IMG/VR virus record: IMGVR_UViG_3300013414_000359
Span: 834-64,833 of that record
Direction: 5' to 3' (one strand)
Source of the DNA: a virus
Lineage: Duplodnaviria > Caudoviricetes
DNA length: 64,000 nt
Shown here: piece after piece, positions 1-64,000 of the stretch
How the letters are laid out: each line of letters opens with the position of its first letter
How positions within the stretch are numbered: position 1 is the stretch's first letter
Translations under genes and position numbers: made by a program
Notes under the pieces: model-generated
What the model was told of the DNA's origin: nothing
Databases searched by the model: none
The model's input: the letters and a program-made list of their open reading frames with translations, nothing else

Positions 1-148
1 AGCGGCAATCTCCGCTGCTGTTTCAACTTTGTTTTTTTCGTTGTTTAAAACAGTAGTTGCTTTTTCAGTTTTTTTCTTACCTCTCGGCATTAAAAAACCT
101 CCTTTAATTTATATTTCAAATTCAGTATAACATGATATAATGATAATG

Positions 149-385
149 TCAAATGTTTTTTGAAATTATATCCATAATCTGATTTAATCTTGTTTCTCCT
201 ATACCCTTTATTTCGGAAATTTCAGTGCGAATTTTCTCAATGTTTATTTCGGTAATTTCAACCTCATTTAATGCGTCCTCTTTGCCTGTATTATATACAT
301 TGTGAATAAATTGATTTAACTCCGACTTATTCATATTTTTTATTGTTCTGTATAAATTTCTGTCAAGCAATACATTTTCGGACAT
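149..385 (-). CDS. Hypothetical protein with a helix-hairpin-helix-like motif (low-GC flank)
   Basis: 78-aa ORF; IKGIGETRLNQI resembles an HhH motif. Confidence 0.5.
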   Translation of the reverse strand: MSENVLLDRNLYRTIKNMNKSELNQFIHNVYNTGKEDALNEVEITEINIEKIRTEISEIKGIGETRLNQIMDIISKNI

Positions 386-458
386 ACTCCAACCTTCTTT
401 GAATAACCGTTAAAACCATTCTACCACATATTTTGCGGTACGTCAACCCTAAAATAAT

Positions 459-487
459 TTGATATTATCACGAAAATGATGTATAAT
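459..487 (+). promoter_or_regulatory. Sigma-A-type promoter of the Y-family polymerase/yolD operon
   Basis: TTGATA-17 nt-TATAAT, followed by RBS AGGAG before ATG 511. Confidence 0.6.
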
Positions 488-510
488 AAAACAGATAGGA
501 GCGTGATAAA

Positions 511-2049
511 ATGCAGGAACGTCAATACTTAGCTTGTGACCTTAAAAGTTATTATGCGAGCTGCGAATGCGTAGACCGCGGCTTAGACCCTCTTAACACA
601 AACCTTGTCGTAGCCGATGAAAGCCGAACAGAAAAGACAATATGCCTTGCTGTAACTCCGTCCCTAAAATCATATGGTATTCCCGGACGTGCGCGGCTCT
701 TTGAGGTGGTGCAGAAAGTCAAAGAGGTAAATGCACAGAGGCTTTACAATTACAGAAAGCAAACAAGAAATTATAAATTTGACTTTACCGAAAAATCATA
801 TCTTGACAGCGAATTAAAAGATAACTCTGCTTTAGCAGTTGATTACATTGTTGCGCCGCCGCGAATGGCGCATTATATGAAACGAAGTGCGGAGATATAC
901 CAAATATATTTAAAGTATATCGCTCCCGAAGATATTATAGTTTACTCCATTGACGAGGTTTTTATTGACGTAACGCCCTATTTGAAAACTTATAAAATGT
1001 CAGCAAGAGAGCTTGCAATGACAATAATCAAGGACGTTCTTGCAACAACGGGTATTACCGCAACGGCAGGAATAGGAACAAATCTTTATCTTTGTAAAAT
1101 AGCTATGGATATTGTAGCAAAGAAAATCCCTGCCGATGAAAGCGGAGTAAGAATTGCGGAGCTTGATGAAATGTCCTACCGCCGTCAGCTTTGGGAGCAT
1201 ACTCCCATAACCGACTTCTGGAGAGTGGGGAAAGGCATTGCCAAAAAGCTGGAGGAATACGGTATTTACACAATGGGGGATATTGCAAGAACATCCTTGC
1301 AGGAGAAAGGCTACAGAAGCGAGGATATGCTGTATAGAGTATTGGGAAAAAACGCCGAGCTTTTGATAGATCACGCTTGGGGTTATGAACCCTGCACTAT
1401 TGAGGAAGTAAAAGAGTACAAACCCGAAACAAACAGCATAAGTAAAGGTCAAGTCCTGCAATCTCCGTATAATTATGAAAAAACAAAGCTGATAGTCCGT
1501 GAAATGACGGATTTGCTTTCCCTTGATTTAGTGGAAAAAGGGCTTGTTACTAATCAGATTGTGCTTACTATCGGTTACGATATTGAAAATCTTACGGACG
1601 ATAAAATCAGTGGCGAGTATAAAGGAGAAGTCGCCACCGACCGATACGGCAGGAAGATACCTAAACACGCTCACGGTACTATAAATCTTGACAGATACAC
1701 GTCCTCCACTAACAAAATCGTGGAGGCGGCAATGGAACTGTATGACCGCATAATGGATAAACGGTTATTGTCAAGACGTATAAATGTTGTAGCTTGCCGT
1801 GTTATTCCCGAAATTAAAGCTGAAAAAGAAAACCAATTTGAACAGCTTGACTTTTTCACGGATTTTGAGAAAAAACAAGCAGATAAGGAAAAAGAGGAAA
1901 AGGCACTCCAAAACGAAAAAAATATGCAGAAAGCTATTATCGAGCTTAAAAACAGATACGGTAAAAATGCCGTTCTGCGAGGTATGAATTTAGAGGAGGG
2001 CGCAACAACAATAAGCAGAAATTCGACAATAGGAGGACACAAAGCATAA
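511..2049 (+). CDS. Y-family DNA polymerase (ImpB/MucB/UmuC/DinB-like)
   Basis: Motifs ACDLKSYYAS, YSIDEVFID, GIGTNLYLCKIA, DFWRVGKGIAKKL; C-terminal QLDFF clamp-binding-like motif and LKNRYGKNAV tail. Confidence 0.92.
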   Translation: MQERQYLACDLKSYYASCECVDRGLDPLNTNLVVADESRTEKTICLAVTPSLKSYGIPGRARLFEVVQKVKEVNAQRLYNYRKQTRNYKFDFTEKSYLDSELKDNSALAVDYIVAPPRMAHYMKRSAEIYQIYLKYIAPEDIIVYSIDEVFIDVTPYLKTYKMSARELAMTIIKDVLATTGITATAGIGTNLYLCKIAMDIVAKKIPADESGVRIAELDEMSYRRQLWEHTPITDFWRVGKGIAKKLEEYGIYTMGDIARTSLQEKGYRSEDMLYRVLGKNAELLIDHAWGYEPCTIEEVKEYKPETNSISKGQVLQSPYNYEKTKLIVREMTDLLSLDLVEKGLVTNQIVLTIGYDIENLTDDKISGEYKGEVATDRYGRKIPKHAHGTINLDRYTSSTNKIVEAAMELYDRIMDKRLLSRRINVVACRVIPEIKAEKENQFEQLDFFTDFEKKQADKEKEEKALQNEKNMQKAIIELKNRYGKNAVLRGMNLEEGATTISRNSTIGGHKA

Positions 2050-2265
2050 TGGGAAAATATGATGATATAATTAACTTGCCGCACCACGTATCGAAAACAA
2101 GACCTCAAATGTCAATGCACGACAGAGCGGCGCAGTTTTCTGCATTTGCGGCTCTTTCTGGATATGATGATACCGTCAAGGAAACCGCGCGTCTTACCGA
2201 CAGTAAGATGGAACTTACAGAGGAAGAGATTACGGACTTGAATTTGAAAATACAATTCCTCAAGG
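2049..2265 (+). pseudogene. yolD-like gene, 5' part (interrupted by the prophage)
   Basis: MGKYDDIINLPHHVS...RAAQFSAFAALSGY is a typical YolD-like N-terminus next to a Y-family polymerase; it breaks at ...QFLK at the att core AAGG (2262-2265). Confidence 0.85.
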
Positions 2266-2286
2266 TGGTATGCTGCATTTGCCTAT
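2245..2286. other. attL (host B arm + AA core + phage P' arm)
   Basis: CAATTCC TC AA GG TGGTATGCTGCATTTGCCTAT; reverse complement of 2266-2286 matches the attR arm (62369-62389) at 18/21. Confidence 0.9.
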
Positions 2287-2291
2287 AAAAA

Positions 2292-2450
2292 TCAAACCGC
2301 CATTTCAAACAGCTCGCAAGGGCTGTTTTCTTTTGTGCCGTAGAACTCGATGCTGTCGTCCTGCGAAACTTCCAAGTCTTTTGCTTTGCACAGGCAATCG
2401 CCGTTGCAAACCTCGTTGGGAACGCAGTGCTTGCATTTGCCACAGGTCAT
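2292..2450 (-). CDS. 52-aa Cys-rich protein adjacent to attL (not in the ORF track)
   Basis: RBS GGAGG then ATG; MTCGKCKHCVPNEVCNGDCLCKAKDLEVSQDDSIEFYGTKENSPCELFEMAV*. Confidence 0.6.
   Translation of the reverse strand: MTCGKCKHCVPNEVCNGDCLCKAKDLEVSQDDSIEFYGTKENSPCELFEMAV
2307..2334 (+). terminator. Intrinsic terminator just inside attL, facing host-operon read-through
   Basis: AAACAGC-TCGCAAGG-GCTGTTT followed by TCTTTT. Confidence 0.55.
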
Positions 2451-2462
2451 ATCCACACCTCC

Positions 2463-2936
2463 TTAACTCGCTTTGATGAGCTTGCTCAACAGAGCGTCAT
2501 ACATTTCTTGAAGCACAGCACATTTTGCCTCTGCCGCTGCGACCTTTGCTGAATCCGAAGTTGGAGCGGGGGGGGGGGGAGCCTCGGTTGCGACAGCGGG
2601 TGCTGCACAAAGACCGAGCGAAATCATCATCGCCGTTTCAATGCGCCGCAGCTCCTGCTCCGTAACGCGACCGTGATAATCTCCGAACCGCTCGAACGCC
2701 ACCGATGTGATTTGCTCACAGAGGGCGGTACTCTCGCGGCTCGTGCTGCGAATGGTAACGTGTGTCGGCAAATCGTGCTTCGGCTGGGTGGTGAGATAGA
2801 CTACTTCCAGCGTGGAACTGTGTTCGTTGTTCCGGTCGTTGGACACCACGATGGCGGGGCGTCCGGGGCGCTGTTCACTGCCGACCGTGGCGTAGCCGCT
2901 CTCTATGTAGTAGATGTCTCCGCGTTTGATACCCAT
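2463..2936 (-). CDS. PemK/MazF-like protein with a C-terminal extension
   Basis: MGIKRGDIYY...GSEQRPGRPAIVVSND...ALCEQITSV is a PemK-family pattern; start re-set to ATG 2936 after RBS AAAGGAG. Confidence 0.8.
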   Translation of the reverse strand: MGIKRGDIYYIESGYATVGSEQRPGRPAIVVSNDRNNEHSSTLEVVYLTTQPKHDLPTHVTIRSTSRESTALCEQITSVAFERFGDYHGRVTEQELRRIETAMMISLGLCAAPAVATEAPPPPAPTSDSAKVAAAEAKCAVLQEMYDALLSKLIKAS

Positions 2937-2955
2937 TTTCAATTCTCTCCTTTCT

Positions 2956-3016
2956 GCCCTGCCATCATCAGCACCGGTGGGGCGGTTCCGGTGGACGGGC
3001 TTTCGCCCGTTTCGGC
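2956..3016 (-). ncRNA. Type II hammerhead ribozyme (HH1)
   Basis: gcc GAAAC gggc-gaaa-gccc GUC caccgg-loop-ccggug CUGAUGA (u)ggc; loop I gccc can pair with tail gggc; one extra U after the core. Confidence 0.8.
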
Positions 3017-3169
3017 TTATTTCTCCCAAACCTTCTTCGCAAAGGCTGCGGTCAGGTCTGCGAGATATGCTGCACTGTGCTGTGCCTGTTCGTCATCGTC
3101 CATCAGACTTACGGTGTATTTGATTTCCTCTTTGAGTTCCTCATAGCTCATTTCTTCGATTGCTTTCAT
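3017..3169 (-). CDS. 50-aa acidic hypothetical protein, first gene after promoter P1 (not in the ORF track)
   Basis: RBS AAGGAGG; MKAIEEMSYEELKEEIKYTVSLMDDDEQAQHSAAYLADLTAAFAKKVWEK*; its stop abuts HH1. Confidence 0.65.
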   Translation of the reverse strand: MKAIEEMSYEELKEEIKYTVSLMDDDEQAQHSAAYLADLTAAFAKKVWEK

Positions 3170-3223
3170 TTTCGTTTCCTCCTTGACCCTCATCGGGCTT
3201 CTTTGTTATTTCTTTATACTCTT

Positions 3224-3252
3224 ATTATATCACTTTAAGTTGAATTTGTCAA
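3224..3252 (-). promoter_or_regulatory. Consensus sigma-A promoter P1
   Basis: TTGACA-AATTCAACTTAAAGTGA-TATAAT on the minus strand, 17-nt spacer. Confidence 0.85.
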
Positions 3253-3298
3253 GGGTTTTCCGAAAAATTTTTCAGAAAAAATTACCGTAAGTGTGATT

Positions 3299-6200
3299 TT
3301 AGCGAGAGTATTTGCTTTTCTTCGGGTGATTTGATGAGTTCCAAGCATACCCCGCTTTGCGGTTCTTTTCCGCTCTCCGTCGGTTAGCCTCCCGCTCGGT
3401 CTTCTGCTTCGCCTCAAGCTCGCCCAGCAGCTCTTTCAGCCGCTGGGCGAGTTCGGTTTCACCATGACGAACCAGTTTGCCGAGAATGTGTTTCAGCAGA
3501 ATCAGGTCTGCCGCTTTAATCCTCATCGTTGTCACCTTCCTCCCACTCGCTGCGGTGGTCGTTGATGTAGTCGTACATCACGTCCCAGCCCATCTCAACC
3601 ATACGGTCAGTAAACCAATGGCTTTCACAGAACCTGCGGACTGCGCTGACCGCCTCAGCGGTTGGTCTGACATCGCAGACCTCAAGAGCGTTTTCGATGT
3701 CTTCCTCACACCAGAGGGTCATGCCAAAAAATCTCTCGCTCTCAGCGTCTGAGCTGGTGATAGACTTCACTTCTTTGCGGATAAACTGACTGCGCAGCAT
3801 TTTAATCTTCGTCATCATCATGCCAATTATCCCAATCATTTTTTCCCTCCTCGATAGTGTCTCTCACAGATTTTGAGATGATGTAGTAGAACAGCGGCAG
3901 GAAAAGGATAAAGAACTCGCCGCCGACCGCAAAATAGCCCCGCCAGCGCGAGGCATACTCAGCGGCATAACTGTAAAGCAGGAGACCGAGTAGCGAAAGA
4001 ATTGTGTATTTCACAACCGCTCCTGCTTTGTTATGCGGTTTCATGGTTCGTCACCCCCCCCCATTTGTTTTGACAGTTCGCTCAGGTTGATTACGAGAGC
4101 TTGCGAGTCCTTGACGAGAGAGTCCATAACGCTTTGCTCGTCCTCGCTCATCACCATTCGCAGACTGTTCGCCGCAAGCATCATAGCTGCGGCTACGAAC
4201 GGAAGGTCTGATTTGGGTCTCCCGTTCATCACCGGCAGCAGCTCCTCCGAAACCTCCTGCAAGCAGGAGCAAATCTCTCTGTTAAACCGCTTCTGGTCGC
4301 CAGTAAACATAGCTGCGCCAAGCCTTGCGGCAAAAGGTATGCCATTACGTTTCATATGCCTCTCCTTTCTCGACGGGTTCAGCCGTCATATCCGTAATTT
4401 CAGCGTCGTAAAAGTTAATCTCCACGCCAGAGGCGATGGTCTTTGCCTCGTCCTCAGACGCAGCCCATACAGTAACCTCGCCGTAGCGGAGTTCGCTCAC
4501 GCGCACGAGATAGGGCTGCCCTTGTTTCGGCGGGTACGGGCTGAAAAACTCGAAGTTCTCACAGCAGTTGCAAGCCCCGACATCAGACATCGTTTCCTGC
4601 CCGATGTGGGCGCAGTTACTACACCGAATTTGCATTATCCAAACACCACCTCTCCGAACAGGGCATATTGCACGATGCAGTCAGCAGCAGGACCGTCAAT
4701 TACGCTCGTATCAAGTTCCTGTTCACTTACACCGTGATAGATGTCCATGCCGTTTTCAAGCCAAAGCTGAAAACCCTTTAAGAACTTGTCCCTCGTCAGC
4801 TCCCACTTGTCGCTGCTTTCGGCATCGTACAGAATAAGCGTACCGCCGCGCGCAATTTGTTCGCTGGCATATTCTCCGAGATATTCGCCAACCACCTTCG
4901 CCCTGCGGCACCAGTAGCTGATGTAGTCCAGCGCACCCGACATAATATCGTCGATGTCCTCCACAGTCAGATTGACTTTACCGCTGTAGCTGACCGTAAA
5001 AATGGGTTCTTGTACCACGCTCACGCCTCCTCGCTAATTTTCTCTCTGTGCCGCTTAATGCGATGCGGATAATTGGCCTCATTCTCGTTGTAGCAGCGCA
5101 GCTGCTTCTTTGCATCGGACAGGGTTTCTTCCTCAAGCAGGGTCTCCCATCCGCAGCCATAATTGCCTTGTATTTCAAATACGTCCCGTGTTTTTCGCTT
5201 ATAAGCCATACAACTTCTCCTCCTCACCAAGTTCTCCGCAGACCGGCTGCGGGTGTTAGGGCTACGCCGATAGAGCCAAACTCGGAGCAGTCCGGCATAT
5301 CGTGGTTGAATACATAGCAGAGCTGCTGACCGTGCGAGATGTCTTCGCGGTCCTGCTCCCATTCTTCGGGATAGTCGCTGACGTACAAATAACTCTCCAT
5401 CTCGCCAATGTTGGTGAAGCTGTGAATGACGTGGTAAACCAGCGCGTTATGCTTCTCCTCAAACTCACGCACCCGCGCAAGCTGCTCGCCCTCAATCCAG
5501 AAGCAAGCTCCGAGCGGCGGCGCACTCTCGCTGATAAGTTCATCGTTCTTAAACTGTTTCACGATGGGCGGGTAAATGCCCCACTTCTTCATACGGGCAA
5601 GAGCTTCGATTTTCTTTTCTTCTCTGCTGACAGTCATTTCAAAAACTCCTTTCTCACACCAGATAGGCGCACATAAACTTGTTAAAGCTGTCGTAGTCCG
5701 ACCAATCGGACGTACCATCGCCGGTCTCCTGCAAGACCTCCCACAGCTCGTGTAGGGTCAGGTCATAAGCGTAGGTGTCCACATCGTAATTAAGCTGCAA
5801 ACACAGGGCTGTCCACAGCGCACGAAGCTGGTCGCGGCAAATCTCCTCATCGAAGCAGCTCTCCTCGACAAAGGCTTTTAGATATACCATCGCGTCAATT
5901 GGGCCTGTGCCGAGCGGGTTATGCTTGCAGCTGTCGGTCTCCGAACAGTAATCGCAGCCGCCTCCGCGCTCGCTGTGCAGACACTCATCACAGAGCATAA
6001 GGCGGTTGCCACAGACAGGGCAGAACGCTTTGTAGCCATTAGCCGCCGTGTCCCAGCGCATTTCGATTTCATTCTCACAATGCGGACAAACCTCAACGAC
6101 CATAAACTGCTCATACTGTTCTACTTTTTTTTGCAGCGACTGAATGTAGTTCTCAGCGTCGAAATAACCGTCGCTATGAAGCATTTGAATAATTTTCGTT

Positions 6201-6468
6201 TTGTCCATGCCATTGCCCTCCCAATATCAACACCGAGGTCTTCGGTGCAGTAATCCGTGCCGTAAGCCTCGTTGAAATCCTCAATACACACGCTGGGGAT
6301 ATAGCTGTCCCCGTCCAGCCTCGCCCTGCCGTCTGCGATGATTTTCGCCAACGCCGCTTCGATGTCGGCATTGTCACCGCAGAAGATGGCGCTTTCCTCA
6401 GCCTCGGTGATTTCCAGCGAAACACCGAGGCGTATCCACAGTTCTCTCATTTGTTCTGCTCTGCCCAC
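3299..6468 (-). other. Cluster of about 10 small co-oriented phage hypothetical genes
   Basis: Tightly packed minus-strand ORFs, mostly with RBSs: 3299-3535, 3516-3839, 3802-4044 (TM), 4041-4355, 4345-4635 (CxxC), 4635-5024, 5021-5209, 5224-5637, 5654-6208 (CPHC/CPVC Zn-finger-like), 6121-6468. Confidence 0.7.
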
Positions 6469-7469
6469 CTTTCGTCTTCGTCGTCATCGAGGCTCCCATA
6501 GGAAACGCCGAACTCCGACTCGTACAGCATCGGAATACAGCCGTCGCCAAACTCGGCGCGGTATTCCTCAAGCTCGTAGGGGCTGTAGTAGTCCAGCAGC
6601 TCCGCATACGCCCCGCGAATATCAGCGGGAATGCTCATCAAGTCAGGCTCCTCGAAATCGTCCTCGGTCAATTCCTTACCGTCAAGACCGACAAGACTTT
6701 TTTTTGTCGAACCCCAGCCGTAAAACTTGCCGTATCTGCCGTAGCTCAAATCGAAACCGGCGTAGACCGCCTCGATGTACTCGTACTTCGGGAAGTCGGC
6801 TTTCGTGGAGTCCCCAACAATTTCAACAACCTTTTTAACCGTGTTGTTGAGCTGCTTTCGGTCAATGTACTCGTGCTGGGTGTGGGCATTGTAGTAGCCG
6901 GACGAGAGGTTCACCGCCGCCACGCCGAGTTCCGGCGCAATGTAGGAAATGTCGCTGAAAGAGCCGTACTCCGTCTTGAAGCCCTTGCCGGTGATGTACG
7001 CCTCGAACTCGTCATTGGCGCAGTCATAATAAACCGCATCGTTTTTGCCCTTACGGTCAATCTCCACGATGGCTTTCAGCGTTTTCAAGCCTTTCGGCAG
7101 CCCACCTTTCTGGAACTGTTTGCAGAATACGCTTGCTCCAACGCCGCCGGTTTCCTCGTCACAGGTGAACAAGAGCCAAGGCTTTACTCGGCATAGCTTA
7201 TGCGCCGTCACGAGAGCGTACACGCCACAGCGGTCATCGCCGCCGATGCCCTGCGGGGACATCAGGACATTGCCGTTCTGCGTTTTGCAAATGTATTTGA
7301 CACGCTCTTTGTGAACGGTATCGAGATGTGCAACCAGCATAACTGGTGCCTCACCGGGGATAAGAATGTAACTGCCTTTTAAGGCGATTACCTTTCTGCC
7401 GAACATCTTGCACAGGGTCTTGAACAACTCATTTTGGGTTGGCATCAAAAAATCTTCTAACTGGTTCAT
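6447..7469 (-). CDS. M20/M28-clan zinc peptidase-like protein
   Basis: LVAHLDTVH, GIGGDDRCG, FTCDEETGG, VEIDRKG, SFSDIS, GYYNAHT metal-ligand pattern. Confidence 0.8.
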   Translation of the reverse strand: MNQLEDFLMPTQNELFKTLCKMFGRKVIALKGSYILIPGEAPVMLVAHLDTVHKERVKYICKTQNGNVLMSPQGIGGDDRCGVYALVTAHKLCRVKPWLLFTCDEETGGVGASVFCKQFQKGGLPKGLKTLKAIVEIDRKGKNDAVYYDCANDEFEAYITGKGFKTEYGSFSDISYIAPELGVAAVNLSSGYYNAHTQHEYIDRKQLNNTVKKVVEIVGDSTKADFPKYEYIEAVYAGFDLSYGRYGKFYGWGSTKKSLVGLDGKELTEDDFEEPDLMSIPADIRGAYAELLDYYSPYELEEYRAEFGDGCIPMLYESEFGVSYGSLDDDEDERWAEQNK

Positions 7470-9175
7470 ACTGCTTCCTCCTCACCATCTTCGGTTTCCT
7501 GATAACAGTCGGGGCAGCGCCCGTCCTGCATAACATCGTTCTTGAAATAGCGTCCGCAGTCCTCGCACTCGGAATAATACCTATCGCGGCAATCAGGGCA
7601 GACCATCGTAGCCGCGCCGTCTTCGTTAAAAGCCTCGACAGCGTAATCGGGGTGGACATAACAGCCGCACTCCTCGCAGCAAATATACTCGTCGATGCAG
7701 TCTTCACAAATCCAAACTTCGTTGCCGCGATGGTCTATGGCGTGAAACATATTCTCGCGGAGATGCCATTCGCCGCACTCGTCACACTGCTCGCAATACT
7801 CCGCCAAGCAGTCGTCACAATAATCCTGACCGACATCTTCAACCCAAGTCACATTGTCACTGTGGTGATACTCGTCACAGCGGTCGCAGCGGGTGTAGTG
7901 GTCATCAAGGCAGTTTTGGCACACGCGAATTTCGTTTCCTCTGCGGTCGTAAACCGTATACATATCGTCCGAGTCGTAATACTCCTCGCAATCATCGCAG
8001 TATTCTCTGTCGTCGTGGTCGTCATCACAGTCCTTGCAATAAACGCCGTGGCTTGTTTCCTCGGCGCAGACCACGCAGATGCCCCAAGTGCCGACGGTCA
8101 GAGGCTCATAATCCTCCTCGTGGTCTGCGCGAATGCTGACCTTGCCGTCGAAATTGTCGTAAGTCCAATCAGCATAGCCGCCAAAACCGCTGCCAATTTG
8201 GACGCAATGCTCCTTTTCCTTGCCGCAGTACGGGTAGGTCTTCCACAGGTTCGGCACTCGCTCAAGAGCGGAAATCTCGCGCTGGACCAAATCGCGGTAC
8301 AGCTTGGAGTCCTCTGCCGCCCCGTAAACACCGCCGGAGGTGTTGTAGAAACGGCTCTGCATCAAAAGCCCGTTCCCCGGCTTGTAGGCGAAAATCTGGC
8401 GGGTGGTCTTGCGGTTGTTCAGCGTCTCGGCGTCCATCGGGTCGTTGACAGTAAAGACGATGAAGCTGTACTTGTCGCGGGCATAGCCCGTGCAGCCGTT
8501 GTTGTACTCGTACTCAGTCGAGTTGAACGAATGGCAACTCGTCAGCGTGTTCCCACGCTCGTCACATTTCGGATTGCTCATTGTCAGGAAGTGAGCGGGG
8601 TTGATGGAAACATACAGCTTGAAACCAATCTTCTTGGCTGTCAGCTCGTCTGCGAACTGTGCGTAGAGCTTCTGAAATTCGCTGCCCGCAGTTTCATCAG
8701 CGATGCCAAGATGAACGCAAATTGCCTTGAAAACTCGGCTCAACTTTCTGCCCTGTGCGTACGCCTTGGGCGCAATCTGCGCGATTGCCGCGATGCCCTC
8801 CTGTTGCGCGTCTTGACTGTCGGGCATTGAGAAGAACCGAACAACCTTTTCCAGCATCTCATAGCTGGTGTTCTCATCGCGGCAGTATGCGGGCTGAAAA
8901 ATCTTTCGCGCCAAGTCCGCGATGCGGGTATAATCAGGATTATGCGTTCTCGTCCCGTTGATAACCAACGCGTCCAGCTTAGAGTCCCAAACAGGGGACT
9001 GACTGAACAGCTCACGCAGTTCCTGCTTGGCGCGGGAACTGTCCTCTGCCAGTCTTTTGATGAACGCATTGGAGATGTTGTCCAGCACCTCCGTCTGGTG
9101 GGTGTGGCGGCGATAGTCTTCAATCGCCTGACGGATATTTTCTTCCGCTTGCTTAATAATCTCACTCATTTCCAT
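7466..9175 (-). CDS. Large phage protein with a C-terminal array of about 11 CxxC motifs
   Basis: CVVC, CKDC, CDDC, CQNC, CDRC, CDDC, CDEC, CEDC, CEEC, CPDC, CEDC, CPDC; start re-set to MEMSE (9175). Confidence 0.75.
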   Translation of the reverse strand: MEMSEIIKQAEENIRQAIEDYRRHTHQTEVLDNISNAFIKRLAEDSSRAKQELRELFSQSPVWDSKLDALVINGTRTHNPDYTRIADLARKIFQPAYCRDENTSYEMLEKVVRFFSMPDSQDAQQEGIAAIAQIAPKAYAQGRKLSRVFKAICVHLGIADETAGSEFQKLYAQFADELTAKKIGFKLYVSINPAHFLTMSNPKCDERGNTLTSCHSFNSTEYEYNNGCTGYARDKYSFIVFTVNDPMDAETLNNRKTTRQIFAYKPGNGLLMQSRFYNTSGGVYGAAEDSKLYRDLVQREISALERVPNLWKTYPYCGKEKEHCVQIGSGFGGYADWTYDNFDGKVSIRADHEEDYEPLTVGTWGICVVCAEETSHGVYCKDCDDDHDDREYCDDCEEYYDSDDMYTVYDRRGNEIRVCQNCLDDHYTRCDRCDEYHHSDNVTWVEDVGQDYCDDCLAEYCEQCDECGEWHLRENMFHAIDHRGNEVWICEDCIDEYICCEECGCYVHPDYAVEAFNEDGAATMVCPDCRDRYYSECEDCGRYFKNDVMQDGRCPDCYQETEDGEEEAV

Positions 9176-9620
9176 TGTGGTGTCCTCCTTTGAGCATTCC
9201 ATCGTTGATGTAGTTCGCAAAAATCCAGTTGCGGCAAGTGCGCTGCTTCTGTGTGAAGAAGCCGTGCGGGTTAGGCTTGTAGTCCGCAAAGTCGATGCGG
9301 CGGGCGTCTGTAATCGTCAGGTGGATATTTTTGTTATCCACCTCAACCGTTTCGCCCAGAGCGGGTATGAACGCGATGTGTGTATTCTCGTGCCAGTTGA
9401 ATCCAGCACTCAGTCCACAGAGGTAATACGCCACAGCTTTCGGGTCGCGCTTGACCTCGATGTCGATAATCGCGCTGGGCTTGCGCAGCGTCCCGTAGTA
9501 GACGCGGTTGTCTTTCTGACCGATGAAACACTCCGCACAGCATTTGTAGATGTTCACCGCACGAATGCTTCTCAGCCAGAAGAACTCGTGGTAACGTTTG
9601 ACTTCCAGTTTCAGGTGCAT
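9162..9620 (-). CDS. Unknown Cys-rich protein, paralog 1 of 3
   Basis: Shares FFWLR, CCAxCF, YYLCGLS, NTHxAF and QRTCRNWIFANY with 21997-22431 and 56597-57061. Confidence 0.85.
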   Translation of the reverse strand: MHLKLEVKRYHEFFWLRSIRAVNIYKCCAECFIGQKDNRVYYGTLRKPSAIIDIEVKRDPKAVAYYLCGLSAGFNWHENTHIAFIPALGETVEVDNKNIHLTITDARRIDFADYKPNPHGFFTQKQRTCRNWIFANYINDGMLKGGHHNGNE

Positions 9621-9640
9621 TGGTTTGTCCTCCTTGTTTT

Positions 9641-9668
9641 AGAGCCGTGAGGCTCTTTTTTTTATTTT
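9641..9668 (+). terminator. Plus-strand intrinsic terminator within a minus-strand operon
   Basis: AGAGCC-GTGA-GGCTCT followed by TTTTTTTATTTT. Confidence 0.55.
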
Positions 9669-10102
9669 GCTGTCGTTCTCTTGCGACCGCGTTTCTTGGC
9701 GGCGGGCTTCTGAACGGTTTTGTCCTTGCGGGTCTGCTTTCTCACAACCGGCTCATCGGTCTGCCACATTAGGCTGACCTTGAACGCTCCCGAACTCATA
9801 CGCTCGATGGCGCAGGTCCAGTCGTCGGTCTCAACCGTGACATCGGGGTCTTCGCGGTCAGCACTGTCAACGGCACTCATAATCTGCTCTGCGGCTTCTG
9901 CAAGAAGTGCAGCAGCTTCGGCAGCCTCAAGGTACTTGAGCAGCCAGTAACCGGCTTTCTTGTAGCTGCGGACGGTGTAGAGAACATCGGCTTGGCAGCG
10001 GTTGCCGCCAATCTTGATGTCCATTACGTTGTCTGTCTCGGCGTAATTCGCCTGTCCCGGTTCGTGGATTTTCACCCATCTGCTTTGTCTCAGCTCTGTC
10101 AT
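9662..10102 (-). CDS. Hypothetical protein with a basic C-terminal tail
   Basis: Start re-set to MTELRQ after RBS AAGGAGG; the upstream extension in the ORF track is the HH2 ribozyme. Confidence 0.7.
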   Translation of the reverse strand: MTELRQSRWVKIHEPGQANYAETDNVMDIKIGGNRCQADVLYTVRSYKKAGYWLLKYLEAAEAAALLAEAAEQIMSAVDSADREDPDVTVETDDWTCAIERMSSGAFKVSLMWQTDEPVVRKQTRKDKTVQKPAAKKRGRKRTTAK

Positions 10103-10129
10103 TTTATTTGTCCTCCTTAATGGAATTTT

Positions 10130-10190
10130 GACCTGCCTCATCAGCACCGGGCGGTCGGTCTCCGGTGGACGCCCTTTTGGGCGTTTCGGC
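10130..10190 (-). ncRNA. Type II hammerhead ribozyme (HH2)
   Basis: gcc GAAAC gccc-aaaa-gggc GUC caccgg-loop-ccggug CUGAUGA ggc; loop I gacc can pair with tail gguc; compensatory changes relative to HH1. Confidence 0.88.
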
Positions 10191-10209
10191 TTTCTCCACT
10201 TCAAGTGTT

Positions 10210-10256
10210 TTGCTCTAATTCAGCTAACGATTGAAATGGTTTTTAACCCAAAAAGA
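10210..10256. other. Left inversion site (attR-like hybrid: P-type arm + GA core + B-type arm)
   Basis: TTGCTCTAATTCAGCTAACGA TT GA AA TGGTTTTT; arm matches the attR arm at 15/21; 10232-10242 is a perfect 11-bp inverted repeat of 20952-20962. Confidence 0.8.
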
Positions 10257-10751
10257 GGCGTGTTGATATTCAGCGCCGCTGCACTCCTCTTTCTCACCGG
10301 CTGTGGTGCTGACGAAACCGCTATCAAGCCGACTGACGCGCTGGCCGCGGAGCCATTAACGGCTTACGTCGAGTCTACTGAGATGCTGACTTCAATGCCA
10401 GTCTCAATGCAGAAGCCTTGGACAGACGAAGAACTCAGCTTGATGGCAAGGACGCTTTCAGGCGAATGCTACGAGGATAAGGAACTTGACAAAAGACGGG
10501 TCTGCGAAGTCATCTTGAACCGAGTGAGCGACGGACGATTTGGCGACTCAATCTGCGAGGTCATTACCGCACCAAATCAGTTCCAAGGCTATTGGCGCCC
10601 ATCGCGTCCTGTATCTGAGAATGATTTGGCTGTTGCGGAACAAACCCTCGAAGATTGGTACGAGAACGGATGCAAAGCACTTTCTCCGTACCTGTACTTT
10701 AGCGCCGGTGGAAACCGTGAAAACACATTCTATGAAGACATAGAGTGGTGA
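10236..10751 (+). CDS. SleB/CwlJ-like cell-wall hydrolase (Hydrolase_2) lipoprotein, separated from its RBS and first three codons
   Basis: ARTLSGE...VILNRV...VITAPNQF motif; lipobox LTGC; no RBS here; GGAGGT...ATG GGT GAA sits at 20980-20959 on the minus strand. Confidence 0.8.
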   Translation: MVFNPKRGVLIFSAAALLFLTGCGADETAIKPTDALAAEPLTAYVESTEMLTSMPVSMQKPWTDEELSLMARTLSGECYEDKELDKRRVCEVILNRVSDGRFGDSICEVITAPNQFQGYWRPSRPVSENDLAVAEQTLEDWYENGCKALSPYLYFSAGGNRENTFYEDIEW

Positions 10752-10771
10752 AAAATAAGGAGGACAAACAA

Positions 10772-11185
10772 ATGTTAGAAGTAAAAGTAACCATCGAGGC
10801 CGCTGAACTGGCGGCGGCAGTCAACAACCTCGCAGCCGCGATGAACGGCGCGAAGCCTATCCCAACAGGAGCGGCAGCTACTCAGGCCCCTGCACCTGCA
10901 ATGCCGAACCCCATGCCCGCACCTACGGCTCCCGTAGCTCCGCCCGCACCCGCTGCACCCGCAGCGCAGATGAACTACCCCGCACCGAGCGTACCGCTTG
11001 CTGCGCCCCCGCAGTACACTGTAGACCAGATTATGGCGGCTGGCGCGACCCTGATGGACGCTGGCAAGGTGAACGAGCTGATGAACTTGCTGCACTCTTT
11101 CGGAGTACAGGCGGTTATGGACCTCAAGCCGGAGCAGCTTGGAGCCTTTGCAACCGCAATGCGTGACTTGGGAGCGAAGATATGA
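10772..11185 (+). CDS. Pro/Ala-rich hypothetical protein typical of PolA-type phage replication modules
   Basis: RBS AAGGAGG; C-terminal LLHSFGVQAVMDLKPEQLGAF helix. Confidence 0.7.
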   Translation: MLEVKVTIEAAELAAAVNNLAAAMNGAKPIPTGAAATQAPAPAMPNPMPAPTAPVAPPAPAAPAAQMNYPAPSVPLAAPPQYTVDQIMAAGATLMDAGKVNELMNLLHSFGVQAVMDLKPEQLGAFATAMRDLGAKI

Positions 11186-12351
11186 GCAGTCACGCACTCC
11201 TTTCTCCCTCAAGTGCGCATCGGTGGCTGAACTGCCCTCTTGCTCCGAGGCTTGAAGCCACTCTCCCTGAGAAACCGAGCGAGTACGCCAAAGAAGGAAC
11301 AATCGCCCACAGCGTCTGCGAGGTCAGTGCAAAGCTGCATTTCAAGAGCATCAAGAAGACCGAGTACAACAAGGTCATCAAGAAGCTGAAAACTGACACT
11401 CTGTGGGACGACGAAATGCTCCGAACAGCAGAAACCTATGTCGAGCATCTAAGCGAAAACGCTATGCACTTTGAACACGAGCCGTATGTGGCTTTCGAGG
11501 TCAGGGTTGATATTGCGGATTATGTACCCGATGCTTTCGGCAAATGCGACTGTATTATGTTCGGCGGGGACACGCTCATTATCACGGACTATAAGCACGG
11601 TAAAGGCGTTCCCGTTTCACCGGAGGAAAACCCTCAGCTTATGCTGTATGCGCTTGGCGCATTGAAGCTCTACAAGCCTCTGTTCGGCGGTGCGATTAAA
11701 AAGGTCGCAATCGTCATCGACCAGCCCCGCCTCAATTCCTATGAAATGTGGACTTGCGCCACAGAGGAGCTGCTTGCTTGGGGCGAAAGCATAAAGCCGA
11801 AAGCGCAAGCTGCGTTTATGGGTTTTGGTGAGTATCACGCAGGTGATTGGTGCCGCTTCTGCCGCGCCAACGGTATCTGCAAAGCACAGGCTGAACAGCA
11901 GACCAGCGCATTTGATGATTTCGCAGGTGCTGTCGGAAACCCACAAGCAATCCTGACGCCCGAAGAAATCAGCGCAGTCTTGGAGCGCGGCAAAAACCTC
12001 GCAGAGTGGTTTAAGACCGTACAGGAAAAGGCATTGGAAATGATGCTAAACGGTGACAAAATCCCCGGCTACAAGGTCGTGGAGGGCCGCAGTCAGAGAG
12101 CTTGGACAGACCAAGACAAGGCTCTTGAGAAGCTGCAATCGTCCGGCATTGAGCGCGCTGTTATTTATGACAGCGTTCCCAAAACCCTTGCACAGCTTGA
12201 GAAACTGCTTGGCAAAGCCAAGTTCGATGAACTGGTTAGCGAGTTTGTCTTCAAGCCGCAGGGTAAACCGACCCTCGCACTGGCAGATGACCCGCGTAAG
12301 GAGTTCAACAGCGCCGCTGCTGACTTCGCGGGGGTGACAAATGGCTCGTAA
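11182..12351 (+). CDS. DUF2800-family PD-(D/E)XK nuclease
   Basis: HALLSPSSAHRWLNCP, FGKCDCI, ITDYKHGKG, NPQLMLYALG, WCRFC. Confidence 0.85.
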   Translation: MSSHALLSPSSAHRWLNCPLAPRLEATLPEKPSEYAKEGTIAHSVCEVSAKLHFKSIKKTEYNKVIKKLKTDTLWDDEMLRTAETYVEHLSENAMHFEHEPYVAFEVRVDIADYVPDAFGKCDCIMFGGDTLIITDYKHGKGVPVSPEENPQLMLYALGALKLYKPLFGGAIKKVAIVIDQPRLNSYEMWTCATEELLAWGESIKPKAQAAFMGFGEYHAGDWCRFCRANGICKAQAEQQTSAFDDFAGAVGNPQAILTPEEISAVLERGKNLAEWFKTVQEKALEMMLNGDKIPGYKVVEGRSQRAWTDQDKALEKLQSSGIERAVIYDSVPKTLAQLEKLLGKAKFDELVSEFVFKPQGKPTLALADDPRKEFNSAAADFAGVTNGS

Positions 12352-13294
12352 TATATACCCAGGCAGATGCTACTGCTGTGGAGCTTGGATAGAGCCGGGC
12401 TACGGACATTTCGAGCGTCACAAAGGTCACTGGCGCATAAAATGCGTGAAATGCGCCAGCGGTAGAGTTCTTACTGAACAAGACCCCGGTGTTAAGTGGG
12501 CAAAGAGCGTTGCCCAAAAAACTAAATGCGAAAATGACAAGGAGGACAATCAAATGTATAACAATGTACCTACGAAAGTTTTGACCGGCGAGGTTCGCCT
12601 GTCCTATGTAAACCTCGTTGCGCCGAGAGCGAACAACAGCGACCCGAACGCAACGCCCAAGTATTCTGTTACGCTGCTCATTCCGAAAACCGATGTAGCG
12701 GTAAAGCAGAATATCGACGCCAGCATCGAGGCTGCTGCGGCTGACGCGCAGAGCAAGATTTGGAATGGCGTCAGACCCCCTGTTCTGCCCATTCCCATTC
12801 ACGATGGCGATGGCGTTCGTGAAAACGGAACTCCCTACGGACCTGAGTGCAAGGGTTGCTGGGTAATCACAGCCAGCTCCACACAGAAGCCGCAGGTGGT
12901 TCATCAGAGTGACATCAACACCGAACTGTTGCCACAGGACATCTACAGCGGTATGTATGCTCGTGTGACAATCAATTTCTTCGGCTACAACAGAGCCGGT
13001 AAGCGTGGCGTGGGCTGCGGTCTCGGCAACGTGATGAAGACCCGCGATGGCGAGGCTCTTGCCGGGGGTGCGTCCGCAGCGGCTGATTTCGCCGGTGTCG
13101 GTCAGACGATTGGTGCAGTTACCCCTGACTATGGAGCTGCTATGCCCGCTACCCCCGGCGCTGCTGGTACGCCGCCTTGGGGTGCTCCTGCCAGTCCCGC
13201 ATACGGACAGCCTGCCGCAGCCGCACCCTCTAACCCGATGGGCGTTCAGCCGGGGGCGGTCAACCCGCTCACAGGTCAGCCTTACTATGGGTAA
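12341..13294 (+). CDS. DUF2815-family ssDNA-binding protein with an in-frame N-terminal Zn-finger-like extension
   Basis: VRLSYVNL...KYSVTLLIPK...IYSGMYARV...GVGCGLGNVMKTRDGE; internal RBS before MYNNV (12554); extension has CYCC and CVKC. Confidence 0.8.
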   Translation: MARNIYPGRCYCCGAWIEPGYGHFERHKGHWRIKCVKCASGRVLTEQDPGVKWAKSVAQKTKCENDKEDNQMYNNVPTKVLTGEVRLSYVNLVAPRANNSDPNATPKYSVTLLIPKTDVAVKQNIDASIEAAAADAQSKIWNGVRPPVLPIPIHDGDGVRENGTPYGPECKGCWVITASSTQKPQVVHQSDINTELLPQDIYSGMYARVTINFFGYNRAGKRGVGCGLGNVMKTRDGEALAGGASAAADFAGVGQTIGAVTPDYGAAMPATPGAAGTPPWGAPASPAYGQPAAAAPSNPMGVQPGAVNPLTGQPYYG

Positions 13295-13333
13295 TACGCT
13301 ATAGGCGCACAGATATTTCACCGAATACCCAAG

Positions 13334-13372
13334 ATGCGCGGCTGCGGTTAGTGGATAGCCGCAGCCGCGCAT
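13334..13372 (+). terminator. Long GC-rich hairpin between the SSB and polymerase genes
   Basis: ATGCGCGGCTGCGG...CCGCAGCCGCGCAT perfect 14-bp stem; short U tract. Confidence 0.5.
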
Positions 13373-13390
13373 TTATCATTTGTATAGGAG

Positions 13391-15382
13391 GTGGAGATGT
13401 TGAGGCATCTTTCGATTGATTTAGAGACATACAGCAGCGTCCCCATCGCTAAAGCAAGTGCCTACAAATATGTTCAAAGCCCCGACTTTGAGATACTGCT
13501 TTTTGCTTATAGCGTAGATGGAGATCCTGTTGAGATTGTTGATTTGGCGCAGGGCGAGGTATTACCGGACTGGCTGTATCAGGCGATAGCCAGCCCTGAA
13601 TACATCAAACACGCTTACAATGCGGCGTTTGAATGGTATTGCTTGTCGAAGTTTTATGGACGACTGCTGCCGGTAGACCAATGGCGAGACACGATGTTGC
13701 ACGGTCTGTACTGCGGTTTTACAGCAGGACTGGACGCCACAGGCAAGGCTCTTGGTCTTCCTGCCGAGAAACAGAAGCTGTCTGTTGGCAAAGCCCTTAT
13801 CCGATATTTCTGTGTTCCCTGCGCTCCCACAAAGAGCAATGGCGGCAGAACACGGAACCTTCCGAAGCACGACCCTGAGAAGTGGGGTCTGTTTAAGGAA
13901 TACTGCGTCGGTGATGTTGTGACCGAATCCGAGATTGAGCGGCGGCTGTCGCGCTTTCCTGTTCCTAATGACATCGAGAAGCAGTGGCAGACGGATTTGC
14001 TGATAAATGCTCGCGGTGTAGCAGTTGATATGGATATGGTGCAGGGCGCACTGGAAATCGCCGCAAACGCGCACGATGCTCTTATGCGCGAGGCTGTTTC
14101 CCTTACAGGGCTTGAAAACCCCAACAGCATCGCACAGCTTTCCAAATGGCTTGAAAAGGAGACCGATGAGAATATAGCCGACCTCCGTAAAGACACGGTT
14201 GCGATGCTGCTGAAAAACCAAGTCGTGACCGGTGATGCGGAGCGAATGCTTGAAATCCGTCAGGAACTCGGCAAGACCAGCACCAAGAAATATAACGCCA
14301 TCGAAGCTGCTGTCTGCGCTGATGGTCGTGTGCGCGGATTGTTGCAGTTCTACGGTGCAAACAGAACAGGACGGTGGGCAGGACGGCTGGTGCAAGTCCA
14401 GAACCTACCTCGCACCTACATTGAACAGCTTGACCTCGCAAGAGGTGCTGTGAAACGGCGAGAGGCTGAAAAGCTGCGGTTTTGTTTCGGCTCTGTGCCT
14501 GACACGCTCTCGCAGCTCATACGGACTTCATTCATAGCGACCAAAGGAAACAAGCTGGTAGACGCCGACTTCTCAAGCATCGAGGCAAGAGTTATCTCGT
14601 GGCTTGCGGGAGAACATTGGCGGCTCGATGTGTTCAAGACACACGGCAAAATCTACGAGGCATCTGCCAGCCAGATGTTCGGCGTTCCGATTGAGAAGAT
14701 AAAAAAGGGCAACCCCGAATACGCACTGAGACAGCGCGGCAAGGTTGCTGAACTCGCCCTCGGTTATCAGGGCAGTACGGGCGCGCTTATCACGATGGGC
14801 GCTCTGAATATGGGCATTCCGGAGGAGGATTTGCCCGACATCGTGACCCGTTGGCGCGAAGCCAACAAGCGGATTGTAGACCTGTGGTATCGCGTTGAGA
14901 ATGCTGCCGTTTCCGTTATTCAGACGGGGCAGCAGGTAGGCGTGAACAATCTGCTCTTTACGAGAGAGTTTGACCTTGAACATGGTCTGGACTTTCTGAC
15001 GATAACACTGCCGAGCGGACGCAAGCTGTTCTATGCGAGACCGGAGCTTGGCGTGAACCAATGGAACAAACCCTCGATTACCTACCGAGGCGTACACCAA
15101 TCAACAAAACAGTGGACTGTCCTTGAAACCTACGGCGGCAAACTGGTGGAGAATATTGTGCAAGCCATCGCCCGCGACTGCCTTGCGGCAGCGATTGAGC
15201 ATCTGGAAGAAGCGGGATTTCCTGTAGTATTCCACGTTCACGACGAGGTTGTTATCGACTGTCCGGCTGACAAAGCGAACCTTGATGAAGTTGTCCGGCT
15301 TATGACCTTACCAATCCCTTGGGCGCAGGATTTGCCTCTGAACGCTGATGGCTGGGTCGGGGACTTCTTTAGAAAGGATTGA
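13391..15382 (+). CDS. Family A DNA polymerase (3'-5' exonuclease + polymerase domains)
   Basis: SIDLETYS, HAYNAAFE, TGRWAG, DADFSSIEAR (motif A), RQRGKVAELALGY (motif B), VHDEVV (motif C). Confidence 0.93.
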   Translation: MEMLRHLSIDLETYSSVPIAKASAYKYVQSPDFEILLFAYSVDGDPVEIVDLAQGEVLPDWLYQAIASPEYIKHAYNAAFEWYCLSKFYGRLLPVDQWRDTMLHGLYCGFTAGLDATGKALGLPAEKQKLSVGKALIRYFCVPCAPTKSNGGRTRNLPKHDPEKWGLFKEYCVGDVVTESEIERRLSRFPVPNDIEKQWQTDLLINARGVAVDMDMVQGALEIAANAHDALMREAVSLTGLENPNSIAQLSKWLEKETDENIADLRKDTVAMLLKNQVVTGDAERMLEIRQELGKTSTKKYNAIEAAVCADGRVRGLLQFYGANRTGRWAGRLVQVQNLPRTYIEQLDLARGAVKRREAEKLRFCFGSVPDTLSQLIRTSFIATKGNKLVDADFSSIEARVISWLAGEHWRLDVFKTHGKIYEASASQMFGVPIEKIKKGNPEYALRQRGKVAELALGYQGSTGALITMGALNMGIPEEDLPDIVTRWREANKRIVDLWYRVENAAVSVIQTGQQVGVNNLLFTREFDLEHGLDFLTITLPSGRKLFYARPELGVNQWNKPSITYRGVHQSTKQWTVLETYGGKLVENIVQAIARDCLAAAIEHLEEAGFPVVFHVHDEVVIDCPADKANLDEVVRLMTLPIPWAQDLPLNADGWVGDFFRKD

Positions 15383-15388
15383 GGCTAT

Positions 15389-15592
15389 TTGTATACACAC
15401 AGAAATTCAGAAGGATATAAAGACCCAACAGCTGGCGAGGCGCTTAGTAACATTACGCAGGAAGAACAGAAACGCCTTGCGGCGATAAGCGCACTTATCC
15501 CAATTATGAAACAGACAGCGGAGCTTGTTGGATTTGAAGTTGTTGGACGTATTGTCCTTATGGATAAGGAAACAGGCAAAAAGTATAAATGA
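15389..15592 (+). CDS. Small phage hypothetical protein
   Basis: RNSEGYKDPTAGEA motif, common in Firmicute phages. Confidence 0.65.
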   Translation: MYTHRNSEGYKDPTAGEALSNITQEEQKRLAAISALIPIMKQTAELVGFEVVGRIVLMDKETGKKYK

Positions 15593-15605
15593 TGGAGGCT
15601 TTGCT

Positions 15606-18032
15606 ATGCAAAACGACCGTAAAATTACAATAACGGTTGGTAACAATCGAAAAAGCATAAATTGGCAGCCTCAGTCCATCATGTTGTCCGAGTTCTACGA
15701 AAAACTCCGAATCCCAAACCGCTCGACTGAGACGATGCTGGAATACCTGAACCTCAAGAAGTCAGAGCAGGACGAGCGAAAGGACATCGGCGGCTTTGTG
15801 GCGGGCAGTCTTTCGGGACCCCGCCGTAAGGCTGGCGCGGTTACAGGGCGTGATGTTATCACTCTCGACTTCGACAATATCCCACCAGGAGGAACGCAGG
15901 AAATCCTCAAAAGGGTGGACGCTCTCGGCTGCGGTTATTGTATCTATTCCACACGAAAGCACGCGCCCGCAAACCCAAGGCTTCGTATTCTTCTGCCATT
16001 CGACAGAACGGCTACCGCCGATGAGTATGAGCCAACGGCAAGGTATATGGCGGCGTGTATTGGGATTGAGTTCGCGGACCCGACAACATTTGAAGCGACA
16101 AGGCTGATGTACTGGCCGAGCTGCTGCGCAGACAGCGAGTATGTGTACTACTTCGGCGATAAACCCATGCTGTCTGTAGACGGATTGCTGAGAGCCATGA
16201 CGGAACGTTACGGTGACTGGCGAGACGTTACCCACTGGCCGCAGGTCCCCGGCTCTGAGAACGCATACAGGAAGATGGCAACCAAGCAGAGCGACCCACT
16301 CGGAAAGAACGGTATCATCGGGGCGTTCTGCCGCACCTACGACATTTACGGTGCAATGGACACCTTTCTTGACGGCATATACGCCCCTGTGGACGATTCT
16401 CGTGGACGCTATACCTATCTCGGCGGCAGCACAACAGGCGGTGCGGTAATCTACGACAACGGAATGTTCCTGTATTCCCACCACTCTACCGACCCCTGCT
16501 GTGGAAAGCTCGTCAACGCCTTTGACCTCGTGCGACTGCACAAGTTTGGCGATTTGGACGATGCTGCGGACTCCAAGACGCCGCCGAACCGCCTCCCCTC
16601 TTATCGGGCGATGTGCGAGTTTGCGGTAGCGGACACCAAGGTTTCGCGGCAGATGGCAAAGGAACGGGCTGAGTCAGCGGTAAGCGACTTTGCCAAGATG
16701 ACTGAAACCACAGGTGAAGAAGAAGCCGAGGGGCTTGCGTGGTCTGCGGAGCTGGAACTGAACAAGCAGACAGGTACAATAAAAGCCACAATAGACAACA
16801 TCTGGCTCATCTTAGAGAACGACCCGAACCTCAAAGGCAAGTTCGCTTTGAACGAGTTTGCAGGGCGCGGCGAGGTGCTGGGAGACCTCCCTTGGAGCGC
16901 ATTCGATAAGCGCAGAGCGTGGGCAGACCACGACAATCAGGGCTTGTACTGGTACTTTGAAAAGGTATACGGCATCACCGGCAACGGCAAGATTGACGGC
17001 GCTCTTTCGCTGCACAGCGAAAAGCACAAGTTCAACGACGTGAAGAACTATCTCATATCGCTGCAATGGGACGGCGTACCGAGGCTGGACACCCTGTTTG
17101 TGGACTACCTCGGTGCGAGTGATAAGCCCTATACGAGAGCCGTCACACGAAAGGCTTTCACAGCGGCTGTGGCGCGGGCATTGGAGCCGGGTTGCAAATA
17201 TGACACGATGCTGATTCTTGCGGGACCGCAGGGCATCGGCAAGTCCACGCTCCTCGATAAGATGAGTAAGGGCTGGTTTAACGACGGCATACGCACATTC
17301 GAGGGCAAGGAGGCAAGTGAACTGCTCCAAGGCGTTTGGCTGGTGGAAATCAGCGAACTGGACGCTTTCAGACGCACTGACGTAGCCAGAATCAAGCAAT
17401 TCCTCAGCTTACGGGCGGATAGATTCAGAGCCGCCTATGGGCGCCATGTGAAGGATATTCCACGCTGCTGTGTGTTCTTTGGCACAACGAATACAACCGA
17501 GTTCCTGCGGGACAGAACCGGCAACCGACGCTTTTGGCCGGTAGATACGGGACTGGAACCGAAGCTCAAGAACATCTGGGCTGATTTGGACGGAGAGATA
17601 GACCAGATTTGGGCAGAAGCCGTTATGCGCTGGCGTTTAGGCGAGAGCCTGTATCTCGTAGGAGATGTCGAGGAAGATGCGAAAGCCGAGCAGGAATCCC
17701 ATAGGGAAATCAGCAGTAAGGAAGGCATCGTTCTCGATTTTGTGGAGCGACCAGTTCCAGAAGATTGGCCCAAGTGGGACCTTGACAAGAGGCGAATGTT
17801 CCTTAACGGTATGAACCAAGGTGAAGTAACACTTGTCCTGCGCGACAGGATATGCGCTTTGGAAGTGTGGTGCGAAGCATTCGGCGGTTCACCAAAGGAC
17901 TTTCACTACACAGAGGCTGTTGAGATTAACGAAATACTGCGGGCGATGCCGGGGTGGACGAAAACGGCAACAGGCTTGCGCTTTGGGTATTGTGGTTATC
18001 AGAGGGGTTTCCGTCGTGAAACATTAGGGTGA
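15606..18032 (+). CDS. Primase-helicase (virulence-associated protein E / VirE-like)
   Basis: Primase-like N-terminus (TLDFD, YSTRKH, RLRILLP); Walker A GPQGIGKST; ELDAF, FFGTTN, DRTGNRRFWP. Confidence 0.88.
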   Translation: MQNDRKITITVGNNRKSINWQPQSIMLSEFYEKLRIPNRSTETMLEYLNLKKSEQDERKDIGGFVAGSLSGPRRKAGAVTGRDVITLDFDNIPPGGTQEILKRVDALGCGYCIYSTRKHAPANPRLRILLPFDRTATADEYEPTARYMAACIGIEFADPTTFEATRLMYWPSCCADSEYVYYFGDKPMLSVDGLLRAMTERYGDWRDVTHWPQVPGSENAYRKMATKQSDPLGKNGIIGAFCRTYDIYGAMDTFLDGIYAPVDDSRGRYTYLGGSTTGGAVIYDNGMFLYSHHSTDPCCGKLVNAFDLVRLHKFGDLDDAADSKTPPNRLPSYRAMCEFAVADTKVSRQMAKERAESAVSDFAKMTETTGEEEAEGLAWSAELELNKQTGTIKATIDNIWLILENDPNLKGKFALNEFAGRGEVLGDLPWSAFDKRRAWADHDNQGLYWYFEKVYGITGNGKIDGALSLHSEKHKFNDVKNYLISLQWDGVPRLDTLFVDYLGASDKPYTRAVTRKAFTAAVARALEPGCKYDTMLILAGPQGIGKSTLLDKMSKGWFNDGIRTFEGKEASELLQGVWLVEISELDAFRRTDVARIKQFLSLRADRFRAAYGRHVKDIPRCCVFFGTTNTTEFLRDRTGNRRFWPVDTGLEPKLKNIWADLDGEIDQIWAEAVMRWRLGESLYLVGDVEEDAKAEQESHREISSKEGIVLDFVERPVPEDWPKWDLDKRRMFLNGMNQGEVTLVLRDRICALEVWCEAFGGSPKDFHYTEAVEINEILRAMPGWTKTATGLRFGYCGYQRGFRRETLG

Positions 18033-18327
18033 TACATTTCGGCTAAGTCGAACATTAGACACGAAAGTCGAAGTTTAGGCGGGAAATTCAACACAATGTT
18101 TCAGGGTAGTTTGTTTCAATGTTTCGGCAATGTTTCACCCAATGTTTCACCCTCAAAACCGCACCGTTACTGGCTTTTTACCCTATTTGAAACATTGAAA
18201 CATTCATTTCTAATAGACTTTAGAATTAGAGAGAATAGAGATATTAGAGGATTTATATACTTCTCTAATACTCTCTAAATCCTCTAATCTGGGCGTTATA
18301 TACGCGCACGCGCGCGAGGAGGACAAA
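18018..18327 (+). repeat. ~300-bp non-coding origin-like element, copy 1
   Basis: Four CAATGTTTC direct repeats, inverted GAAACATT copies and AG/CT-rich inverted repeats; homologous to 41943-42250 (inverted). Confidence 0.75.
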
Positions 18328-18621
18328 ATGCTTGAAAAGACCATAGAACGACACCTCGTAGACGGGGTAAAAAGATTGGGCGGCTTATGCGTGAAGTTTG
18401 TCAGTCCCGGCACACCGGGCGTACCCGACCGCATTATCATAACCGCCACAGGCAAAATCATTTTTGTAGAGTTGAAAACCGAAACCGGACGCTTGGCGAA
18501 AATTCAGCGGTACACCATCGAACAGATGATGAGGCGCGGAGCCGATGTCCGAGTTATCAAAGGGCTGGACAGCGTGAAGGAGCTGTTAGCTGAAATTGGA
18601 GGTATGCAGAATGGAGTTTAA
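18328..18621 (+). CDS. VRR-NUC domain nuclease
   Basis: KFVSPGTPGVPDRI...FVELKT. Confidence 0.88.
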   Translation: MLEKTIERHLVDGVKRLGGLCVKFVSPGTPGVPDRIIITATGKIIFVELKTETGRLAKIQRYTIEQMMRRGADVRVIKGLDSVKELLAEIGGMQNGV

Positions 18622-19981
18622 GCCCTACCCATATCAACAATATTGCATCGACAGTATCATCTACAATCGGGCAGTTGGGCTTTTTCTCGATATGGGTCTT
18701 GGCAAAACGGTTATTACCCTAACCGCAATCCACGACCTCCGATACAACCGATGGGAAGTCGCCAAACCACTGATTATCGCCCCGAAGAAAGTGGCAGAAG
18801 CGACGTGGAGTACAGAGGCGCAGAAGTGGAACCACTTAAAGATGATGAGGATTGTTCCGGTTATCGGAACTCTCCAACAGAGGCTTCGGGCTTTGGCGAC
18901 ACCGGCAGACGCCTATGTTATCAATCGGGAGAACACGCAATGGCTGGTGGAGCATTTCAAGAACGAGTGGCCGTTCGATATGGTTGTTCTTGACGAGAGT
19001 TCCAGTTTCAAGAACAGTCAGAGCAAGCGGTTCAAATCCTTGAAGCTGGTCCGAAGCAGGATTCGCCGCATCGTGGAGTTGACGGGAACCCCGTCAAGCA
19101 ACGGCTTGGAGGACTTGTGGGCACAGGTGTACTTACTGGACGGAGGCGCACGACTTGGCAAGACACTGAGCGCTTATCGGGATAAATACTTTATCCCCGG
19201 CAAGCGCAATCGGACGACGGTGTTTAATTACACCCCGAAGGACGGCAGTTTCGAGATGATAAAAAGCGCAATCAGCGACATCTGCATCAGCATGAAAGCC
19301 AGCGACTACATCTCCCTGCCAGACGTGCTTCACAACGACATTCCCGTCGTGTTGGACGCTGCGGCGCAGAAAGCCTATACCCGATTGGAGACAGAGCTGC
19401 TGTTGCAGATTGATGAAAACACCATCACGGCTGGCAGCGCAGGAGTACTTACGGGCAAGCTGCTACAGCTTTGCAACGGGGCGATTTACGATGAGAACAA
19501 AGCGGCGGTGGCAGTTCACGATTGTAAGATTGACGCTTTCCTTGAGTTGATTGAGCAGCTGAATGGGCAACACGCCCTTGTGTTCTATAACTTCCAGCAC
19601 GACCGCGACCGGCTGCTGAAAGCCCTGACGGGTACGAACCTGCGTGTCAGGGTCTATTCACAGGCAAAGGATGAGGTTGATTGGAACAACGGGGAAATCG
19701 ACATACTGCTTGCGCACCCCGCAAGCTGCGGCTACGGGTTAAACCTCCAACGAGGCGGACACCACGCCATCTGGTTTGGGCTGACTTGGAGCTTGGAGCA
19801 GTACGAGCAGGCAAATAAGCGGTTGCACCGGCAAGGGCAAGACCACCCTGTCGTAATCCACCACTTGATTGTCAAGAACGGAATGGACGAGACAGTCATC
19901 GAGGCGCTGCAAAATAAAGGCGATATGCAGAACGCCCTGATGGACGCCTTGAAGGTCAAAATTCGCCAGTTGCACCGTTAA
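18611..19981 (+). CDS. SNF2-like (DEAD/DEAH) helicase
   Basis: LDMGLGKT, VVLDESS, LTGTP, GYGLNLQ, QANKRLHRQGQ. Confidence 0.9.
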   Translation: MEFKPYPYQQYCIDSIIYNRAVGLFLDMGLGKTVITLTAIHDLRYNRWEVAKPLIIAPKKVAEATWSTEAQKWNHLKMMRIVPVIGTLQQRLRALATPADAYVINRENTQWLVEHFKNEWPFDMVVLDESSSFKNSQSKRFKSLKLVRSRIRRIVELTGTPSSNGLEDLWAQVYLLDGGARLGKTLSAYRDKYFIPGKRNRTTVFNYTPKDGSFEMIKSAISDICISMKASDYISLPDVLHNDIPVVLDAAAQKAYTRLETELLLQIDENTITAGSAGVLTGKLLQLCNGAIYDENKAAVAVHDCKIDAFLELIEQLNGQHALVFYNFQHDRDRLLKALTGTNLRVRVYSQAKDEVDWNNGEIDILLAHPASCGYGLNLQRGGHHAIWFGLTWSLEQYEQANKRLHRQGQDHPVVIHHLIVKNGMDETVIEALQNKGDMQNALMDALKVKIRQLHR

Positions 19982-19999
19982 AAAAGGAAGGAAACCAAA

Positions 20000-20473
20000 A
20001 TGCAAAAAACGGAAATGCTTGAAATAGCCAAACTTGCGGCAGCGGAGGTCTTGTCCCAGCGAGACTCCATCGTCGAGGAGGAGTTCGACTCCCGATACCA
20101 CGATGTCAACCTGCTGATGAAGAACTACCGTAAGCTGAAATCGCATTACTCCCACGTTTCGCCGGAGACGTTGGAGGTCAGTTCTATATGCTCCATGCGC
20201 CGTAAAACCGGCTTGATGATGAGCCACGTTGATAAGATGCTGACGGTGTACAAGGCTTTATGCGAGGAGGCTGTCAACTCAGAAGAAGCCCGCCGGTGGG
20301 AGGCTCTTTACCTCCGCTACATCAGTGATGAGAAGATAAGCGTCGATGACATAGCTGACAGGCTGCACATAGACAAGCGGACTTTTTACCGAGACATCAA
20401 CAAGGCTATGGAGGATATGGCTGTCCTGCTGTTCGGCATCGAGGCTATCGGCACTTGGAAACGCCGCAGGTAA
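20000..20473 (+). CDS. Sigma-region-4-like/ArpU-type transcriptional regulator (candidate late activator)
   Basis: C-terminal HTH SVDDIADRLHIDKRTFYRDINKA; last gene of the replication operon. Confidence 0.7.
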   Translation: MQKTEMLEIAKLAAAEVLSQRDSIVEEEFDSRYHDVNLLMKNYRKLKSHYSHVSPETLEVSSICSMRRKTGLMMSHVDKMLTVYKALCEEAVNSEEARRWEALYLRYISDEKISVDDIADRLHIDKRTFYRDINKAMEDMAVLLFGIEAIGTWKRRR

Positions 20474-20502
20474 CAAGGCGTTCGGAAATGACAATCAGGG
20501 AC

Positions 20503-20536
20503 CCGTCAAGTGATGACAGGCCCCTGATTTTTGTTG
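20503..20536 (+). terminator. Terminator ending the replication operon
   Basis: AATCAGGG...CCCTGATT followed by TTTGTTG. Confidence 0.6.
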
Positions 20537-20587
20537 CTGAACGTGGCATTTCGAGAAAATTTTTCTGAAAAAATTTCTAAAAAGGTA

Positions 20588-20616
20588 TTGACATACTCAA
20601 CTTAAAGTGCTATAAT
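20588..20616 (+). promoter_or_regulatory. Consensus sigma-A promoter P2 (near-copy of P1)
   Basis: TTGACA-TACTCAACTTAAAGTGC-TATAAT-AAGAGTATAA. Confidence 0.85.
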
Positions 20617-20670
20617 AAGAGTATAAGGAAAACAAAGAAAAAGGAACCCGATAAGAGGAGGACAAGATAA

Positions 20671-20940
20671 ATGGATAAGCAGTGCATTCAAGAAGAAATG
20701 GAATATCGTGAGTGGCGAGAAGCTCCGCAATGGTATTGCGTAAAGACAACCTACCACCTAAGCACCGGCAAGATGGAAAGCGAAATCGTAGCCGACGAGA
20801 AAACCAACCTCGCAATCGTGATACAGCAGGTCGAGAAACCGTCGGACGGCGTGTTTGAGACGGCGAACAGCACAATCTACTACACCTACCACAGAAGCTA
20901 CGAAGAAGCAAAGCGCCAGATGATGGCGGCAAGAGCATAG
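20671..20940 (+). CDS. Hypothetical protein, first gene after P2; its stop codon lies in the att-like arm
   Basis: 89-aa ORF with RBS AGGAGG; TAG at 20938-20940 is part of ATAGGCAAAT. Confidence 0.75.
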   Translation: MDKQCIQEEMEYREWREAPQWYCVKTTYHLSTGKMESEIVADEKTNLAIVIQQVEKPSDGVFETANSTIYYTYHRSYEEAKRQMMAARA

Positions 20941-20980
20941 GCAAATACAGCAAACCATTTCACCCATATCAATTACCTCC
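20937..20980. other. Right inversion site (attL-like hybrid, inverted)
   Basis: ATAGGCAAATACAGCAAACCA TT TC ACCCAT; arm matches the attR arm at 19/21; outer part carries the RBS and ATG GGT GA of the split SleB-like gene. Confidence 0.85.
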
Positions 20981-21187
20981 TACCGCCATCTGGCGGCTTT
21001 TTCTTTGCCTGAAATCGAATTGGCTGATGAAATTCTCGCCGTTGTAGCTTGTCTCTCGGTAGTAAATACCGTCCTCAAGCCACTCCCGCCGGACACTCTC
21101 GCCGTCTCGCAGCTTTGGCAGGGCGTCTTGCGCCTCTTTTGCCAACTCTGTCGCAACAGCGAACAAAACAGCAGACGCGGCGGTCAT
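20969..21187 (-). CDS. Hypothetical protein downstream of cro
   Basis: 72-aa ORF coupled to cro (ATGA overlap); its 3' end contains the RBS for the next gene. Confidence 0.7.
   Translation of the reverse strand: MTAASAVLFAVATELAKEAQDALPKLRDGESVRREWLEDGIYYRETSYNGENFISQFDFRQRKSRQMAVGGN
20983..21006 (+). terminator. Terminator stopping the P2 transcript just past the inversion site
   Basis: CCGCCA-TC-TGGCGG-C-TTTTTCTTT. Confidence 0.6.
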
Positions 21188-21390
21188 TTCCTCTCCTCGA
21201 CGTCATCGGCAAGAAGCTCCTCGATGGTGCAGCCGTAGAGCTTTGCAAGAATAGGCAACTTATCCGCGCGAGGTCGGGCAAGCCCGCGCTCCCACTTGCT
21301 TACGGCAGATTCCTTTACACCGAGAATTTTGGCAACTTCTCGCTGGGTAGGGATAGCACCGCGGAGTCTTCGTTCCCTCATAACATTCAT
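21184..21390 (-). CDS. Cro-like XRE HTH protein
   Basis: TQREVAKILGVKESAVSKWERG...PILAKLYGCTIEELL. Confidence 0.88.
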   Translation of the reverse strand: MNVMRERRLRGAIPTQREVAKILGVKESAVSKWERGLARPRADKLPILAKLYGCTIEELLADDVEERK

Positions 21391-21441
21391 GGTATCACCT
21401 CCTCCAAGTTGTCCAGCGGCTCCAACTTTCTTTATGCTCTT

Positions 21442-21544
21442 ATTATACCACTTTATTTCTTTCTTGTCAACTACTTTTCGAGTTTTTCCGAAAAAATTTT
21501 TTAAGAGTTATCCTCTTGACAACTTGAATTAAAAGATATATAAT
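21442..21544. promoter_or_regulatory. Divergent cro/cI promoters
   Basis: Minus strand TTGACA(21470-21465)-17-TATAAT(21447-21442); plus strand TTGACA(21516-21521)-17-TATAAT(21539-21544). Confidence 0.85.
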
Positions 21545-21559
21545 TAACTTAGAGGAAAG

Positions 21560-22000
21560 GTGGTGACTCTGATGGACGACTTTGGCACGAGGCTCAAAAG
21601 GCTGCGTAGGGAGAACGACGTGACGCAAGCTGCTCTTGCGGAATACATCGGCGTGGTAGCGTCAGCGGTAGGAAAGTATGAAACCGTGGACAACGCGTAC
21701 CCCAGCGTGGAGGCTTTGATTAAGATAGCCGAGTTCTTTCATGTGAGCATAGATTTCCTGCTGCTTGGGGTCACACCCGATGCCAAGCAGTCGGGAGATA
21801 ATAATGTCAGTGGCTCGCTGTCCAACAGCTCGGTCATACAGGCGAGCCGAGGCAGTGTGGTCTACAACGGTGATGGGAGCAAAGCCCTGTCGCCCGAAGT
21901 ATTGGAACTGCTGCGAGTGTATGAAACGCTCGATGGCAGAGGACGGTTACGGCTTCTCAACTTTGCGGTTGAGTTAGAAGAAAGGAGCAAAGCAGAATGA
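21560..22000 (+). CDS. CI-like XRE repressor without an S24 peptidase domain
   Basis: RLKRLRREND VTQAALAEYIGVVASAVGKYE HTH; short helical C-terminus. Confidence 0.85.
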   Translation: MVTLMDDFGTRLKRLRRENDVTQAALAEYIGVVASAVGKYETVDNAYPSVEALIKIAEFFHVSIDFLLLGVTPDAKQSGDNNVSGSLSNSSVIQASRGSVVYNGDGSKALSPEVLELLRVYETLDGRGRLRLLNFAVELEERSKAE

Positions 22001-22431
22001 AAATGACTTTGGAAATCAAGAAGAAGTGTTCATTCTTTTGGCTGCGAGCCATTCGGAGCGCAAGGATTGACAAGTGCTGTGCAAAATGCTTTAATGCGGA
22101 CACTTTCCATGAGGTTTATGAGGGAACACGCTATAAGGACAAAGCACTTGTGGAGTTAGACATCACTCCCGACAGTCGAGCGAAAGCCTACTATCTCTGC
22201 GGCTTGAGTAACGGCTTTAAGTATGAGGAGAACACCCATGTCGCCTTTGTCCCCTGCGAGGGACAGACCATCTCGATTGAGAACGATAAGATTCGGCTTG
22301 TTATCACCGACGCCCGTCAAATTGATTTTGAGGGCTATAAGCCGAATCCCGAAGGTGAGTTCACAGAGGAGCAGCGCACCTGCCGTAACTGGATATTTGC
22401 GAACTACCTTCTGGACGGAATGCCTCTGTGA
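21997..22431 (+). CDS. Unknown Cys-rich protein, paralog 2 of 3 (between repressor and integrase)
   Basis: Same invariant motifs as 9162-9620; overlaps both neighbours by 4 nt. Confidence 0.85.
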   Translation: MKMTLEIKKKCSFFWLRAIRSARIDKCCAKCFNADTFHEVYEGTRYKDKALVELDITPDSRAKAYYLCGLSNGFKYEENTHVAFVPCEGQTISIENDKIRLVITDARQIDFEGYKPNPEGEFTEEQRTCRNWIFANYLLDGMPL

Positions 22432-23828
22432 GACGAGCCGCTATCTATATCCGCGTTTCTACTCAGGAACAGGCGCAGGAGGGTTATTCAGTCGGTGAGC
22501 AAAAAGAGCGCCTGATAGCCTACTGCAAAGCGCAGGATTGGCTGATAGCGGATATTTATGTGGACGGAGGGTACACAGGCAGCAACCTCAATCGTCCCGG
22601 CATACAGAAGCTGATGGCCGAGACAGACAAGTTTGATGTGGTGCTGGTCTACAAGCTGGACAGACTCTCCCGTTCACAGCGCGACACCCTGTATCTTATC
22701 GAGGAGATATTCTTGCCGAATAAGGTGGATTTCGTATCTATGCAGGAGAGCTTCGATACCTCCTCACCGTTCGGCAAGGCAATGATTGGTCTGCTTGCGG
22801 TATTCGCGCAGCTTGAGCGTGAGCAGATTAAGGAGCGCACCAAGATGGGGCGTATAGCGAGGGCAAAGGCGGGGCTGTATCACGGCGGTGGCAACATACC
22901 CATCGGCTATGATTACTCGGACGGGCATCTTGTGGTAAATCCATACGAGGCTGAACAGGTCAAGAAGATATTTGCGTGGTATCTTGAGGGCGCATCGTTA
23001 AAGACCATCACAGACCGTTTGCAAGAGGCTGGCTACACTAACCGTTACGGCAGCTATAGCTCGTGGTCGAGCGTCAGGAATATCCTTGAGAATGAGACCT
23101 ATTTGGGTCGCATACACTTTGGCGATGTCTTGGTCTTCGACGCGCACGAGCCGCTTGTTACGGAAGAACAGTTTAATGCAGTTCAGAAGCTGCGAGGGAA
23201 AAGGAGGGAGCGATATGGGACTTGGGCTTTCCAATCGAAACACTTGCTGACGGGTATGTTGTACTGCGGTCATTGCGGCGGTCGGTATTATCTTCGGAAC
23301 TCAGGCAAGTATTCCTATTACGCTTGCTACTCCCGAACCAAGCAGATAAAGGCTATGATTAAGGACCCCAACTGCCAGAATAAGAACTGGAAAGGACCGG
23401 AATTAGAGGCTCGCATCGACGCAAAGATTAGGGAGCTGCTTCATAATCCAGAGCTGGTGGCGGATATAGCTGCCCGCAGACCGAAAGCCGCTCCTCCCAT
23501 CGAGAATATCGCTATCGAAAAGCGCATCGCTGAAATTGACCGGCAGATAAACAAGCTGATGGGGCTGTACCAGCAGGACGAGATACCGCCAGAGCTGTTG
23601 GGCGAGCAGATAAACAAGTTGTATGGCGAAAAGACCGCCCTGCAATCCTCACTCACGCCTGTGGCAGAGCCGGAGGAGCAGCCATTCGATTTGGTACAGG
23701 CTCTGATTGCGGACGCCGTCCAAATATGGGACTTCGCTGACGAGGCGCAGAAACGGAGAATTATGCAGAGCCTCGTATCCAGAATAACCCTGACTGATGA
23801 TGACATTGACATCGAGTGGGCGTTCTGA
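22428..23828 (+). CDS. Large serine recombinase (integrase)
   Basis: IYIRVST catalytic Ser, DGGYTG, YKLDRLSR; recombinase domain; Zn ribbon CGHCG...CYS...C; coiled coil. Confidence 0.95.
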   Translation: MRRAAIYIRVSTQEQAQEGYSVGEQKERLIAYCKAQDWLIADIYVDGGYTGSNLNRPGIQKLMAETDKFDVVLVYKLDRLSRSQRDTLYLIEEIFLPNKVDFVSMQESFDTSSPFGKAMIGLLAVFAQLEREQIKERTKMGRIARAKAGLYHGGGNIPIGYDYSDGHLVVNPYEAEQVKKIFAWYLEGASLKTITDRLQEAGYTNRYGSYSSWSSVRNILENETYLGRIHFGDVLVFDAHEPLVTEEQFNAVQKLRGKRRERYGTWAFQSKHLLTGMLYCGHCGGRYYLRNSGKYSYYACYSRTKQIKAMIKDPNCQNKNWKGPELEARIDAKIRELLHNPELVADIAARRPKAAPPIENIAIEKRIAEIDRQINKLMGLYQQDEIPPELLGEQINKLYGEKTALQSSLTPVAEPEEQPFDLVQALIADAVQIWDFADEAQKRRIMQSLVSRITLTDDDIDIEWAF

Positions 23829-23837
23829 CAACAAAAA

Positions 23838-23880
23838 AAAGCCCTCGCTTGCAGGATTTAACCTACAAGCGAGGGCTTTG
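23838..23880. terminator. Bidirectional terminator between integrase and lysis operon
   Basis: AAAGCCCTCGCTTG...CAAGCGAGGGCTTT 14-bp stem with an A run on the left. Confidence 0.75.
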
Positions 23881-23882
23881 TG

Positions 23883-24047
23883 CTACCTTCGTTCTGTATG
23901 CCGTCTTTTCTCGTCCTCGGAGCATGGAGGAAACGGACAGTTTTCGCAGTCGTCAGGGTGGCAGGGCGGGTCAAGGTACCGCTTATCAGAACAGATGCTC
24001 CGAATAATAAAGACTATAAGCGCGATAAGGAGCGCGCACTGTATCAT
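23883..24047 (-). CDS. 54-aa protein with a TM segment and Cys-rich tail (not in the ORF track)
   Basis: MIQCALLIALIVFIIRSICSDKRYLDPPCHPDDCENCPFPPCSEDEKRRHTERR*; ATG overlaps the holin TGA. Confidence 0.5.
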   Translation of the reverse strand: MIQCALLIALIVFIIRSICSDKRYLDPPCHPDDCENCPFPPCSEDEKRRHTERR

Positions 24048-24580
24048 CAGTTGACCTTTTCAGCAACAGACGGCTCAGAGGTAATCTGCTGAATCGCTGT
24101 CTGTGCAATAGTAGCAGCGGTAGCGGCTGCCGTACTTGCCGCAATAGTGGTCGCCTCGGTCGAAGTGCTTTCCAGAAGCACAGGAACCGGCAGCTCGTTT
24201 TTCTGCTTGCGGACTTCCGCTTCGATGCGGGTCGTCAGATATTCTTTCATATCGCCGTATGCCCGCTCAATAAACGCTGTAGCCGCAGGACTGATGGAGG
24301 CAATACAGGTCGTGAGGGCTTTTTGCGCTGCCTCTGCCTGTGCCTCTTTGGTGAAGCTGCCCGTCTTTTTCAGGGCATCAACATAGGTCTGGCTGGTCGT
24401 AGCCACAGCCACCGAAATTGCGTCTGCAATTTCAGAGATATAGTCCTGTTGCTTGATGCTGTCCGTCTGAGCGGCGGCTTTGTCTCGTGCCTTACGAATA
24501 AGCGTAATGGCGTAAGCCGACAGAACAGGGACGGCGGCGGTAATAACCGTCATCAGAAGTTCAGAAAGAAATTCATTCAT
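24047..24580 (-). CDS. Holin-like protein (LL-H-type)
   Basis: N-terminal TM helix, AVATTSQTYVDALKK; adjacent to the endolysin. Confidence 0.65.
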   Translation of the reverse strand: MNEFLSELLMTVITAAVPVLSAYAITLIRKARDKAAAQTDSIKQQDYISEIADAISVAVATTSQTYVDALKKTGSFTKEAQAEAAQKALTTCIASISPAATAFIERAYGDMKEYLTTRIEAEVRKQKNELPVPVLLESTSTEATTIAASTAAATAATIAQTAIQQITSEPSVAEKVN

Positions 24581-24593
24581 GGTGTTCTCCTCC

Positions 24594-26120
24594 TTATCTC
24601 AAAAGCTCGTTGACTTTGCGCTGCACAGCGGCGTAATCATATCCTGCTGCTTGCAGACGGTTCTTGCGGTCTGCTCCGTTGCCCCACTTGCCACTGATAA
24701 CCTCTTTGGCAAGCTCCTCAACAGACTTTGCCGCAGATGCGGTCTTGCTGATGTCCGCAGTATCTACCCAGCCGTACACCGTGGAGCCGCCGCCCTTTTC
24801 TGCGACGAGGTGGTACGGGTGCTTACCGCTCGGATAAACATTCGTCACCTTGGCCTTACCGGGCTTACAGGACGGACCACTCGCGGCGTTTGCGTTGGTG
24901 TAATGCTTGCTGCCGATGAAATCTACGATGTCTCCGACCTTGTATGCGCCACCGGTCTGCGTAGTCGTAGCTGCGGGGGCAGGGGCAGGAGTGGTCGGGG
25001 CAGCGGACTGACCGCCCAATCTGCGTGTAACCTCCGCCGCAATCTCGCCCAGCTTGTTGTAGAGGAAATCGCCGGGACAGGCTTTGCTGGCAAACCAACA
25101 GTGAACGGTAATCTTCATCTCGTCAGCTTTCGGCTGATACGCCACAGTCTTTTTGGCATCTCCAAACCACAGCAGCGTCTTCTTGCCGTAACGACGGCAA
25201 ATATCCGTCATCAAGTCAATCGTCGCCGCAATCGCCGCATCGGTCATAGCGTAAGGTGCTTTCGTATCGCTGGCAATTTCGATTGTGATAGCTTGCTGGT
25301 CGTTCATACTGCCGGTAAAACCGTTGACGTTCTTATCCCCGCCGGTAGTCCAAGCGCGGTCTTTTTCCTCCACGCTCAAGCCTTTGCTGCCGTCTTTGCC
25401 GATGACATAGTTTGCGGAGCATTCGCGGTCGGTGGTAGCGAAGTAATCACAGCCCTGCTTTGCTGTCCACTGCCCGACGATACAGTGGGGTGTGATGGTG
25501 TCTACGTCTTTCTTGCGCGGGCTTGTCTTGTTCTTTGAAATTCTCGTATAGGTTATGAGGCTGCTGTTGCTCATTTTGGTTCCTCCGTTTCCAGACCCGC
25601 TTGGGGTCTTCGCATACTTGTCATAATAGGTCTGACCGTAGCCAGCCCTGCGGGTCTTTGCTGTGTCGCTCTGGTCTGCGGGGCGTTCAAAATTCAGAAG
25701 AACACTGTCGCTGGCAGCCTTTACGCTGGTCGTGGTCTTGAGGGTATTCAGAACACTCTTATAGCCCTCCGACAGCTCCTTGAATAAGAAATCAAGCTGC
25801 GTTTCCAAGTCACCGATAGACTTGCCCGCAGTCCTTGCAAACTCAAGCATATTCTGTTTTCGGCTCCAATAAGTCCACTGTGCGAGGCCGTACCCCGCGC
25901 TGTCGTGGACGAAATTGGTGTAAGAGCCGTTGTCCACAGCGGCGGTATAGCTGGCGTCCGTATACCCCAGCTTGCTCTCGTAGGTGTTCTGTAGGTTTGT
26001 CGGACTCAGCCCGCTCTCGGCATAGAGGTTTCCCATCAGACCGGCAGCACCGGCTTTGCTCAAACCCTTGTCGATGAGGTAGTTCCAAATCCTCTCCTCA
26101 TTCGTTGTTCCTTTAAGCAT
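24594..26120 (-). CDS. Endolysin: tail-lysozyme-like + amidase_2 + SH3-like + Cpl-7 (CW_7) domains
   Basis: GLMGNLYAES...GYGLAQWT; ITPHC...SANYVI...TIEIAS...HCWF..KACPG; EELAKEVISGKWGNGADRKNRL. Confidence 0.88.
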   Translation of the reverse strand: MLKGTTNEERIWNYLIDKGLSKAGAAGLMGNLYAESGLSPTNLQNTYESKLGYTDASYTAAVDNGSYTNFVHDSAGYGLAQWTYWSRKQNMLEFARTAGKSIGDLETQLDFLFKELSEGYKSVLNTLKTTTSVKAASDSVLLNFERPADQSDTAKTRRAGYGQTYYDKYAKTPSGSGNGGTKMSNSSLITYTRISKNKTSPRKKDVDTITPHCIVGQWTAKQGCDYFATTDRECSANYVIGKDGSKGLSVEEKDRAWTTGGDKNVNGFTGSMNDQQAITIEIASDTKAPYAMTDAAIAATIDLMTDICRRYGKKTLLWFGDAKKTVAYQPKADEMKITVHCWFASKACPGDFLYNKLGEIAAEVTRRLGGQSAAPTTPAPAPAATTTQTGGAYKVGDIVDFIGSKHYTNANAASGPSCKPGKAKVTNVYPSGKHPYHLVAEKGGGSTVYGWVDTADISKTASAAKSVEELAKEVISGKWGNGADRKNRLQAAGYDYAAVQRKVNELLR

Positions 26121-26132
26121 TTTTGCTCCTTT

Positions 26133-26522
26133 CTACTGCTCGGACTCAGGCGGCTCCGCATCGGGAGATGGGAGCTGCTTGTCCGGCCAGTGGTTATTCT
26201 TGCTCAGATTTTCGACAGCTGACTTAATGCAATACGCCAGCACCACGCCTATAATCTCAGTAACGGCTACTTGTGAAAGGCTCTCTGCGATTTGCACCTT
26301 GTCGAGATATGCAAGGACATAGCTGCACCATACCCACGCAAAGCCATTTATGAGGCAAATCCAAATCACCTTTTTTGTGGTCTCCATCTTTTCTTTCTTG
26401 AAGCGCTTGCCGTCTGCGCCGCATCTCTTACGGCGCAGACGGCTATTAACGCATCTGACAAAAAGGAGAGCAAAGAACGCCCCCACAAGGACGGCGGCCA
26501 CGATAATCAGTACAATCTTCAT
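26133..26522 (-). CDS. Membrane protein of the lysis module (holin-like)
   Basis: Three hydrophobic segments; directly upstream of the endolysin. Confidence 0.6.
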   Translation of the reverse strand: MKIVLIIVAAVLVGAFFALLFVRCVNSRLRRKRCGADGKRFKKEKMETTKKVIWICLINGFAWVWCSYVLAYLDKVQIAESLSQVAVTEIIGVVLAYCIKSAVENLSKNNHWPDKQLPSPDAEPPESEQ

Positions 26523-26533
26523 CGCGCCCTCCT

Positions 26534-26917
26534 TTATTTGATTGGCAGTTCCATAACCTTTTTCATCAAACTGTCGAGGTTCCCGTTCCCGCCAAGCTCG
26601 TTGTGGTAGACGCTGTGCATATCTACGAGGTCTTGCCGGTCATCAAAATCGACCTCGCCATCGTCAATAAAGCTCTTGCCAAGATACTTAATGCGGTCAT
26701 GCAGGATAACCTTCTCACCGATACGGAGAGAGGTGAGGTCCTTTTCAAGCTGCTCAATGGCAGCCTGTAAGTCCTTCTGTTCAGTTTCCTGCTTGGCTTC
26801 TTCTTTATCCTCCTGTGCGGCTTTGCGGTTCAGTTTCCATGTGATGATACTCTCCGCAGCTTTAATACAAGCTGCGGCCACACCGCCGCTCAGGAGGCAA
26901 AGCAGCAATTCGTTCAT
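26534..26917 (-). CDS. Lysis-region protein with N-terminal TM and coiled coil
   Basis: MNELLLCLLSGGVAAA...LHDRI...YHNELGGNG. Confidence 0.6.
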   Translation of the reverse strand: MNELLLCLLSGGVAAACIKAAESIITWKLNRKAAQEDKEEAKQETEQKDLQAAIEQLEKDLTSLRIGEKVILHDRIKYLGKSFIDDGEVDFDDRQDLVDMHSVYHNELGGNGNLDSLMKKVMELPIK

Positions 26918-26956
26918 ATAGCTTTCCTCCTGCAACAAATAATAAGAGAGGCGTTC

Positions 26957-27127
26957 TCACGCCTCTCCGATTTGCTCTCCGACCAGTTCCCGAAGTTGGG
27001 CGGCGAGAGCTTCATCTTCCTGCGACTGCGCCCCAAGCTGCTCAATCACAAAAGCCTGAGCCTTTATAATTTCAGCCTGTCTGACGCAAATGTCAGTTAG
27101 TTCCTCGATGAGTTCTGCTGCTGTCAT
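26957..27127 (-). CDS. Small hypothetical protein
   Basis: MTAAELIEEL...; overlaps the upstream gene by 4 nt. Confidence 0.55.
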   Translation of the reverse strand: MTAAELIEELTDICVRQAEIIKAQAFVIEQLGAQSQEDEALAAQLRELVGEQIGEA

Positions 27128-27558
27128 TCCGACACTTCCTCCCAAGCAGCAGCATAGTCAGCCGGGGAGAAATTAGTGTCGGCCTTACACCGGTAAATCT
27201 TCTCGTCAGTCCACACCATGTATTCCCCAGCTCGGTACATATCGTGCGAACCCTGCACGGGTACAAATAACCGGGCTGTCTCCGGTGTAGTGCCGTGGAG
27301 AGGACGGTTGAACGTATACCATGCCGGGCTATCCGGTCGGATGTCAGGATAGGTCGCATTGTCATACGCCTGAAAGCACTCCCACGTCTGCCCCTCGGTG
27401 TTGTAGATTTCTCCTTTTGCGTGTTTGCCTTCGACCCACTCAGGATAAAGGCCAGAGGCGCGGATTTTCTTATCATCAGTGTCTATCGCCTCTCCCGTCA
27501 ATGTGGCGCGAGAAACAAAAATCGCGCTCGACAGCGCATCCAGCATTTTATCATTCAC
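27124..27558 (-). CDS. Phage protein with Trp/Tyr-rich carbohydrate-binding-module-like repeats
   Basis: YPEWVEGKH...WECFQAYD; MYRAGEYMVW...YRC...FSPADYAAAWEEV. Confidence 0.6.
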   Translation of the reverse strand: MNDKMLDALSSAIFVSRATLTGEAIDTDDKKIRASGLYPEWVEGKHAKGEIYNTEGQTWECFQAYDNATYPDIRPDSPAWYTFNRPLHGTTPETARLFVPVQGSHDMYRAGEYMVWTDEKIYRCKADTNFSPADYAAAWEEVSE

Positions 27559-27842
27559 AGATTAAGCCCCCTTTCGATAGCCGCCTCGATTGCTCCGACC
27601 TGCTCTGCTACACGAGCGGTCTTGTCAGCCACGCGGTAGTGGTGGTCGATTTCGTACCAGTCATAGCAGTTCCCCTCCGCGTCTTCTTGGCTGTCCAGCT
27701 TGCGGACGATGTGGAAGTTGTCGGTGATGGTCTGGTCGGGGTAAGCGCGTTCGACGGAATGAAACCCCGTTAAGTCGGTGTGGGTATCGCCCTTTGTTTT
27801 GAGGACCTCCACATCGCCCTGCGTTCCAAATACATACTCCAA
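27555..27842 (-). CDS. Hypothetical protein overlapping the RT 3' end
   Basis: 95 aa; RBS AGGAGG upstream; coupled to the next gene. Confidence 0.65.
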   Translation of the reverse strand: MEYVFGTQGDVEVLKTKGDTHTDLTGFHSVERAYPDQTITDNFHIVRKLDSQEDAEGNCYDWYEIDHHYRVADKTARVAEQVGAIEAAIERGLNL

Positions 27843-28966
27843 GATAGCTCCTCCTTTCTCTGTTTTTGCCGGATAATTTTCTTGAGCGACCGCATAAGGC
27901 GTTCACCGTCGAACAAAATCCGATAGATGTTGTGGTTATTGCAGTGTTTCAGTTGCCCAAGGCGGGAGATTAGGCTTGACGCCGCTCCTGCCATAATGCG
28001 TTTTCCTTTATGCTTTCGTTTCCGATACCGTGCAATCGCCCGTTTGATGCGGAGCAGATTGTGCTTGCGCGGCAGCGTATATCCGCGCCCGTATCGGTAG
28101 CCCACAGCGTCCGGCAGTCTTCCCTTTGACCGTTCAAAACCGTTTCTCGGCGGTTCAAGCAGCTTCTTGGCTGCCCGTTTTGGAACGGGAAATATCTGCC
28201 AGTCATTTTTCAGCTTGAGCTGATGGTCGTTTAGCCAACGCTCGACAAGCATTCGTAGCTTGTGCAGCTTGCGCTTGTTCGAGCCGAACACCGTGAGATT
28301 GTCCATATAGCGGACGTAGTGATAGCACAGCCCGCTTTCTCGGATAAGCCGGTCAAGCGGCTGCAAGACCGTGTTGGCAAACCATTGTGAGGTGTACGCC
28401 CCAATCAGGACGCCGTTCTCAATGATGCGCCAAATAAGGTCAAGGGTGCGGCGGTCTTTGATGAGCTGCCGCATACGGGCCATCACCGTCTCCGGTTTCA
28501 AGCTGTCGTAGAAGTGGCGTATGTCGCCGCAGAACTCGTACTTTGTCCCTTTCGGGTCATGCTCTAACCATTGCTCAATCGCTTTCCTTGCGTGGTGCGG
28601 ACCTCTGCCGCGAATACTGCCGCAGCAGTAGAAATCCATGCCCCGCATGAATATCGGTTGGAGTATCTGGATAAGCGCGTGATGGACATACTGGTCGGGC
28701 CATTGGGCGGGTTCGCTGACAGTTCGCCATTTCTGTGCGCTTGCGTCCCATCGCCTCGTGACATGGGGCGATTTTGGTATAAAGCCCTCGACAATGATTT
28801 TCCGAAGCTCCTTGACGCGCTCCTCCTTGGTTTCCTCTACCCAAGCGGTACAACTGTTCGGGCGGTGGTGGGTGCGCCAGTGGTGCGTTCGGTTTACCTC
28901 GTCGATGGCTCTTATTAAGTTCTCATCAGATATGAGCGGTTCAAATAGGTTCCTCGCTCTTTTCAT
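27770..28966 (-). CDS. DGR reverse transcriptase
   Basis: QHALIQ-type motif (YVHHALIQIL), GRGPHHA, CGDIRHFYDS, IGAYTSQWFAN, YVRYMDN; start at ATG 28966 after AGGAGG; directly downstream of the TR. Confidence 0.93.
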   Translation of the reverse strand: MKRARNLFEPLISDENLIRAIDEVNRTHHWRTHHRPNSCTAWVEETKEERVKELRKIIVEGFIPKSPHVTRRWDASAQKWRTVSEPAQWPDQYVHHALIQILQPIFMRGMDFYCCGSIRGRGPHHARKAIEQWLEHDPKGTKYEFCGDIRHFYDSLKPETVMARMRQLIKDRRTLDLIWRIIENGVLIGAYTSQWFANTVLQPLDRLIRESGLCYHYVRYMDNLTVFGSNKRKLHKLRMLVERWLNDHQLKLKNDWQIFPVPKRAAKKLLEPPRNGFERSKGRLPDAVGYRYGRGYTLPRKHNLLRIKRAIARYRKRKHKGKRIMAGAASSLISRLGQLKHCNNHNIYRILFDGERLMRSLKKIIRQKQRKEELSWSMYLERRAMWRSSKQRAIPTPT

Positions 28967-29113
28967 AGGGATATTTCCTCCTTTTAGCTGTACGAGCTTT
29001 CCAGCGCCCTCGAAAGGGTGTACTAACCCGCTCCCCAAACTGCTTATCTTCACCGAGGGGTGCGCGACTATCTGTGCCGTAATGGAGGATTGTTAGCAAA
29101 ACTCTAAAAGGTT

Positions 29114-29250
29114 GCGGCAGCCGATGTTCGCGTTGGTGTTCGACGTGCTGTTGTAGTTGACGTAGAACAGACCGTGGTTAGTGTTCTGGTTGTAGTTGCC
29201 ACCAACGTAGACGCACGGGTTGGACGTGTTGAAGTTCCAGTTATCGCACG
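29114..29250 (-). repeat. DGR template repeat (TR), 137 bp
   Basis: AAC-rich non-coding copy of the VR; all 15 mismatches with the VR are at TR adenines. Confidence 0.95.
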
Positions 29251-29295
29251 TTCCAAGCACAGTTACATCGGCACTGCACAGATAGCCCCGGTAAT

Positions 29296-29343
29296 GCCCG
29301 CGCCGCAGGCGCGGGCTTCGTGAGGGGGCTTACGCCCCCTCAC
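29296..29343 (-). other. Two GC-rich hairpins downstream of the VR (homing-type cis elements)
   Basis: GTGAGGGGGC-GTAA-GCCCCCTCAC (10-bp stem, 29320-29343) and GCCCGCGCC-3 nt-GGCGCGGGC (29296-29316). Confidence 0.75.
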
Positions 29344-29352
29344 ACTCCCCCA

Positions 29353-31626
29353 TTAGGGGAGTTCTTGGAGGCGGCAGCCGATGTACGCGCTGGTGAACGA
29401 CGTGCCGTTGTAGCTGACGAAGAACAGACCGTGGTAAGAGTTCTGGCTGTAGCCGCCACCAACGTAGACGCACGGGTAGGACGTGCTGAAGTACCAGTTA
29501 TCGCACGAATAAGTAGAGCCACTGCCACTTGCCGCAGATGGAATAAACAGCGGGAACCCTCCCGCTGTCTTCACGCTGAATGCCGACGGCCAGCCATTCG
29601 ACGGAGTGCCGACGCTCGTACCGTTCGCACTGTCGCTGAAGCTGTTCGGGTTGAGAATGATGTTCAGCCCGTTGCTGTTGTTATAGCAGCCATCGCACCA
29701 GTCATACACGTTGTCCCACAGTCCCTCAATATTACGATACTGTGTACCTAAACCGTAGGCAGTGCGAGAACTCAGCTTAGTGCCTGTGTGATACTGCATA
29801 GAATCTGTATAGCCCATATTCTCGGTTCCGCTGTTGTTTCCGCAACCGTAGCCGATTTTCGCCTGAGAGTTCCAGTCGGCGAACTCTACGATGTAGAGCA
29901 GCCAGATTGTAAATCTCATGGCGAAATCCATCTGCCAGATATTAGAGCCGAGGTTATGGATAGCGGTACGTGCCGCAGAGCGCGTAATACTGGCTTTAGG
30001 TTTTTGTCCCGATGCGCTCTTATAGGCAGTTGCCCCGCAGTGATACCGACCAACATAAACCACATCTCGTTCACCTTTTCCATCGCCCCTGTTCATATGG
30101 GCAGGAGAAACCGAGAACCCCGATGCTGCCTTGTTCGCAATCTGAACCTTCATACCCGCACCATTCTGGGTAATCTTGTACCAGAATTTCGGAATAGCGA
30201 CCATCACGCCACCTGTGCGGTTACTCTTTACCATACCCGCCCAAGGCTGAATGGAGTCGAACGGAGAGCTGCCGTTACCGTTATTAACAGCCGGTACTGG
30301 GTCGATAAAGCTCGCTGCGGCGTCTGTTCTCGTCCACTTGGTTGTACTCGTGCCGTCCCAGCTGGCACCGTAGATTTTCGGAATTTCCACGGTCACAGAG
30401 CAGGTCTTATCTGCCGGAGCGTTATGGTTTGTTCCTGCGGCAACCTTTACAGTGATGGTAGCCGTGCCATCAGCTTTTGCCGTTACAGTTACGGTGTTTC
30501 CGCTGACGCTTACTGTGGCAACACTGGTTTTATTGGAAGTTGCGGAAATCGCTCCGTTACCGCTTCGCGTTACAGTGATAGCCTTTGTAGCGCCTACCGA
30601 TGCAAGCGTCGCCGTTGTGGGGCTGATACTCAGGCTGCCCGCTGCTTTGCCGATACTCCACGAAACGGTCTTTGCTGTCGTAGTTCCATCGCTCCAACGG
30701 TAGTTAGCTTTCGGAGTAAAGGTAGCGTTATAGCTCCCAGCATTTGTGCCGGAGGTTGTGCCGTCAATGGTTAGCTTGTTGCTGTCGTAGTTGCTCCAAC
30801 CGGGCGTGAGCGCGCTGCCGGTATACGTTAAAGTTCCGCTTTGTGCTGGAACCGCAATAGCGGCTCTGCCAATGCTCCAAGTAACATTCACCGTATTCTG
30901 TGTACCGTCAGCCCACACATAATTCCCTTTGGGTTTAACTGTTGCGGTATAGGTTCCGGCATTCGTAGCAGATGTTGTACCGCCGAGCGTCATTTTGTTA
31001 GCGTCGTAACCATTCAGGCTTACCGTCTGAGCTGAGCCGGTATAGGTCAGAGTCCCATTTTGCGTAGGAACCGCACCCAAAGTATTTGCGATTTTTGTAA
31101 GCTGCTCAAGCGCCCCGTCTGCGGCTTTCTGGGCATTTGCAGCCGCCGTAGCAGCGTTGTTTGCTGTTCGCTGCGCTGTAGCAACCTTTTCTTGAATAGC
31201 AGGGTGCGCCTCCGCATCGTTATTATGGGATTCGACCTGCTGGTTCGCAGTCCCAGCGGGGTCATAATTTAATGCTGGTAATTGAGCGGGCAGTACCTTT
31301 CCAGTCTTTGGGTCAAGGTCAGCTTTTCCTTCTTGCAGGTCTTGGACCGCGCTCTCTAAACTGGAATTACCCTCTGCCATTTCGTTAAGTCTGCTGTCCA
31401 TACCGTCCTGTTTCCACTTGAGGAAAGCAGTATTGCCAATCATCTGTTTCAGCACAGGATTGACGATGGTTTCAGCGTTTACGGGGTCGGTATTTTTAAT
31501 CCTGCGGATTTGCTCATCATACTTCAACTCTGCTGGGATTGGGTAAAACTCCGATATCGTTTCCTCGCCGCGCTCTGAGGGGTCAAGTTCCTCCAAAGTC
31601 GGGTCGTTTGTGCGTTCGTCTGCCAT
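29353..31626 (-). CDS. DGR target: tail fibre/receptor-binding protein with Ig-like repeats and a C-terminal CLec-type domain
   Basis: Two ~73-aa repeats, a BIG2-like domain and a C-terminal VR ...CVYVGGGY...GLF...IGCRL; follows the baseplate genes. Confidence 0.88.
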   Translation of the reverse strand: MADERTNDPTLEELDPSERGEETISEFYPIPAELKYDEQIRRIKNTDPVNAETIVNPVLKQMIGNTAFLKWKQDGMDSRLNEMAEGNSSLESAVQDLQEGKADLDPKTGKVLPAQLPALNYDPAGTANQQVESHNNDAEAHPAIQEKVATAQRTANNAATAAANAQKAADGALEQLTKIANTLGAVPTQNGTLTYTGSAQTVSLNGYDANKMTLGGTTSATNAGTYTATVKPKGNYVWADGTQNTVNVTWSIGRAAIAVPAQSGTLTYTGSALTPGWSNYDSNKLTIDGTTSGTNAGSYNATFTPKANYRWSDGTTTAKTVSWSIGKAAGSLSISPTTATLASVGATKAITVTRSGNGAISATSNKTSVATVSVSGNTVTVTAKADGTATITVKVAAGTNHNAPADKTCSVTVEIPKIYGASWDGTSTTKWTRTDAAASFIDPVPAVNNGNGSSPFDSIQPWAGMVKSNRTGGVMVAIPKFWYKITQNGAGMKVQIANKAASGFSVSPAHMNRGDGKGERDVVYVGRYHCGATAYKSASGQKPKASITRSAARTAIHNLGSNIWQMDFAMRFTIWLLYIVEFADWNSQAKIGYGCGNNSGTENMGYTDSMQYHTGTKLSSRTAYGLGTQYRNIEGLWDNVYDWCDGCYNNSNGLNIILNPNSFSDSANGTSVGTPSNGWPSAFSVKTAGGFPLFIPSAASGSGSTYSCDNWYFSTSYPCVYVGGGYSQNSYHGLFFVSYNGTSFTSAYIGCRLQELP
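29371..29507 (-). repeat. DGR variable region (VR)
   Basis: 137-bp match to the TR at the 3' end of the target; AAC changed to TAC/AGC/GGC/TTC. Confidence 0.95.
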
Positions 31627-31642
31627 TTCATTCACCTCCAAA

Positions 31643-32041
31643 TTAGAACTCATCATCGAACTCGAATGTGAAAATCACACCCGCGTCCTTACGCTTGGTA
31701 AACATCGTCTTGATTGCCGCGAGGTCGCCGTCTGCATCTACCAGCGCTGCCTCGTTTATGGACTCGCCCGACAATTCATCTGCGGGGATTGTGACCGCGT
31801 AGCGGACTGTGGTTTCCACAGGGTATGTGTACCCGTCAATGGGGTATTGCGCGAGCTTCTGATTCAGAGCGGTCTGCTCCTCACCCGGCGGTGTTGGGTT
31901 CCCTGCTGCGTCCACACCGCCGCAACCGATAGCGATATGGGTAATCGGTGCCAAAGGCTTCGCTGGGTTGCTGGACGCCTGACACAGCTTAATTCGGCGT
32001 ATTCTGGTGATTACGCTGTTTTCGTTGTTGCCTGTAGCCAT
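31643..32041 (-). CDS. Tail-collar/fibre N-terminal-like protein
   Basis: ITHIAIGCGG...INEAALVDADGDLAAIK. Confidence 0.7.
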   Translation of the reverse strand: MATGNNENSVITRIRRIKLCQASSNPAKPLAPITHIAIGCGGVDAAGNPTPPGEEQTALNQKLAQYPIDGYTYPVETTVRYAVTIPADELSGESINEAALVDADGDLAAIKTMFTKRKDAGVIFTFEFDDEF

Positions 32042-32043
32042 TA

Positions 32044-33102
32044 TTAAAATTCCTCCTTCACATAGTACGCATCGAACCGACGGAATCCATCAAATGAGAT
32101 GCTCCCGTCGAGCGTGCGCCAGTTATCCATCGTCAGCTCGCCACTGGTCGTCTCCATGTGCTGTGCTGACGCTCGAACCGTTATTCCCGAAAAAATCAAA
32201 TTCTCCTGCGGTCCGTTGGCAGCTGCGCTAATCCGCAACGCCGGACCGGAAAGCGTTTCGGCTGCACTTCGCATCGGCAAACGCGCTTTGAAAGCCGTAA
32301 AATGGGTAATGCCAAACTGTTGATTGAACAGGTCAGAACCGTCAAAGTTTATTGTGCCGTCGAAGCGGGTTGCAATTCCGCTTTGCATCGTAACAAATCG
32401 GCTCCGCACTAAAAAACGCTGGTATATCAGACCTCTGAACGCTTGGTCGAATAAAACCTCACCGCCAAAATCTACTGTGCCGTCAAACCGAACAGGCATA
32501 TCCCGAATGTTACAAAAGGTCGATGCTATCCGCAGTCGATGGAGATAGAAGTCGCCAATCGGCTCCTGAAACGGGTCGGGCTTCAATATGATGTTGAGGT
32601 CCATTCCGACACCAGCGGCGAGAATACGCTTTATCAGCGCGATAATATCCACAACGCTGGCAAATGTCTTTGTGGATAAGTCAGCCTCTTGAACATTGAG
32701 GCAGACCTTGCTCGGAAATATCTCACTCATCTCAATTCGTTCAACGGGTATTTCAAACAAGGCGGCTGCGGCGTTCAGCACCGTGTCTATGTCGCCGCCT
32801 GAGAGCTGCGACAGCAGCTTTACCTTTATCGCCAGACGGTAGAATACATCGCCTGCGCCAAAGCGTTTGACGCCAAAATTAGCCCCGTAGCGGTCGAGTA
32901 CGGAACCACAGGCGTAGTCGATGTTATCCCATAGCTTTATCAGTTCCGCTTGTTCCTGTACGGAATCAAGCCCCCACGCAAAAACGGCGAACAGCTTTCC
33001 AATGTTTGTTTCAAGCGGCAGAAGCCGCTGCTGATTGTCGTGGTCTTTGCGGCTGTATGCGCTCGTCAGCGCGTCAAGCATTTTGGTTAGAAAGTTTTTC
33101 AT
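32044..33102 (-). CDS. Baseplate wedge-like protein (gpI/DUF2612-like)
   Basis: LDRYGANFGVKR...YRLAIKVK; follows gpJ; FDG repeats. Confidence 0.7.
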   Translation of the reverse strand: MKNFLTKMLDALTSAYSRKDHDNQQRLLPLETNIGKLFAVFAWGLDSVQEQAELIKLWDNIDYACGSVLDRYGANFGVKRFGAGDVFYRLAIKVKLLSQLSGGDIDTVLNAAAALFEIPVERIEMSEIFPSKVCLNVQEADLSTKTFASVVDIIALIKRILAAGVGMDLNIILKPDPFQEPIGDFYLHRLRIASTFCNIRDMPVRFDGTVDFGGEVLFDQAFRGLIYQRFLVRSRFVTMQSGIATRFDGTINFDGSDLFNQQFGITHFTAFKARLPMRSAAETLSGPALRISAAANGPQENLIFSGITVRASAQHMETTSGELTMDNWRTLDGSISFDGFRRFDAYYVKEEF

Positions 33103-34277
33103 TCGACCACCACCATGCTTTCTGCGGTGACGGCTTTCTGCCGCGCTGCGATTTTGATGTTCTCCCAACCGAAGTTCTCACCGTCGGGGCTGATTTGCAG
33201 CTTGAAGTCCACAACCCCCGGCACTTTCAGAACCTCGGTCGGCAGCTGCACCTGAACAACGGACTGCCCGATGTTCAAGCCGCCACGTGTATCTGCGCCG
33301 ATGTAGGACACGATGCGCTGTTTGATTTGCTCCACACCGTCCAGCGGGAAATATCTGTCCGTCACAAGGTCGGTTATCCGTACCCATACGTTGACGGGAG
33401 CAGGGCGGCTGAAATGAATGTCGTAGGTCGCACCGGACGCGCTGATGACAGGGACAGTCACGTTGCCGAAGGTCTGAATACCCGCCGCTTTTCTTTTGAA
33501 GATGGCAAAGGCAATCTCCTCATCGAGACCGCCATAAGCGACAATCTCAATCGAGTGCGGGGGTAAGCCCTTTGCATCGGTCTTGTCGGTGTCGTTCTCA
33601 TCGCCTGTTACGGCGATGACAGCTTCGACGCTCTCGTAAATCTCTGCCACGATTGCGTCGATGTTTACGCCGCCAGCGAAGTCAACCGAGAGGTAATATC
33701 GCTCTCGGAACTCTGCGTCCGTCTCTGTGTTCCTGCCGCCCTCGAAAGGCGTAAGGTTCGTTACCTCCGCAATCCCCAGCTTCGGATTTGTGATATTGCT
33801 CACCGTGTTCTCATCAGTATTGCCGTCAGGACCGGGGGCAACAGCAGTCGCGGGCAGCGTGACTGAGCCGTCTTTGATGACGCCGGAACGCAGCGTAATG
33901 TACTGCGCTCCGGCCACAGTCTCGGCAAGAAAGCCCTCCGGCACTTCCACGCCGTCTTCGCCGGTGAAAGTCAGGTAGCCGACAGCCTTTTGTGCGCCCA
34001 AGAGACGCAAGCCTATCGCCCTGCCAAGGCTATACAAGCTGGTTCCGACAGCGGTGTCGATGAAGCGACTGTTATACACGTCCTCCAAAGTGGAAAAAAG
34101 CAGACTCAGCATCCAAGCGTAGATACGCAGGAAGATACCGAGCGGAGAACGCACAGTCAGATTTGCCTTTGAGCCGAACTGCTCCCGTGCCTTGTATTCC
34201 AAAGCGTCAAGCAGCTCCGCATAAGTTGGTCGCCTGAACCCGGCATCGGTCAAGCCCCAATCGGTTGATTTTGCCAT
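33099..34277 (-). CDS. Baseplate J/gp47 protein
   Basis: TAVGTSLYSLG...RLLGAQKA; GGRNTETDAEFRER; PPHSIEIV. Confidence 0.88.
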   Translation of the reverse strand: MAKSTDWGLTDAGFRRPTYAELLDALEYKAREQFGSKANLTVRSPLGIFLRIYAWMLSLLFSTLEDVYNSRFIDTAVGTSLYSLGRAIGLRLLGAQKAVGYLTFTGEDGVEVPEGFLAETVAGAQYITLRSGVIKDGSVTLPATAVAPGPDGNTDENTVSNITNPKLGIAEVTNLTPFEGGRNTETDAEFRERYYLSVDFAGGVNIDAIVAEIYESVEAVIAVTGDENDTDKTDAKGLPPHSIEIVAYGGLDEEIAFAIFKRKAAGIQTFGNVTVPVISASGATYDIHFSRPAPVNVWVRITDLVTDRYFPLDGVEQIKQRIVSYIGADTRGGLNIGQSVVQVQLPTEVLKVPGVVDFKLQISPDGENFGWENIKIAARQKAVTAESMVVVE

Positions 34278-34648
34278 TAAGCCGTCACCCCCAATCTGAT
34301 TTTCTCGCCGGACGCTAAAATCGCAGAAATCTCAACCGAGACGCTGCGTTTTTCATACGAAACCGAAATCTCGTCAATACGGGAGACATCAGGCTCCTGA
34401 AAGACCGCCTCCCGTATGATTTCCTCGATTTCGCCTTGGTCTATATCGTTCTGGCGTACACCCATAATCCGCTCGTAGTCTGTGCCGTGGGTCTCATCGG
34501 CAAAGAACTCGGCTTTCCAAGTCAGGAGCGCGTGGCGTACATTCTGAACGGTCGTGTCCGCATCGTAAATCTTCTTGAAGAAACCGGCCTCATCGAAAAC
34601 CAAGTCGCGTGTTTCAGGGTCTATCAATAAGGTCATGTTTTCCATCAA
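34277..34648 (-). CDS. Baseplate gp25/gp46-like protein (DUF2634-like)
   Basis: QNVRHAL...EFFADETHGTDY...IREAV. Confidence 0.75.
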   Translation of the reverse strand: MMENMTLLIDPETRDLVFDEAGFFKKIYDADTTVQNVRHALLTWKAEFFADETHGTDYERIMGVRQNDIDQGEIEEIIREAVFQEPDVSRIDEISVSYEKRSVSVEISAILASGEKIRLGVTA

Positions 34649-35476
34649 TTAAATCACTCCATATTCTGCGAACTTCTCGAAACCTCCGACTTTGTTGATG
34701 TAATCGTGCGCGAACGCTACGATTTCCTCAAAGCGTACTTTTATTGTCTCCTGTCCCTCCACCTCGATGACAACCGCGTCATCGCCAATGGAACAGTAGG
34801 CTTTGACGAAAGCGCCGTTGTGCAGCTTAGACAGGGCGTTTATGTAGATTGTCACCGAAACGTCGGCTTTCGACAGGTCTTTACCGTGCAAGCCGTTCGG
34901 GTTGCAGTGAGGCTGGTCGCTGCCGAGCTTGCGGTTTGTGCAGCCAGCGTCCGTATTAGACCCACCAGTCCACTCACCGAGAGGATTGACCGTAAGACGG
35001 TTGAACTCGCCCAGCTTGGCAAACGCCTCAATATCCTTGTTCTTGGCGTTGGACTGGCAAATGGTAGCCTCGCTCTTGCCGAAGTCAAAGAGATACTTCC
35101 CGTCAAAGGGGAACTGCTCTCCAAGGTCTTTGGCAAGCGCGGTGGCTCTCTCGTAGTCAGTGTTCCACTTGGCGCTGAATACACCGTTGTCACCGCAGCG
35201 AACGCCCTCGCTCTGATTGCGGGAGAGGTGCGCGTCCTGCGGAACCTGAATCAGCGCAAGGTCGTCAATGCCAGCAATGCGCTGCACTACAGCTCCGACA
35301 AATGCACCGTCAAAAGTCACGCTGGACTCGATGATGACCGTTGCGCTGCCATGCCCAAGCAGGACTTCAACCGCCACTTTGGGGGCGGTCTCTTGCGTGT
35401 AGGCGTAGTCCACGAGCGCACCGGCGATGCGGTCTGCCAGCTTATCAGGGTGGAACTTGTTTACTTTCTCTAACAT
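34649..35476 (-). CDS. metK: Shortened S-adenosylmethionine synthetase-like protein
   Basis: HPDKLADRIA, CGDNG, DGK, VNPLG.W.GG..DAGCTNRKL, HGKDLSKAD correspond to MetK motifs; 275 aa. Confidence 0.78.
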   Translation of the reverse strand: MLEKVNKFHPDKLADRIAGALVDYAYTQETAPKVAVEVLLGHGSATVIIESSVTFDGAFVGAVVQRIAGIDDLALIQVPQDAHLSRNQSEGVRCGDNGVFSAKWNTDYERATALAKDLGEQFPFDGKYLFDFGKSEATICQSNAKNKDIEAFAKLGEFNRLTVNPLGEWTGGSNTDAGCTNRKLGSDQPHCNPNGLHGKDLSKADVSVTIYINALSKLHNGAFVKAYCSIGDDAVVIEVEGQETIKVRFEEIVAFAHDYINKVGGFEKFAEYGVI

Positions 35477-35503
35477 TTTTGGTTTCCTCCTATAATTGAT
35501 TTG

Positions 35504-35794
35504 TTAGCCGCCTATGAATACATTACTGCTGCCGTCTCTAACTGACCCTGCCAATGTAACAGCGTCACCGATACGGGCAGCCGGTATTCCGTTGATAAAT
35601 ACGGTTGAACTACCGGAGCTTATATGGTCGCTATGCGATGGGTGCGCCACGCAGCCGTGAGGTGCGTAGCCATCACCGACCCGGCCGGCTCCTTTCCCGT
35701 TTATGAACACATCAGGACTGCACCCGACAAGCGAAGTTGGGGAACAGGCGTCGTGTCCGGTACAGCAGTCGCCTTGCCTCGTAGCCGCTGCCAT
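35504..35794 (-). CDS. PAAR-domain spike tip protein
   Basis: ATRQGD..TGH, VFINGKGAGRVGD, STVFINGIPAARIGD. Confidence 0.9.
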   Translation of the reverse strand: MAAATRQGDCCTGHDACSPTSLVGCSPDVFINGKGAGRVGDGYAPHGCVAHPSHSDHISSGSSTVFINGIPAARIGDAVTLAGSVRDGSSNVFIGG

Positions 35795-35805
35795 AACCCC
35801 ACCTC

Positions 35806-36396
35806 CTAATTGATGTTGACGGTCGCGCCTTTTATCGTGACCGTTCCGCTCGCATTGAGCGTGATGTCCTGCGTGTCCATTTTAATTGCATCGGCTGTGA
35901 ACTCAGCCGTTGTTCCCTCGTTCTTAACAATAATCTTGTCCTCTGTAACCACAGTGTAGATGCTGCCGTCTTCCTTTGCCAAAGCAATGCTCTTTTCGGG
36001 CAAGCCCTGCACCTCATAGCCGCCGGACACAATGCCGCCGATGAAAACAGCGTCGCTGGTGGCGTGGTTTCGTTCCGTCAACGGGACTGCCTCTTTGCCG
36101 CCAGTCACTGTGCTGTCCATATCGTGGTCGAGATATACGACAAGCCCCGTATCGCCCGCTTTAAGCCAAGGGCGAAAGATAAACCCTCCGCTGCGTGTGC
36201 AAGCGACAGGGACACGCAGAATGGGCGGCTGGCTCTCATACTTGCCGTTCTCCAAATGCTTGGACAGAGGCTGCACATTCACAGTCATCTTCTGCGGGTC
36301 AAAGGCGATAACTTGGACAACCGCCGCAACGCATATCGAGGAAAGCACTTTCCTGTCATGCACACGCTGATAATTGAACTCATTGATAATCGCCAT
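35806..36396 (-). CDS. Baseplate spike (Gp138/gpV-like)
   Basis: VIAFDPQKMTVNVQP...GDTGLVVYLDHD...RNHATSDAVFIGG. Confidence 0.82.
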   Translation of the reverse strand: MAIINEFNYQRVHDRKVLSSICVAAVVQVIAFDPQKMTVNVQPLSKHLENGKYESQPPILRVPVACTRSGGFIFRPWLKAGDTGLVVYLDHDMDSTVTGGKEAVPLTERNHATSDAVFIGGIVSGGYEVQGLPEKSIALAKEDGSIYTVVTEDKIIVKNEGTTAEFTADAIKMDTQDITLNASGTVTIKGATVNIN

Positions 36397-36413
36397 TTCA
36401 CAGCCTCCTTTCC

Positions 36414-37532
36414 TCAAGCCTTGCCGCTTATATCTGACGCATCGACCCAGCCGTACACCGTAGAGCCACCCCCATTCTGATAAATCAGGTGGCAGGGGTG
36501 CTTCGCCCCCTTTGCGAGCAGCGTTACTTTCGCAACCCCCGGCTTGCAGTTATAGCCCTTGTCGCCGGTGCTGCTGGTATAATGCCTCGTACCGGTAAAG
36601 TTTACCGTGTCGCCTACTGCGTAAGCATCTGAACTTGACGCAGGAGCTGCGCCAGCAGACGTTGCGCTGGACGCCGCCTTTGGCGGGTCGGTATGCGCTT
36701 TCACCTCGATGGTGGTTTTCCAGTCGCCTGTTCTGCCGCCCTTGTGTTTGCCCTTTACGACAACGAACTTGCCGTTGAGGTCTGCCGATTGTATTCTCAC
36801 GACCTCGGCAGTAGCAATCCGATAGTTGAGCAGACAGGAACGGGAGATCAGGTCCTCATCGCGGTCTGTGCCGGTCTTTTGGGAGTTTAGTTCCGTCTCC
36901 ACGGGGATTGGCACTTTCTCCTCATCAGAGCGGAGCAGACCCGTTGCCGTGGTGAGCGTCACGCCGTTGTTAATGCCGTCATCAGCTTTGGTTATATAAA
37001 TCTGTCCCGTAGCACGAATGATGAAGCGGCTCTTGCACTCCGTCACCACGATTTCAGTCAACACCTGTTTCAAATTGCCTCGGCACACTCTGCCTCGCGG
37101 GTAGCTCTTATCAAGCGACAGCTCGCACTTTGCCACCTCCACGCCAAAGATGTTCAGCAAGTCCCGCACGATGGCTGACGCCTTGATATTCTCGGCGTAG
37201 GTCTTGTTTATCATCTTGCCGAGTATTTCATCGGAGCAGGGAAGAACGGTTATCGTTGAAGTCCAGTCTGTGCCAGACTGCTTATGCTTTAAGCCTGTAA
37301 CCTTGCCAATCAGAATACAGCCCACATCGCCCTCGTAGCCCGCGTTCAACACAACAGGGTCGTTCTTCTTGATGTTTGCGCGGGTGTTCGCTGAAAGGTT
37401 TGTCACCGTAACAGTCGCCACAGGCGGCTCATCGCTGTCCTCGAAGGGTATCTCAAAGGAAAAATTCAAGCCGCCGAGCGTGTATTTGTTGTGTCCGATT
37501 GTCAGGTTGGCATCTCTAATCCAGAAGCTCAT
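36414..37532 (-). CDS. Baseplate hub protein with an appended endolysin-type SH3-like domain
   Basis: ITNLS...LNAGYEGD hub pattern; C-terminal ~70 aa resembles the endolysin cell-wall-binding domain. Confidence 0.75.
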   Translation of the reverse strand: MSFWIRDANLTIGHNKYTLGGLNFSFEIPFEDSDEPPVATVTVTNLSANTRANIKKNDPVVLNAGYEGDVGCILIGKVTGLKHKQSGTDWTSTITVLPCSDEILGKMINKTYAENIKASAIVRDLLNIFGVEVAKCELSLDKSYPRGRVCRGNLKQVLTEIVVTECKSRFIIRATGQIYITKADDGINNGVTLTTATGLLRSDEEKVPIPVETELNSQKTGTDRDEDLISRSCLLNYRIATAEVVRIQSADLNGKFVVVKGKHKGGRTGDWKTTIEVKAHTDPPKAASSATSAGAAPASSSDAYAVGDTVNFTGTRHYTSSTGDKGYNCKPGVAKVTLLAKGAKHPCHLIYQNGGGSTVYGWVDASDISGKA

Positions 37533-37533
37533 A

Positions 37534-37890
37534 TCACGCTGTCCTCCTGTCATAGAGATACAATTTCACATCTTTTCCGAAGTTCTCTTGCGTGACCTCC
37601 GAAATATCGTCGCTGGTTATACAGGACGGGATTATTACCGGTATCGGAAACCGCTCATCTTCCACGACGTTGAACAGCGGTCTCCCGTAACGGACGACTT
37701 CTCCGAAAGCAAGAACCTCTCCGTTCACATCGAAAAGGTCTATCGTGAAGAAACCGCCCTCGTCGTTATATTTGATTGTAAATGCGTAGGTTCTGTCAGC
37801 CAGTTTTACCGTAAACGAGTACGGCACTCTGGACGCATCTACCTCGATGTAACTGACCTCTGCATTGAGGTCAATAAGCTGCAAAGCCAT
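37534..37890 (-). CDS. Baseplate plug-like protein
   Basis: Position in the module; YAFTIKYN..GGFFTIDL pattern. Confidence 0.6.
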   Translation of the reverse strand: MALQLIDLNAEVSYIEVDASRVPYSFTVKLADRTYAFTIKYNDEGGFFTIDLFDVNGEVLAFGEVVRYGRPLFNVVEDERFPIPVIIPSCITSDDISEVTQENFGKDVKLYLYDRRTA

Positions 37891-37906
37891 ACTCGCGCCT
37901 CCTTAT

Positions 37907-38503
37907 TCAGTACGCAGCCAAACCGCTGTAGCCGCCCGTTATTCGCGTCAGCGGAGCGTCGCTGCTTGGCTGTGTATAAGCAGCGGCGTGTTTCGCTGAA
38001 CTCGAAGAACTCACAGACTGCGAGGAAACGGTAATCATTCCTGCGCTGGCAGTTTTTTGGAGCTGTGCGTTTGAACTCTTGCCAGCGTCCTGACTTGTCA
38101 TAGACACCTCCGCGTCCATCGGCACATACTCAGGCGCAGTGGTTTTTATCTGCTTGAGTGTTGCCGAAAAGGACGCGCCGTTCTTGTTCTTATAGGAGCG
38201 GTCAAACTTGAGGGAGGTGAACACGAGATTGGACATTCGCGTTACGCCGATATAGGTCATAATGTCACGAGCGTCACGCATAGCTTTCAGCGCATTTATC
38301 GCGCCCTCGCCGCCGATAATAACGCCCGAAATGTTGAGCGTTCCGGCGGCATTGTTCACATGGTCGTTGATGTCAGAGCCGTCCTCAATCGGATTTGAGG
38401 TAACAGAGCTGCTGTAGCTCTCGCTCTCTTTCTCAACGATGCCGTTCTCAAGCGGTTCAAACCGCACCGTGCCGCCTTTTCGTCCGGCAAGCGTATACGC
38501 CAT
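37907..38503 (-). CDS. Tail/baseplate initiator-like protein
   Basis: ESYSSSVTSNPIEDGSDINDH pattern; follows the tape measure gene. Confidence 0.65.
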   Translation of the reverse strand: MAYTLAGRKGGTVRFEPLENGIVEKESESYSSSVTSNPIEDGSDINDHVNNAAGTLNISGVIIGGEGAINALKAMRDARDIMTYIGVTRMSNLVFTSLKFDRSYKNKNGASFSATLKQIKTTAPEYVPMDAEVSMTSQDAGKSSNAQLQKTASAGMITVSSQSVSSSSSAKHAAAYTQPSSDAPLTRITGGYSGLAAY

Positions 38504-38518
38504 ATCTCACACCTCCCA

Positions 38519-41476
38519 TCAAAATGCGTATTGGTTTTTGAGCGTCATGCGCTCAAGTTCTTCTGCTCTGAACTCGGCAAACAGTTCCTTGACTGTTTCG
38601 TAGAGCGAGTTCTTGAGGTCTTCGGTTGCCTTTTCGTCCATATTGCCCTGCACCACAATGGAAATCTGCGGTGCGAAAGCTGGTGCAGCACCTGACACTT
38701 CCGCTGCTTCGGAACCATCGGCCCCCGCCGCGCCAACCGGAGTAACCTCTGGGGCGTTTTCGCTGTATATCGCTTCTGCGGAAACATCAGGCGGGTTAAA
38801 ATTATCTACCACAGGCTTCACACCGTAATAGACATCAGACACATTCGGAGCCTTGATGTCCTCTACAATCGGATTAACCTTATAAGTGACATCTGGTTGG
38901 TTGATGCCCCCCGCCGCAGACTGGCTAATGCCTTTTACCACGGGCGTAACACCGTAGGTAATGTCTTGTACCGCAGGTACGTTTGCGCTTTCCACAATCG
39001 GATTAACCTCGTAGGTAGTATCTGGCGCGATAGGAATGTCAACCCGCTCCACAGTAGTTTCAGCCACCGCCTCTGCGCCAACCGGAGTAACCTCTGGGGC
39101 GTTTACCGACGGGAAATCAAGCTCGGTAGGCATCGCGTCTTCCATATCCCCCGCCATGCCTTTTATCGCGTCAACAGCTTCGTCTCCGTTCTCGTTAATA
39201 GAACCCGCAAGACCATCAACCATCATTTCGCCGGCCCAAGCAAACTTGGTAGATGGGGAATGTATGCCGAAGAAACCACAAATACCGTCCCACAGACTCG
39301 AAGCCCAACCGCTTACTTGGTCCCAAATCCAGCCAGCTAAGCCCTTGATACCTTCCCACAAGCCTTTTACGATATTCCCGCCTATCTCAATCATCATGCC
39401 GGGTAGCTGCGCCAGCCCATCAACAATGGCACTGATGATAGCCGGTAATTGCGCCACCAGCTGTGGAATCGCCTGAATGATGCCAAGCCCCAACTGCACG
39501 AGTAGGTTGATACCTGTCTCAATAATCAGCGGTAGGTTCTCTGTAATGAAACCAACAATGCCCGTAATAATCGCCGGTAGCTGCGCTACCAAATCAGGCA
39601 GAGCGTCCAAGATACCCGTTGCGAGGGTCATAATCATCTGCGACCCTTGCTCCAAAATGGTCGGTAGGTTCTCGGTCAGAAAATTCACGATTTGCAGTAT
39701 CAGCTCTGGCAACTGCTCCACAAGAAGCGGGATTGCGGTCACAATACCATCAATCAAACCACCCACGAGTTGCATACCAGCATCGAGGATAAGTGGTAAG
39801 TTCTCAATCAGCGTACTCACAACGGTAAGTAACGCCTCAATAACTGTCGGTATCAGTTCCGGCAAAGCATTCCCCAGTCCAGTCGCCAGAGATACAATGA
39901 TTTGTGCTGCCGCCTCTATCAATAACGGAAGATTGGCAATGAGCGTGTTCGCAATCGTACCAACTGCGCTTATTGCCACCGGAACAAGTTCTGGTATCAG
40001 CTGTACAAGCGTATTCAGCACTTCGCCAAACAGCGTTTCAGCCACACCCAGCAGCTTCGGTAGCATTTCGCCGATTGCGGGAATGAGAGAATCCACCACA
40101 CTCGGCAGCGCACCGACTAAATTTTCCACAACGGGAACAATATTATCCACCACATTTCCGAAACTCTCAATGACGTTATCGACGAGATGCCCTATGTCTG
40201 CGTCTGCATTGCCAAGTCCGGCAACCAAATTACTGATAGCAGATTTTGTACTTGCCAAAGAACCGCTGATGGTAGCTGCCGCCTCTTTTGCTGTTGTTCC
40301 GGTAATACCCATCTCAGTCTGGACAATGTGGATTGCTTCGGTGATGTCAGCGTAGGAAGAAATATCGAACTTTGTTCCGGCGAGCTTTCCTGCATCGTCA
40401 AGTAATCTCTGCATTTCGTCCTGTGTACCACCGTAGCCGAGCTTGAGGTTATCAAGCATAGTGTAGTTGCCCATCGAGAAGCCGCGATAAGCGTTCTGAA
40501 TGGACTCCATGCTCGTACCCATCTTATTAGCGTTGTCGGCCATGTCAGTAATAGCTTGGTCAGCGTATTTTGCCGCCTTCGCTGTATCACCACCCAACGA
40601 GCCGATAAGACTTGCGGAAAAGCTCGTTGTGAGTTCCATATACTGGTTTGCAGACATACCTGCTGTTTTATAGGCGTCTGCGGCATATGTCTGAATTTCT
40701 TTCGAGGCATCGCCGAACAGAGTGTCAATACCGCCAACCAACTGCTCATAATCGGCGTAAGCAGAAACGACCTGCGTTCCAAGCGCAACTGCGCCAGCGG
40801 CAGCCGCAGCTGAAACTGCGCCGATTGCAACGCCAACGCCTTTCAAAATGCTACCCAGTTTTTCAAACTTACCGCCAGACTCATCGGCCGCATTACCCAT
40901 ATCGGCAACATCACCTTCGGCGTCACTCGCCGCGCCACCGAGTTCTGTAACATTTCTACGAGCATTTCCTGCGGCATCGCCGACACCCTCCGTTGCATCA
41001 GACGCCTGTTGAGCGCTTCTCGCCATATCAATGAAGCGTTCTCGTGCGCTTTGTAAAGCATTTCCAAGACTTCCTCTGATTGTTTCAATCGGGTGCGCGA
41101 AACCATGTCCTATGCTTTGCGTTGTTTGAACGATATTATCTCGAAACGTATTGGCGCGTTCCCCAACATAAGAGAGCGCACCCCCAATGCCGCTTCGCAG
41201 CGAGGACGCAAAGGTGTTCCCGCCGTCTATACTTGAGAGGAACGAGCTGCGAAATGCTGAACCAACACTGCTGGCTTGCGTTTGCAAATCACCGAGACTG
41301 CTCGTTACATTTCGTATGCCGGACTCTGCCGAGCTTGTTTCAGCATCGACCCTGATTTGACTGCCTCCGTTCTGCAAGCTGCCAAGATTGCTGGTAAGAT
41401 TTCGGATATTCGCTTCTGCCTGTGCGGTATCGGCTTCAACATTTACGCTGTATGTCAAACTGCGGGCTTCGTCCAC
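38519..41476 (-). CDS. Tape measure protein
   Basis: 985 aa, Ala/Gly-rich amphipathic repeats, YRGFSMGNYTMLDNLKLG; position after the chaperone genes. Confidence 0.9.
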   Translation of the reverse strand: MDEARSLTYSVNVEADTAQAEANIRNLTSNLGSLQNGGSQIRVDAETSSAESGIRNVTSSLGDLQTQASSVGSAFRSSFLSSIDGGNTFASSLRSGIGGALSYVGERANTFRDNIVQTTQSIGHGFAHPIETIRGSLGNALQSARERFIDMARSAQQASDATEGVGDAAGNARRNVTELGGAASDAEGDVADMGNAADESGGKFEKLGSILKGVGVAIGAVSAAAAAGAVALGTQVVSAYADYEQLVGGIDTLFGDASKEIQTYAADAYKTAGMSANQYMELTTSFSASLIGSLGGDTAKAAKYADQAITDMADNANKMGTSMESIQNAYRGFSMGNYTMLDNLKLGYGGTQDEMQRLLDDAGKLAGTKFDISSYADITEAIHIVQTEMGITGTTAKEAAATISGSLASTKSAISNLVAGLGNADADIGHLVDNVIESFGNVVDNIVPVVENLVGALPSVVDSLIPAIGEMLPKLLGVAETLFGEVLNTLVQLIPELVPVAISAVGTIANTLIANLPLLIEAAAQIIVSLATGLGNALPELIPTVIEALLTVVSTLIENLPLILDAGMQLVGGLIDGIVTAIPLLVEQLPELILQIVNFLTENLPTILEQGSQMIMTLATGILDALPDLVAQLPAIITGIVGFITENLPLIIETGINLLVQLGLGIIQAIPQLVAQLPAIISAIVDGLAQLPGMMIEIGGNIVKGLWEGIKGLAGWIWDQVSGWASSLWDGICGFFGIHSPSTKFAWAGEMMVDGLAGSINENGDEAVDAIKGMAGDMEDAMPTELDFPSVNAPEVTPVGAEAVAETTVERVDIPIAPDTTYEVNPIVESANVPAVQDITYGVTPVVKGISQSAAGGINQPDVTYKVNPIVEDIKAPNVSDVYYGVKPVVDNFNPPDVSAEAIYSENAPEVTPVGAAGADGSEAAEVSGAAPAFAPQISIVVQGNMDEKATEDLKNSLYETVKELFAEFRAEELERMTLKNQYAF

Positions 41477-41495
41477 AACTCATTCCCTCCTTTCC

Positions 41496-41682
41496 TCATC
41501 GCTTGTTCCACTCCTCTTGCCAAAGCAAGCGGGCTTGTTCGGCTTCGGAAAACTCGTAGAGGTCCATCGTGCTGAGTTCCGTGTAGCCTAATCCGTCCAT
41601 GCAGAACACCAGCCGCCAGAACCGCTCGTTATGTTTAGCCCTGCGCTTTGCCGCCGCTGGGTTGATTTCGTTCTCCAAGAAA
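41496..41682 (-). CDS. Tail assembly chaperone downstream ORF, probably reached by frameshift
   Basis: Overlaps 41635-41937 in the +1 frame; no RBS; FWRLVF...YTELSTMDLYEFSEA. Confidence 0.55.
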
Positions 41683-41937
41683 GGACTCGATTTCACGCAC
41701 CAGCTCTCCCGGCGTTGCAAGGTCTTCCTGCTCGTCGAAGTATTTGACGCCGCCCTTTGCGACTTCGGCAGGGGAGATTACGCAGCCCTTGATAAGAGCG
41801 TCCGCGTACTTCGCTGTGTTCTTTCTGCCGTTGGCAGGGTTGATATAGAGGTCGGTGAGGTTGGTGTACCACGAAAAGGTCACGCTTTGCAGCGTGTAGT
41901 CCACGCCATTCACGGTTACATTTTTCTGTCTTGCCAT
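41635..41937 (-). CDS. Tail assembly chaperone
   Basis: 100 aa between tail tube and tape measure; RBS AAGGAGG. Confidence 0.75.
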   Translation of the reverse strand: MARQKNVTVNGVDYTLQSVTFSWYTNLTDLYINPANGRKNTAKYADALIKGCVISPAEVAKGGVKYFDEQEDLATPGELVREIESFLGERNQPSGGKAQG

Positions 41938-41942
41938 AGTGA

Positions 41943-42250
41943 TTATCCTCCTTCGCGCGTGCGCGCGTATAATATACTCAGATTAGAGAATTTAGAGAGT
42001 ATTAGAGAGGTATAATACTCCTTTAATCTCTCTATCCTCTCTATTCTTATCCTCAATAGGAATGAATGTTTCAATGTATCATAATGGGCAGAAAGCCCGT
42101 AACCACAAGGGTTTAGCCCGAAACATTGCTGAAACATCGGGCGAAACAATGACACATTGAGGGCTGAAACATTGGGTTGAATTTGCCGCCTAAAACACGA
42201 CTTTCGTGCCTAATGTTCGACTTATCCGAAATGTATCAGCCCAATGTTTC
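41943..42250 (-). repeat. ~300-bp origin-like element, copy 2 (inside the tail operon)
   Basis: Reverse complement aligns along the length of 18018-18327; first 75 nt differ at 7 positions. Confidence 0.8.
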
Positions 42251-42254
42251 GGTG

Positions 42255-42647
42255 TTACTGCTTCTGAATATCGGGGATAAGGAACACGATTGTCACATCT
42301 CCCGCGTCCTTGCCCCTCGCTCTGTCGGGCAGCTTTTCCACCATGCAGTTCTGCGCGAAGAACACCGTGCCGCTGTCGTTGGCGTCCGTGATAGCAAGGT
42401 TTGCCATCGTGTTCCGTTCGGCGCACTGTTCGAGGAAGTCGATGTCAGGGGACTCCTGCTGCAAGGTGATTGTCAGCTTACCAGCCTTGTTCGCGTTGAG
42501 AATGTAGGTGCTGTCGCCCTTGACGCCCTTTTTGAGTGTCACATTCGCCTCGTCACGAGCCAGCGTAAACAGGCTGTCGCCAAACATACGCAGCTGTCTA
42601 TTGTTGAAAGCCACATTGACTTTCAGCGGGTCATAGGTCGATAACAT
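42255..42647 (-). CDS. Tail tube protein (DUF3277-like)
   Basis: TYDPLKVNV...GKLTITLQQESP; follows the sheath gene. Confidence 0.8.
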   Translation of the reverse strand: MLSTYDPLKVNVAFNNRQLRMFGDSLFTLARDEANVTLKKGVKGDSTYILNANKAGKLTITLQQESPDIDFLEQCAERNTMANLAITDANDSGTVFFAQNCMVEKLPDRARGKDAGDVTIVFLIPDIQKQ

Positions 42648-42660
42648 AGTCTATCCCTCC

Positions 42661-44145
42661 TTACAGTGAGGCGCGGAGTGCGCCCTTGGATTTCACCTGA
42701 TGAACAGCACCGGCAAGCAGAGCCTCCCAAGTGATGTCAGGCATTGTGCGGTTCCTGCGCTGCTCCTCGGTGCTTTCCGCATACTTCGGAATGTTCACCG
42801 TGTATACGCCAGCCTTGCTCTCAGGGTCTTTGGCGATGATGCCGAGGTCAACAGCTTCTGCCAGTGCTTGCAGCACCGCAGTAGCCACCAGACCGAAGCC
42901 AGCATCGTCGTAGTTGATGGTAGCGTTGGCAAGCAAAATATCGTACAGCAGATTACGCATACGGTTCGCTACCCAATCGCCGCCGAGGACAACATCAATG
43001 AACTCACCATTGAGGCAGGTGCCGTCCTTGACGTACTGGCGCTTATATTCTTCCGTGAGGAAGTTGACGTGATTTTCGAGCAGCTGGTCGCGTTCGCCCT
43101 CCGTCAGCTTCGGCAGGGTGATGAGCTTGATACCGGCGCTGGCAGGAGCGTTGCCGTCCTGTGGACGCTTGAACTTCCAAGTGACGCTGTTCGGATAGAA
43201 CGGCGCAACATTGCCGGTATAGGAGGCATCAGGCTCCTCACTGATGAACGCCTCGTCCGTATAGATGACCGCTGCACGAGCCGTCAGACAGGCGAAGTTC
43301 TTGTTTGCAGTCTGCCCCATATAGAACTTGCGGTGGTCTTCCACACCGGCTCCCAGCTCTGCCTCCGTAGGTTCACTTGCCTCCGCAAACTTGGCGAGAG
43401 CGGAAACATATTCGTCGTCGTCCCTGTCGGTCATCAGGTAATACCAGTCGTTGTCAACATTGGACTGGAACTGCTTGATTGTCTCGACAAGGGCGTCTGC
43501 CGCAGTCAGCTCGTTCGAGCCGTTGGCAAACTCCACGACAGCCTCGACAGGCAGCCCGCTTGTCAAATCGGCATCAGTATAGATGCTGATGGTCTTGGGG
43601 ATAGAGTCAGCCCCGCCAGCTTCGGCAGCAGTGAAAGTGATGACCGTCCCGCTTATCTTTGCGGCGTAGGTCTTGCCGCCTTTGGTAAAGGTCGCGTTCT
43701 TGAACAGGGCTGCAACCTGCGACCACTTCGTAGCTCTCGCCGTAGTGGTTATCTCGATTACCGCCTTGTCATCGCCACCGACCTTGACCCACAGCGGGGT
43801 ATCAGCTTCGATGGGCTGTTCCAAATCCCCGTCAGGAAGTGTGACCGTAAGCACTGCGGCACTCGCAGCAGCGCGGGCAGGGGGTTCAAAGCTCACGATT
43901 TTGAACTTGGTGACGAGGGAAGTCGCGAGGGTGGTTTTGCCCTGATTGAGCAGCGTGGTCGCCTTGCGGACGACCTTTGCGTTAGGGCAGGGTCCGTCAG
44001 GACCGTAGACCGCCTCGACACTCGCAATATCTCTGTATACGCCAACGGGATAAGTCCCGGTAGTGGACACAAGGAGAATGTCGAGACTTTCCTTTTGCTT
44101 TGGCAGCGCGTCACGCTGCACAACGACAATTACATCTTTTGCCAT
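42661..44145 (-). CDS. Tail sheath protein (DUF3383-like)
   Basis: DWYY, TWKFK, GEFIDVVLGGDW, LAGAVH. Confidence 0.85.
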   Translation of the reverse strand: MAKDVIVVVQRDALPKQKESLDILLVSTTGTYPVGVYRDIASVEAVYGPDGPCPNAKVVRKATTLLNQGKTTLATSLVTKFKIVSFEPPARAAASAAVLTVTLPDGDLEQPIEADTPLWVKVGGDDKAVIEITTTARATKWSQVAALFKNATFTKGGKTYAAKISGTVITFTAAEAGGADSIPKTISIYTDADLTSGLPVEAVVEFANGSNELTAADALVETIKQFQSNVDNDWYYLMTDRDDDEYVSALAKFAEASEPTEAELGAGVEDHRKFYMGQTANKNFACLTARAAVIYTDEAFISEEPDASYTGNVAPFYPNSVTWKFKRPQDGNAPASAGIKLITLPKLTEGERDQLLENHVNFLTEEYKRQYVKDGTCLNGEFIDVVLGGDWVANRMRNLLYDILLANATINYDDAGFGLVATAVLQALAEAVDLGIIAKDPESKAGVYTVNIPKYAESTEEQRRNRTMPDITWEALLAGAVHQVKSKGALRASL

Positions 44146-44160
44146 TTGGCTTTTCCTCCT

Positions 44161-44694
44161 TTATGAATGGGCGTCCCCGATGGGGTTCCCCGGATTTTGG
44201 ATTGTTATTGTCGGCTTTTCGTCTATCCGCACATAGGAGAACATGACATCGAAGCCGTACCGCCTTACGGTGTCTTCCACGAGGAAACCAGAGCGGTTTG
44301 CGACTGAGCCGACATTGTTGATAACAACCTCGCCGGTATCAGTGATAATGTTGTGGGCGTCGAGCAGGAAGTACCTGTGAGCCTTTTCAGCCAGCTCTAA
44401 CGCCTCATCTTCCCCGAAGATATATCCGTCGGGGCTTTCGCGATTCTCGCTGCAAAAGGTGAATGACAAGGACGCCTTGACAGGCTCGGAGCGTTTCAGT
44501 GTGTAGCCGTCAGGCGTTTCCTGAACTACTCCCCGCAGTCCGAAAGCGTGGTCGGATATTCTTGATGCCAACACGCTGTAGTAGCTGTAGGGGAAATCCG
44601 ACACATCGGCTATCTGTTCAGACAGAACGACAGGACAGCCGAGGTGGTTTTCCAGCCCAAATATGATTGCGTTACGGGCTTCAACAAAGGTCAC
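44161..44694 (-). CDS. Tail terminator/neck protein
   Basis: Size and position before the sheath gene. Confidence 0.6.
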   Translation of the reverse strand: MTFVEARNAIIFGLENHLGCPVVLSEQIADVSDFPYSYYSVLASRISDHAFGLRGVVQETPDGYTLKRSEPVKASLSFTFCSENRESPDGYIFGEDEALELAEKAHRYFLLDAHNIITDTGEVVINNVGSVANRSGFLVEDTVRRYGFDVMFSYVRIDEKPTITIQNPGNPIGDAHS

Positions 44695-45050
44695 TTCTTC
44701 ACCACCCCCTCCACGATGTACCGCACCATAGGGTGGATAGTGTTATGCGCCAGCTCCGTTGTCACCGTGTACTGCTGCCCGTCGAAGGTATCTCGGATAA
44801 TCTGCCCCGGCTGAATGTCGATAGCATCGTCGGTATAGAGCTTCTGCGAGTTGTGGGTATAAGTTCCTTCGGGTAGTTGTTTCCAATCCGCATTTGACAG
44901 TGGGAGGACAACGCCCCAAAAAGACCGAACCTCGCTCTCGACAGGTCTTGACTGACCACCGTGTGCAGGGTCTCTTACAAAAGTCCTGCTGGAAACCGTC
45001 AGAATGTGCAACAGCGCCCTTGGCAGTCTTGGTGTCGCATTGAACATCAT
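44691..45050 (-). CDS. Head-tail adaptor/closure protein
   Basis: Size and position. Confidence 0.55.
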   Translation of the reverse strand: MMFNATPRLPRALLHILTVSSRTFVRDPAHGGQSRPVESEVRSFWGVVLPLSNADWKQLPEGTYTHNSQKLYTDDAIDIQPGQIIRDTFDGQQYTVTTELAHNTIHPMVRYIVEGVVKK

Positions 45051-45481
45051 TCTCCGCTCACCACCTTATAGGCGATACGGTCGCGAATGTGCGTACCTGT
45101 TTCATACAGGGTGGTATGCTGCGTTTTCTTGGAGAAATCCGATTGCGGCTTGACGCGGTTGCTGTCAATAAAGTTCTGTACCAGTTGTGCCGATTGCGCC
45201 CCGATAGACTCGGCTGCGGCGCTCGGTGTGGTCTGTCCCGCCAGCACCTTGTTCAGCTCGCCCGACACAATGCCGTTCAGCGCGGCTTGGTCTGCATCGA
45301 AACTCGCTCGGATAAAAGAGCGTTCCGGCATCTTGCCATCGCCGTACTCGTGTGCGTGGGCAATCTTAATGACATCTGAGTCAGCATCGCCAACGATGCC
45401 GACCAGTATTTTCTTTTGCGATAATTCCTGACAGGCGCTTTTCAGCCTGTCGAAATCAGTTAAAATGCGGTCAAGCTCCAT
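45047..45481 (-). CDS. Neck protein (HK97 gp10-like)
   Basis: HEYG...PERSFIR...LYETG..R..I motif. Confidence 0.65.
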   Translation of the reverse strand: MELDRILTDFDRLKSACQELSQKKILVGIVGDADSDVIKIAHAHEYGDGKMPERSFIRASFDADQAALNGIVSGELNKVLAGQTTPSAAAESIGAQSAQLVQNFIDSNRVKPQSDFSKKTQHTTLYETGTHIRDRIAYKVVSGE

Positions 45482-45482
45482 C

Positions 45483-46106
45483 TCAATACCTCCTATACAG
45501 ATTGATTAGCTTTGTCCATTCAGGGTGCGTGGACTTGTCAAAAGTCCAATGCACATCGGAGATAGCGAAAGCGGTAAGCCCCTGCGAGCCGTTCTGCAAG
45601 TTCGTGTACGCTTGGGACACGATTTCCCACACCAGCCCCTCAAGGTCGGCGGGTAAGGTCTGAGGGTGTTCATCGTCCGCATCTTTCGGCAGGACATACC
45701 CCGCCGTGTAGCTGACCTCGATTACTCTCTTGGACACTACAATGTCGTAGGCAAGCCCTCTGCGGTAGCCCGCTCGCAGCCAGCCATCGTCACGATAGAT
45801 GACCCCGATGTTGCCCGTCTGCCCGTAATCGTAAAGAGCGGGGTCAACGAGCTTTCCATCTTCCTTGACATATTCCACATCAAGAATGGGGTATTCTATC
45901 GTGACGAGTTCCTGCTGACCGTCGGCATCGTATTTTTGGACATACGACTGTTTGCCTAAATGCCTGCCTGTCTGACGCTCAATCCACGAGGACGCCTTGT
46001 TTATCAGCAGCATAATGATTTCATCAGTTCGCTCATCGGAGATGTCTGACAAGCCAAGCATCATCTTCATTTTTTCGAGAGTGGTTAATGCGTTTTCAGC
46101 AAGCAT
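45483..46106 (-). CDS. Head-tail connector protein
   Basis: LTTLEKMK...LLINKASSWIERQTGR; IEVSYTAGY. Confidence 0.7.
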   Translation of the reverse strand: MLAENALTTLEKMKMMLGLSDISDERTDEIIMLLINKASSWIERQTGRHLGKQSYVQKYDADGQQELVTIEYPILDVEYVKEDGKLVDPALYDYGQTGNIGVIYRDDGWLRAGYRRGLAYDIVVSKRVIEVSYTAGYVLPKDADDEHPQTLPADLEGLVWEIVSQAYTNLQNGSQGLTAFAISDVHWTFDKSTHPEWTKLINLYRRY

Positions 46107-46269
46107 ATAGACCTCCAATCCGAAGAACGGCGGTTACTTGCCGCCGTCCTCCTTTTTAGGCTCGTCAGCCTTGGGCGGCTTCGGAGTTTTGGTTTCAGTT
46201 ACGGGAGCCGCAGCCTTGTTGGACTTCGGCCCCACCGGTTTATAAATCCTCGGCATAGCTCCTACCTCC

Positions 46270-46620
46270 TTACACCGGCCGGGTGTTCTTATCGCCCAGC
46301 ACAATAGCGCAGTCACCGGCGGCAGTGCCGCTCACAGTTACCTTGATGAACGGCTTGCAGCCCGCAAGGTCCACATCGAAGTTTGTGACATCGGCAGCGG
46401 TCAGACCCGCAGCCTCGCCGTTGCCTCCGACAAACAGCTTTTCATCGGAGACAGCCTCGAAAGTGCCATCGGCGGTATCGCTGTGGGTGACGACGATTTT
46501 CACATCGCCGTCAGCCTTGGCAGCCACTGCAATCACAGCGGAGAGAAACCCCGCTCTGTCAATAGCGTCGCCCGACTTGTAGGGCAGCACCTTTACATTT
46601 TGGAGAAGTTCTTTCTTCAT
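46270..46620 (-). CDS. Capsid-associated/decoration-like protein
   Basis: 116-aa beta-rich ORF directly after the major capsid gene. Confidence 0.55.
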   Translation of the reverse strand: MKKELLQNVKVLPYKSGDAIDRAGFLSAVIAVAAKADGDVKIVVTHSDTADGTFEAVSDEKLFVGGNGEAAGLTAADVTNFDVDLAGCKPFIKVTVSGTAAGDCAIVLGDKNTRPV

Positions 46621-46642
46621 TGTCTGTTACCTCCTGTTCAGA

Positions 46643-48148
46643 TTAGACGGGTACGGAGACTTTGGTAGCCACCGCAAAGCTCTCATCGTGGCGCAGCCCG
46701 ATGTCCACGTTGTCGATAGCGCGGATAAGGGTCTGGTCGTTCTCGAAAGCGGAGATGATGTTACCGGCATCGTCCGTCCAAGAACCCTCGCGGCTTGTCT
46801 CGATTTCCAGCGCGCCCTGCTCACCAATGATGAGGTCGTTCCAGTTGCCGAACAGAATCTGTGTCTTTCCGGCAGTGGTCTCCAGCAGGTTCGTAGTGCG
46901 GTAAGGATAACCAACGAGGGTGTGGTTCTTGTTCATCTCCTCCGCGAAGATGAAGGAGCCAACATTGTCGCGCAGGGACTTGAAGAACTGCTCTACGCTG
47001 GTGTTGAACACGAAGCCCAAACCGTCAGCGTACACGTTGTTTCTGAGAACAGCGGCGACAAGGTAGTTCGGGAACGCAGCGGTGAGGACACCGGCGTTGC
47101 TCGCGTACTCCGCACCGAGGCTGGTTACGTCAATGGTCTGCACCTTGCTGTTGTTGACGATACCGAGAGGCTGGAACTCGCCGCCCGTACCGAGCAGAGC
47201 GCCCCAATCCACGCCAAGAGCCATCTGCTTGGTGATGTCCTGACCGACGATGACGTCATTGTCAAAGTTGGTGGAGCGGAGCAGGTCGTTGCTCATAGGA
47301 ATGAGAGCGGTCAGCTTCTTCGCAGACAGCTTCAAGTTGCCAAACTTGGGAGCGGTCTTGGGGATTTTGCGGCTCTCACCGTTGAACAGGGCGCGGGAGC
47401 CGGTCTTGAGCTTTGGAATGTTGAGGTTGCCGTTCGCCATACCGAGTCTGCGAGCACCGAGGCTGTAGATAACGGTGGCAGGGTACAGCAGCTCAATGAT
47501 TTCGTTGGCATAAACCTCCGGCACGAGGTAGCCGCCGTCAGAAGGAGAGGTCATGGACAGAGCTTTGAACTCGTGGGCCATCTCAGCGTCCATAAACTTA
47601 TGCTCGGCGGTATATGCCGCCTTTTCGATGTCGCCGTGAGAGGCATTGATGCACTTCACAGCGCGACCGAACATACCGTAAGCGGTCTTGCGGCGCTCAG
47701 GTCCGGTCATAGATTCCATACGAGCCTTAAAGCCCATAGCCTTATCACCTCCGTCACGGCTTGCGCCGGTGGAAATAAACAGATTTGCGTACTTGCGCTG
47801 CGGCTGTGCAGCGGGAGTCTGAGGCTGCGCCACAGGCTCTGCGGATTTGGTCTCGCTTGCGCCGACGCCGGACTTGATGCCCTCCAAAGCCTCGACGACT
47901 TTTGCGATGAGTTCAGGCGTAACTGCGCCGGTATCGGCAGCAGGTTCACCCTCATCGGCTTTCTCACCGTCTTCGTCGGACTCGTCGCCCTCAACGGCTC
48001 CGAGAACCTCTGTCAGCGCACCGAGGATTTCATCGGTGCTGATACCTTCGATTTCACCCTCAGCTTCTTTGAGCGACTTGCGCTTCTCGTCGAGATTGGC
48101 GAACACCTTTGCGATAAGCTCTGCGAGCTGTTCCTGAGTCAATTTCAT
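46643..48148 (-). CDS. Major capsid protein (HK97 fold) with an N-terminal scaffold region
   Basis: DGGYLVPE, KKLTALIPMS..LL, PLGI, LVGYP, ILFGNW. Confidence 0.92.
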   Translation of the reverse strand: MKLTQEQLAELIAKVFANLDEKRKSLKEAEGEIEGISTDEILGALTEVLGAVEGDESDEDGEKADEGEPAADTGAVTPELIAKVVEALEGIKSGVGASETKSAEPVAQPQTPAAQPQRKYANLFISTGASRDGGDKAMGFKARMESMTGPERRKTAYGMFGRAVKCINASHGDIEKAAYTAEHKFMDAEMAHEFKALSMTSPSDGGYLVPEVYANEIIELLYPATVIYSLGARRLGMANGNLNIPKLKTGSRALFNGESRKIPKTAPKFGNLKLSAKKLTALIPMSNDLLRSTNFDNDVIVGQDITKQMALGVDWGALLGTGGEFQPLGIVNNSKVQTIDVTSLGAEYASNAGVLTAAFPNYLVAAVLRNNVYADGLGFVFNTSVEQFFKSLRDNVGSFIFAEEMNKNHTLVGYPYRTTNLLETTAGKTQILFGNWNDLIIGEQGALEIETSREGSWTDDAGNIISAFENDQTLIRAIDNVDIGLRHDESFAVATKVSVPV

Positions 48149-48164
48149 TTCAAATTACCTCCTG

Positions 48165-48896
48165 TTATTTGTGAGTTGACGGGACAATCTCAAAGACTAT
48201 CCCAGCGGATTTGGCTTGCTTCTTGATGTTGTTCTGTGTGGGCGGGTCTTCGGGCTGCGGTGTTGCGGGCGGTTCCAAGAACGGTCCGAGAATGTCTGCC
48301 AGTTCTCTCACCACAGCGATGAACGGTTTGAGTGCGTCAAGTCTTGCGCGAGTGATTTTGCCGCTCTTGGCTTCGGTTTTTAGTTCCTCCACCAAAGATT
48401 TGACTTCATCAATCTTTGCCTCCTCGTTCATCGCCCAAGTGACGATGGAGACTTCCCACAGCCTGATTTCTTTCAGATGTCGGACGCCCTGTTCGTTGTC
48501 GAAATCAAAGGCTACGGCATCGTAGCCAATCGACATCTCAGTCAGCACACCGTCTTTCAACAGCGTCTGAATGTCGCGCCCTTTCTGCGTGTTGCTGATT
48601 TTGCCGCGAATGTAAAGACCCTTTTCATCTTCGCGTAACTCAAGCGGCTTACCAATCGGCAGTTCGCAATTGTTGTGCTGCGACAAAATCTTGATACGGT
48701 CGAAGTCTTCTGCGATGGTTTTCGTGAATGCACCCTTCTCAATGACATCACCGCCGCTGTCTCGGTTTCCGAATACAGCAGCATATCCAGAGAACTCACC
48801 GCTTTCGTCCGTGCTTTCCAGCTCGAACTTGAAAGCCTTGCGCTCACGCACCGCCGCATCCGGCTTCTTTTTGCCAGCGGGCTGTTTCTTTGCCAT
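48165..48896 (-). CDS. HK97-family prohead protease
   Basis: FSGYAAVF..D..GDVI..GAF, LSQHN, MSIGY, LWEVSIV..AMN. Confidence 0.92.
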   Translation of the reverse strand: MAKKQPAGKKKPDAAVRERKAFKFELESTDESGEFSGYAAVFGNRDSGGDVIEKGAFTKTIAEDFDRIKILSQHNNCELPIGKPLELREDEKGLYIRGKISNTQKGRDIQTLLKDGVLTEMSIGYDAVAFDFDNEQGVRHLKEIRLWEVSIVTWAMNEEAKIDEVKSLVEELKTEAKSGKITRARLDALKPFIAVVRELADILGPFLEPPATPQPEDPPTQNNIKKQAKSAGIVFEIVPSTHK

Positions 48897-48932
48897 ACGG
48901 TTTCCTCCTTCCTATTGAGATTGGGGCAATTC

Positions 48933-51059
48933 TTAAAAACCACCGTATGTCAGATAACATCGGCAGTTGATAAGCTCCTCTGGACGACCATCATCGGGGT
49001 CTCGCGGATAGCGGAGACCGTTGGAGAATTTGCCGTCGATAGGGACGGTCTCGCCCTCAAGGGCAACGTGATTGGGTTGCCCACGCGAACCGTCTCTTGG
49101 GTTCTTCTGTGGCCTGTGATGCCACGTTTTAGTCTTAGCGCCCGCAGACCGCATCATATCGAATTGACCTGTGGCGAGCGCAGTCATTGTCTCTTGACGG
49201 GCAATCAGCTTTACCCTTGTTTGGGACACGTTCATCTCAGCCTGAATGGTTTTCCGAAGCTCGGACTGGCTTACGCCGTTGGAGACGCAATCGGAGATGA
49301 TGTCAGCGATTTTGTCTCTTGTGGTGCGCTGAATGCCTGTAATGCGCTTGCCGCCGTTAATTTTGGCGGCAGAAACGAACTCAGGGCGTTCAATGCCGAA
49401 CAGCCCGTAGCTCTCCTCGCTGTGTTTCACGCCGTCATCGTAAGCCTTTTTCCATAACGGTCTGAATATCTCGTTCAGCTTTTTGGCTTCGTCGTTCCAG
49501 TTAAGCAGTCCGGCAGCAACGCTTTCGGAGAGGCGCAGCCGCTCCTCCTCGGTCAATGCCTCCCACAATTCCTGATTGAATGACCCATCGGGCAAAATAT
49601 ACTGTTCTAACTGCGAGAAGACGGACTGCTGCTCATCGGCTTTCGTAGTCAAGCCAAGCGCTCTTGTAATCTCGGCTTGCTGCTCTGCAAAATGCCGTGA
49701 AACGGCAGACTCAAAGAGCCGCACATTCTCACGCACGAGCTGGTCTTCATTTCGGAGCGCAGCGGTCAGATTTACCCGCCTTGCTTTCTTCTCGCCGTGT
49801 TCGTCCTCGCCGTCAAAAGAGACGAACTGGTCCTCTTGGAGCAAGGTCTGCGACACCTCGGCAGGGTCATCGGTTTCCCGCAGGAACAGGTCGTTGATGG
49901 ACACCTTAAACACATCACCGCCCTCAATGTCCGCAAGGTCTAACAGATTGCGGGCCTCGTTCTTGGTGATAAGTCCGGCGTCATAGGCTTCGAGGGCTTT
50001 CGCTTTGTCGAAGTCCTTGTCGTAGGGTATGACAGCATCGAACCGCCAGATAAGGTCGCAGCCGAACATCGGGAGCAGCTGCTTGTTGATAGCTTCTTCG
50101 CGGCTCTTGATGCGCGGCGTCAGCACATTCTTTGCGTAGATGTACTGTGCGCTGTCAGCTGTCGCACGGTTGCTGTTCTCGGTGATGCCCATTATTTCAC
50201 GAGGCACACCGAAGTGTTCCAGCACCGCATCACGCATAGCAATTCGGCTGTCAACAAAGGCGAGGTTCTTGCTGCCCGTATCGCCAAGCTCCTTTATCTC
50301 GACATTGCCGGAGAGGGCGGCAACACGATGGCTGTTGTCCACGCCTCGGAACTTTTGGTTCCATCGGGCGAGAAAACCATCGCGCTGTTCGTCCGTAGCG
50401 TCCGGCATAAGGAATACCGTCGGCGGCGTTGCGTCGTTATAGAAGAAACGCTTTTGGAACTTGGCAGCGTATTCGTCGATTTCCACCTCGTCTGCGATGC
50501 TTTGGGCGATACCCAAGCCGCGCATAAACGGGTCGAGCGGGTTAAGCTGCTTCATCACGAACATATCGTCTACAGGAACGGTCATGCTCAAGCCGCCGGG
50601 GGAGATTATCTGATAGGTGGGGTTGCCGAGGTACGGCGTCATCTTTACCCAATGGGGCGGCACATTCCACAGCTCCGTAGGTACGCCTTGTTCGTTTCGC
50701 TCGATGAGGAAGAAACTTTCCCCCACAAGGAGCAGATAAATCTCGTGGAGCCGCCATACCGCCGAGCTTGTCATCTCGTACAGCGGATTGGGCTGCTCCA
50801 TAAAGTCCAAGAATGGGTGGCTTGTAATCTCGGTCTCCGAGCCGTCCTCGTTGACACGCAGCAGCCTACCGCTGACATTTGCAATGTCGCTGGCAATTCG
50901 GTCTACTACAGCCAAGCGAGGGCTTTTTGAAAACATATCCAGCCATTCGGAAGTGTTCATAGAGGGCGGTCTTGCCCAGCGTGAAACGAAGCTGCCGCGC
51001 CTGTCGGTATACTCGTCCCGCACCTTGCGTCGATTGATTTCAATGTTAAATAGTCTCAA
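48933..51059 (-). CDS. Portal protein fused to a MuF (SPP1 gp7-like) domain
   Basis: HK97-type portal N-terminal ~400 aa; C-terminal LIARQET...KTWH...HVALEG...LRYP.D...INCRC. Confidence 0.85.
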   Translation of the reverse strand: MRLFNIEINRRKVRDEYTDRRGSFVSRWARPPSMNTSEWLDMFSKSPRLAVVDRIASDIANVSGRLLRVNEDGSETEITSHPFLDFMEQPNPLYEMTSSAVWRLHEIYLLLVGESFFLIERNEQGVPTELWNVPPHWVKMTPYLGNPTYQIISPGGLSMTVPVDDMFVMKQLNPLDPFMRGLGIAQSIADEVEIDEYAAKFQKRFFYNDATPPTVFLMPDATDEQRDGFLARWNQKFRGVDNSHRVAALSGNVEIKELGDTGSKNLAFVDSRIAMRDAVLEHFGVPREIMGITENSNRATADSAQYIYAKNVLTPRIKSREEAINKQLLPMFGCDLIWRFDAVIPYDKDFDKAKALEAYDAGLITKNEARNLLDLADIEGGDVFKVSINDLFLRETDDPAEVSQTLLQEDQFVSFDGEDEHGEKKARRVNLTAALRNEDQLVRENVRLFESAVSRHFAEQQAEITRALGLTTKADEQQSVFSQLEQYILPDGSFNQELWEALTEEERLRLSESVAAGLLNWNDEAKKLNEIFRPLWKKAYDDGVKHSEESYGLFGIERPEFVSAAKINGGKRITGIQRTTRDKIADIISDCVSNGVSQSELRKTIQAEMNVSQTRVKLIARQETMTALATGQFDMMRSAGAKTKTWHHRPQKNPRDGSRGQPNHVALEGETVPIDGKFSNGLRYPRDPDDGRPEELINCRCYLTYGGF

Positions 51060-51070
51060 GTCTTATCACC

Positions 51071-52534
51071 TCACAGAGAGAAGCCAAATTCGGGCTTGCT
51101 GATTTCCAGTTCCAAGTATGCGTTTGCCGAGGCATCGACCATATCTTTCAGTTTGCCAACCGGGAAGTTCTCTAATTGCCTGAAATACTCGTCGTTCCAT
51201 TCGGCAGTCCGCACATCTACATTACCGGCAAGCCACTGTGAGGAAAATGGTTCTGCACGAGTGACCTTATCCCCGCTTTCGAGTGCGGTAGTTACGGTGT
51301 AGCCGCCAAGCATTCGGACGAAGCTCTGCGCTTGGTCCTTGCCCGCCTGTCCGGGGTCTTGCGGCAATCGGATTGTCACATTGCCATACAGGGCTTTATC
51401 GCTGGCAGCAGTATTCAGTATGAGCTGACGCACATCAGCGCCGTTTTCGCGGACGTTGATAACATCAGCCACAAACACGCGCCCATTGCGGCGCTTGCCG
51501 AGCAGTACGCCAGCGGTGTATGCGCTGCCGTCTCTGCGGCTGTTCTGCCGCATAGCTTGCGGCATACCCTCGGACTCGTCCAGCTCGTCGGGAGCCGTTG
51601 CCGCCAAGTCCCACGCTCTGACCCACTTGATAACATCGGTAGGTGTGGAGGTGAGCATCTGCCCGACCTTTGCGCGTTTGAAGTAATGCCCCGCAGACCG
51701 TCTGATTTTCCAGTTACCGTTAAGCAGCTGCTCTTGGTCGAACTCGGACATCGCTTTCAAAGCACCGATATAGCCGGGGTCATGCTTCAACATCGCCTCG
51801 TTGTCGGTGAGCTTTGCGCTGATAAAGGAAACGGACTTGACTTCTTCCAGCTCCTCCGGCTTTCGCAAATCGAAGGTATTGTACAATTCCTGCGGTGTGT
51901 CAGCCCAATGGATAATGTTGTTGCGACGGACGAAATACCGCAGCTTACCGCAGCGGCTCTCGTCAGCGTAGCCAGTTTCAGGGTCAATCCACCAGTCGAT
52001 GAACTTCGCCACCCAGCTTTCGCCGTCAGGGTTGCAGGTCGCCCGAATGTAGGGCTTTACGCCACAGGTGGAGCGGTTACGGGAGAACATATAAAAGAAC
52101 TGGCTCTCGGTAAAGTGAGTCAGCTCGTCAAACATCAGCAGAGGTATCTGAGAACCCTGCCAGTTATATTTCTCTTTCTCGTAGAACATATGGGCGAATG
52201 TGATTTTCGCCCCTGTTTCAAACCGCCACTGAACATTCGGGGTCAGGACGCTCGTTGCGCCCAAGTAAGGGTAAATCTCTTGGCTGGTGGCATACAAGCC
52301 ACCGGCGCTCATTATCTGAGGACGGGACTGACGGAATATGACCGCCTCGAAGTGCTTATGGTCGATGTACCGCAAGCACTCAAGCAATAAGGCGTAGGTC
52401 TTACCGCCGCCAGCCGCGCCGCCGTAAATGCAAATATCCGCAGGTGAACGAAGAAACAGCTCCTGCTTGCCCTGCTGCGGTCTGATAATCATTGCTCCGT
52501 TATTTTCAGGAGCTTTCTCACGTTTTCTTCCCAT
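51071..52534 (-). CDS. Terminase large subunit
   Basis: YGGAAGGGKT, LMFDELT, RATCNP, RAWDLAA, DMVDA. Confidence 0.92.
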   Translation of the reverse strand: MGRKREKAPENNGAMIIRPQQGKQELFLRSPADICIYGGAAGGGKTYALLLECLRYIDHKHFEAVIFRQSRPQIMSAGGLYATSQEIYPYLGATSVLTPNVQWRFETGAKITFAHMFYEKEKYNWQGSQIPLLMFDELTHFTESQFFYMFSRNRSTCGVKPYIRATCNPDGESWVAKFIDWWIDPETGYADESRCGKLRYFVRRNNIIHWADTPQELYNTFDLRKPEELEEVKSVSFISAKLTDNEAMLKHDPGYIGALKAMSEFDQEQLLNGNWKIRRSAGHYFKRAKVGQMLTSTPTDVIKWVRAWDLAATAPDELDESEGMPQAMRQNSRRDGSAYTAGVLLGKRRNGRVFVADVINVRENGADVRQLILNTAASDKALYGNVTIRLPQDPGQAGKDQAQSFVRMLGGYTVTTALESGDKVTRAEPFSSQWLAGNVDVRTAEWNDEYFRQLENFPVGKLKDMVDASANAYLELEISKPEFGFSL

Positions 52535-52946
52535 TGTTTTTACCCGCCTCCGTATCTGTGGCTGGCAAGTAAATCTGAACTTGTGGCTGAACAGAGGTGA
52601 GTGTGCCAGAGATTTCAGCTTTCGTTGTCTTCCGGTCGTTGAAGAACTCACCGCCGTAAATCTTCAAGGCGTATATGATAGCGGTCGTGTCACCGCTGGA
52701 CACCCGCTCCATCAGCTTGTTCTGGCACATCGCCACAACAGAGAGCCGCCCGTTCTTTATGGCTTTCAGCAACGCCGGGTGTTCTTTTTGGAGGTAAAGC
52801 AGTGTTCTTTTGGAGATGTCGAACGCTTCGGCAATCTCTGCTATGGATTTGCCTTGCATCGACAGAGACTGCACAACCGCAAGATTTGTCTCTACCTCCC
52901 CGGATTCAACCCACTGCTCAAAGAGGTCCTTCCTTGCCTTAGACAT
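52518..52946 (-). CDS. Terminase small subunit-like HTH protein
   Basis: HTH SIAEIAEAFDISKRTL; GDTTAIIYALK; directly upstream of terL. Confidence 0.7.
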   Translation of the reverse strand: MSKARKDLFEQWVESGEVETNLAVVQSLSMQGKSIAEIAEAFDISKRTLLYLQKEHPALLKAIKNGRLSVVAMCQNKLMERVSSGDTTAIIYALKIYGGEFFNDRKTTKAEISGTLTSVQPQVQIYLPATDTEAGKNNGKKT

Positions 52947-54342
52947 ACCTCTCCGCAACCTTTTCGATTAGCGCGGCCAGTAACCCCCTGTGCTTGTTGT
53001 GTTTGAATCCGTTGGGGTATTCGATGTTCAATTCCTTTTCCAGATACTCCTCGTAGACTTCCATCGGGAGCTGCTTCGGATGCGAACAGGCACAATAAAT
53101 ATAACCCGCCGTGCAGGACAGCACCAGAACCTCCTCGAAGTATTCCTCAAGCAGAGCAACGTAGCTCTCTCTCGTGTGGAACTTCTGCTTGAACACGATA
53201 CCGTTTGTCACGCCGAGCGTGTAGTTCTTGTCATCAAGATACCACAGGCAGTCTCCCGCTCCGGCAGACAGTTTAGTCTTTTCGTATGCCTTTTCGACAT
53301 ACGCAATGTTTCGGGTACAGGTAATCAGCGTACCCGTAGATTTCAGGACAGCGTTACAGGTCGTGAGGACTGCCTTTTCAAAGTCGTCGTCCACGACAGA
53401 GTTAATCACCGCCTCCAACACGCACCAGTCAAACAGACCGTTACGCTTGACCTCTTTCTCGGCGTTGAGAATGTTGGCGATGATGCCCTTCATATCCAGC
53501 TTGTTCGCGCCTTTCACCATCAAGGACGGCTCGTAAGCGTGCATATTGTAGCCCTTGGATTTCAGCAGCTTGACATAAGCCATTCTGCCAGCGCCGATGT
53601 CGATAGCGCTGTCGGTCTTCTGCAAGCGCGGAATTAGGTATTTCTCATAAAGAACGGAAGTGTTCGACTGCCTACCGTCCGTACTCAGTCGCTTCGGCTG
53701 CGCCAAGAACTGGTGGTAGGTCTTCACGCCGAGGTTGTCAAAATTGTACTTGCCGTACTCGACGCCCATACACTCAAGGAACTCCTGCACGTCCTCGTTC
53801 GGGATAGCATAGACAAGAACACCGTAGCCCAGCTTCTTGGAGCAGTAAGCGTACTCGGCGTTCAAAATCACGTTGCCGTCGCCGTCCGTAACCACGCTGC
53901 CCCACTCGCCGTAGCGAGACATCAGCTTGGTGATTTCGGAGCAGATAAGCACGTTCTTCGGCTCGCTGTCGATGCTGATTTTGTCAGACGGGCAGTAGTG
54001 GTAGCCGTTGACCTCAAACTCGTCAAGGCGAACAGTTGTTTTGCTCGTCTCAATCGAGTTGTGCATAAGGTTGAACAGAATTTCGTCCTGCAAATTCGGG
54101 CTATTTATCTTGATGCACGGCAGGTATTCCAGCCCAATCGCCGTAGCCGCTTTCTTTCGCTGGTGTCCGGCAGTAATAACATTGTTCGAGGCGTTTACAA
54201 TCAGCGGCTTCACCATTCCGAACCGTCTGATGCTGTATTGCAGCTTCTCTAACGCCTCGTCAGTGATAGCACGGGGGTTGTATTCAGACCCTGTTACGCT
54301 GTCGATAGGTACTCTTTCCACAAAATCAATCACGGTTCTCAA
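52939..54342 (-). CDS. ParB-like N-terminal domain fused to a class I SAM-dependent methyltransferase
   Basis: YNPR...SIRRFGMVKPLIV...ITAGHQR; IDIGAG; VLEAVINSV. Confidence 0.75.
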   Translation of the reverse strand: MRTVIDFVERVPIDSVTGSEYNPRAITDEALEKLQYSIRRFGMVKPLIVNASNNVITAGHQRKKAATAIGLEYLPCIKINSPNLQDEILFNLMHNSIETSKTTVRLDEFEVNGYHYCPSDKISIDSEPKNVLICSEITKLMSRYGEWGSVVTDGDGNVILNAEYAYCSKKLGYGVLVYAIPNEDVQEFLECMGVEYGKYNFDNLGVKTYHQFLAQPKRLSTDGRQSNTSVLYEKYLIPRLQKTDSAIDIGAGRMAYVKLLKSKGYNMHAYEPSLMVKGANKLDMKGIIANILNAEKEVKRNGLFDWCVLEAVINSVVDDDFEKAVLTTCNAVLKSTGTLITCTRNIAYVEKAYEKTKLSAGAGDCLWYLDDKNYTLGVTNGIVFKQKFHTRESYVALLEEYFEEVLVLSCTAGYIYCACSHPKQLPMEVYEEYLEKELNIEYPNGFKHNKHRGLLAALIEKVAERYV

Positions 54343-55174
54343 CTCCCTTCAAGAGATAGTTGGCAAAGCTGCCTTTCAGGATTTCGCCGGAGTCGATGTA
54401 CTCCGCATACTTCGCGTTCAACCTGTCAAGCTCCACCTGTGAGATGAAGAACGACACATCGCCAAAGCGGAACTGACAAAACGGCAGCACGGCTTTGGAT
54501 TTCTTCGGCTCGTTTGCGGCGGCAGGAGCGTCCTCCGGCACTTCGATGTTCGTGCCGTCAGGCGTAGCCTCTGCGGTAAACGCTGCGGGCTGTTCAGCAT
54601 ACCCGTCGTCTTCCTGCGGCTCTGCAACAGGCGCGGCAGTTTCAATTTCGTCATCAGCCGTTTCAACTTCATCATTTTCGCGGTTGATGATGGTGCTGAC
54701 GGAGGGCTTTTTCTCCTTGGGCTTGTCGTTGACGCCCATGAAGTTAAAAGCGGGGATTTTGATTTCAGCCTGTTCCGGCTCGATGTCGAATACCTCTGCG
54801 CTCAGTTCAAACCGTTCGAGCAGCAGTTGGTTTTCTTCCAGCGTCAGGTCAATCATTTCAAGCTCGTCCTTGAGCTTCTCGAAATCCCAATCGCTGTACT
54901 CGCTGGTCTTGTTGTCCACGAGACGGAAGAAGTTTATTTGCTCCTCGGTCAGCTCGTCAGCAATAATGCAGGGAACGGACTGTATGCCGAGTTCACGACA
55001 GGCGCGGACTCGCGTATGACCCGCCACGATGACATAGTTCATATCTACGATGACCGGCACGAGGAAACCAAAGCGTTCGATGCTGTACTTGACCTTTTCG
55101 ACAGCCAAATCATTGTTACGAGGATTGTTCTCGTATTCTCTCAACCTTGAGGTTGCAATCTCTCTGATGTTCAT
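54326..55174 (-). CDS. ParB/Srx-domain protein
   Basis: YENNPR...SIERFGF..PVIV...IVAGHTR..A...DNKTSE. Confidence 0.8.
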   Translation of the reverse strand: MNIREIATSRLREYENNPRNNDLAVEKVKYSIERFGFLVPVIVDMNYVIVAGHTRVRACRELGIQSVPCIIADELTEEQINFFRLVDNKTSEYSDWDFEKLKDELEMIDLTLEENQLLLERFELSAEVFDIEPEQAEIKIPAFNFMGVNDKPKEKKPSVSTIINRENDEVETADDEIETAAPVAEPQEDDGYAEQPAAFTAEATPDGTNIEVPEDAPAAANEPKKSKAVLPFCQFRFGDVSFFISQVELDRLNAKYAEYIDSGEILKGSFANYLLKGVENRD

Positions 55175-55698
55175 TCGTCTTTCCCTCCCGTCAGATAGAG
55201 GACAAACCCCATATAGGTCTTGTTCTCAGCGATGTACGCATCGTACACGGCTTTCAAACGGTTGTACTCGTCCTCGGTGATAGGCAGCTCATTACCGCCG
55301 AAAATAAGCATCTTGTTCTGCTGGAAGAACTGGCGGTCACGGTTCGGTGTGAAGAATGTAGTCTTGAAATCCAGACCGATACCGTTCAGCTCCTGATGGA
55401 GCTTGCCAACGTCCCACGTTGAATACTCGTGGCTCTTGTTGTCGATAATTCGAGCCAGCTTCGCGTCCTCCTCGGACAAGTCCTGTACGATACAGGGGAC
55501 TTCTTCAAGTCCAAGCTGCAAGGCAGCTTTCAGGCGGGTATGCCCCGATATGATGACGTTGTTTGGGTCAATCAAAATCGGATTAAGGAAACCGAACTCT
55601 TTGATACTCTCGGCAACCTTTGCCACGCCAGCGTCATTGCGTCGGGCGTTCCCCTCATACTCGATGAGTTCACCCACAGGTTTGTAGATTACTTCCAT
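55171..55698 (-). CDS. ParB/Srx-domain protein
   Basis: YEGNAR...SIKEFGF.NPILI...IISGHTR..A...DNKSHE. Confidence 0.8.
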   Translation of the reverse strand: MEVIYKPVGELIEYEGNARRNDAGVAKVAESIKEFGFLNPILIDPNNVIISGHTRLKAALQLGLEEVPCIVQDLSEEDAKLARIIDNKSHEYSTWDVGKLHQELNGIGLDFKTTFFTPNRDRQFFQQNKMLIFGGNELPITEDEYNRLKAVYDAYIAENKTYMGFVLYLTGGKDE

Positions 55699-55726
55699 GA
55701 AATCTGTCCTCCTTTTGTAGTAAACA

Positions 55727-55757
55727 AAAAAATGGCCTCCGCAGCTTAACGGAGGCC
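55727..55757 (-). terminator. Terminator between DUF1848 and the ParB/terminase operon
   Basis: GGCCTCCG-TTAAGCTG-CGGAGGCC then ATTTTTTGTTT on the minus strand. Confidence 0.65.
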
Positions 55758-55763
55758 AATCTT

Positions 55764-56600
55764 TTAGTTCCTCTGTTTAATTGTCTCATTCCCCGTCAGG
55801 GGAGGTCCAAGCAAGTCCGAATGGACATCGGGCGGCTCTTGGACATAGCCGTAATGGTTTGCGTAACAGTAAGCGCAGCCGTTGCTGCAAGTGCTGTACG
55901 CGCCAATATCCACGCTTTCAACGCAGCCGCACAAACCGCGCTGGTTTCGGTCTTTTGGTTTGTTCACACCGAATATCTCGCCGTCAACACAACAGGATTG
56001 AGCAATACCCAAATCCTCCGCGCAAGCAGACAGGACCATTCCGTGCGCGGCGGCAATCTCTGAAAGCTGCTGCGCCAGTTCCCGCTGCTGCTCCTGTGTG
56101 AGAAGGGTGATGCCGAGAGGCCGCAGGTCTACGGTGCGGTAGCTGTCAACAAAGCTCATCACCGCTTTATGCGTATGACCTTCCAGCTCCTCGGCAATCT
56201 TTGTAAAAGCTCTGATGTGGTAGTCCCAAGTATATCGCTCGTTTATGAATACGGGGTCATACCGCCAGATAGCTTTATCAGCCCCGATTTTCTTGAACGC
56301 AGGAATCACGACCTCGTGCTTATCGGGAATGTTCTTCTCAACATCTCGACCGTATGGCGTGATTGTGTATTGGAAGTAGTATTTGAACTCGTCCAGCTCG
56401 TGAAGTCTCGGCAGCATAGGCGCTGCGTTCTTCGTCCAAAAGACAAACCCGTCTACTTTGTCGGGCGTGAGTGTCACACGCCCGACTTGTAGAGGGTTGT
56501 ATGGGTTTCTAAGGAGGACAAATCCTTTCCCAACACGATTGTAAAACCACTCGGAAAATAACGCCGGAATATCTGTCCGTCTGCTTGCACTCACAATCAT
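55764..56600 (-). CDS. DUF1848-family protein (radical-SAM/photolyase-like Cys cluster)
   Basis: MIVSASRRTDIPA, VFWTKN, WRYDP, CGCVESVDIGAYSTCSNGCAYCYAN. Confidence 0.88.
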   Translation of the reverse strand: MIVSASRRTDIPALFSEWFYNRVGKGFVLLRNPYNPLQVGRVTLTPDKVDGFVFWTKNAAPMLPRLHELDEFKYYFQYTITPYGRDVEKNIPDKHEVVIPAFKKIGADKAIWRYDPVFINERYTWDYHIRAFTKIAEELEGHTHKAVMSFVDSYRTVDLRPLGITLLTQEQQRELAQQLSEIAAAHGMVLSACAEDLGIAQSCCVDGEIFGVNKPKDRNQRGLCGCVESVDIGAYSTCSNGCAYCYANHYGYVQEPPDVHSDLLGPPLTGNETIKQRN

Positions 56601-57061
56601 AGCGGTCTACCGTCCTTTAGATAGTTTGCGAATATCCAGTTGCGGCAGGTTCGCTGTTCCTGTGAGAAATATCCGGGGGGATTCGGCGTATAATCCCAGA
56701 AGTTGATGCGCCGCGCGTTTGTGATGTCGAGCTTAATCCGGTCATTCTCGATATGGATTTCCGAATTGGGGTCCGGCACGAACGCGACGTGGGTGTTCAG
56801 CGACCAAACAAAGCCCTCGCTTAAACCACAAAGATAATACGCCTTTGCATCAGGATATTGTCTGACGATAAGGTCTACGATTGCTTCGGATTTGTGGAAC
56901 GTTCCGTAGTAAACTCGGTTGTCCTTTTCACCGATAAAGCATTTCGCGCAGCACTGCTCGATGTCAACATCTTTGATGGCTCGAAGCCAAAAGAAGTTGC
57001 ACTTCTTTCGGATTTCGAGATGTAGGCGCATTGGGTTAATCATAGTTTGGTACGATACCAT
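56597..57061 (-). CDS. Unknown Cys-rich protein, paralog 3 of 3
   Basis: Same invariant motifs; start at 57061 (after AGGAGG) or at 57031. Confidence 0.85.
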   Translation of the reverse strand: MVSYQTMINPMRLHLEIRKKCNFFWLRAIKDVDIEQCCAKCFIGEKDNRVYYGTFHKSEAIVDLIVRQYPDAKAYYLCGLSEGFVWSLNTHVAFVPDPNSEIHIENDRIKLDITNARRINFWDYTPNPPGYFSQEQRTCRNWIFANYLKDGRPL

Positions 57062-57084
57062 TATACCACCTCCTATAAGACAGT

Positions 57085-60000
57085 TCAATGACAGGTTTGT
57101 GACACGACGGAGCAATCCACGATTTCAGGGTTATGCTCCCTGAACCAATCACCGAATGCCGTCAGGATTTCCTCGCTGCTGCAAGGTGGGGCAGAGTTGA
57201 ACTCTACGCCAGCCGCAAACATAGCGTTTTTCACCGCCGTAAACTCGCGGTCGAAGCCACTCACGCGGGTTCTTGCCACGCTCATTCGCGCTCCGTGGTC
57301 GGTGAAGCTCTCGAACAGGGCGTGGGTGAGCGGGTTTCCCGCACTCACAGAGTCGCCCACTGTCAGCTTGGCGAGGGTGATAGTGTAGCCGCCTTGCACC
57401 GTGCCAAGTAGCGTGTACTCCGTCATATTTGTTGTTGCGTATGACGGCAACGGGTTGGGACCGGTGTAGGGTTGCGGAATGAAATCTTTAACCATTTTTC
57501 TGATACCTCCTAAAGTTGATAGTCTTTGCCTTGCTTTGCGCCCCGGTCTTTGTATCTGACCGAGGGCTTTACCCACACAACCTTGCCACTCTTGTAGCGC
57601 CGCCGGTAGCCTCGGACGCTTACCTCGTGGTCGGGTTTGGTGTAAGGTCTCTTTTCACCGGGGAGTCGCCGCAGTTGCTCGCTGGTAATCTCCTCGGAAA
57701 GAACATAGGTCTTTTTGATGAGCGGCACAGCTTTGGGCTTGCCCTGCCGCTTTTTCTTCTTGGACTTATGCTGCGTCTGCGGCGGCAGCCTTGTTTCCTC
57801 TATGGGAATGACCTCCCGATAGTGAGCCATAAACAGCATGAGCGCATGATATTTCAGCGCAGCTTTCTCGTCTGTGTTGTCCGACAGTATCACCATTCGC
57901 AGCAAATCCCGCTTGACCTCATGCAGCTGTGGAGCAAAGCGATAATGGGTCGCCTCGAAAGTTTGAGGGTCGTAATCGAAGATTACGGCAGCCGGGCAGG
58001 GTCTGTTATCCATTCTCGGATAGATTGATATTTCCACGATGCCCTGCTTCTCTTCAAATGCCACATCAAGCATTTCTTCCTGCAAAACTATGACGCCCGA
58101 CGCCAGCGGAGCGTGAAACTCCTCTTTGTCAAGCCAAGCCCTGTTTGCGATATACCAGTCAAGCACGATTTTCATACGGTCGTTGCTTTTGACGATGATG
58201 CGGTCGGCAGACTTTATATTCATGCGGTTCACCTCCTGTTTGCGTATTCCTCCTCGTCCTCAAACGCCATTTTGACGGCTCGGCAGATTTCATACCGCTC
58301 GTCTTCGGGATAGCCCTCTCGGAACAGGACGAGATAGCCGTCATCGTTCTCATCGTTGCTGCCGACATAGAACTGTGTCCCGTCATCGAGGTCGGGGTCC
58401 GGCTCAAGAACTACACCGATGGTGTGCTTACCATTGTTGATGTTCAGCCCCATAATGCCGCGCTCAACCTGATAGCCCTCGCTGCGGAGGATTTCGGTAA
58501 CGCGGTCGGCGTCGCTTTTGTATTCAGCTTTGTACTCAATCTCCATATCAGCCTTTCTGCCTCCCTTTCTTCTTGCCCCGACGCTTCGGAACATATTTCG
58601 GAATAGGTTTCTTCTTTGCACCAATCAAGAACAGCTCTTTCTGGCTGACGTATCGGTCATCGTGCTTCATTTGCAGCCCTCCTCAAAAATGACCTCGTTC
58701 GGGTGGACGATGTAGTAGAGGATTTCGGTCAGGTAGTTTTTAATCCCGTGTGCCTCACAGTATCGAAGCAGCTCCTCATAATTTCCGTTGTCCTCGTAGC
58801 CGTCAAGCTCTTTGCCGTCCGAATTGAGGGACGGATTTACAATTCCACCGTACACATAGTCGTTCCAGTAAATCTCCATACGGTCGATTATGGCAGGAAC
58901 GCTCGCTTGTTCTGCGGGCCATCTATCCTCGGCAATGCTGCCGAGGTATGCGTCCTGCTCATCAATTAGCCGTATCTCGTCATTCTCGACTTCATAATCG
59001 AAGTCGATTTCTTTCAACAGTTCTCTGAATGTCATCTTTTTCTCTTTCATAGGCTGTCACCCTTATTGTCAATAGTTTTCTCGATTTTTACATCATAGCC
59101 GAGTGCCGCATAAAAATCGACGAGCTTTTTGATTGAACTGTCGAGCGATGATATTACATACACATCTTCCTCGCCCGTGTAGCTGTCGTAATCGCCGTCG
59201 ATTTCCACACCGACCCATTCACCTATGACTTTATCGTCGCTCCCATTGCATTCGATGTTGATGTTAAAAAAGCTGTTCAGCGCATCAACTTCTTCCTGAT
59301 TTTTCGGTCTGTACCAGCGGTACTCATATCTCTCGTCGTCAATGTAGCTGTAACCGAATGGGGCATAGCTGTTTTCGATACACTCAATCGCGTCTACCTT
59401 TGCTTTCAAAATCTTGAATTTGCTTGCGCGGTTAATCGCAGCCTCATAATCCACGCATTCTGATTTGTCATTGAACTTTCTTCCGTCCAGCGCAACATAA
59501 ACTGTGCGCGATACTGTTTCCGTTTTCATAGCCTTGCCTCCTCATATCTCATAAACTTGCGGGTCTTCCGTAGGGTCAATCCGCTTGACGTGAACGCTGT
59601 TCAAGCCAAAGGCGGCAACAGCTTTTTCTGTAGCCTCCTCGATGCTATCCGCGAGAATAATCAGCGTTCTGCCACCCTCGTATTTGCGGTGCGCCCTGAA
59701 CAAGTGCTTGGCGATGGTGCGGTAGGCTTTATTTCTCTCTGAAATTGCCTTTGTCAATTCACAATCCCTCCATTCTTCTTTGCAAGGCCAAATCTCGGAG
59801 CCGAAGCCAACATCAGCCTCCCACTCAGCAAAAAGCTGGTCTATCGGGGTGGCGATTCGCTTAGCATCTTCGGGGTCTTCGTATTGGAGGCGGGTCAACT
59901 CTGTCATCAGGTCTTTCAGAGAATATCCGTGGTATATCAGCCATTGAAGCTGGTATTTCTCGTAATGGCCCATTTCACTTTACCTCCTCTACAACATTAT

Positions 60001-62311
60001 TTTCTTTGTCCAGCCAGACTCGCTTATTACCGAGCTTGCCTTTCTTGTAGCCCATTTTGAGCATCTGGCGCTCGTGTTCGGCTTTCTCATCGTGCCATTG
60101 CAAGCTGCGCGCTCGGTATAACGGCTCCCAATGCTCGTCCATAAACGAATACCCCATACCGTCGATGCCGAAAAAGTAGCCCCATTCCTCGTGTTCATAA
60201 ATGCGGAACCCGCACTCGGACATCAGACGAATGCCGTCCAGTTCTTCCAACCAATAATCGTCTGCGCTATTTCCGAAACTCCACAGCCAGCCCCACATCG
60301 GCAAAAGGCTGTCGCGTTCCACCTCGAACTCGTCTTCGGCGAGAATTACATCACCGAGTTCCTTGTTGTCGAACTCGATGCGGTGCAAGTCAGGCTCTTT
60401 ATCATACCTGTCCTCAACGATAACACCACGCTGACCGTCGTTCTCGCCGTCCCAAACGCAAACCCTGTCTCCGTAGCTCGGCGTGGTAAGCTCGCTCCAA
60501 TCATTAGGAAAGGCTTTCATCAAAGTCTCAATCATGCCGTACCGAACGGCATTAAATCCGTTTACCCACTCAGCGGCAGCGTCAACAACCGTCTTGCCTT
60601 TCATATCAGTCGCACCTCCTCGTTCTCATGCGCCCAAGAGCTTGCGTGATTTCCGACCAACGGCAATACTGGTTGGTGCCACCTGTCCAGTCTTTGTCAT
60701 GCGCCATCGTGCGGTACAGGACGCGGGTGTACCACTCGTTTCGGCGGTAGCGTACATCGCTAATGGCGATGTAAACGAACTCGCCAGTTATCTCATCACG
60801 CAACACCGCCGAGAAATCGTAATGGTTCGGGTGGAACTTGTGCAGTGCATACCCTGCGGCTTTTGCCTGTTTTCTGAGGTCAGCTCTCGCCGCTCTCTGA
60901 AATGCGTCGTAATCCTGTCCGGTTTCACTGCCGGACGAAAAGGTGTGGTTAATCCACTTTTCCATTGTGTTAGCCATTTTTAACGCTCCTTTCTGCCAGT
61001 GCCATAAGTTCCTCGATTTCGTCCAGCGGAATGAGGACATCAAACCAATCATAGTCCTCGCCATCTTTTGTAGGTGAAAACATAACCTCGGCATATCGCG
61101 CCTCTGGGTTAGCCGTTGGAAACTCCACGCTGATTTCCATTGATTCAGCTTCGGGGTATTTCCCATCGAGCATATCAACTGGTGCGATGAAATATAGCGT
61201 TGTGGTGTTTGATTCGGGACATTCGTATGATTCCTCAAAGTAAATCCTGCGGTCAATCATAAATCAACCCTCCAATTCTAAAATCTCCACAGTGATGTGG
61301 GCGTAGGTTTTGCCTTCAAAAGTATCTTCGTCGTAGCCAACTACCTCAATCTTCTGAGCGAGCTGCCACGACGGAATAAAAGCCATCTGAACAGACGGTA
61401 TCGACGCAAAGCCATCTACCGTTCGCCAGCCAATCGCAAATTCTTTGCCGCTCATTCGCAAGACATAACATAGCTCGTTCAACGAGCGAGGGCTGCTTTT
61501 CGCCAGCATAGGGTGCTTGGCGAACTCGACTTCAAGCCAAGTCATAAACTCTTTCTCTGTCATCAACTTACCCTCCTATTCTTGCGGCAACATCGCACAC
61601 GCATCTTCCTGAGATGTAAAACAGTCCTTTGCAGGAAATACTAACAGTTCTGCACAACCGTTAGTTTTTGTCGCAGTAGTGTGTAGTTCTAATACCTCAC
61701 GGAGCGCAATAAAGTCGTCTGGCATTTCTGTTGCTAAAACATAACTTCCGACCTGCGCAAGAAATATATAGCCCGTAACAGCAACGCCGTAGGGCTTTTC
61801 ATTCAGGTCGCGTTCTAAAACCCATATTCTATCACCGCATTTCATAAACCGCTCCCTCCTTACAGCTCATACTCGTCCAGCCATTCTGCAAACTCGGCAA
61901 GGAACTCGCCGTTTTTAACCGTCAGCCAACCAGCGCAGTATGTATCAGAAAACTCACGATACAAGTGCTCAACCGTTGAGGCCGACACCTTCAAATCGCC
62001 GTGCGCTTTCAGGTAGTCGAGGATTATCTGCATTTCTTCAGGGTAATCGAAATTGTCCTTTTTCCAAAGGTCATATACTTTCATTGGTCGTGTCCTCCTT
62101 ACCGCTTGCCGGAGCAGTATTCTTCAAAGGTTGGTTTGTGAAAGCCCCGCAGCTTATCCAGCTCCTGCGGTGAAATTATCTTTAAGGTCTCAACCCCGCA
62201 GCGTTTCAAATCGTCAAACACCTCTCGTTTTGGGGTGTTGAATCGCTGGTCGAAATCTTTTGTGTAGCCACCGATAAATCCATTACCCCAATCAACCAAA
62301 TAAAAAATCAT
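57085..62311 (-). other. Cluster of about 12 co-oriented phage hypothetical genes
   Basis: 57085-57495, 57510-58232, 58229-58546, 58667-59050, 59047-59529, 59542-59973, 59975-60604, 60606-60977, 60970-61260, 61264-61566, 61576-61845, 61860-62084, 62099-62311. Confidence 0.7.
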
Positions 62312-62329
62312 ATAATCAACTCCTTTGCA

Positions 62330-62363
62330 AAATAAAAGAAACCCGCCATTTCTGGCGGATTTC
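62330..62363 (-). terminator. Terminator between attR and the first right-end gene
   Basis: CCGCCA-GAAA-TGGCGG then GTTTCTTTTATTTT on the minus strand. Confidence 0.6.
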
Positions 62364-62368
62364 AGTAT

Positions 62369-62412
62369 ATAGGCAAATTCAGCTAACCATTAAGGAATAC
62401 GCAAATACTAAA
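62369..62412. other. attR (phage P arm + AA core + host B' arm)
   Basis: ATAGGCAAATTCAGCTAACCA TT AA GG AATACGC; reconstructed attP is a 48-bp imperfect palindrome centred on AA. Confidence 0.9.
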
Positions 62413-62604
62413 CCTTTTCTTTTTATTGAATACTTTGTACCCGATAAAAAGAAGTCAGGCGGCTCTTATGTAACCGTGACAGGAAATTTCAGACGTATTG
62501 ATGAATACGCAGGAAATATGATTTTGACATCTGGAGAGGAAATACATTTAAATGATATTTACAGCATAGAGGGAGATGTCTTTGATATTATAGAGCGATC
62601 CTAA
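62392..62604 (+). pseudogene. yolD-like gene, 3' part
   Basis: KEYANTKPFLFIEYFVPDKKKSGGSYVTVTGNFRRIDEY...IHLNDIYSI*; in frame with the 5' part across AAG. Confidence 0.88.
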
Positions 62605-62623
62605 AATAAAATAATATTTTGGG

Positions 62624-62659
62624 CTACTGCCGCACAGAAAATGTGCGGCAGTTTTTTGT
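62624..62659 (+). terminator. Terminator of the host polymerase/yolD operon
   Basis: ACTGCCGCACA-GAAAA-TGTGCGGCAGT followed by TTTTT. Confidence 0.75.
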
Positions 62660-62879
62660 ATATATTCTCTACATTATTATTCGGTAATTTATGCGTAACT
62701 AAAATGTGCAGACCGTTCAACCTAATTCGACAGAGATTTGCCATAAAATGGTATAAAATTTAGAAAAAGACGACTATATGTCAAATTAAAGTGTGAAAGT
62801 CATCACAAAATCCTTGAATTCTGATACCGTCAAGGCAGACTAACTGTTTTAGCATGCCGCAATTCAAGGAGGATTACAA

Positions 62880-63278
62880 ATGAAATTCATTATAATTGAT
62901 CGCAAGAAGTGTGTTTCCGTCAACAACAATCTTTATACAGCAATAAAAAGCTGTAACCGCTATGCCCAAAGGCAAGCGGAGAGACTGTCGGAACGCGAAA
63001 TACTGATTGGTGATGAAGCTGAACTTGATATACTGTTAGAGAAAGAGCAAAATAGTCCCTGCGAGATCGTAGAGCGTAAAGAAATCTTTCGGGAGATTAT
63101 GGAAATAATCGAAAATCATCTTACAAAAGATGAAAGACAGTTAATTATTGCTGTTTTTCTAAAAGGCGAAAAACGAAATGAAACTGCTCAGAAAATGGGT
63201 TTATCCTATAAACAGCTTACATATCGTTTGAACACCGCTCTGAAAAGGGTAAGAGAAATTTATAACGAAAATAAATAA
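62880..63278 (+). CDS. Sigma-70 region 4-like HTH protein, typical of ICE/mobilisable elements
   Basis: LTKDERQLI...ETAQKMGLSYKQLTYRLNTALKRVR. Confidence 0.7.
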   Translation: MKFIIIDRKKCVSVNNNLYTAIKSCNRYAQRQAERLSEREILIGDEAELDILLEKEQNSPCEIVERKEIFREIMEIIENHLTKDERQLIIAVFLKGEKRNETAQKMGLSYKQLTYRLNTALKRVREIYNENK

Positions 63279-63693
63279 ATTGATTATTTCCGCTATAAGC
63301 TAACTGTAAATTTTCAGATAGTAGGGGCTTTTGTTCTGATTTTTGCACTTTAAGATATTAAGTAAATAATGCACAAAAAGGGAAATGTCTTTTTGTAGCA
63401 AGTTACAAACTTTTTTAAAAATCAAAAAAATATATCCAAAATTTGGGGAAAGTGGTCTAAATGATGTCGTTATATATATAGAGGGATAATTTTTCAGACC
63501 TGTTTTTGTCCCTTTTAGAACCTTGACAATTTAATCATACAGTAGTGAGAGATACACGCTTGTATTGACAGAACACAAGCATACCCGTCTGCGGAAACGG
63601 CATATCGGAGGAGAACTGTAGCACTGTATGGCGAAAAAAAAGAGGCAGGCAGAACTTGTTTTGTTCTGCTTGCTTATTATATAGGAGGTTAAT

Positions 63694-63855
63694 ATGCAAA
63701 CTGCAAATACCATAATTCAAAAAAAGAAAATTGATAAAACTACTTACATTGTTAAAACTTTCTTTAATGGCGATAATTCAGGAAGTGTACCACAAAAAAT
63801 GAAAACCATTATTGAAAATAAAATCGTAAAAGCTCCATTAAAAGACGAAAAATAG
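63694..63855 (+). CDS. TnpW-like small protein (not in the ORF track)
   Basis: RBS AGGAGG; MQTANTIIQKKKIDKTTYIVKTFFNG... Confidence 0.55.
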   Translation: MQTANTIIQKKKIDKTTYIVKTFFNGDNSGSVPQKMKTIIENKIVKAPLKDEK

Positions 63856-63932
63856 ATTGATGATGTAGTATAATAAAACTTGACACAATCCACCCACTAA
63901 AATATAATAAAAAAGAAGGAGAGTGTCAAGGA

Positions 63933-64000
63933 ATGGGACAGGTAAAGCAGTACAGCCGAGAATATAAAGAGGAAGCGATAAGGCTTGCCGAGGAAAAAGG
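63933..64000 (+). CDS. Possible IS3-family transposase N-terminus (truncated by the window end)
   Basis: MGQVKQYSREYKEEAIRLAEEK resembles the start of HTH_Tnp_1. Confidence 0.45.
   Translation, partial: MGQVKQYSREYKEEAIRLAEEK

Follow-up and report, generated by a model that had tools for sequence, protein, structure and literature searches.

The type II hammerhead ribozyme HH2 lies at the edge of a 10.7-kb DNA segment in a prophage; both orientations of this segment exist, and the flipped form puts the promoter P2 upstream of the ribozyme. We think it probable, on balance, that HH2 is the 5′-leader hammerhead of a 7-kb operon, that the phage integrase flips the neighboring segment with integration and excision, and that the transcript is split only when the segment is flipped. 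As a molecule, HH2 belongs to an ordinary, well-described ribozyme class. What is new is its placement, a hammerhead at the edge of an invertible module, where DNA rearrangement would decide whether it becomes part of a message.

Our analysis covered a stretch of 64,000 nt (positions 834 to 64,833 of IMG/VR record IMGVR_UViG_3300013414_000359), hereafter called the window, which holds a prophage of ~60 kb (GC 0.52) in host DNA of GC 0.37, inserted in a small gene that follows the gene for a Y-family polymerase. HH2 separates two divergent blocks, with a minus-strand operon on its left and the plus-strand hydrolase gene and replication and recombination genes on its right. A repressor-like gene and the large serine recombinase lie beyond the Cro-like and 72-aa genes. 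The features are as follows.

2953..3017, minus strand, HH1, the sister hammerhead (Rfam RF02276)
9662..10102, minus strand, P0001, a 146-aa gene with its ATG at 10102, first cistron of a leftward operon that runs to ~3300
10112..10118, minus strand, Shine-Dalgarno sequence of P0001, the gene that follows HH2 (hand reading)
10127..10191, minus strand, HH2, type II hammerhead ribozyme (Rfam RF02276 and covariation)
10203..10220, minus strand, 18-nt block between the crossover and HH2 (comparison with relatives)
10210..10260, site A, left boundary, core 10232–10242, crossover GA at 10233–10234 (resemblance to the attP arm, public junctions)
10234..20960, invertible segment of 10.7 kb (both orientations in public assemblies)
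ATG at 10236, plus strand, cell-wall hydrolase gene, which opens the replication/recombination block
20588..20616, plus strand, P2, a promoter with 12/12 sigma-70 consensus and a TG extension (promoter scan)
20671..20940, plus strand, 89-aa gene
20937..20985, site B, right boundary, core 20952–20962, crossover TC at 20960–20961 (match to the attP arm, public junctions)
20969..21187, minus strand, 72-aa gene, transcribed from the Cro promoter at 21470–21442
20983..21006, plus strand, intrinsic terminator just outside site B (scan; conserved in the relative G001)
21184..21390, minus strand, Cro-like gene, transcribed from the same promoter at 21470–21442
22428..23828, plus strand, large serine recombinase (Pfam PF00239 Resolvase, PF07508 Recombinase, PF13408 Zn_ribbon_recom)

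The leftward operon that starts at P0001 spans 7 kb, and homologues of P0001 in relatives are 44–58% identical. No Pfam or PHROGs family was found for P0001, the 152-aa gene that comes next, a 607-aa gene, or the 89-aa and 72-aa genes.

A cmscan search of Rfam matched RF02276 (Hammerhead_II) at 10191–10127 on the minus strand with 46.5 bits (gathering threshold for this family, 37 bits; E 2.2e-6), and the match covers the full model from 1 to 66. This score and a reading by hand bear out the canonical core and GCC/GGC stem II that a first-pass annotation of the sequence had claimed. The core is without deviation, with GAAA at 10187–10184 and CUGAUGA at 10144–10138 (both read by hand), the A15.1–U16.1 pair, and H17 at the cleavage site. 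Of the three helices, stem I (10167–10162 with 10150–10145) and stem III (10184–10179 with 10174–10169) are hairpins closed by loops, while stem II (10190–10188 with 10137–10135, 3 bp) is open. A tertiary contact of four pairs forms a pseudoknot between loop I (10156–10153, GACC) and the 3′ tail (10133–10130, GGUC). With GUC ending at 10168, cleavage is predicted between 10168 and 10167, where the same annotation had put it, and we infer that HH2 RNA would cleave itself after 10168. The leader of the operon after cleavage would be 65 nt (10167–10103), and the spacing between hammerhead and ribosome-binding site is also kept in relatives. The letters of HH2 are the same in ON and OFF contigs, and its hammerhead stems still form in predicted folds that include either upstream context, flipped or unflipped.

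The first-pass annotation had also proposed an inversion between sites with att-like arms near 10210–10230 and 20937–20957. Sites A and B share a core of 11 bp, and the likeness of the arms held up: the attP arm is matched at 20/22 positions by the site B arm (20938–20959) and at 17/22 by the site A arm, and the one further place within six mismatches of it matches at 16/22, which is chance level. The distance of 20 nt that had been given between HH2 and the inversion site holds for the outer edge (10210) of the 21-bp arm; from the crossover dinucleotide at 10233–10234 to the 5′ end of HH2 it is 42 nt. The segment begins with the gene for the cell-wall hydrolase, continues with those for replication and recombination, and ends with the 89-aa gene.

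When the window's own proteins were looked up by exact sequence in public assemblies, both arrangements of the same phage were recovered. At least 12 of its public assemblies have the segment inverted, with the break precisely at the 11-bp core that had been predicted, so the proposed inversion does occur between these sites. A flipped junction of 195 nt, built from the window by joining 20900–20959 to the reverse complement of 10100–10234, is present letter-perfect at four loci from three independent metagenome assemblies (L039, L040, L046, and L048), where it runs from the end of the 89-aa gene through the hybrid site and HH2 to the ribosome-binding site. These contigs agree with the earlier claim that inversion would place HH2 behind P2, the 89-aa gene, and a palindromic site of attP-like sequence; the stop codon of the 89-aa gene then lies 83 nt, and P2 ~400 nt, upstream of HH2. 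The second junction, which leads from the 72-aa gene through the core into the hydrolase gene, is found in L050, L052, L063, and L066–L070. Here an ATG at 20967–20965 and its upstream Shine-Dalgarno sequence join the hydrolase gene in frame to give a 174-aa product. In the window orientation, the hydrolase ATG at 10236 is without a Shine-Dalgarno sequence, and neither inspection by eye nor a scan revealed a convincing sigma-70 promoter for this gene.

Contigs of 10754 and 10298 bp start at the segment boundary, the longer one having the length of the segment itself; such contigs are the expected output of an assembly graph when one sample holds both orientations. The two sites consist of imperfect inverted half-sites, their central dinucleotide, GA/TC, is non-palindromic, and both recombinant configurations are seen, as for the sites of serine integrases. 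In four public runs, Logan contigs (which drop minor variants) contained no strand-change joints at either site over 2000–21999, and in the RNA run among these four, whose contigs are without strand or RNA-end information, HH2 is not covered. Neither the start of the hydrolase gene nor a degenerate version of the flipped junction was matched when JGI metagenome contigs and IMG/VR were scanned for exact patterns.

The orientation of the segment is linked to the state of the phage, the flipped form being associated with attP and excision and the window orientation with integration. In L055 and L059, both of the flipped contigs whose attachment site was readable, attP is intact, which identifies them as excised, circular phage. 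The ends of two flipped contigs of genome length fall at arbitrary places, the behavior expected of circular molecules, and the longest flipped contig among those seen is 60.4 kb; the att state of four further flipped contigs was judged from length and break position only. The window and the long integrated contigs (71, 107, and 172 kb, so long that they must include host DNA) are all unflipped, and eight other contigs carry the same phage end followed by eight different host flanks. The 174-aa product made only by the flipped form occurs in 34 index blocks, versus 423–555 for neighboring genes. As a separate observation, the same phage end is joined to nine different flanks in public contigs (2262–2263 and 62394–62395; loci L053–L062), always after TT/AA. 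Since the flanks are so many, the serine integrase appears to use many degenerate targets and not one attB.

How might inversion be coupled to integration? The recombinase has the resolvase, recombinase, and zinc-ribbon domains of a large serine integrase and is the single site-specific recombinase in the record, which has one match to PF00239 and none to PF00589. In the flipped state, one site pairs two attP-like arms and the other two unlike arms, whereas in the window state each site has one attP-like and one unlike arm. Since this is the pattern of attP/attB versus attL/attR, the integrase alone would be expected to convert the flipped to the window form. Read in this way, the half-sites suggest that the integrase alone flips the segment to the window orientation upon lysogenization and that a directionality factor reverses the reaction upon induction. 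The 72-aa and 89-aa genes are candidate recombination directionality factors, by position only. A broader possibility, for which we judge the chances to be about even, is that, in this family of gut phages, the single integrase also flips the 10.7-kb replication module through a second, orthogonal pair of sites, that lytic operons meet their promoters only when the phage is excised, and that HH2 is the RNA piece at the junction, cutting the message of the 89-aa gene, as a candidate directionality factor, from the next operon.

P2 is a near-twin of the promoter at 3252–3224. Its transcript is predicted to end at the terminator at 20983–21006 in the window orientation only. Upstream of HH2 in the window orientation, a sigma-70 scan gave at best a 9/12 match, 540 nt upstream and within hydrolase-gene antisense, in keeping with the first-pass claim that no promoter is visible there; between the start of the hydrolase gene and HH2, no sigma-70-like promoter was found in either the window or G001.

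From this arrangement, we propose that in the integrated prophage, in the window orientation, the HH2 operon would be without a facing promoter and HH2 would be silent, with P2 transcribing just the 89-aa gene as far as the terminator. Once the phage is excised and the segment flipped, the P2 transcript and read-through from the Cro promoter, which in this form would traverse the hydrolase and replication genes toward HH2, would continue past the 89-aa gene, cross the attP-like site, and reach HH2. The upstream piece released by cleavage would be an 89-aa message ending in the stem III hairpin and a 2′,3′-cyclic phosphate, and this 3′ end may stand in for the terminator at 20983–21006 that is lost on inversion. 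The downstream piece would be an operon mRNA with a 5′-OH, the stem I hairpin, and a fixed leader of 65 nt, rid of the palindromic att-site RNA. Transcription in the ON state only and trimming of the leader by HH2 are consistent with the architecture.

It is also possible, though we think it unlikely, that HH2 is ordinary operon punctuation, cleaved whenever the early genes are on and in either orientation, through read-through or an unrecognized promoter; its closeness to site A would then reflect a module boundary. The stretch from the hydrolase start to HH2, which has no sigma-70-like promoter in the window or in G001, argues against this alternative, as does the perfect promoter that the flipped state supplies 400 nt upstream. 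Other observations favor it at the expense of the integrase-coupled switch. When the segment is unflipped, the Cro promoter points into it antisense, and since a scan found only weak minus-strand terminator-like sites between this promoter and HH2, read-through to HH2 is possible in that state. In addition, the 18-nt block at 10203–10220, upstream of HH2, is the same in the window, G001, and L029 and has one change in L028, a conservation beyond what would be expected from the proteins, which are only ~55% identical. The block may be the outer part of a recombination half-site, but it could also be an unrecognized promoter.

The positions of hammerheads in related phages bear on the same question. 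A hammerhead lies upstream of the P0001 homologue, as HH2 does, in four relatives. The flipped layout, hammerhead included, is also seen on an 8.5-kb MAG contig from a more distant phage (L028/L032), where the order on one strand is helicase, 157-aa gene, 89-aa gene, palindromic attP-like site, hammerhead, P0001 homologue, and the next genes; no other part of this phage was found in the MAG that holds L028. G002 and G003 have recognizable sites at both boundaries, with the P0001 homologue directly after site A and without a hammerhead. Because such relatives keep the sites without the ribozyme, HH2 is not essential to the switch; this dispensability counts against our favored explanation and for punctuation, and L029, which has a differently permuted copy, also counts against the former. 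In G003 the hammerhead is instead between the homologues of the 157-aa and 89-aa genes, while G001 has a 48-codon ORF between site and hammerhead and a second hammerhead elsewhere. Together with HH1, these copies place hammerheads at several intergenic positions in the phage group, as punctuation would lead one to expect, and the clustered prophage hammerheads beside variable genes described by Perreault et al. (PMC3088659) can be cited in its support. The scatter among relatives agrees with the published view that hammerheads are a movable form of punctuation around small genes of phages.

Some features of the relatives deserve separate mention. The 89-aa gene led to 13 IMG/VR relatives, every one of which has the unflipped layout; the fixed architecture that this suggested was overturned by the exact-protein look-ups in public assemblies. 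In L029, an Oscillospiraceae prophage, the hammerhead-like sequence at ~2880–2960, in HH2's spot, has an open stem I (type I-like) and a bulged stem II, and had no Rfam matches at E 0.1. G001 (L035) carries an attP-like palindromic site at 14019–14070 (record 34019–34070), between MazF-like and head-protease genes, and has a structural module unrelated to that of the window. Its segment is unflipped despite this site being flanked by phage genes, which is a further point against the link that we favor between orientation and excision; G001 may represent a genome that has not integrated, a composite, or a phage that sits within another prophage.

Evidence that the fold of HH2 has been maintained comes from covariation. 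We aligned eight hammerheads, which include HH2, HH1, four from phage relatives (at three positions), and a copy from Dulem virus 39, the sole hammerhead match in the phage collection searched. In this alignment, 97.4% of cells pair, and 12 of the 19 pairs have changed on both sides; none of 500 shuffles reached this level of pairing and covariation, and slid controls pair in 26–41% of cells. For the stems alone, 98–100% of cells pair over the eight copies, with compensatory changes in 10 of 15 stem pairs. Within the pseudoknot, the pair 41–66 is AU in four copies, CG in two, and GC in one. The differences between HH1 and HH2 that the first-pass annotation had read as compensatory are part of this pattern: by hand reading, the strands of stem III are swapped between the two, as it had claimed, and the pseudoknot indeed changes from GCCC/GGGC in HH1 to GACC/GGUC in HH2. 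Compensatory changes in all four helices across the copies point to selection on the HH2 fold, and at the level of sequence HH2 is confirmed as a genuine type II hammerhead. These same changes, and a core that is fully canonical in the window, make it very improbable that HH2 is an inactive relic that travels with the module, without a role and with its consensus kept by descent, even though some relatives are without HH2 and the core U of CUGAUGA is replaced by C in the copies of L028 and L029.

HH1, at 3017–2953 on the minus strand, scores 39.8 bits against the cut-off of 37 in cmscan, a result that, like the HH2 match, was repeated on the whole record. It lies between a 50-aa ORF and a PemK/MazF-like gene, downstream of the promoter at 3252–3224, and its layout echoes that of HH2: after a near-identical promoter come a short first cistron, a hammerhead, and the PemK/MazF-like gene. 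That HH1 and HH2 together release a 7.2-kb RNA (10167 to 2994) for circle ligation or another special fate is hardly credible, since, although they have the same orientation and bracket the operon and circular or spliced products were raised as a possibility by Perreault et al., HH1 is served by a perfect promoter of its own and is separated from the operon by a first cistron, those authors sought such products and found none (PMC3088659), and no sign of ligation appeared in the present analysis.

Around HH1 we also noted that in run X7, over 2948–3019, depth is ~146 versus 22 for the remaining phage. Several unrelated contigs of this run match just the 70 nt of HH1, which indicates HH1-like hammerheads at other loci in the sample. 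Inside the PemK/MazF-like gene, a G-run of ~13 (2567–2579) varies in length among runs and assemblies, and the gene products called are of 145, 148, 155, 156, and 157 aa. It is possible that the run is a slippage tract that alters the C-terminal tail of the toxin-like protein.

How does the switch that we propose for HH2 compare with known systems? Gin, Hin, and Cin are serine recombinases that carry out inversion between inverted sites with a non-palindromic central dinucleotide and so reconnect promoters to genes. In the present phage, unlike these systems, the enzyme appears to be the phage's own integrase, a whole replication module flips, and orientation tracks the excised or integrated state. 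A closer likeness may be with the "rewritable memory" modules, based on an integrase plus a recombination directionality factor, that Bonnet et al. are said to have built in 2012, whose states alternate between attB/attP and attL/attR; the half-site pattern of sites A and B suggests the same alternation as in those engineered modules. Our literature search found no description of a natural integrase-driven inversion of a phage replication module. On the RNA side, RiboJ is a synthetic insulator that Lou et al. reportedly engineered in 2012 from a satellite-RNA hammerhead of another permutation. Like RiboJ, HH2 is a predicted self-cleaver placed ahead of a ribosome-binding site and behind an upstream context that varies; it could yield a constant leader, so that an insulating role may be proposed for it.

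The contig data suggest that inversion and integrase are coupled. If so, this temperate phage would have a previously undescribed means of locking its lytic genes, and the HH2 switch would, if true, be a natural counterpart of engineered recombinase memory combined with a ribozyme insulator. Bacterial and phage hammerheads were discovered in prophages in 2011 and their biological role has since been an open question, for which the setting of HH2 gives a clear prediction. One ribozyme sequence exists in two natural DNA states, one promoter-less and the other 400 nt behind a consensus promoter. The effect of cleavage on the flanking messages is therefore measurable here, and isolates carrying the phage appear to exist.

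Type II hammerheads with a pseudoknot between loop I and the 3′ tail are known to cluster in prophage operons (Perreault et al., 2011; PMC3088659). HH2 is like them in its core, its open-stem-II permutation, its short stem II, and its covarying pseudoknot of 4 bp, and also in its location between cistrons of a temperate phage, with several copies per genome beside small genes. HH2 differs from the cases in that study in lying 42 nt from an inversion crossover and in having an upstream transcription unit that changes with orientation; gating of hammerheads by DNA orientation is not described there. The same work gives the best precedent for our favored explanation. The halovirus hammerhead HHphage is at the 5′ end of a major early polycistronic transcript, where its cleavage site is the mapped 5′ end and it trims the leader (PMC3088659). 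It resembles HH2 in coming from a phage and in directly preceding the first ORF of an early operon, although it has another core variant and another host, and the control proposed for it is by salt and not by DNA rearrangement.

Several other elements of the prophage were noted in passing. Three perfect sigma-70 promoters with near-identical spacers each stand behind an AT-rich palindrome of the GAAAAATTTTTC type (palindrome and promoter together at 3224–3279, 20553–20616, and 21442–21544). These palindromes are probably operators of the repressor, which could mean shared regulation of the toxin-antitoxin-like pair, the 89-aa gene, and the Cro operon. Upstream of HH2, a 10-mer palindrome also seen in promoter spacers was set aside, as it is not enriched (4 matches versus 3.9 expected). 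Three paralogues of 144–172 aa, which belong to no known family and are 52–62% identical to one another's relatives, are encoded at 9162–9620, after the first gene that follows HH2; at 21997–22431, between the repressor and the integrase; and at 56597–57115, among late genes. Finally, an RT-18 RNA motif (71.5 bits, 28978–29062) is present at the 5′ end of a reverse-transcriptase ORF, and this region (27770–29062) is a diversity-generating retroelement.

Follow-up and report, generated by a model that had tools for sequence, protein, structure and literature searches.

A replication module whose orientation follows integration state in temperate phages of gut Clostridia, probably inverted by the phage's own serine integrase

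In a family of temperate phages of gut Clostridia, a 10.7-kb segment carrying the replication genes is found in two orientations, and orientation is strictly tied to integration state: free genomes with an intact attP carry it one way (ON), and integrated prophages carry it the other way (OFF). We consider it likely that this is a programmed inversion, driven by the phage's large serine recombinase (LSR) and coupled to integration and excision. The fuller picture, which we hold with a little less assurance but still regard as probable, is that one serine integrase acts on two orthogonal att pairs and that lysogenisation would therefore both integrate the phage and invert its replication module, so that the early and middle operons would be physically parted from the promoters that serve them. 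By way of a directionality factor, induction would then have to rebuild the genome before replication, and the lytic programme would be under a natural, recombinase-based "memory lock". The catalytic role of the LSR, the return to ON upon induction, and the identity of the directionality factor are inferences.

The analysis started from a stretch of 64,000 nucleotides (the window; positions 834 to 64,833 of IMG/VR record IMGVR_UViG_3300013414_000359), which contains a 60.1-kb prophage at about 2262-62392 (Table 1). The hosts of this prophage family are gut bacteria and are diverse; some relatives were assigned to bins from other phyla. The phage is a frequent find in metagenomes of the rodent gut. 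One relative, from the group with 70-80% LSR identity, resides in the isolate Butyricicoccus pullicaecorum DSM 23266.

Table 1. Positions, in the window, of the integrase, its sites and the genes and signals around the invertible segment
Feature	Position	Strand	Remarks
Y-family polymerase gene	511-2049		Not the integrase
attL	2262-2286		Host arm, with AA core region 2262-2265, then P' arm 2266-2286
HH1, hammerhead type II ribozyme	2953-3017	-
P1 (12/12 sigma-70 match)	3252-3224	-	Third copy of the lytic promoter; predicted to drive 50-aa gene, HH1, MazF-like gene and 52-aa gene up to attL
Middle operon	3299-10102	-	146-aa, 152-aa, 569-aa, M20-like genes and others
HH2, hammerhead type II ribozyme	10127-10191	-	Rfam RF02276, 46.5 bits; between site A and 146-aa gene
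Internal site A	10210-10256		Hybrid attL/attR-type: P-type arm 10210-10230, spacer 10231-10232, central GA 10233-10234, B-type arm from 10235
Invertible segment, 10.7 kb	10235-20959		Both orientations in public assemblies; cargo (Pfam): SleB-like gene, DUF2800 nuclease, Enc34-type SSB, family A polymerase, VapE-type primase/helicase, VRR-NUC, SNF2 helicase, HTH protein, P2, 89-aa gene
SleB-like cell-wall hydrolase lipoprotein gene	10236-10751	+	Pfam Hydrolase_2; heads replication operon
P2 (12/12 sigma-70 match)	20588-20616	+	Inner edge of segment; predicted to drive 89-aa gene (20671-20940)
Internal site B	20937-20982		Hybrid: P-type arm 20937-20957, spacer 20958-20959, central TC 20960-20961, B-type arm from 20962
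Orphan RBS GGAGGT, 7 nt, ATG GGT GAA	20959-20980	-	1 nt past p72 stop; in ON, the SleB-like start
p72, 72-aa gene	20969-21187	-	Downstream of cro; conserved in all relatives
Terminator-like hairpin	20983-20996	+	Predicted to stop P2 transcripts in OFF
cro, HTH protein	21184-21390	-
Pcro (12/12), TTGACA-N17-TATAAT	21470-21442	-	Predicted to drive cro and p72
Perfect sigma-70 promoter (12/12)	21516-21544	+
cI	21560-22000		In operon with p144 and LSR
p144	21997-22431		In operon with cI and LSR
LSR, 466 aa	22428-23828	+	Last gene of its operon; Pfam Resolvase + Recombinase + Zn_ribbon_recom
attR	62369-62393		P arm 62369-62389, 2-nt spacer, AA central dinucleotide, then host DNA (remainder of yolD-like ORF)

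The integrase and its integration sites

Profile searches of the 64.8-kb record found no recombinase besides the LSR (a single match to PF00239 and none to PF00589). Its resolvase catalytic domain is present with the serine nucleophile (PF00239, E 2e-39), and the R9-V10-S11-T12 block is invariant among 12 relatives. The catalytic domain matches that of TP901-1 at E 3e-50, C-terminal recombinase and zinc-ribbon domains are present (PF07508 and PF13408), and the C-terminal structure of the A118 integrase aligns with residues 136-465 (E 1e-34). Integration is multi-target, with at least 19 different half-sites used. Hybrid attL and attR sites are seen at 19 junctions, and the core is AA/TT without exception at these junctions and in three relatives. 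An intact attP of 48 bp, composed of the P' arm of attL and the arm at 62369 and thus having the two inverted arms around a 2-bp core of an LSR site, is seen in the free genomes L005, L007, L014, and L024. The half-site convention used for att scoring was taken from PMC12286644.

Sites flanking the invertible segment

Three further copies of the 21-nt arm of attR (62369-62389) lie at 20937-20957 (19/21), on the minus strand at 2266-2286 (18/21), and at 10210-10230 (15/21), and together these four are the best matches in the window. Matches of at least 18/21 appeared in 0 of 100 shuffles. Those of at least 15/21 averaged about 1.4 per shuffle; taken alone, therefore, the copy at 10210 lacks significance. 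The register and GA core of site A, to which that copy belongs, are kept in relatives G001 and G004. At site B the pattern of P-type arm, 2-nt spacer, and invariant TC is present in 11 of 12 relatives, and the twelfth, L051, is alike by eye. The B-type arms score like natural attB half-sites when read in register (mean 2.5) and fall to between -6 and -13 when shifted by 1-4 nt; that of site B resembles natural half-sites in register only. By score, the window's own B-type arms rank in the top 0.5% and top 4% of phage positions, and a pair as good as this is expected by chance about once per genome.

Sites A and B share an exact 11-bp inverted repeat (10232-10242 and 20952-20962) and differ outside it. 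Depending on the relative, identity around the core is 11, 8 (G004), or only about 3 bp (G001), and this shrinkage argues against homology-driven recombination. In ON genomes, the left half of site A is joined to the arm of site B, so that the ON form has one site with two P arms and one with two B arms on opposite strands, and in the OFF form both are hybrids. P/B-type sites are confined to free genomes and hybrid sites to integrated ones. With matching GA/TC cores in inverted orientation on one molecule, and with both states found, the pair has the make-up of an invertible attP/attB switch.

An earlier note, made from the window's sequence alone, had pointed to these sites. Checking the sequence bore out the arm recurrences and dinucleotide register that it described (AA at attR, GA at 10233-10234, TC at 20960-20961), along with the exactness of the 11-bp repeat and the GGAGGT-7 nt-ATG GGT GAA string on the minus strand at 20980-20959. 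The palindromic attP-like junction that it expected inversion to build occurs letter for letter in L005, L007, L014, and L024.

Gene order in the two orientations

The same note had predicted that inversion would fuse the orphan RBS and start codon to the SleB-like gene, place the replication operon directly behind the cro promoter, and aim P2 at HH2 and the middle operon, and all three arrangements are seen in ON genomes. The fused gene (174 aa) is present letter for letter in L023 and L110-L118. The ON form reads as a single operon of cro, the 72-aa gene, the SleB-like gene, and the replication genes, with RBS and start codon restored, and the middle operon, beginning with its 146-aa gene, lies downstream of P2, the 89-aa gene, and the hammerhead. 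At OFF loci the SleB-like gene is called at 162-171 aa, and in G001 its start codon falls outside the segment.

Promoters and terminators were assigned by consensus scans. In the OFF orientation these scans found neither a promoter-like site nor an RBS upstream of the replication operon, and no promoter-like site upstream of the middle operon. The terminator that the note had proposed to stop P2 in the present orientation corresponds to a plus-strand terminator-like hairpin. P2 adjoins site B also where a relative has no 89-aa gene, and its promoter block is repeated at 3209-3283 and 21427-21481. The p72 product gave a confident alpha+beta structure model and matched neither a family nor a known fold in our searches; we regard it as a candidate directionality factor.

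Orientation and integration state

That prophages should be OFF and free genomes ON had been set beforehand as a test. Among public contigs in which both features are readable, and counting relatives with 70-80% LSR identity, five records carry an intact attP and the ON form on the same contig (L005, L007, L014/L031, L024/L119, and the diverged L034/G006), and 16 are integrated and OFF (the window, L008/L026, L009-L013, L015-L018, G001, G004, G005, G007, and G008), with exceptions in 0 of 21. Fisher's exact test on 5 versus 16 gives approximately 5e-5 by our own arithmetic. L121, from a lineage 1.3% diverged, is also integrated and OFF and was left out of the 16. Two roughly genome-sized OFF contigs, L004 (60,274 bp) and L006 (60,131 bp), have ends that coordinate arithmetic places at the att crossover, so they do not reveal their integration state.

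The evidence for the free ON form comes from metagenome contigs. The ON-specific 174-aa protein was found in 34 index blocks, compared with 533-547 for p89 and p72. Contigs with the 174-aa protein are at most 60.4 kb long among the 9 places listed of 24 contigs, longest first, and OFF contigs reach 265 kb. The free, ON genome L014 differs by 1 nt in 7.9 kb from the integrated, OFF prophages L009, L011, L012, and L018, which are mutually identical and occupy four different insertion sites; such identity at four sites, 1 nt away from a free ON genome, implies recent passage through the free form. The k-mer branch vertex of the ON junction is the exact starting point of two contigs, L117 (10,754 bp, matching the segment) and L118, which suggests that ON and OFF coexist in their samples.

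Discussion

In the mechanism that we propose, the free ON genome carries three LSR sites: attP, whose core is AA; another attP-type site, with two P-type arms around GA; and, in inverted orientation, an attB-type site that also has GA and overlaps the place where the leading gene of the replication operon has its RBS and start. Once lysogeny is chosen, LSR made from the cI operon would recombine attP with a host attB, integrating the phage, and the internal attP-type with the attB-type site, inverting 10235-20959. Both reactions would yield hybrid L/R-type sites that LSR alone should not recombine, and the differing central dinucleotides would prevent crossing between the two. In the OFF state Pcro would read into nothing useful, the replication operon would have neither promoter nor start signal, and P2, severed from the middle operon, would run into the terminator. 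Upon derepression, a directionality factor would be made from a promoter still working in OFF, the 72-aa gene after cro being the candidate, and together with LSR already present it would restore ON and excise the phage.

It is also conceivable, if unlikely, that the LSR flips the segment at lysogenisation as a by-product or dead end that induction does not undo, leaving OFF prophages crippled so that only never-integrated genomes propagate. L042 is OFF and has a stop codon within its LSR gene, so some OFF prophages are decaying. However, a dead-end lysogen would offer no selection to retain the lysogeny operon and the sites, whereas relatives with 70-80% LSR identity still keep both sites, with the same core, placed over the start of the first replication gene, and the identical prophages at four insertion sites stand within 1 nt of a free ON genome. 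Less likely again is stochastic flipping (phase variation or bet-hedging) independent of integration: the apparent coexistence of ON and OFF in two samples would fit it, but the division of records is strict and the mixed class is absent, and P/B-type as opposed to hybrid sites predict directional flipping.

We give still less credence to inversion by a host invertase, or by way of the short inverted repeat, in place of the phage LSR. The exact 11-bp repeat at the window's crossover speaks for such a route, but the reduced core identity in G001 and G004 does not, nor do the arms, which in exact register look like those of the LSR's own attP and like natural attB half-sites; the phage carries no other recombinase, and a common host invertase is unlikely given the diversity of the hosts. 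For a one-off accidental inversion that crippled this prophage, or an assembly artefact, nothing speaks beyond prior plausibility, and we find this hardly credible, the least so of all these explanations. Both forms occur in independent assemblies (MEGAHIT k99/k119, SPAdes, and Logan), NCBI MAGs, and an isolate genome, and an 11-bp repeat is unable to misjoin k-mers of 31 or more. The one-off accident is excluded because the same two states recur in diverged relatives and across insertion sites of which more than 15 are independent.

Lysogeny is usually described in terms of repressor control and integration. If the segment is indeed inverted by the integrase in a programmed way, gene order would be part of the switch, giving a lock at the DNA level that leaky transcription could not open, and recombination (the flip, probably with excision alongside) would be forced ahead of replication. 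An "inverted module" in such prophages would then be annotated as their normal resting state rather than as damage. The system would also supply a ready-made orthogonal site pair for one enzyme, a multi-target LSR with many mapped attB sites, and a natural counterpart to engineered integrase memory devices. Given how often the phage turns up in metagenomes of the rodent gut, and with a relative resident in a cultured strain, the idea is directly testable.

We found no description in the literature of such a natural integrase-driven switch. The LSR shares its domain set with phage LSRs that work with directionality factors (TP901-1, A118/LI, phiC31, Bxb1, and SPbeta SprA), and the sites are alike as well, being short, with two inverted arms and a 2-bp core that sets compatibility, and with attP x attB yielding hybrids. 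Described LSR phages, however, have one attP and use the integrase for integration and excision only, whereas this phage adds a further attP-type site and, in inverted orientation, an attB-type site of its own, the two having a different core, its integration is multi-target, and the same enzyme would also rearrange phage gene order. In active lysogeny, as with SPbeta in spsM, skin in sigK, and the Listeria comK phage (PMC5025042), an LSR- and RDF-dependent DNA rearrangement likewise serves as a gene switch, but there a host gene is restored by excision, and here the operons connected or cut off, by inversion, would be the early and middle ones of the phage itself.

Serine-recombinase inversion within a phage or prophage genome is known from Mu Gin, P1 Cin, e14 Pin, and PinQ/PinR (PMC12529663). 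The Gin/Cin/Pin enzymes are small serine invertases that recombine identical sites, do so without intrinsic direction, and control tail-fibre or surface genes; here, by contrast, an LSR would act on P/B-type versus hybrid sites, the state follows integration, and the cargo is a replication module. We rejected the small invertase class (Hin/Gin/Cin/Pin), whose members have about 190 aa and a C-terminal HTH, for this phage, its sole recombinase being a 466-aa protein with a zinc ribbon and its sites non-identical P/B hybrids. Closest in logic are the engineered memory switches, in which invertible promoters flanked by attP and attB are turned by Bxb1 or phiC31 integrase with or without an RDF (PMC7102980; assay in PMC12286644). 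They too place inverted attP and attB sites around a segment, with integrase alone setting the state and integrase plus RDF resetting it. Those switches are man-made, whereas the one proposed here would be natural, with a 10.7-kb segment carrying an operon and an outward promoter, and tied to the choice between lysis and lysogeny.

Both orientations occur in public genomes

Exact copies of the phage proteins were looked up in public assemblies, which returned near-identical genomes in two arrangements of the replication segment (10235-20959): that of the window, here called OFF, and its inverse, ON. Most contigs retrieved with the 89-aa protein encoded behind promoter P2 are arranged as the window. 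In L005 and L007, the 146-aa gene and the entire middle operon (3299-10102) come after it on the same strand, which is the arrangement that the earlier note had predicted for the P2 side after inversion, and the predicted two-armed attP-like junction is present exactly in both. Looking up p72, the 72-aa protein encoded after cro, gave contig L023 with the order cro, 72-aa gene, 174-aa SleB-like gene, and replication genes, as expected if inversion places the replication operon downstream of cro. The SleB-like gene begins 1 nt past the p72 stop there, and the junction agrees letter for letter with the proposed fusion of a ribosome-binding site (RBS) and ATG to this gene. In the readable parts of ON genomes, all called genes share one strand, the lysogeny cassette excepted.

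The ON-specific 174-aa protein occurs in 34 index blocks, whereas the 89-aa and 72-aa proteins occur in 533-547. Among the matches listed for it (9 of 24, longest first), no contig exceeds 60.4 kb, while OFF contigs reach 265 kb. Two contigs, L117 (metagenome ERZ28436649) and L118 (ERR2167774), have the k-mer branch vertex of the ON junction as their exact starting point, and L117, at 10,754 bp, is about as long as the segment; such starts are what an assembler would yield from a sample holding both orientations. In four runs mapped as Logan contigs, no contig switches strand at 10234 or 20959, and two of these runs pass through internal site B in OFF form, but Logan contigs lose rare variants and this result therefore says nothing on minor ON molecules. 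In run X6, two Logan contigs overlap by 30 nt (10205-10234), the overlap ending exactly at the GA core of internal site A, while site B is read through unbroken; the joint could be a recombinant at the GA core or a coincidence. A search of the cultured-phage database found no relative, the matches being limited to a hammerhead and short promoter-like ones, and a search of IMG/VR gave only distant SleB-like matches and none to the 89-aa protein.

Orientation follows integration state

Look-ups with the small genes beside attL and attR returned loci that each cover site A together with an att site. Here "free" denotes a contig holding attP and not purified virions. Every contig with an intact attP is ON (L005, L007, L014/L031, and L024/L119, a slash joining names of one record); these measure 50.6-60.4 kb and carry attP at differing internal positions. 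Every contig with host DNA past the arm is OFF (the window, L008/L026, L009-L013, and L015-L018). A further integrated and OFF record, L121, belongs to a lineage diverged by 1.3% and was left out of the count, as were L004 and L006; these two are OFF, are about genome length, end at the att core by coordinate arithmetic, and may be either integrated or free. A script classing each locus by junction type found no mixed class, and totals including relatives were 5 free/ON versus 16 integrated/OFF (Fisher's exact test, about 5e-5 by our own arithmetic), bearing out the expectation of OFF in the prophage and ON in free genomes. Over the 7.9 kb between site A and attL, a single nucleotide separates the free/ON genome L014 from four integrated/OFF genomes, which occupy four different insertion sites and are mutually identical over that stretch. 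Passage between the two states is therefore recent and repeated.

The prophage, its recombinase, and its targets

The prophage spans 60.1 kb (about 2262-62392) and has a G+C content of 52%, compared with about 35% in the flanks. Its large serine recombinase (LSR) is encoded at the end of an operon of overlapping genes, after a cI-like repressor and a 144-aa protein, and its profile matches the TP901-1 catalytic domain and A118 C-terminal domains. A second recombinase was sought in the record, and none was found: the 64.8-kb virus record contains no tyrosine recombinase and, among serine recombinases, the LSR alone.

Integrated prophages were found in many host settings unrelated to one another. 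Across the loci considered (the window, L009-L018, and L025-L033), 19 different host half-sites were collected; they share only a weak consensus, and the core at which they are joined is always AA/TT. The LSR is thus a multi-target enzyme, every insertion having arisen independently. In the window, the prophage splits a yolD-like ORF that lies behind the gene of a Y-family polymerase (511-2049). The split ORF is probably no dedicated target.

Several other features were observed in the window. The 144-aa protein (21997-22431, just upstream of the LSR gene) and a 152-aa protein of the middle operon (9162-9620) are paralogs with 56% identity and no known family, and a DNA repeat at 56610-56725 may be a sign of a third copy. 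A diversity-generating retroelement (27770-31656) comprises a reverse transcriptase gene, an Rfam RT-18 match at 28978-29062, and 137-nt repeats (29114-29250 and 29371-29507, 89% identical) adjoining a 767-aa gene. A minus-strand run of 12 C at 2568-2580, within a MazF-like gene, may be a slippage-prone tract; its length varies among assemblies, giving products of 145-158 aa, and mapped contigs have 1- or 3-nt deletions. A repeat of about 300 nt (18018-18317 and 41953-42250, 78-90% identity) is inverted in OFF and would become direct in ON, because one copy sits within the invertible segment.

Features of the prophage and its control regions
Feature	Position	Strand	Description
attP arm, left end	2266-2286	-	arm repeat at prophage end
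attP arm, right end	62369-62389		arm repeat at prophage end
LSR gene	22428-23828		internal, not terminal; Resolvase, Recombinase, and zinc-ribbon domains
P1	3252-3224	-	perfect TTGACA-N17-TATAAT
P2	20588-20616	+	perfect TTGACA-N17-TATAAT
Pcro	21470-21442	-	perfect TTGACA-N17-TATAAT
PcI	21516-21544	+	perfect TTGACA-N17-TATAAT
Hammerhead type II ribozymes	2953-3017 and 10127-10191	-	each behind a lytic promoter and a small gene, ahead of an operon

The internal sites resemble LSR sites

The sequence details in the earlier note were all correct when the window was rechecked. The arm copy at 20937-20957 matches at 19/21 positions, with none as good in 100 shuffles; the copy at 10210-10230 (15/21) is the fourth best in the window and not significant alone. 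Every arm has the same register of 2 nt and then a dinucleotide: the integration arms have AA, the copy at 10210-10230 has GA (10233-10234), and the copy at 20937-20957 has TC (20960-20961). The two internal arms share the plus strand, yet on it their cores read GA versus TC, and the two sites therefore have opposite polarity. An exact 11-bp inverted repeat covers both internal cores. On the minus strand, the RBS and ATG GGT GAA stand 1 nt past the p72 stop and in OFF open only a 69-codon antisense frame.

When half-sites were aligned outward from the core, following the LSR convention of PMC12286644, ON combines a site whose arms are both P-type with a site whose arms are both B-type, and OFF has two hybrids. 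With the 19 natural attB half-sites as the basis of a weight matrix, the site-B B-type arms of relatives scored 2.5 on average, compared with a leave-one-out average of 2.1 for the natural half-sites and a background mean of -7.4; shifting these arms by 1-4 nt as a register control gave -6 to -13. The window's own two B-type arms rank among the best 0.5% and the best 4% of phage positions, a likeness to natural attB half-sites that weakly suggests that they are LSR sites.

Diverged relatives keep the arrangement

When species-representative genomes were scanned with the LSR, phages whose LSR is 68-80% identical were found in the isolate Butyricicoccus pullicaecorum DSM 23266 (G001:C33, about 121.3-178.9 kb) and in MAGs assigned to groups that include Lachnospiraceae and Oscillospiraceae. 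By gene order, eleven relatives are OFF and one is ON (L034, a 57.7-kb contig). The five OFF relatives whose prophage ends were located (G001, G004, G005, G007, and G008) are all integrated, and in L034/G006, with the ON order, attP is intact. Site B consists of the arm, 2 nt, and an invariant TC in 11 of the 12, and the twelfth, L051, looks alike by eye. Site A retains its register and GA core in G001 and G004, where the integration cores are AA/TT. Identity common to both internal sites around the core falls from 11 bp in the window to 8 bp in G004 and about 3 bp in G001, and homology is therefore no driver of the exchange. In G001, the SleB-like start codon is outside the segment, so in our reading OFF takes it away. 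P2 abuts site B even in relatives without the 89-aa gene.

Close relatives (L034-L053) were binned to Lachnospiraceae, Oscillospiraceae, Selenomonadales, and Synergistales/Fretibacterium, a scatter that reflects a broad host range or else errors in binning. The LSR gene of the related prophage in a Fretibacterium-labelled MAG (L042:10001-11407) has an internal stop codon, and this prophage, in OFF order, may be decaying and locked.

Proposed switch

Promoter and terminator calls are consensus matches. The three lytic promoters are embedded in repeated blocks of 55-75 nt. The earlier note had tied its reading to a replication operon that lacks a promoter and RBS in its present orientation, and ahead of this plus-strand operon in the window we found neither a promoter-like site nor an RBS. 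The second hammerhead lies in ON directly behind the two-armed internal att site.

An LSR alone joins P-type with B-type sites, the resulting hybrid sites are inert to it, and a directionality factor reverses the reaction; partner sites require matching core dinucleotides. Judging from sequence, the most likely mechanism, and one we hold with good confidence, is that a single LSR both integrates the genome and inverts the replication segment and that the factor reverses both. When lysogeny is chosen, the cI operon would provide the LSR, which would insert the genome at a host site with an AA core and invert 10235-20959 at the GA-core pair. Inversion would cut the replication operon off from Pcro, and the hammerhead and middle operon off from P2, leaving P2 to run into a terminator, convergent with Pcro. 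Once repression is lost, a factor encoded downstream of a promoter still active in OFF would join the resident LSR, bring back ON, and excise the phage. A tentative candidate for this factor is p72 because it is present in every relative; no family or fold match to it came from PHROGs, PDB sequences, or a fold comparison. The 89-aa protein, without a match in PHROGs or Pfam, was also considered for this role and dropped, its gene being absent from several relatives.

Comparison with known systems

Full-text literature searches gave no natural case of an LSR inverting a phage lytic module, nor any description of a temperate phage that uses its own integrase to invert the replication module as part of lysogeny. 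The arrangement and its use appear to be undescribed, while all parts of the switch are known. Two kinds of precedent were found in the literature: engineered devices, in which integrase-driven inversion is used as the device, and small invertases, which flip tail-fibre or surface genes.
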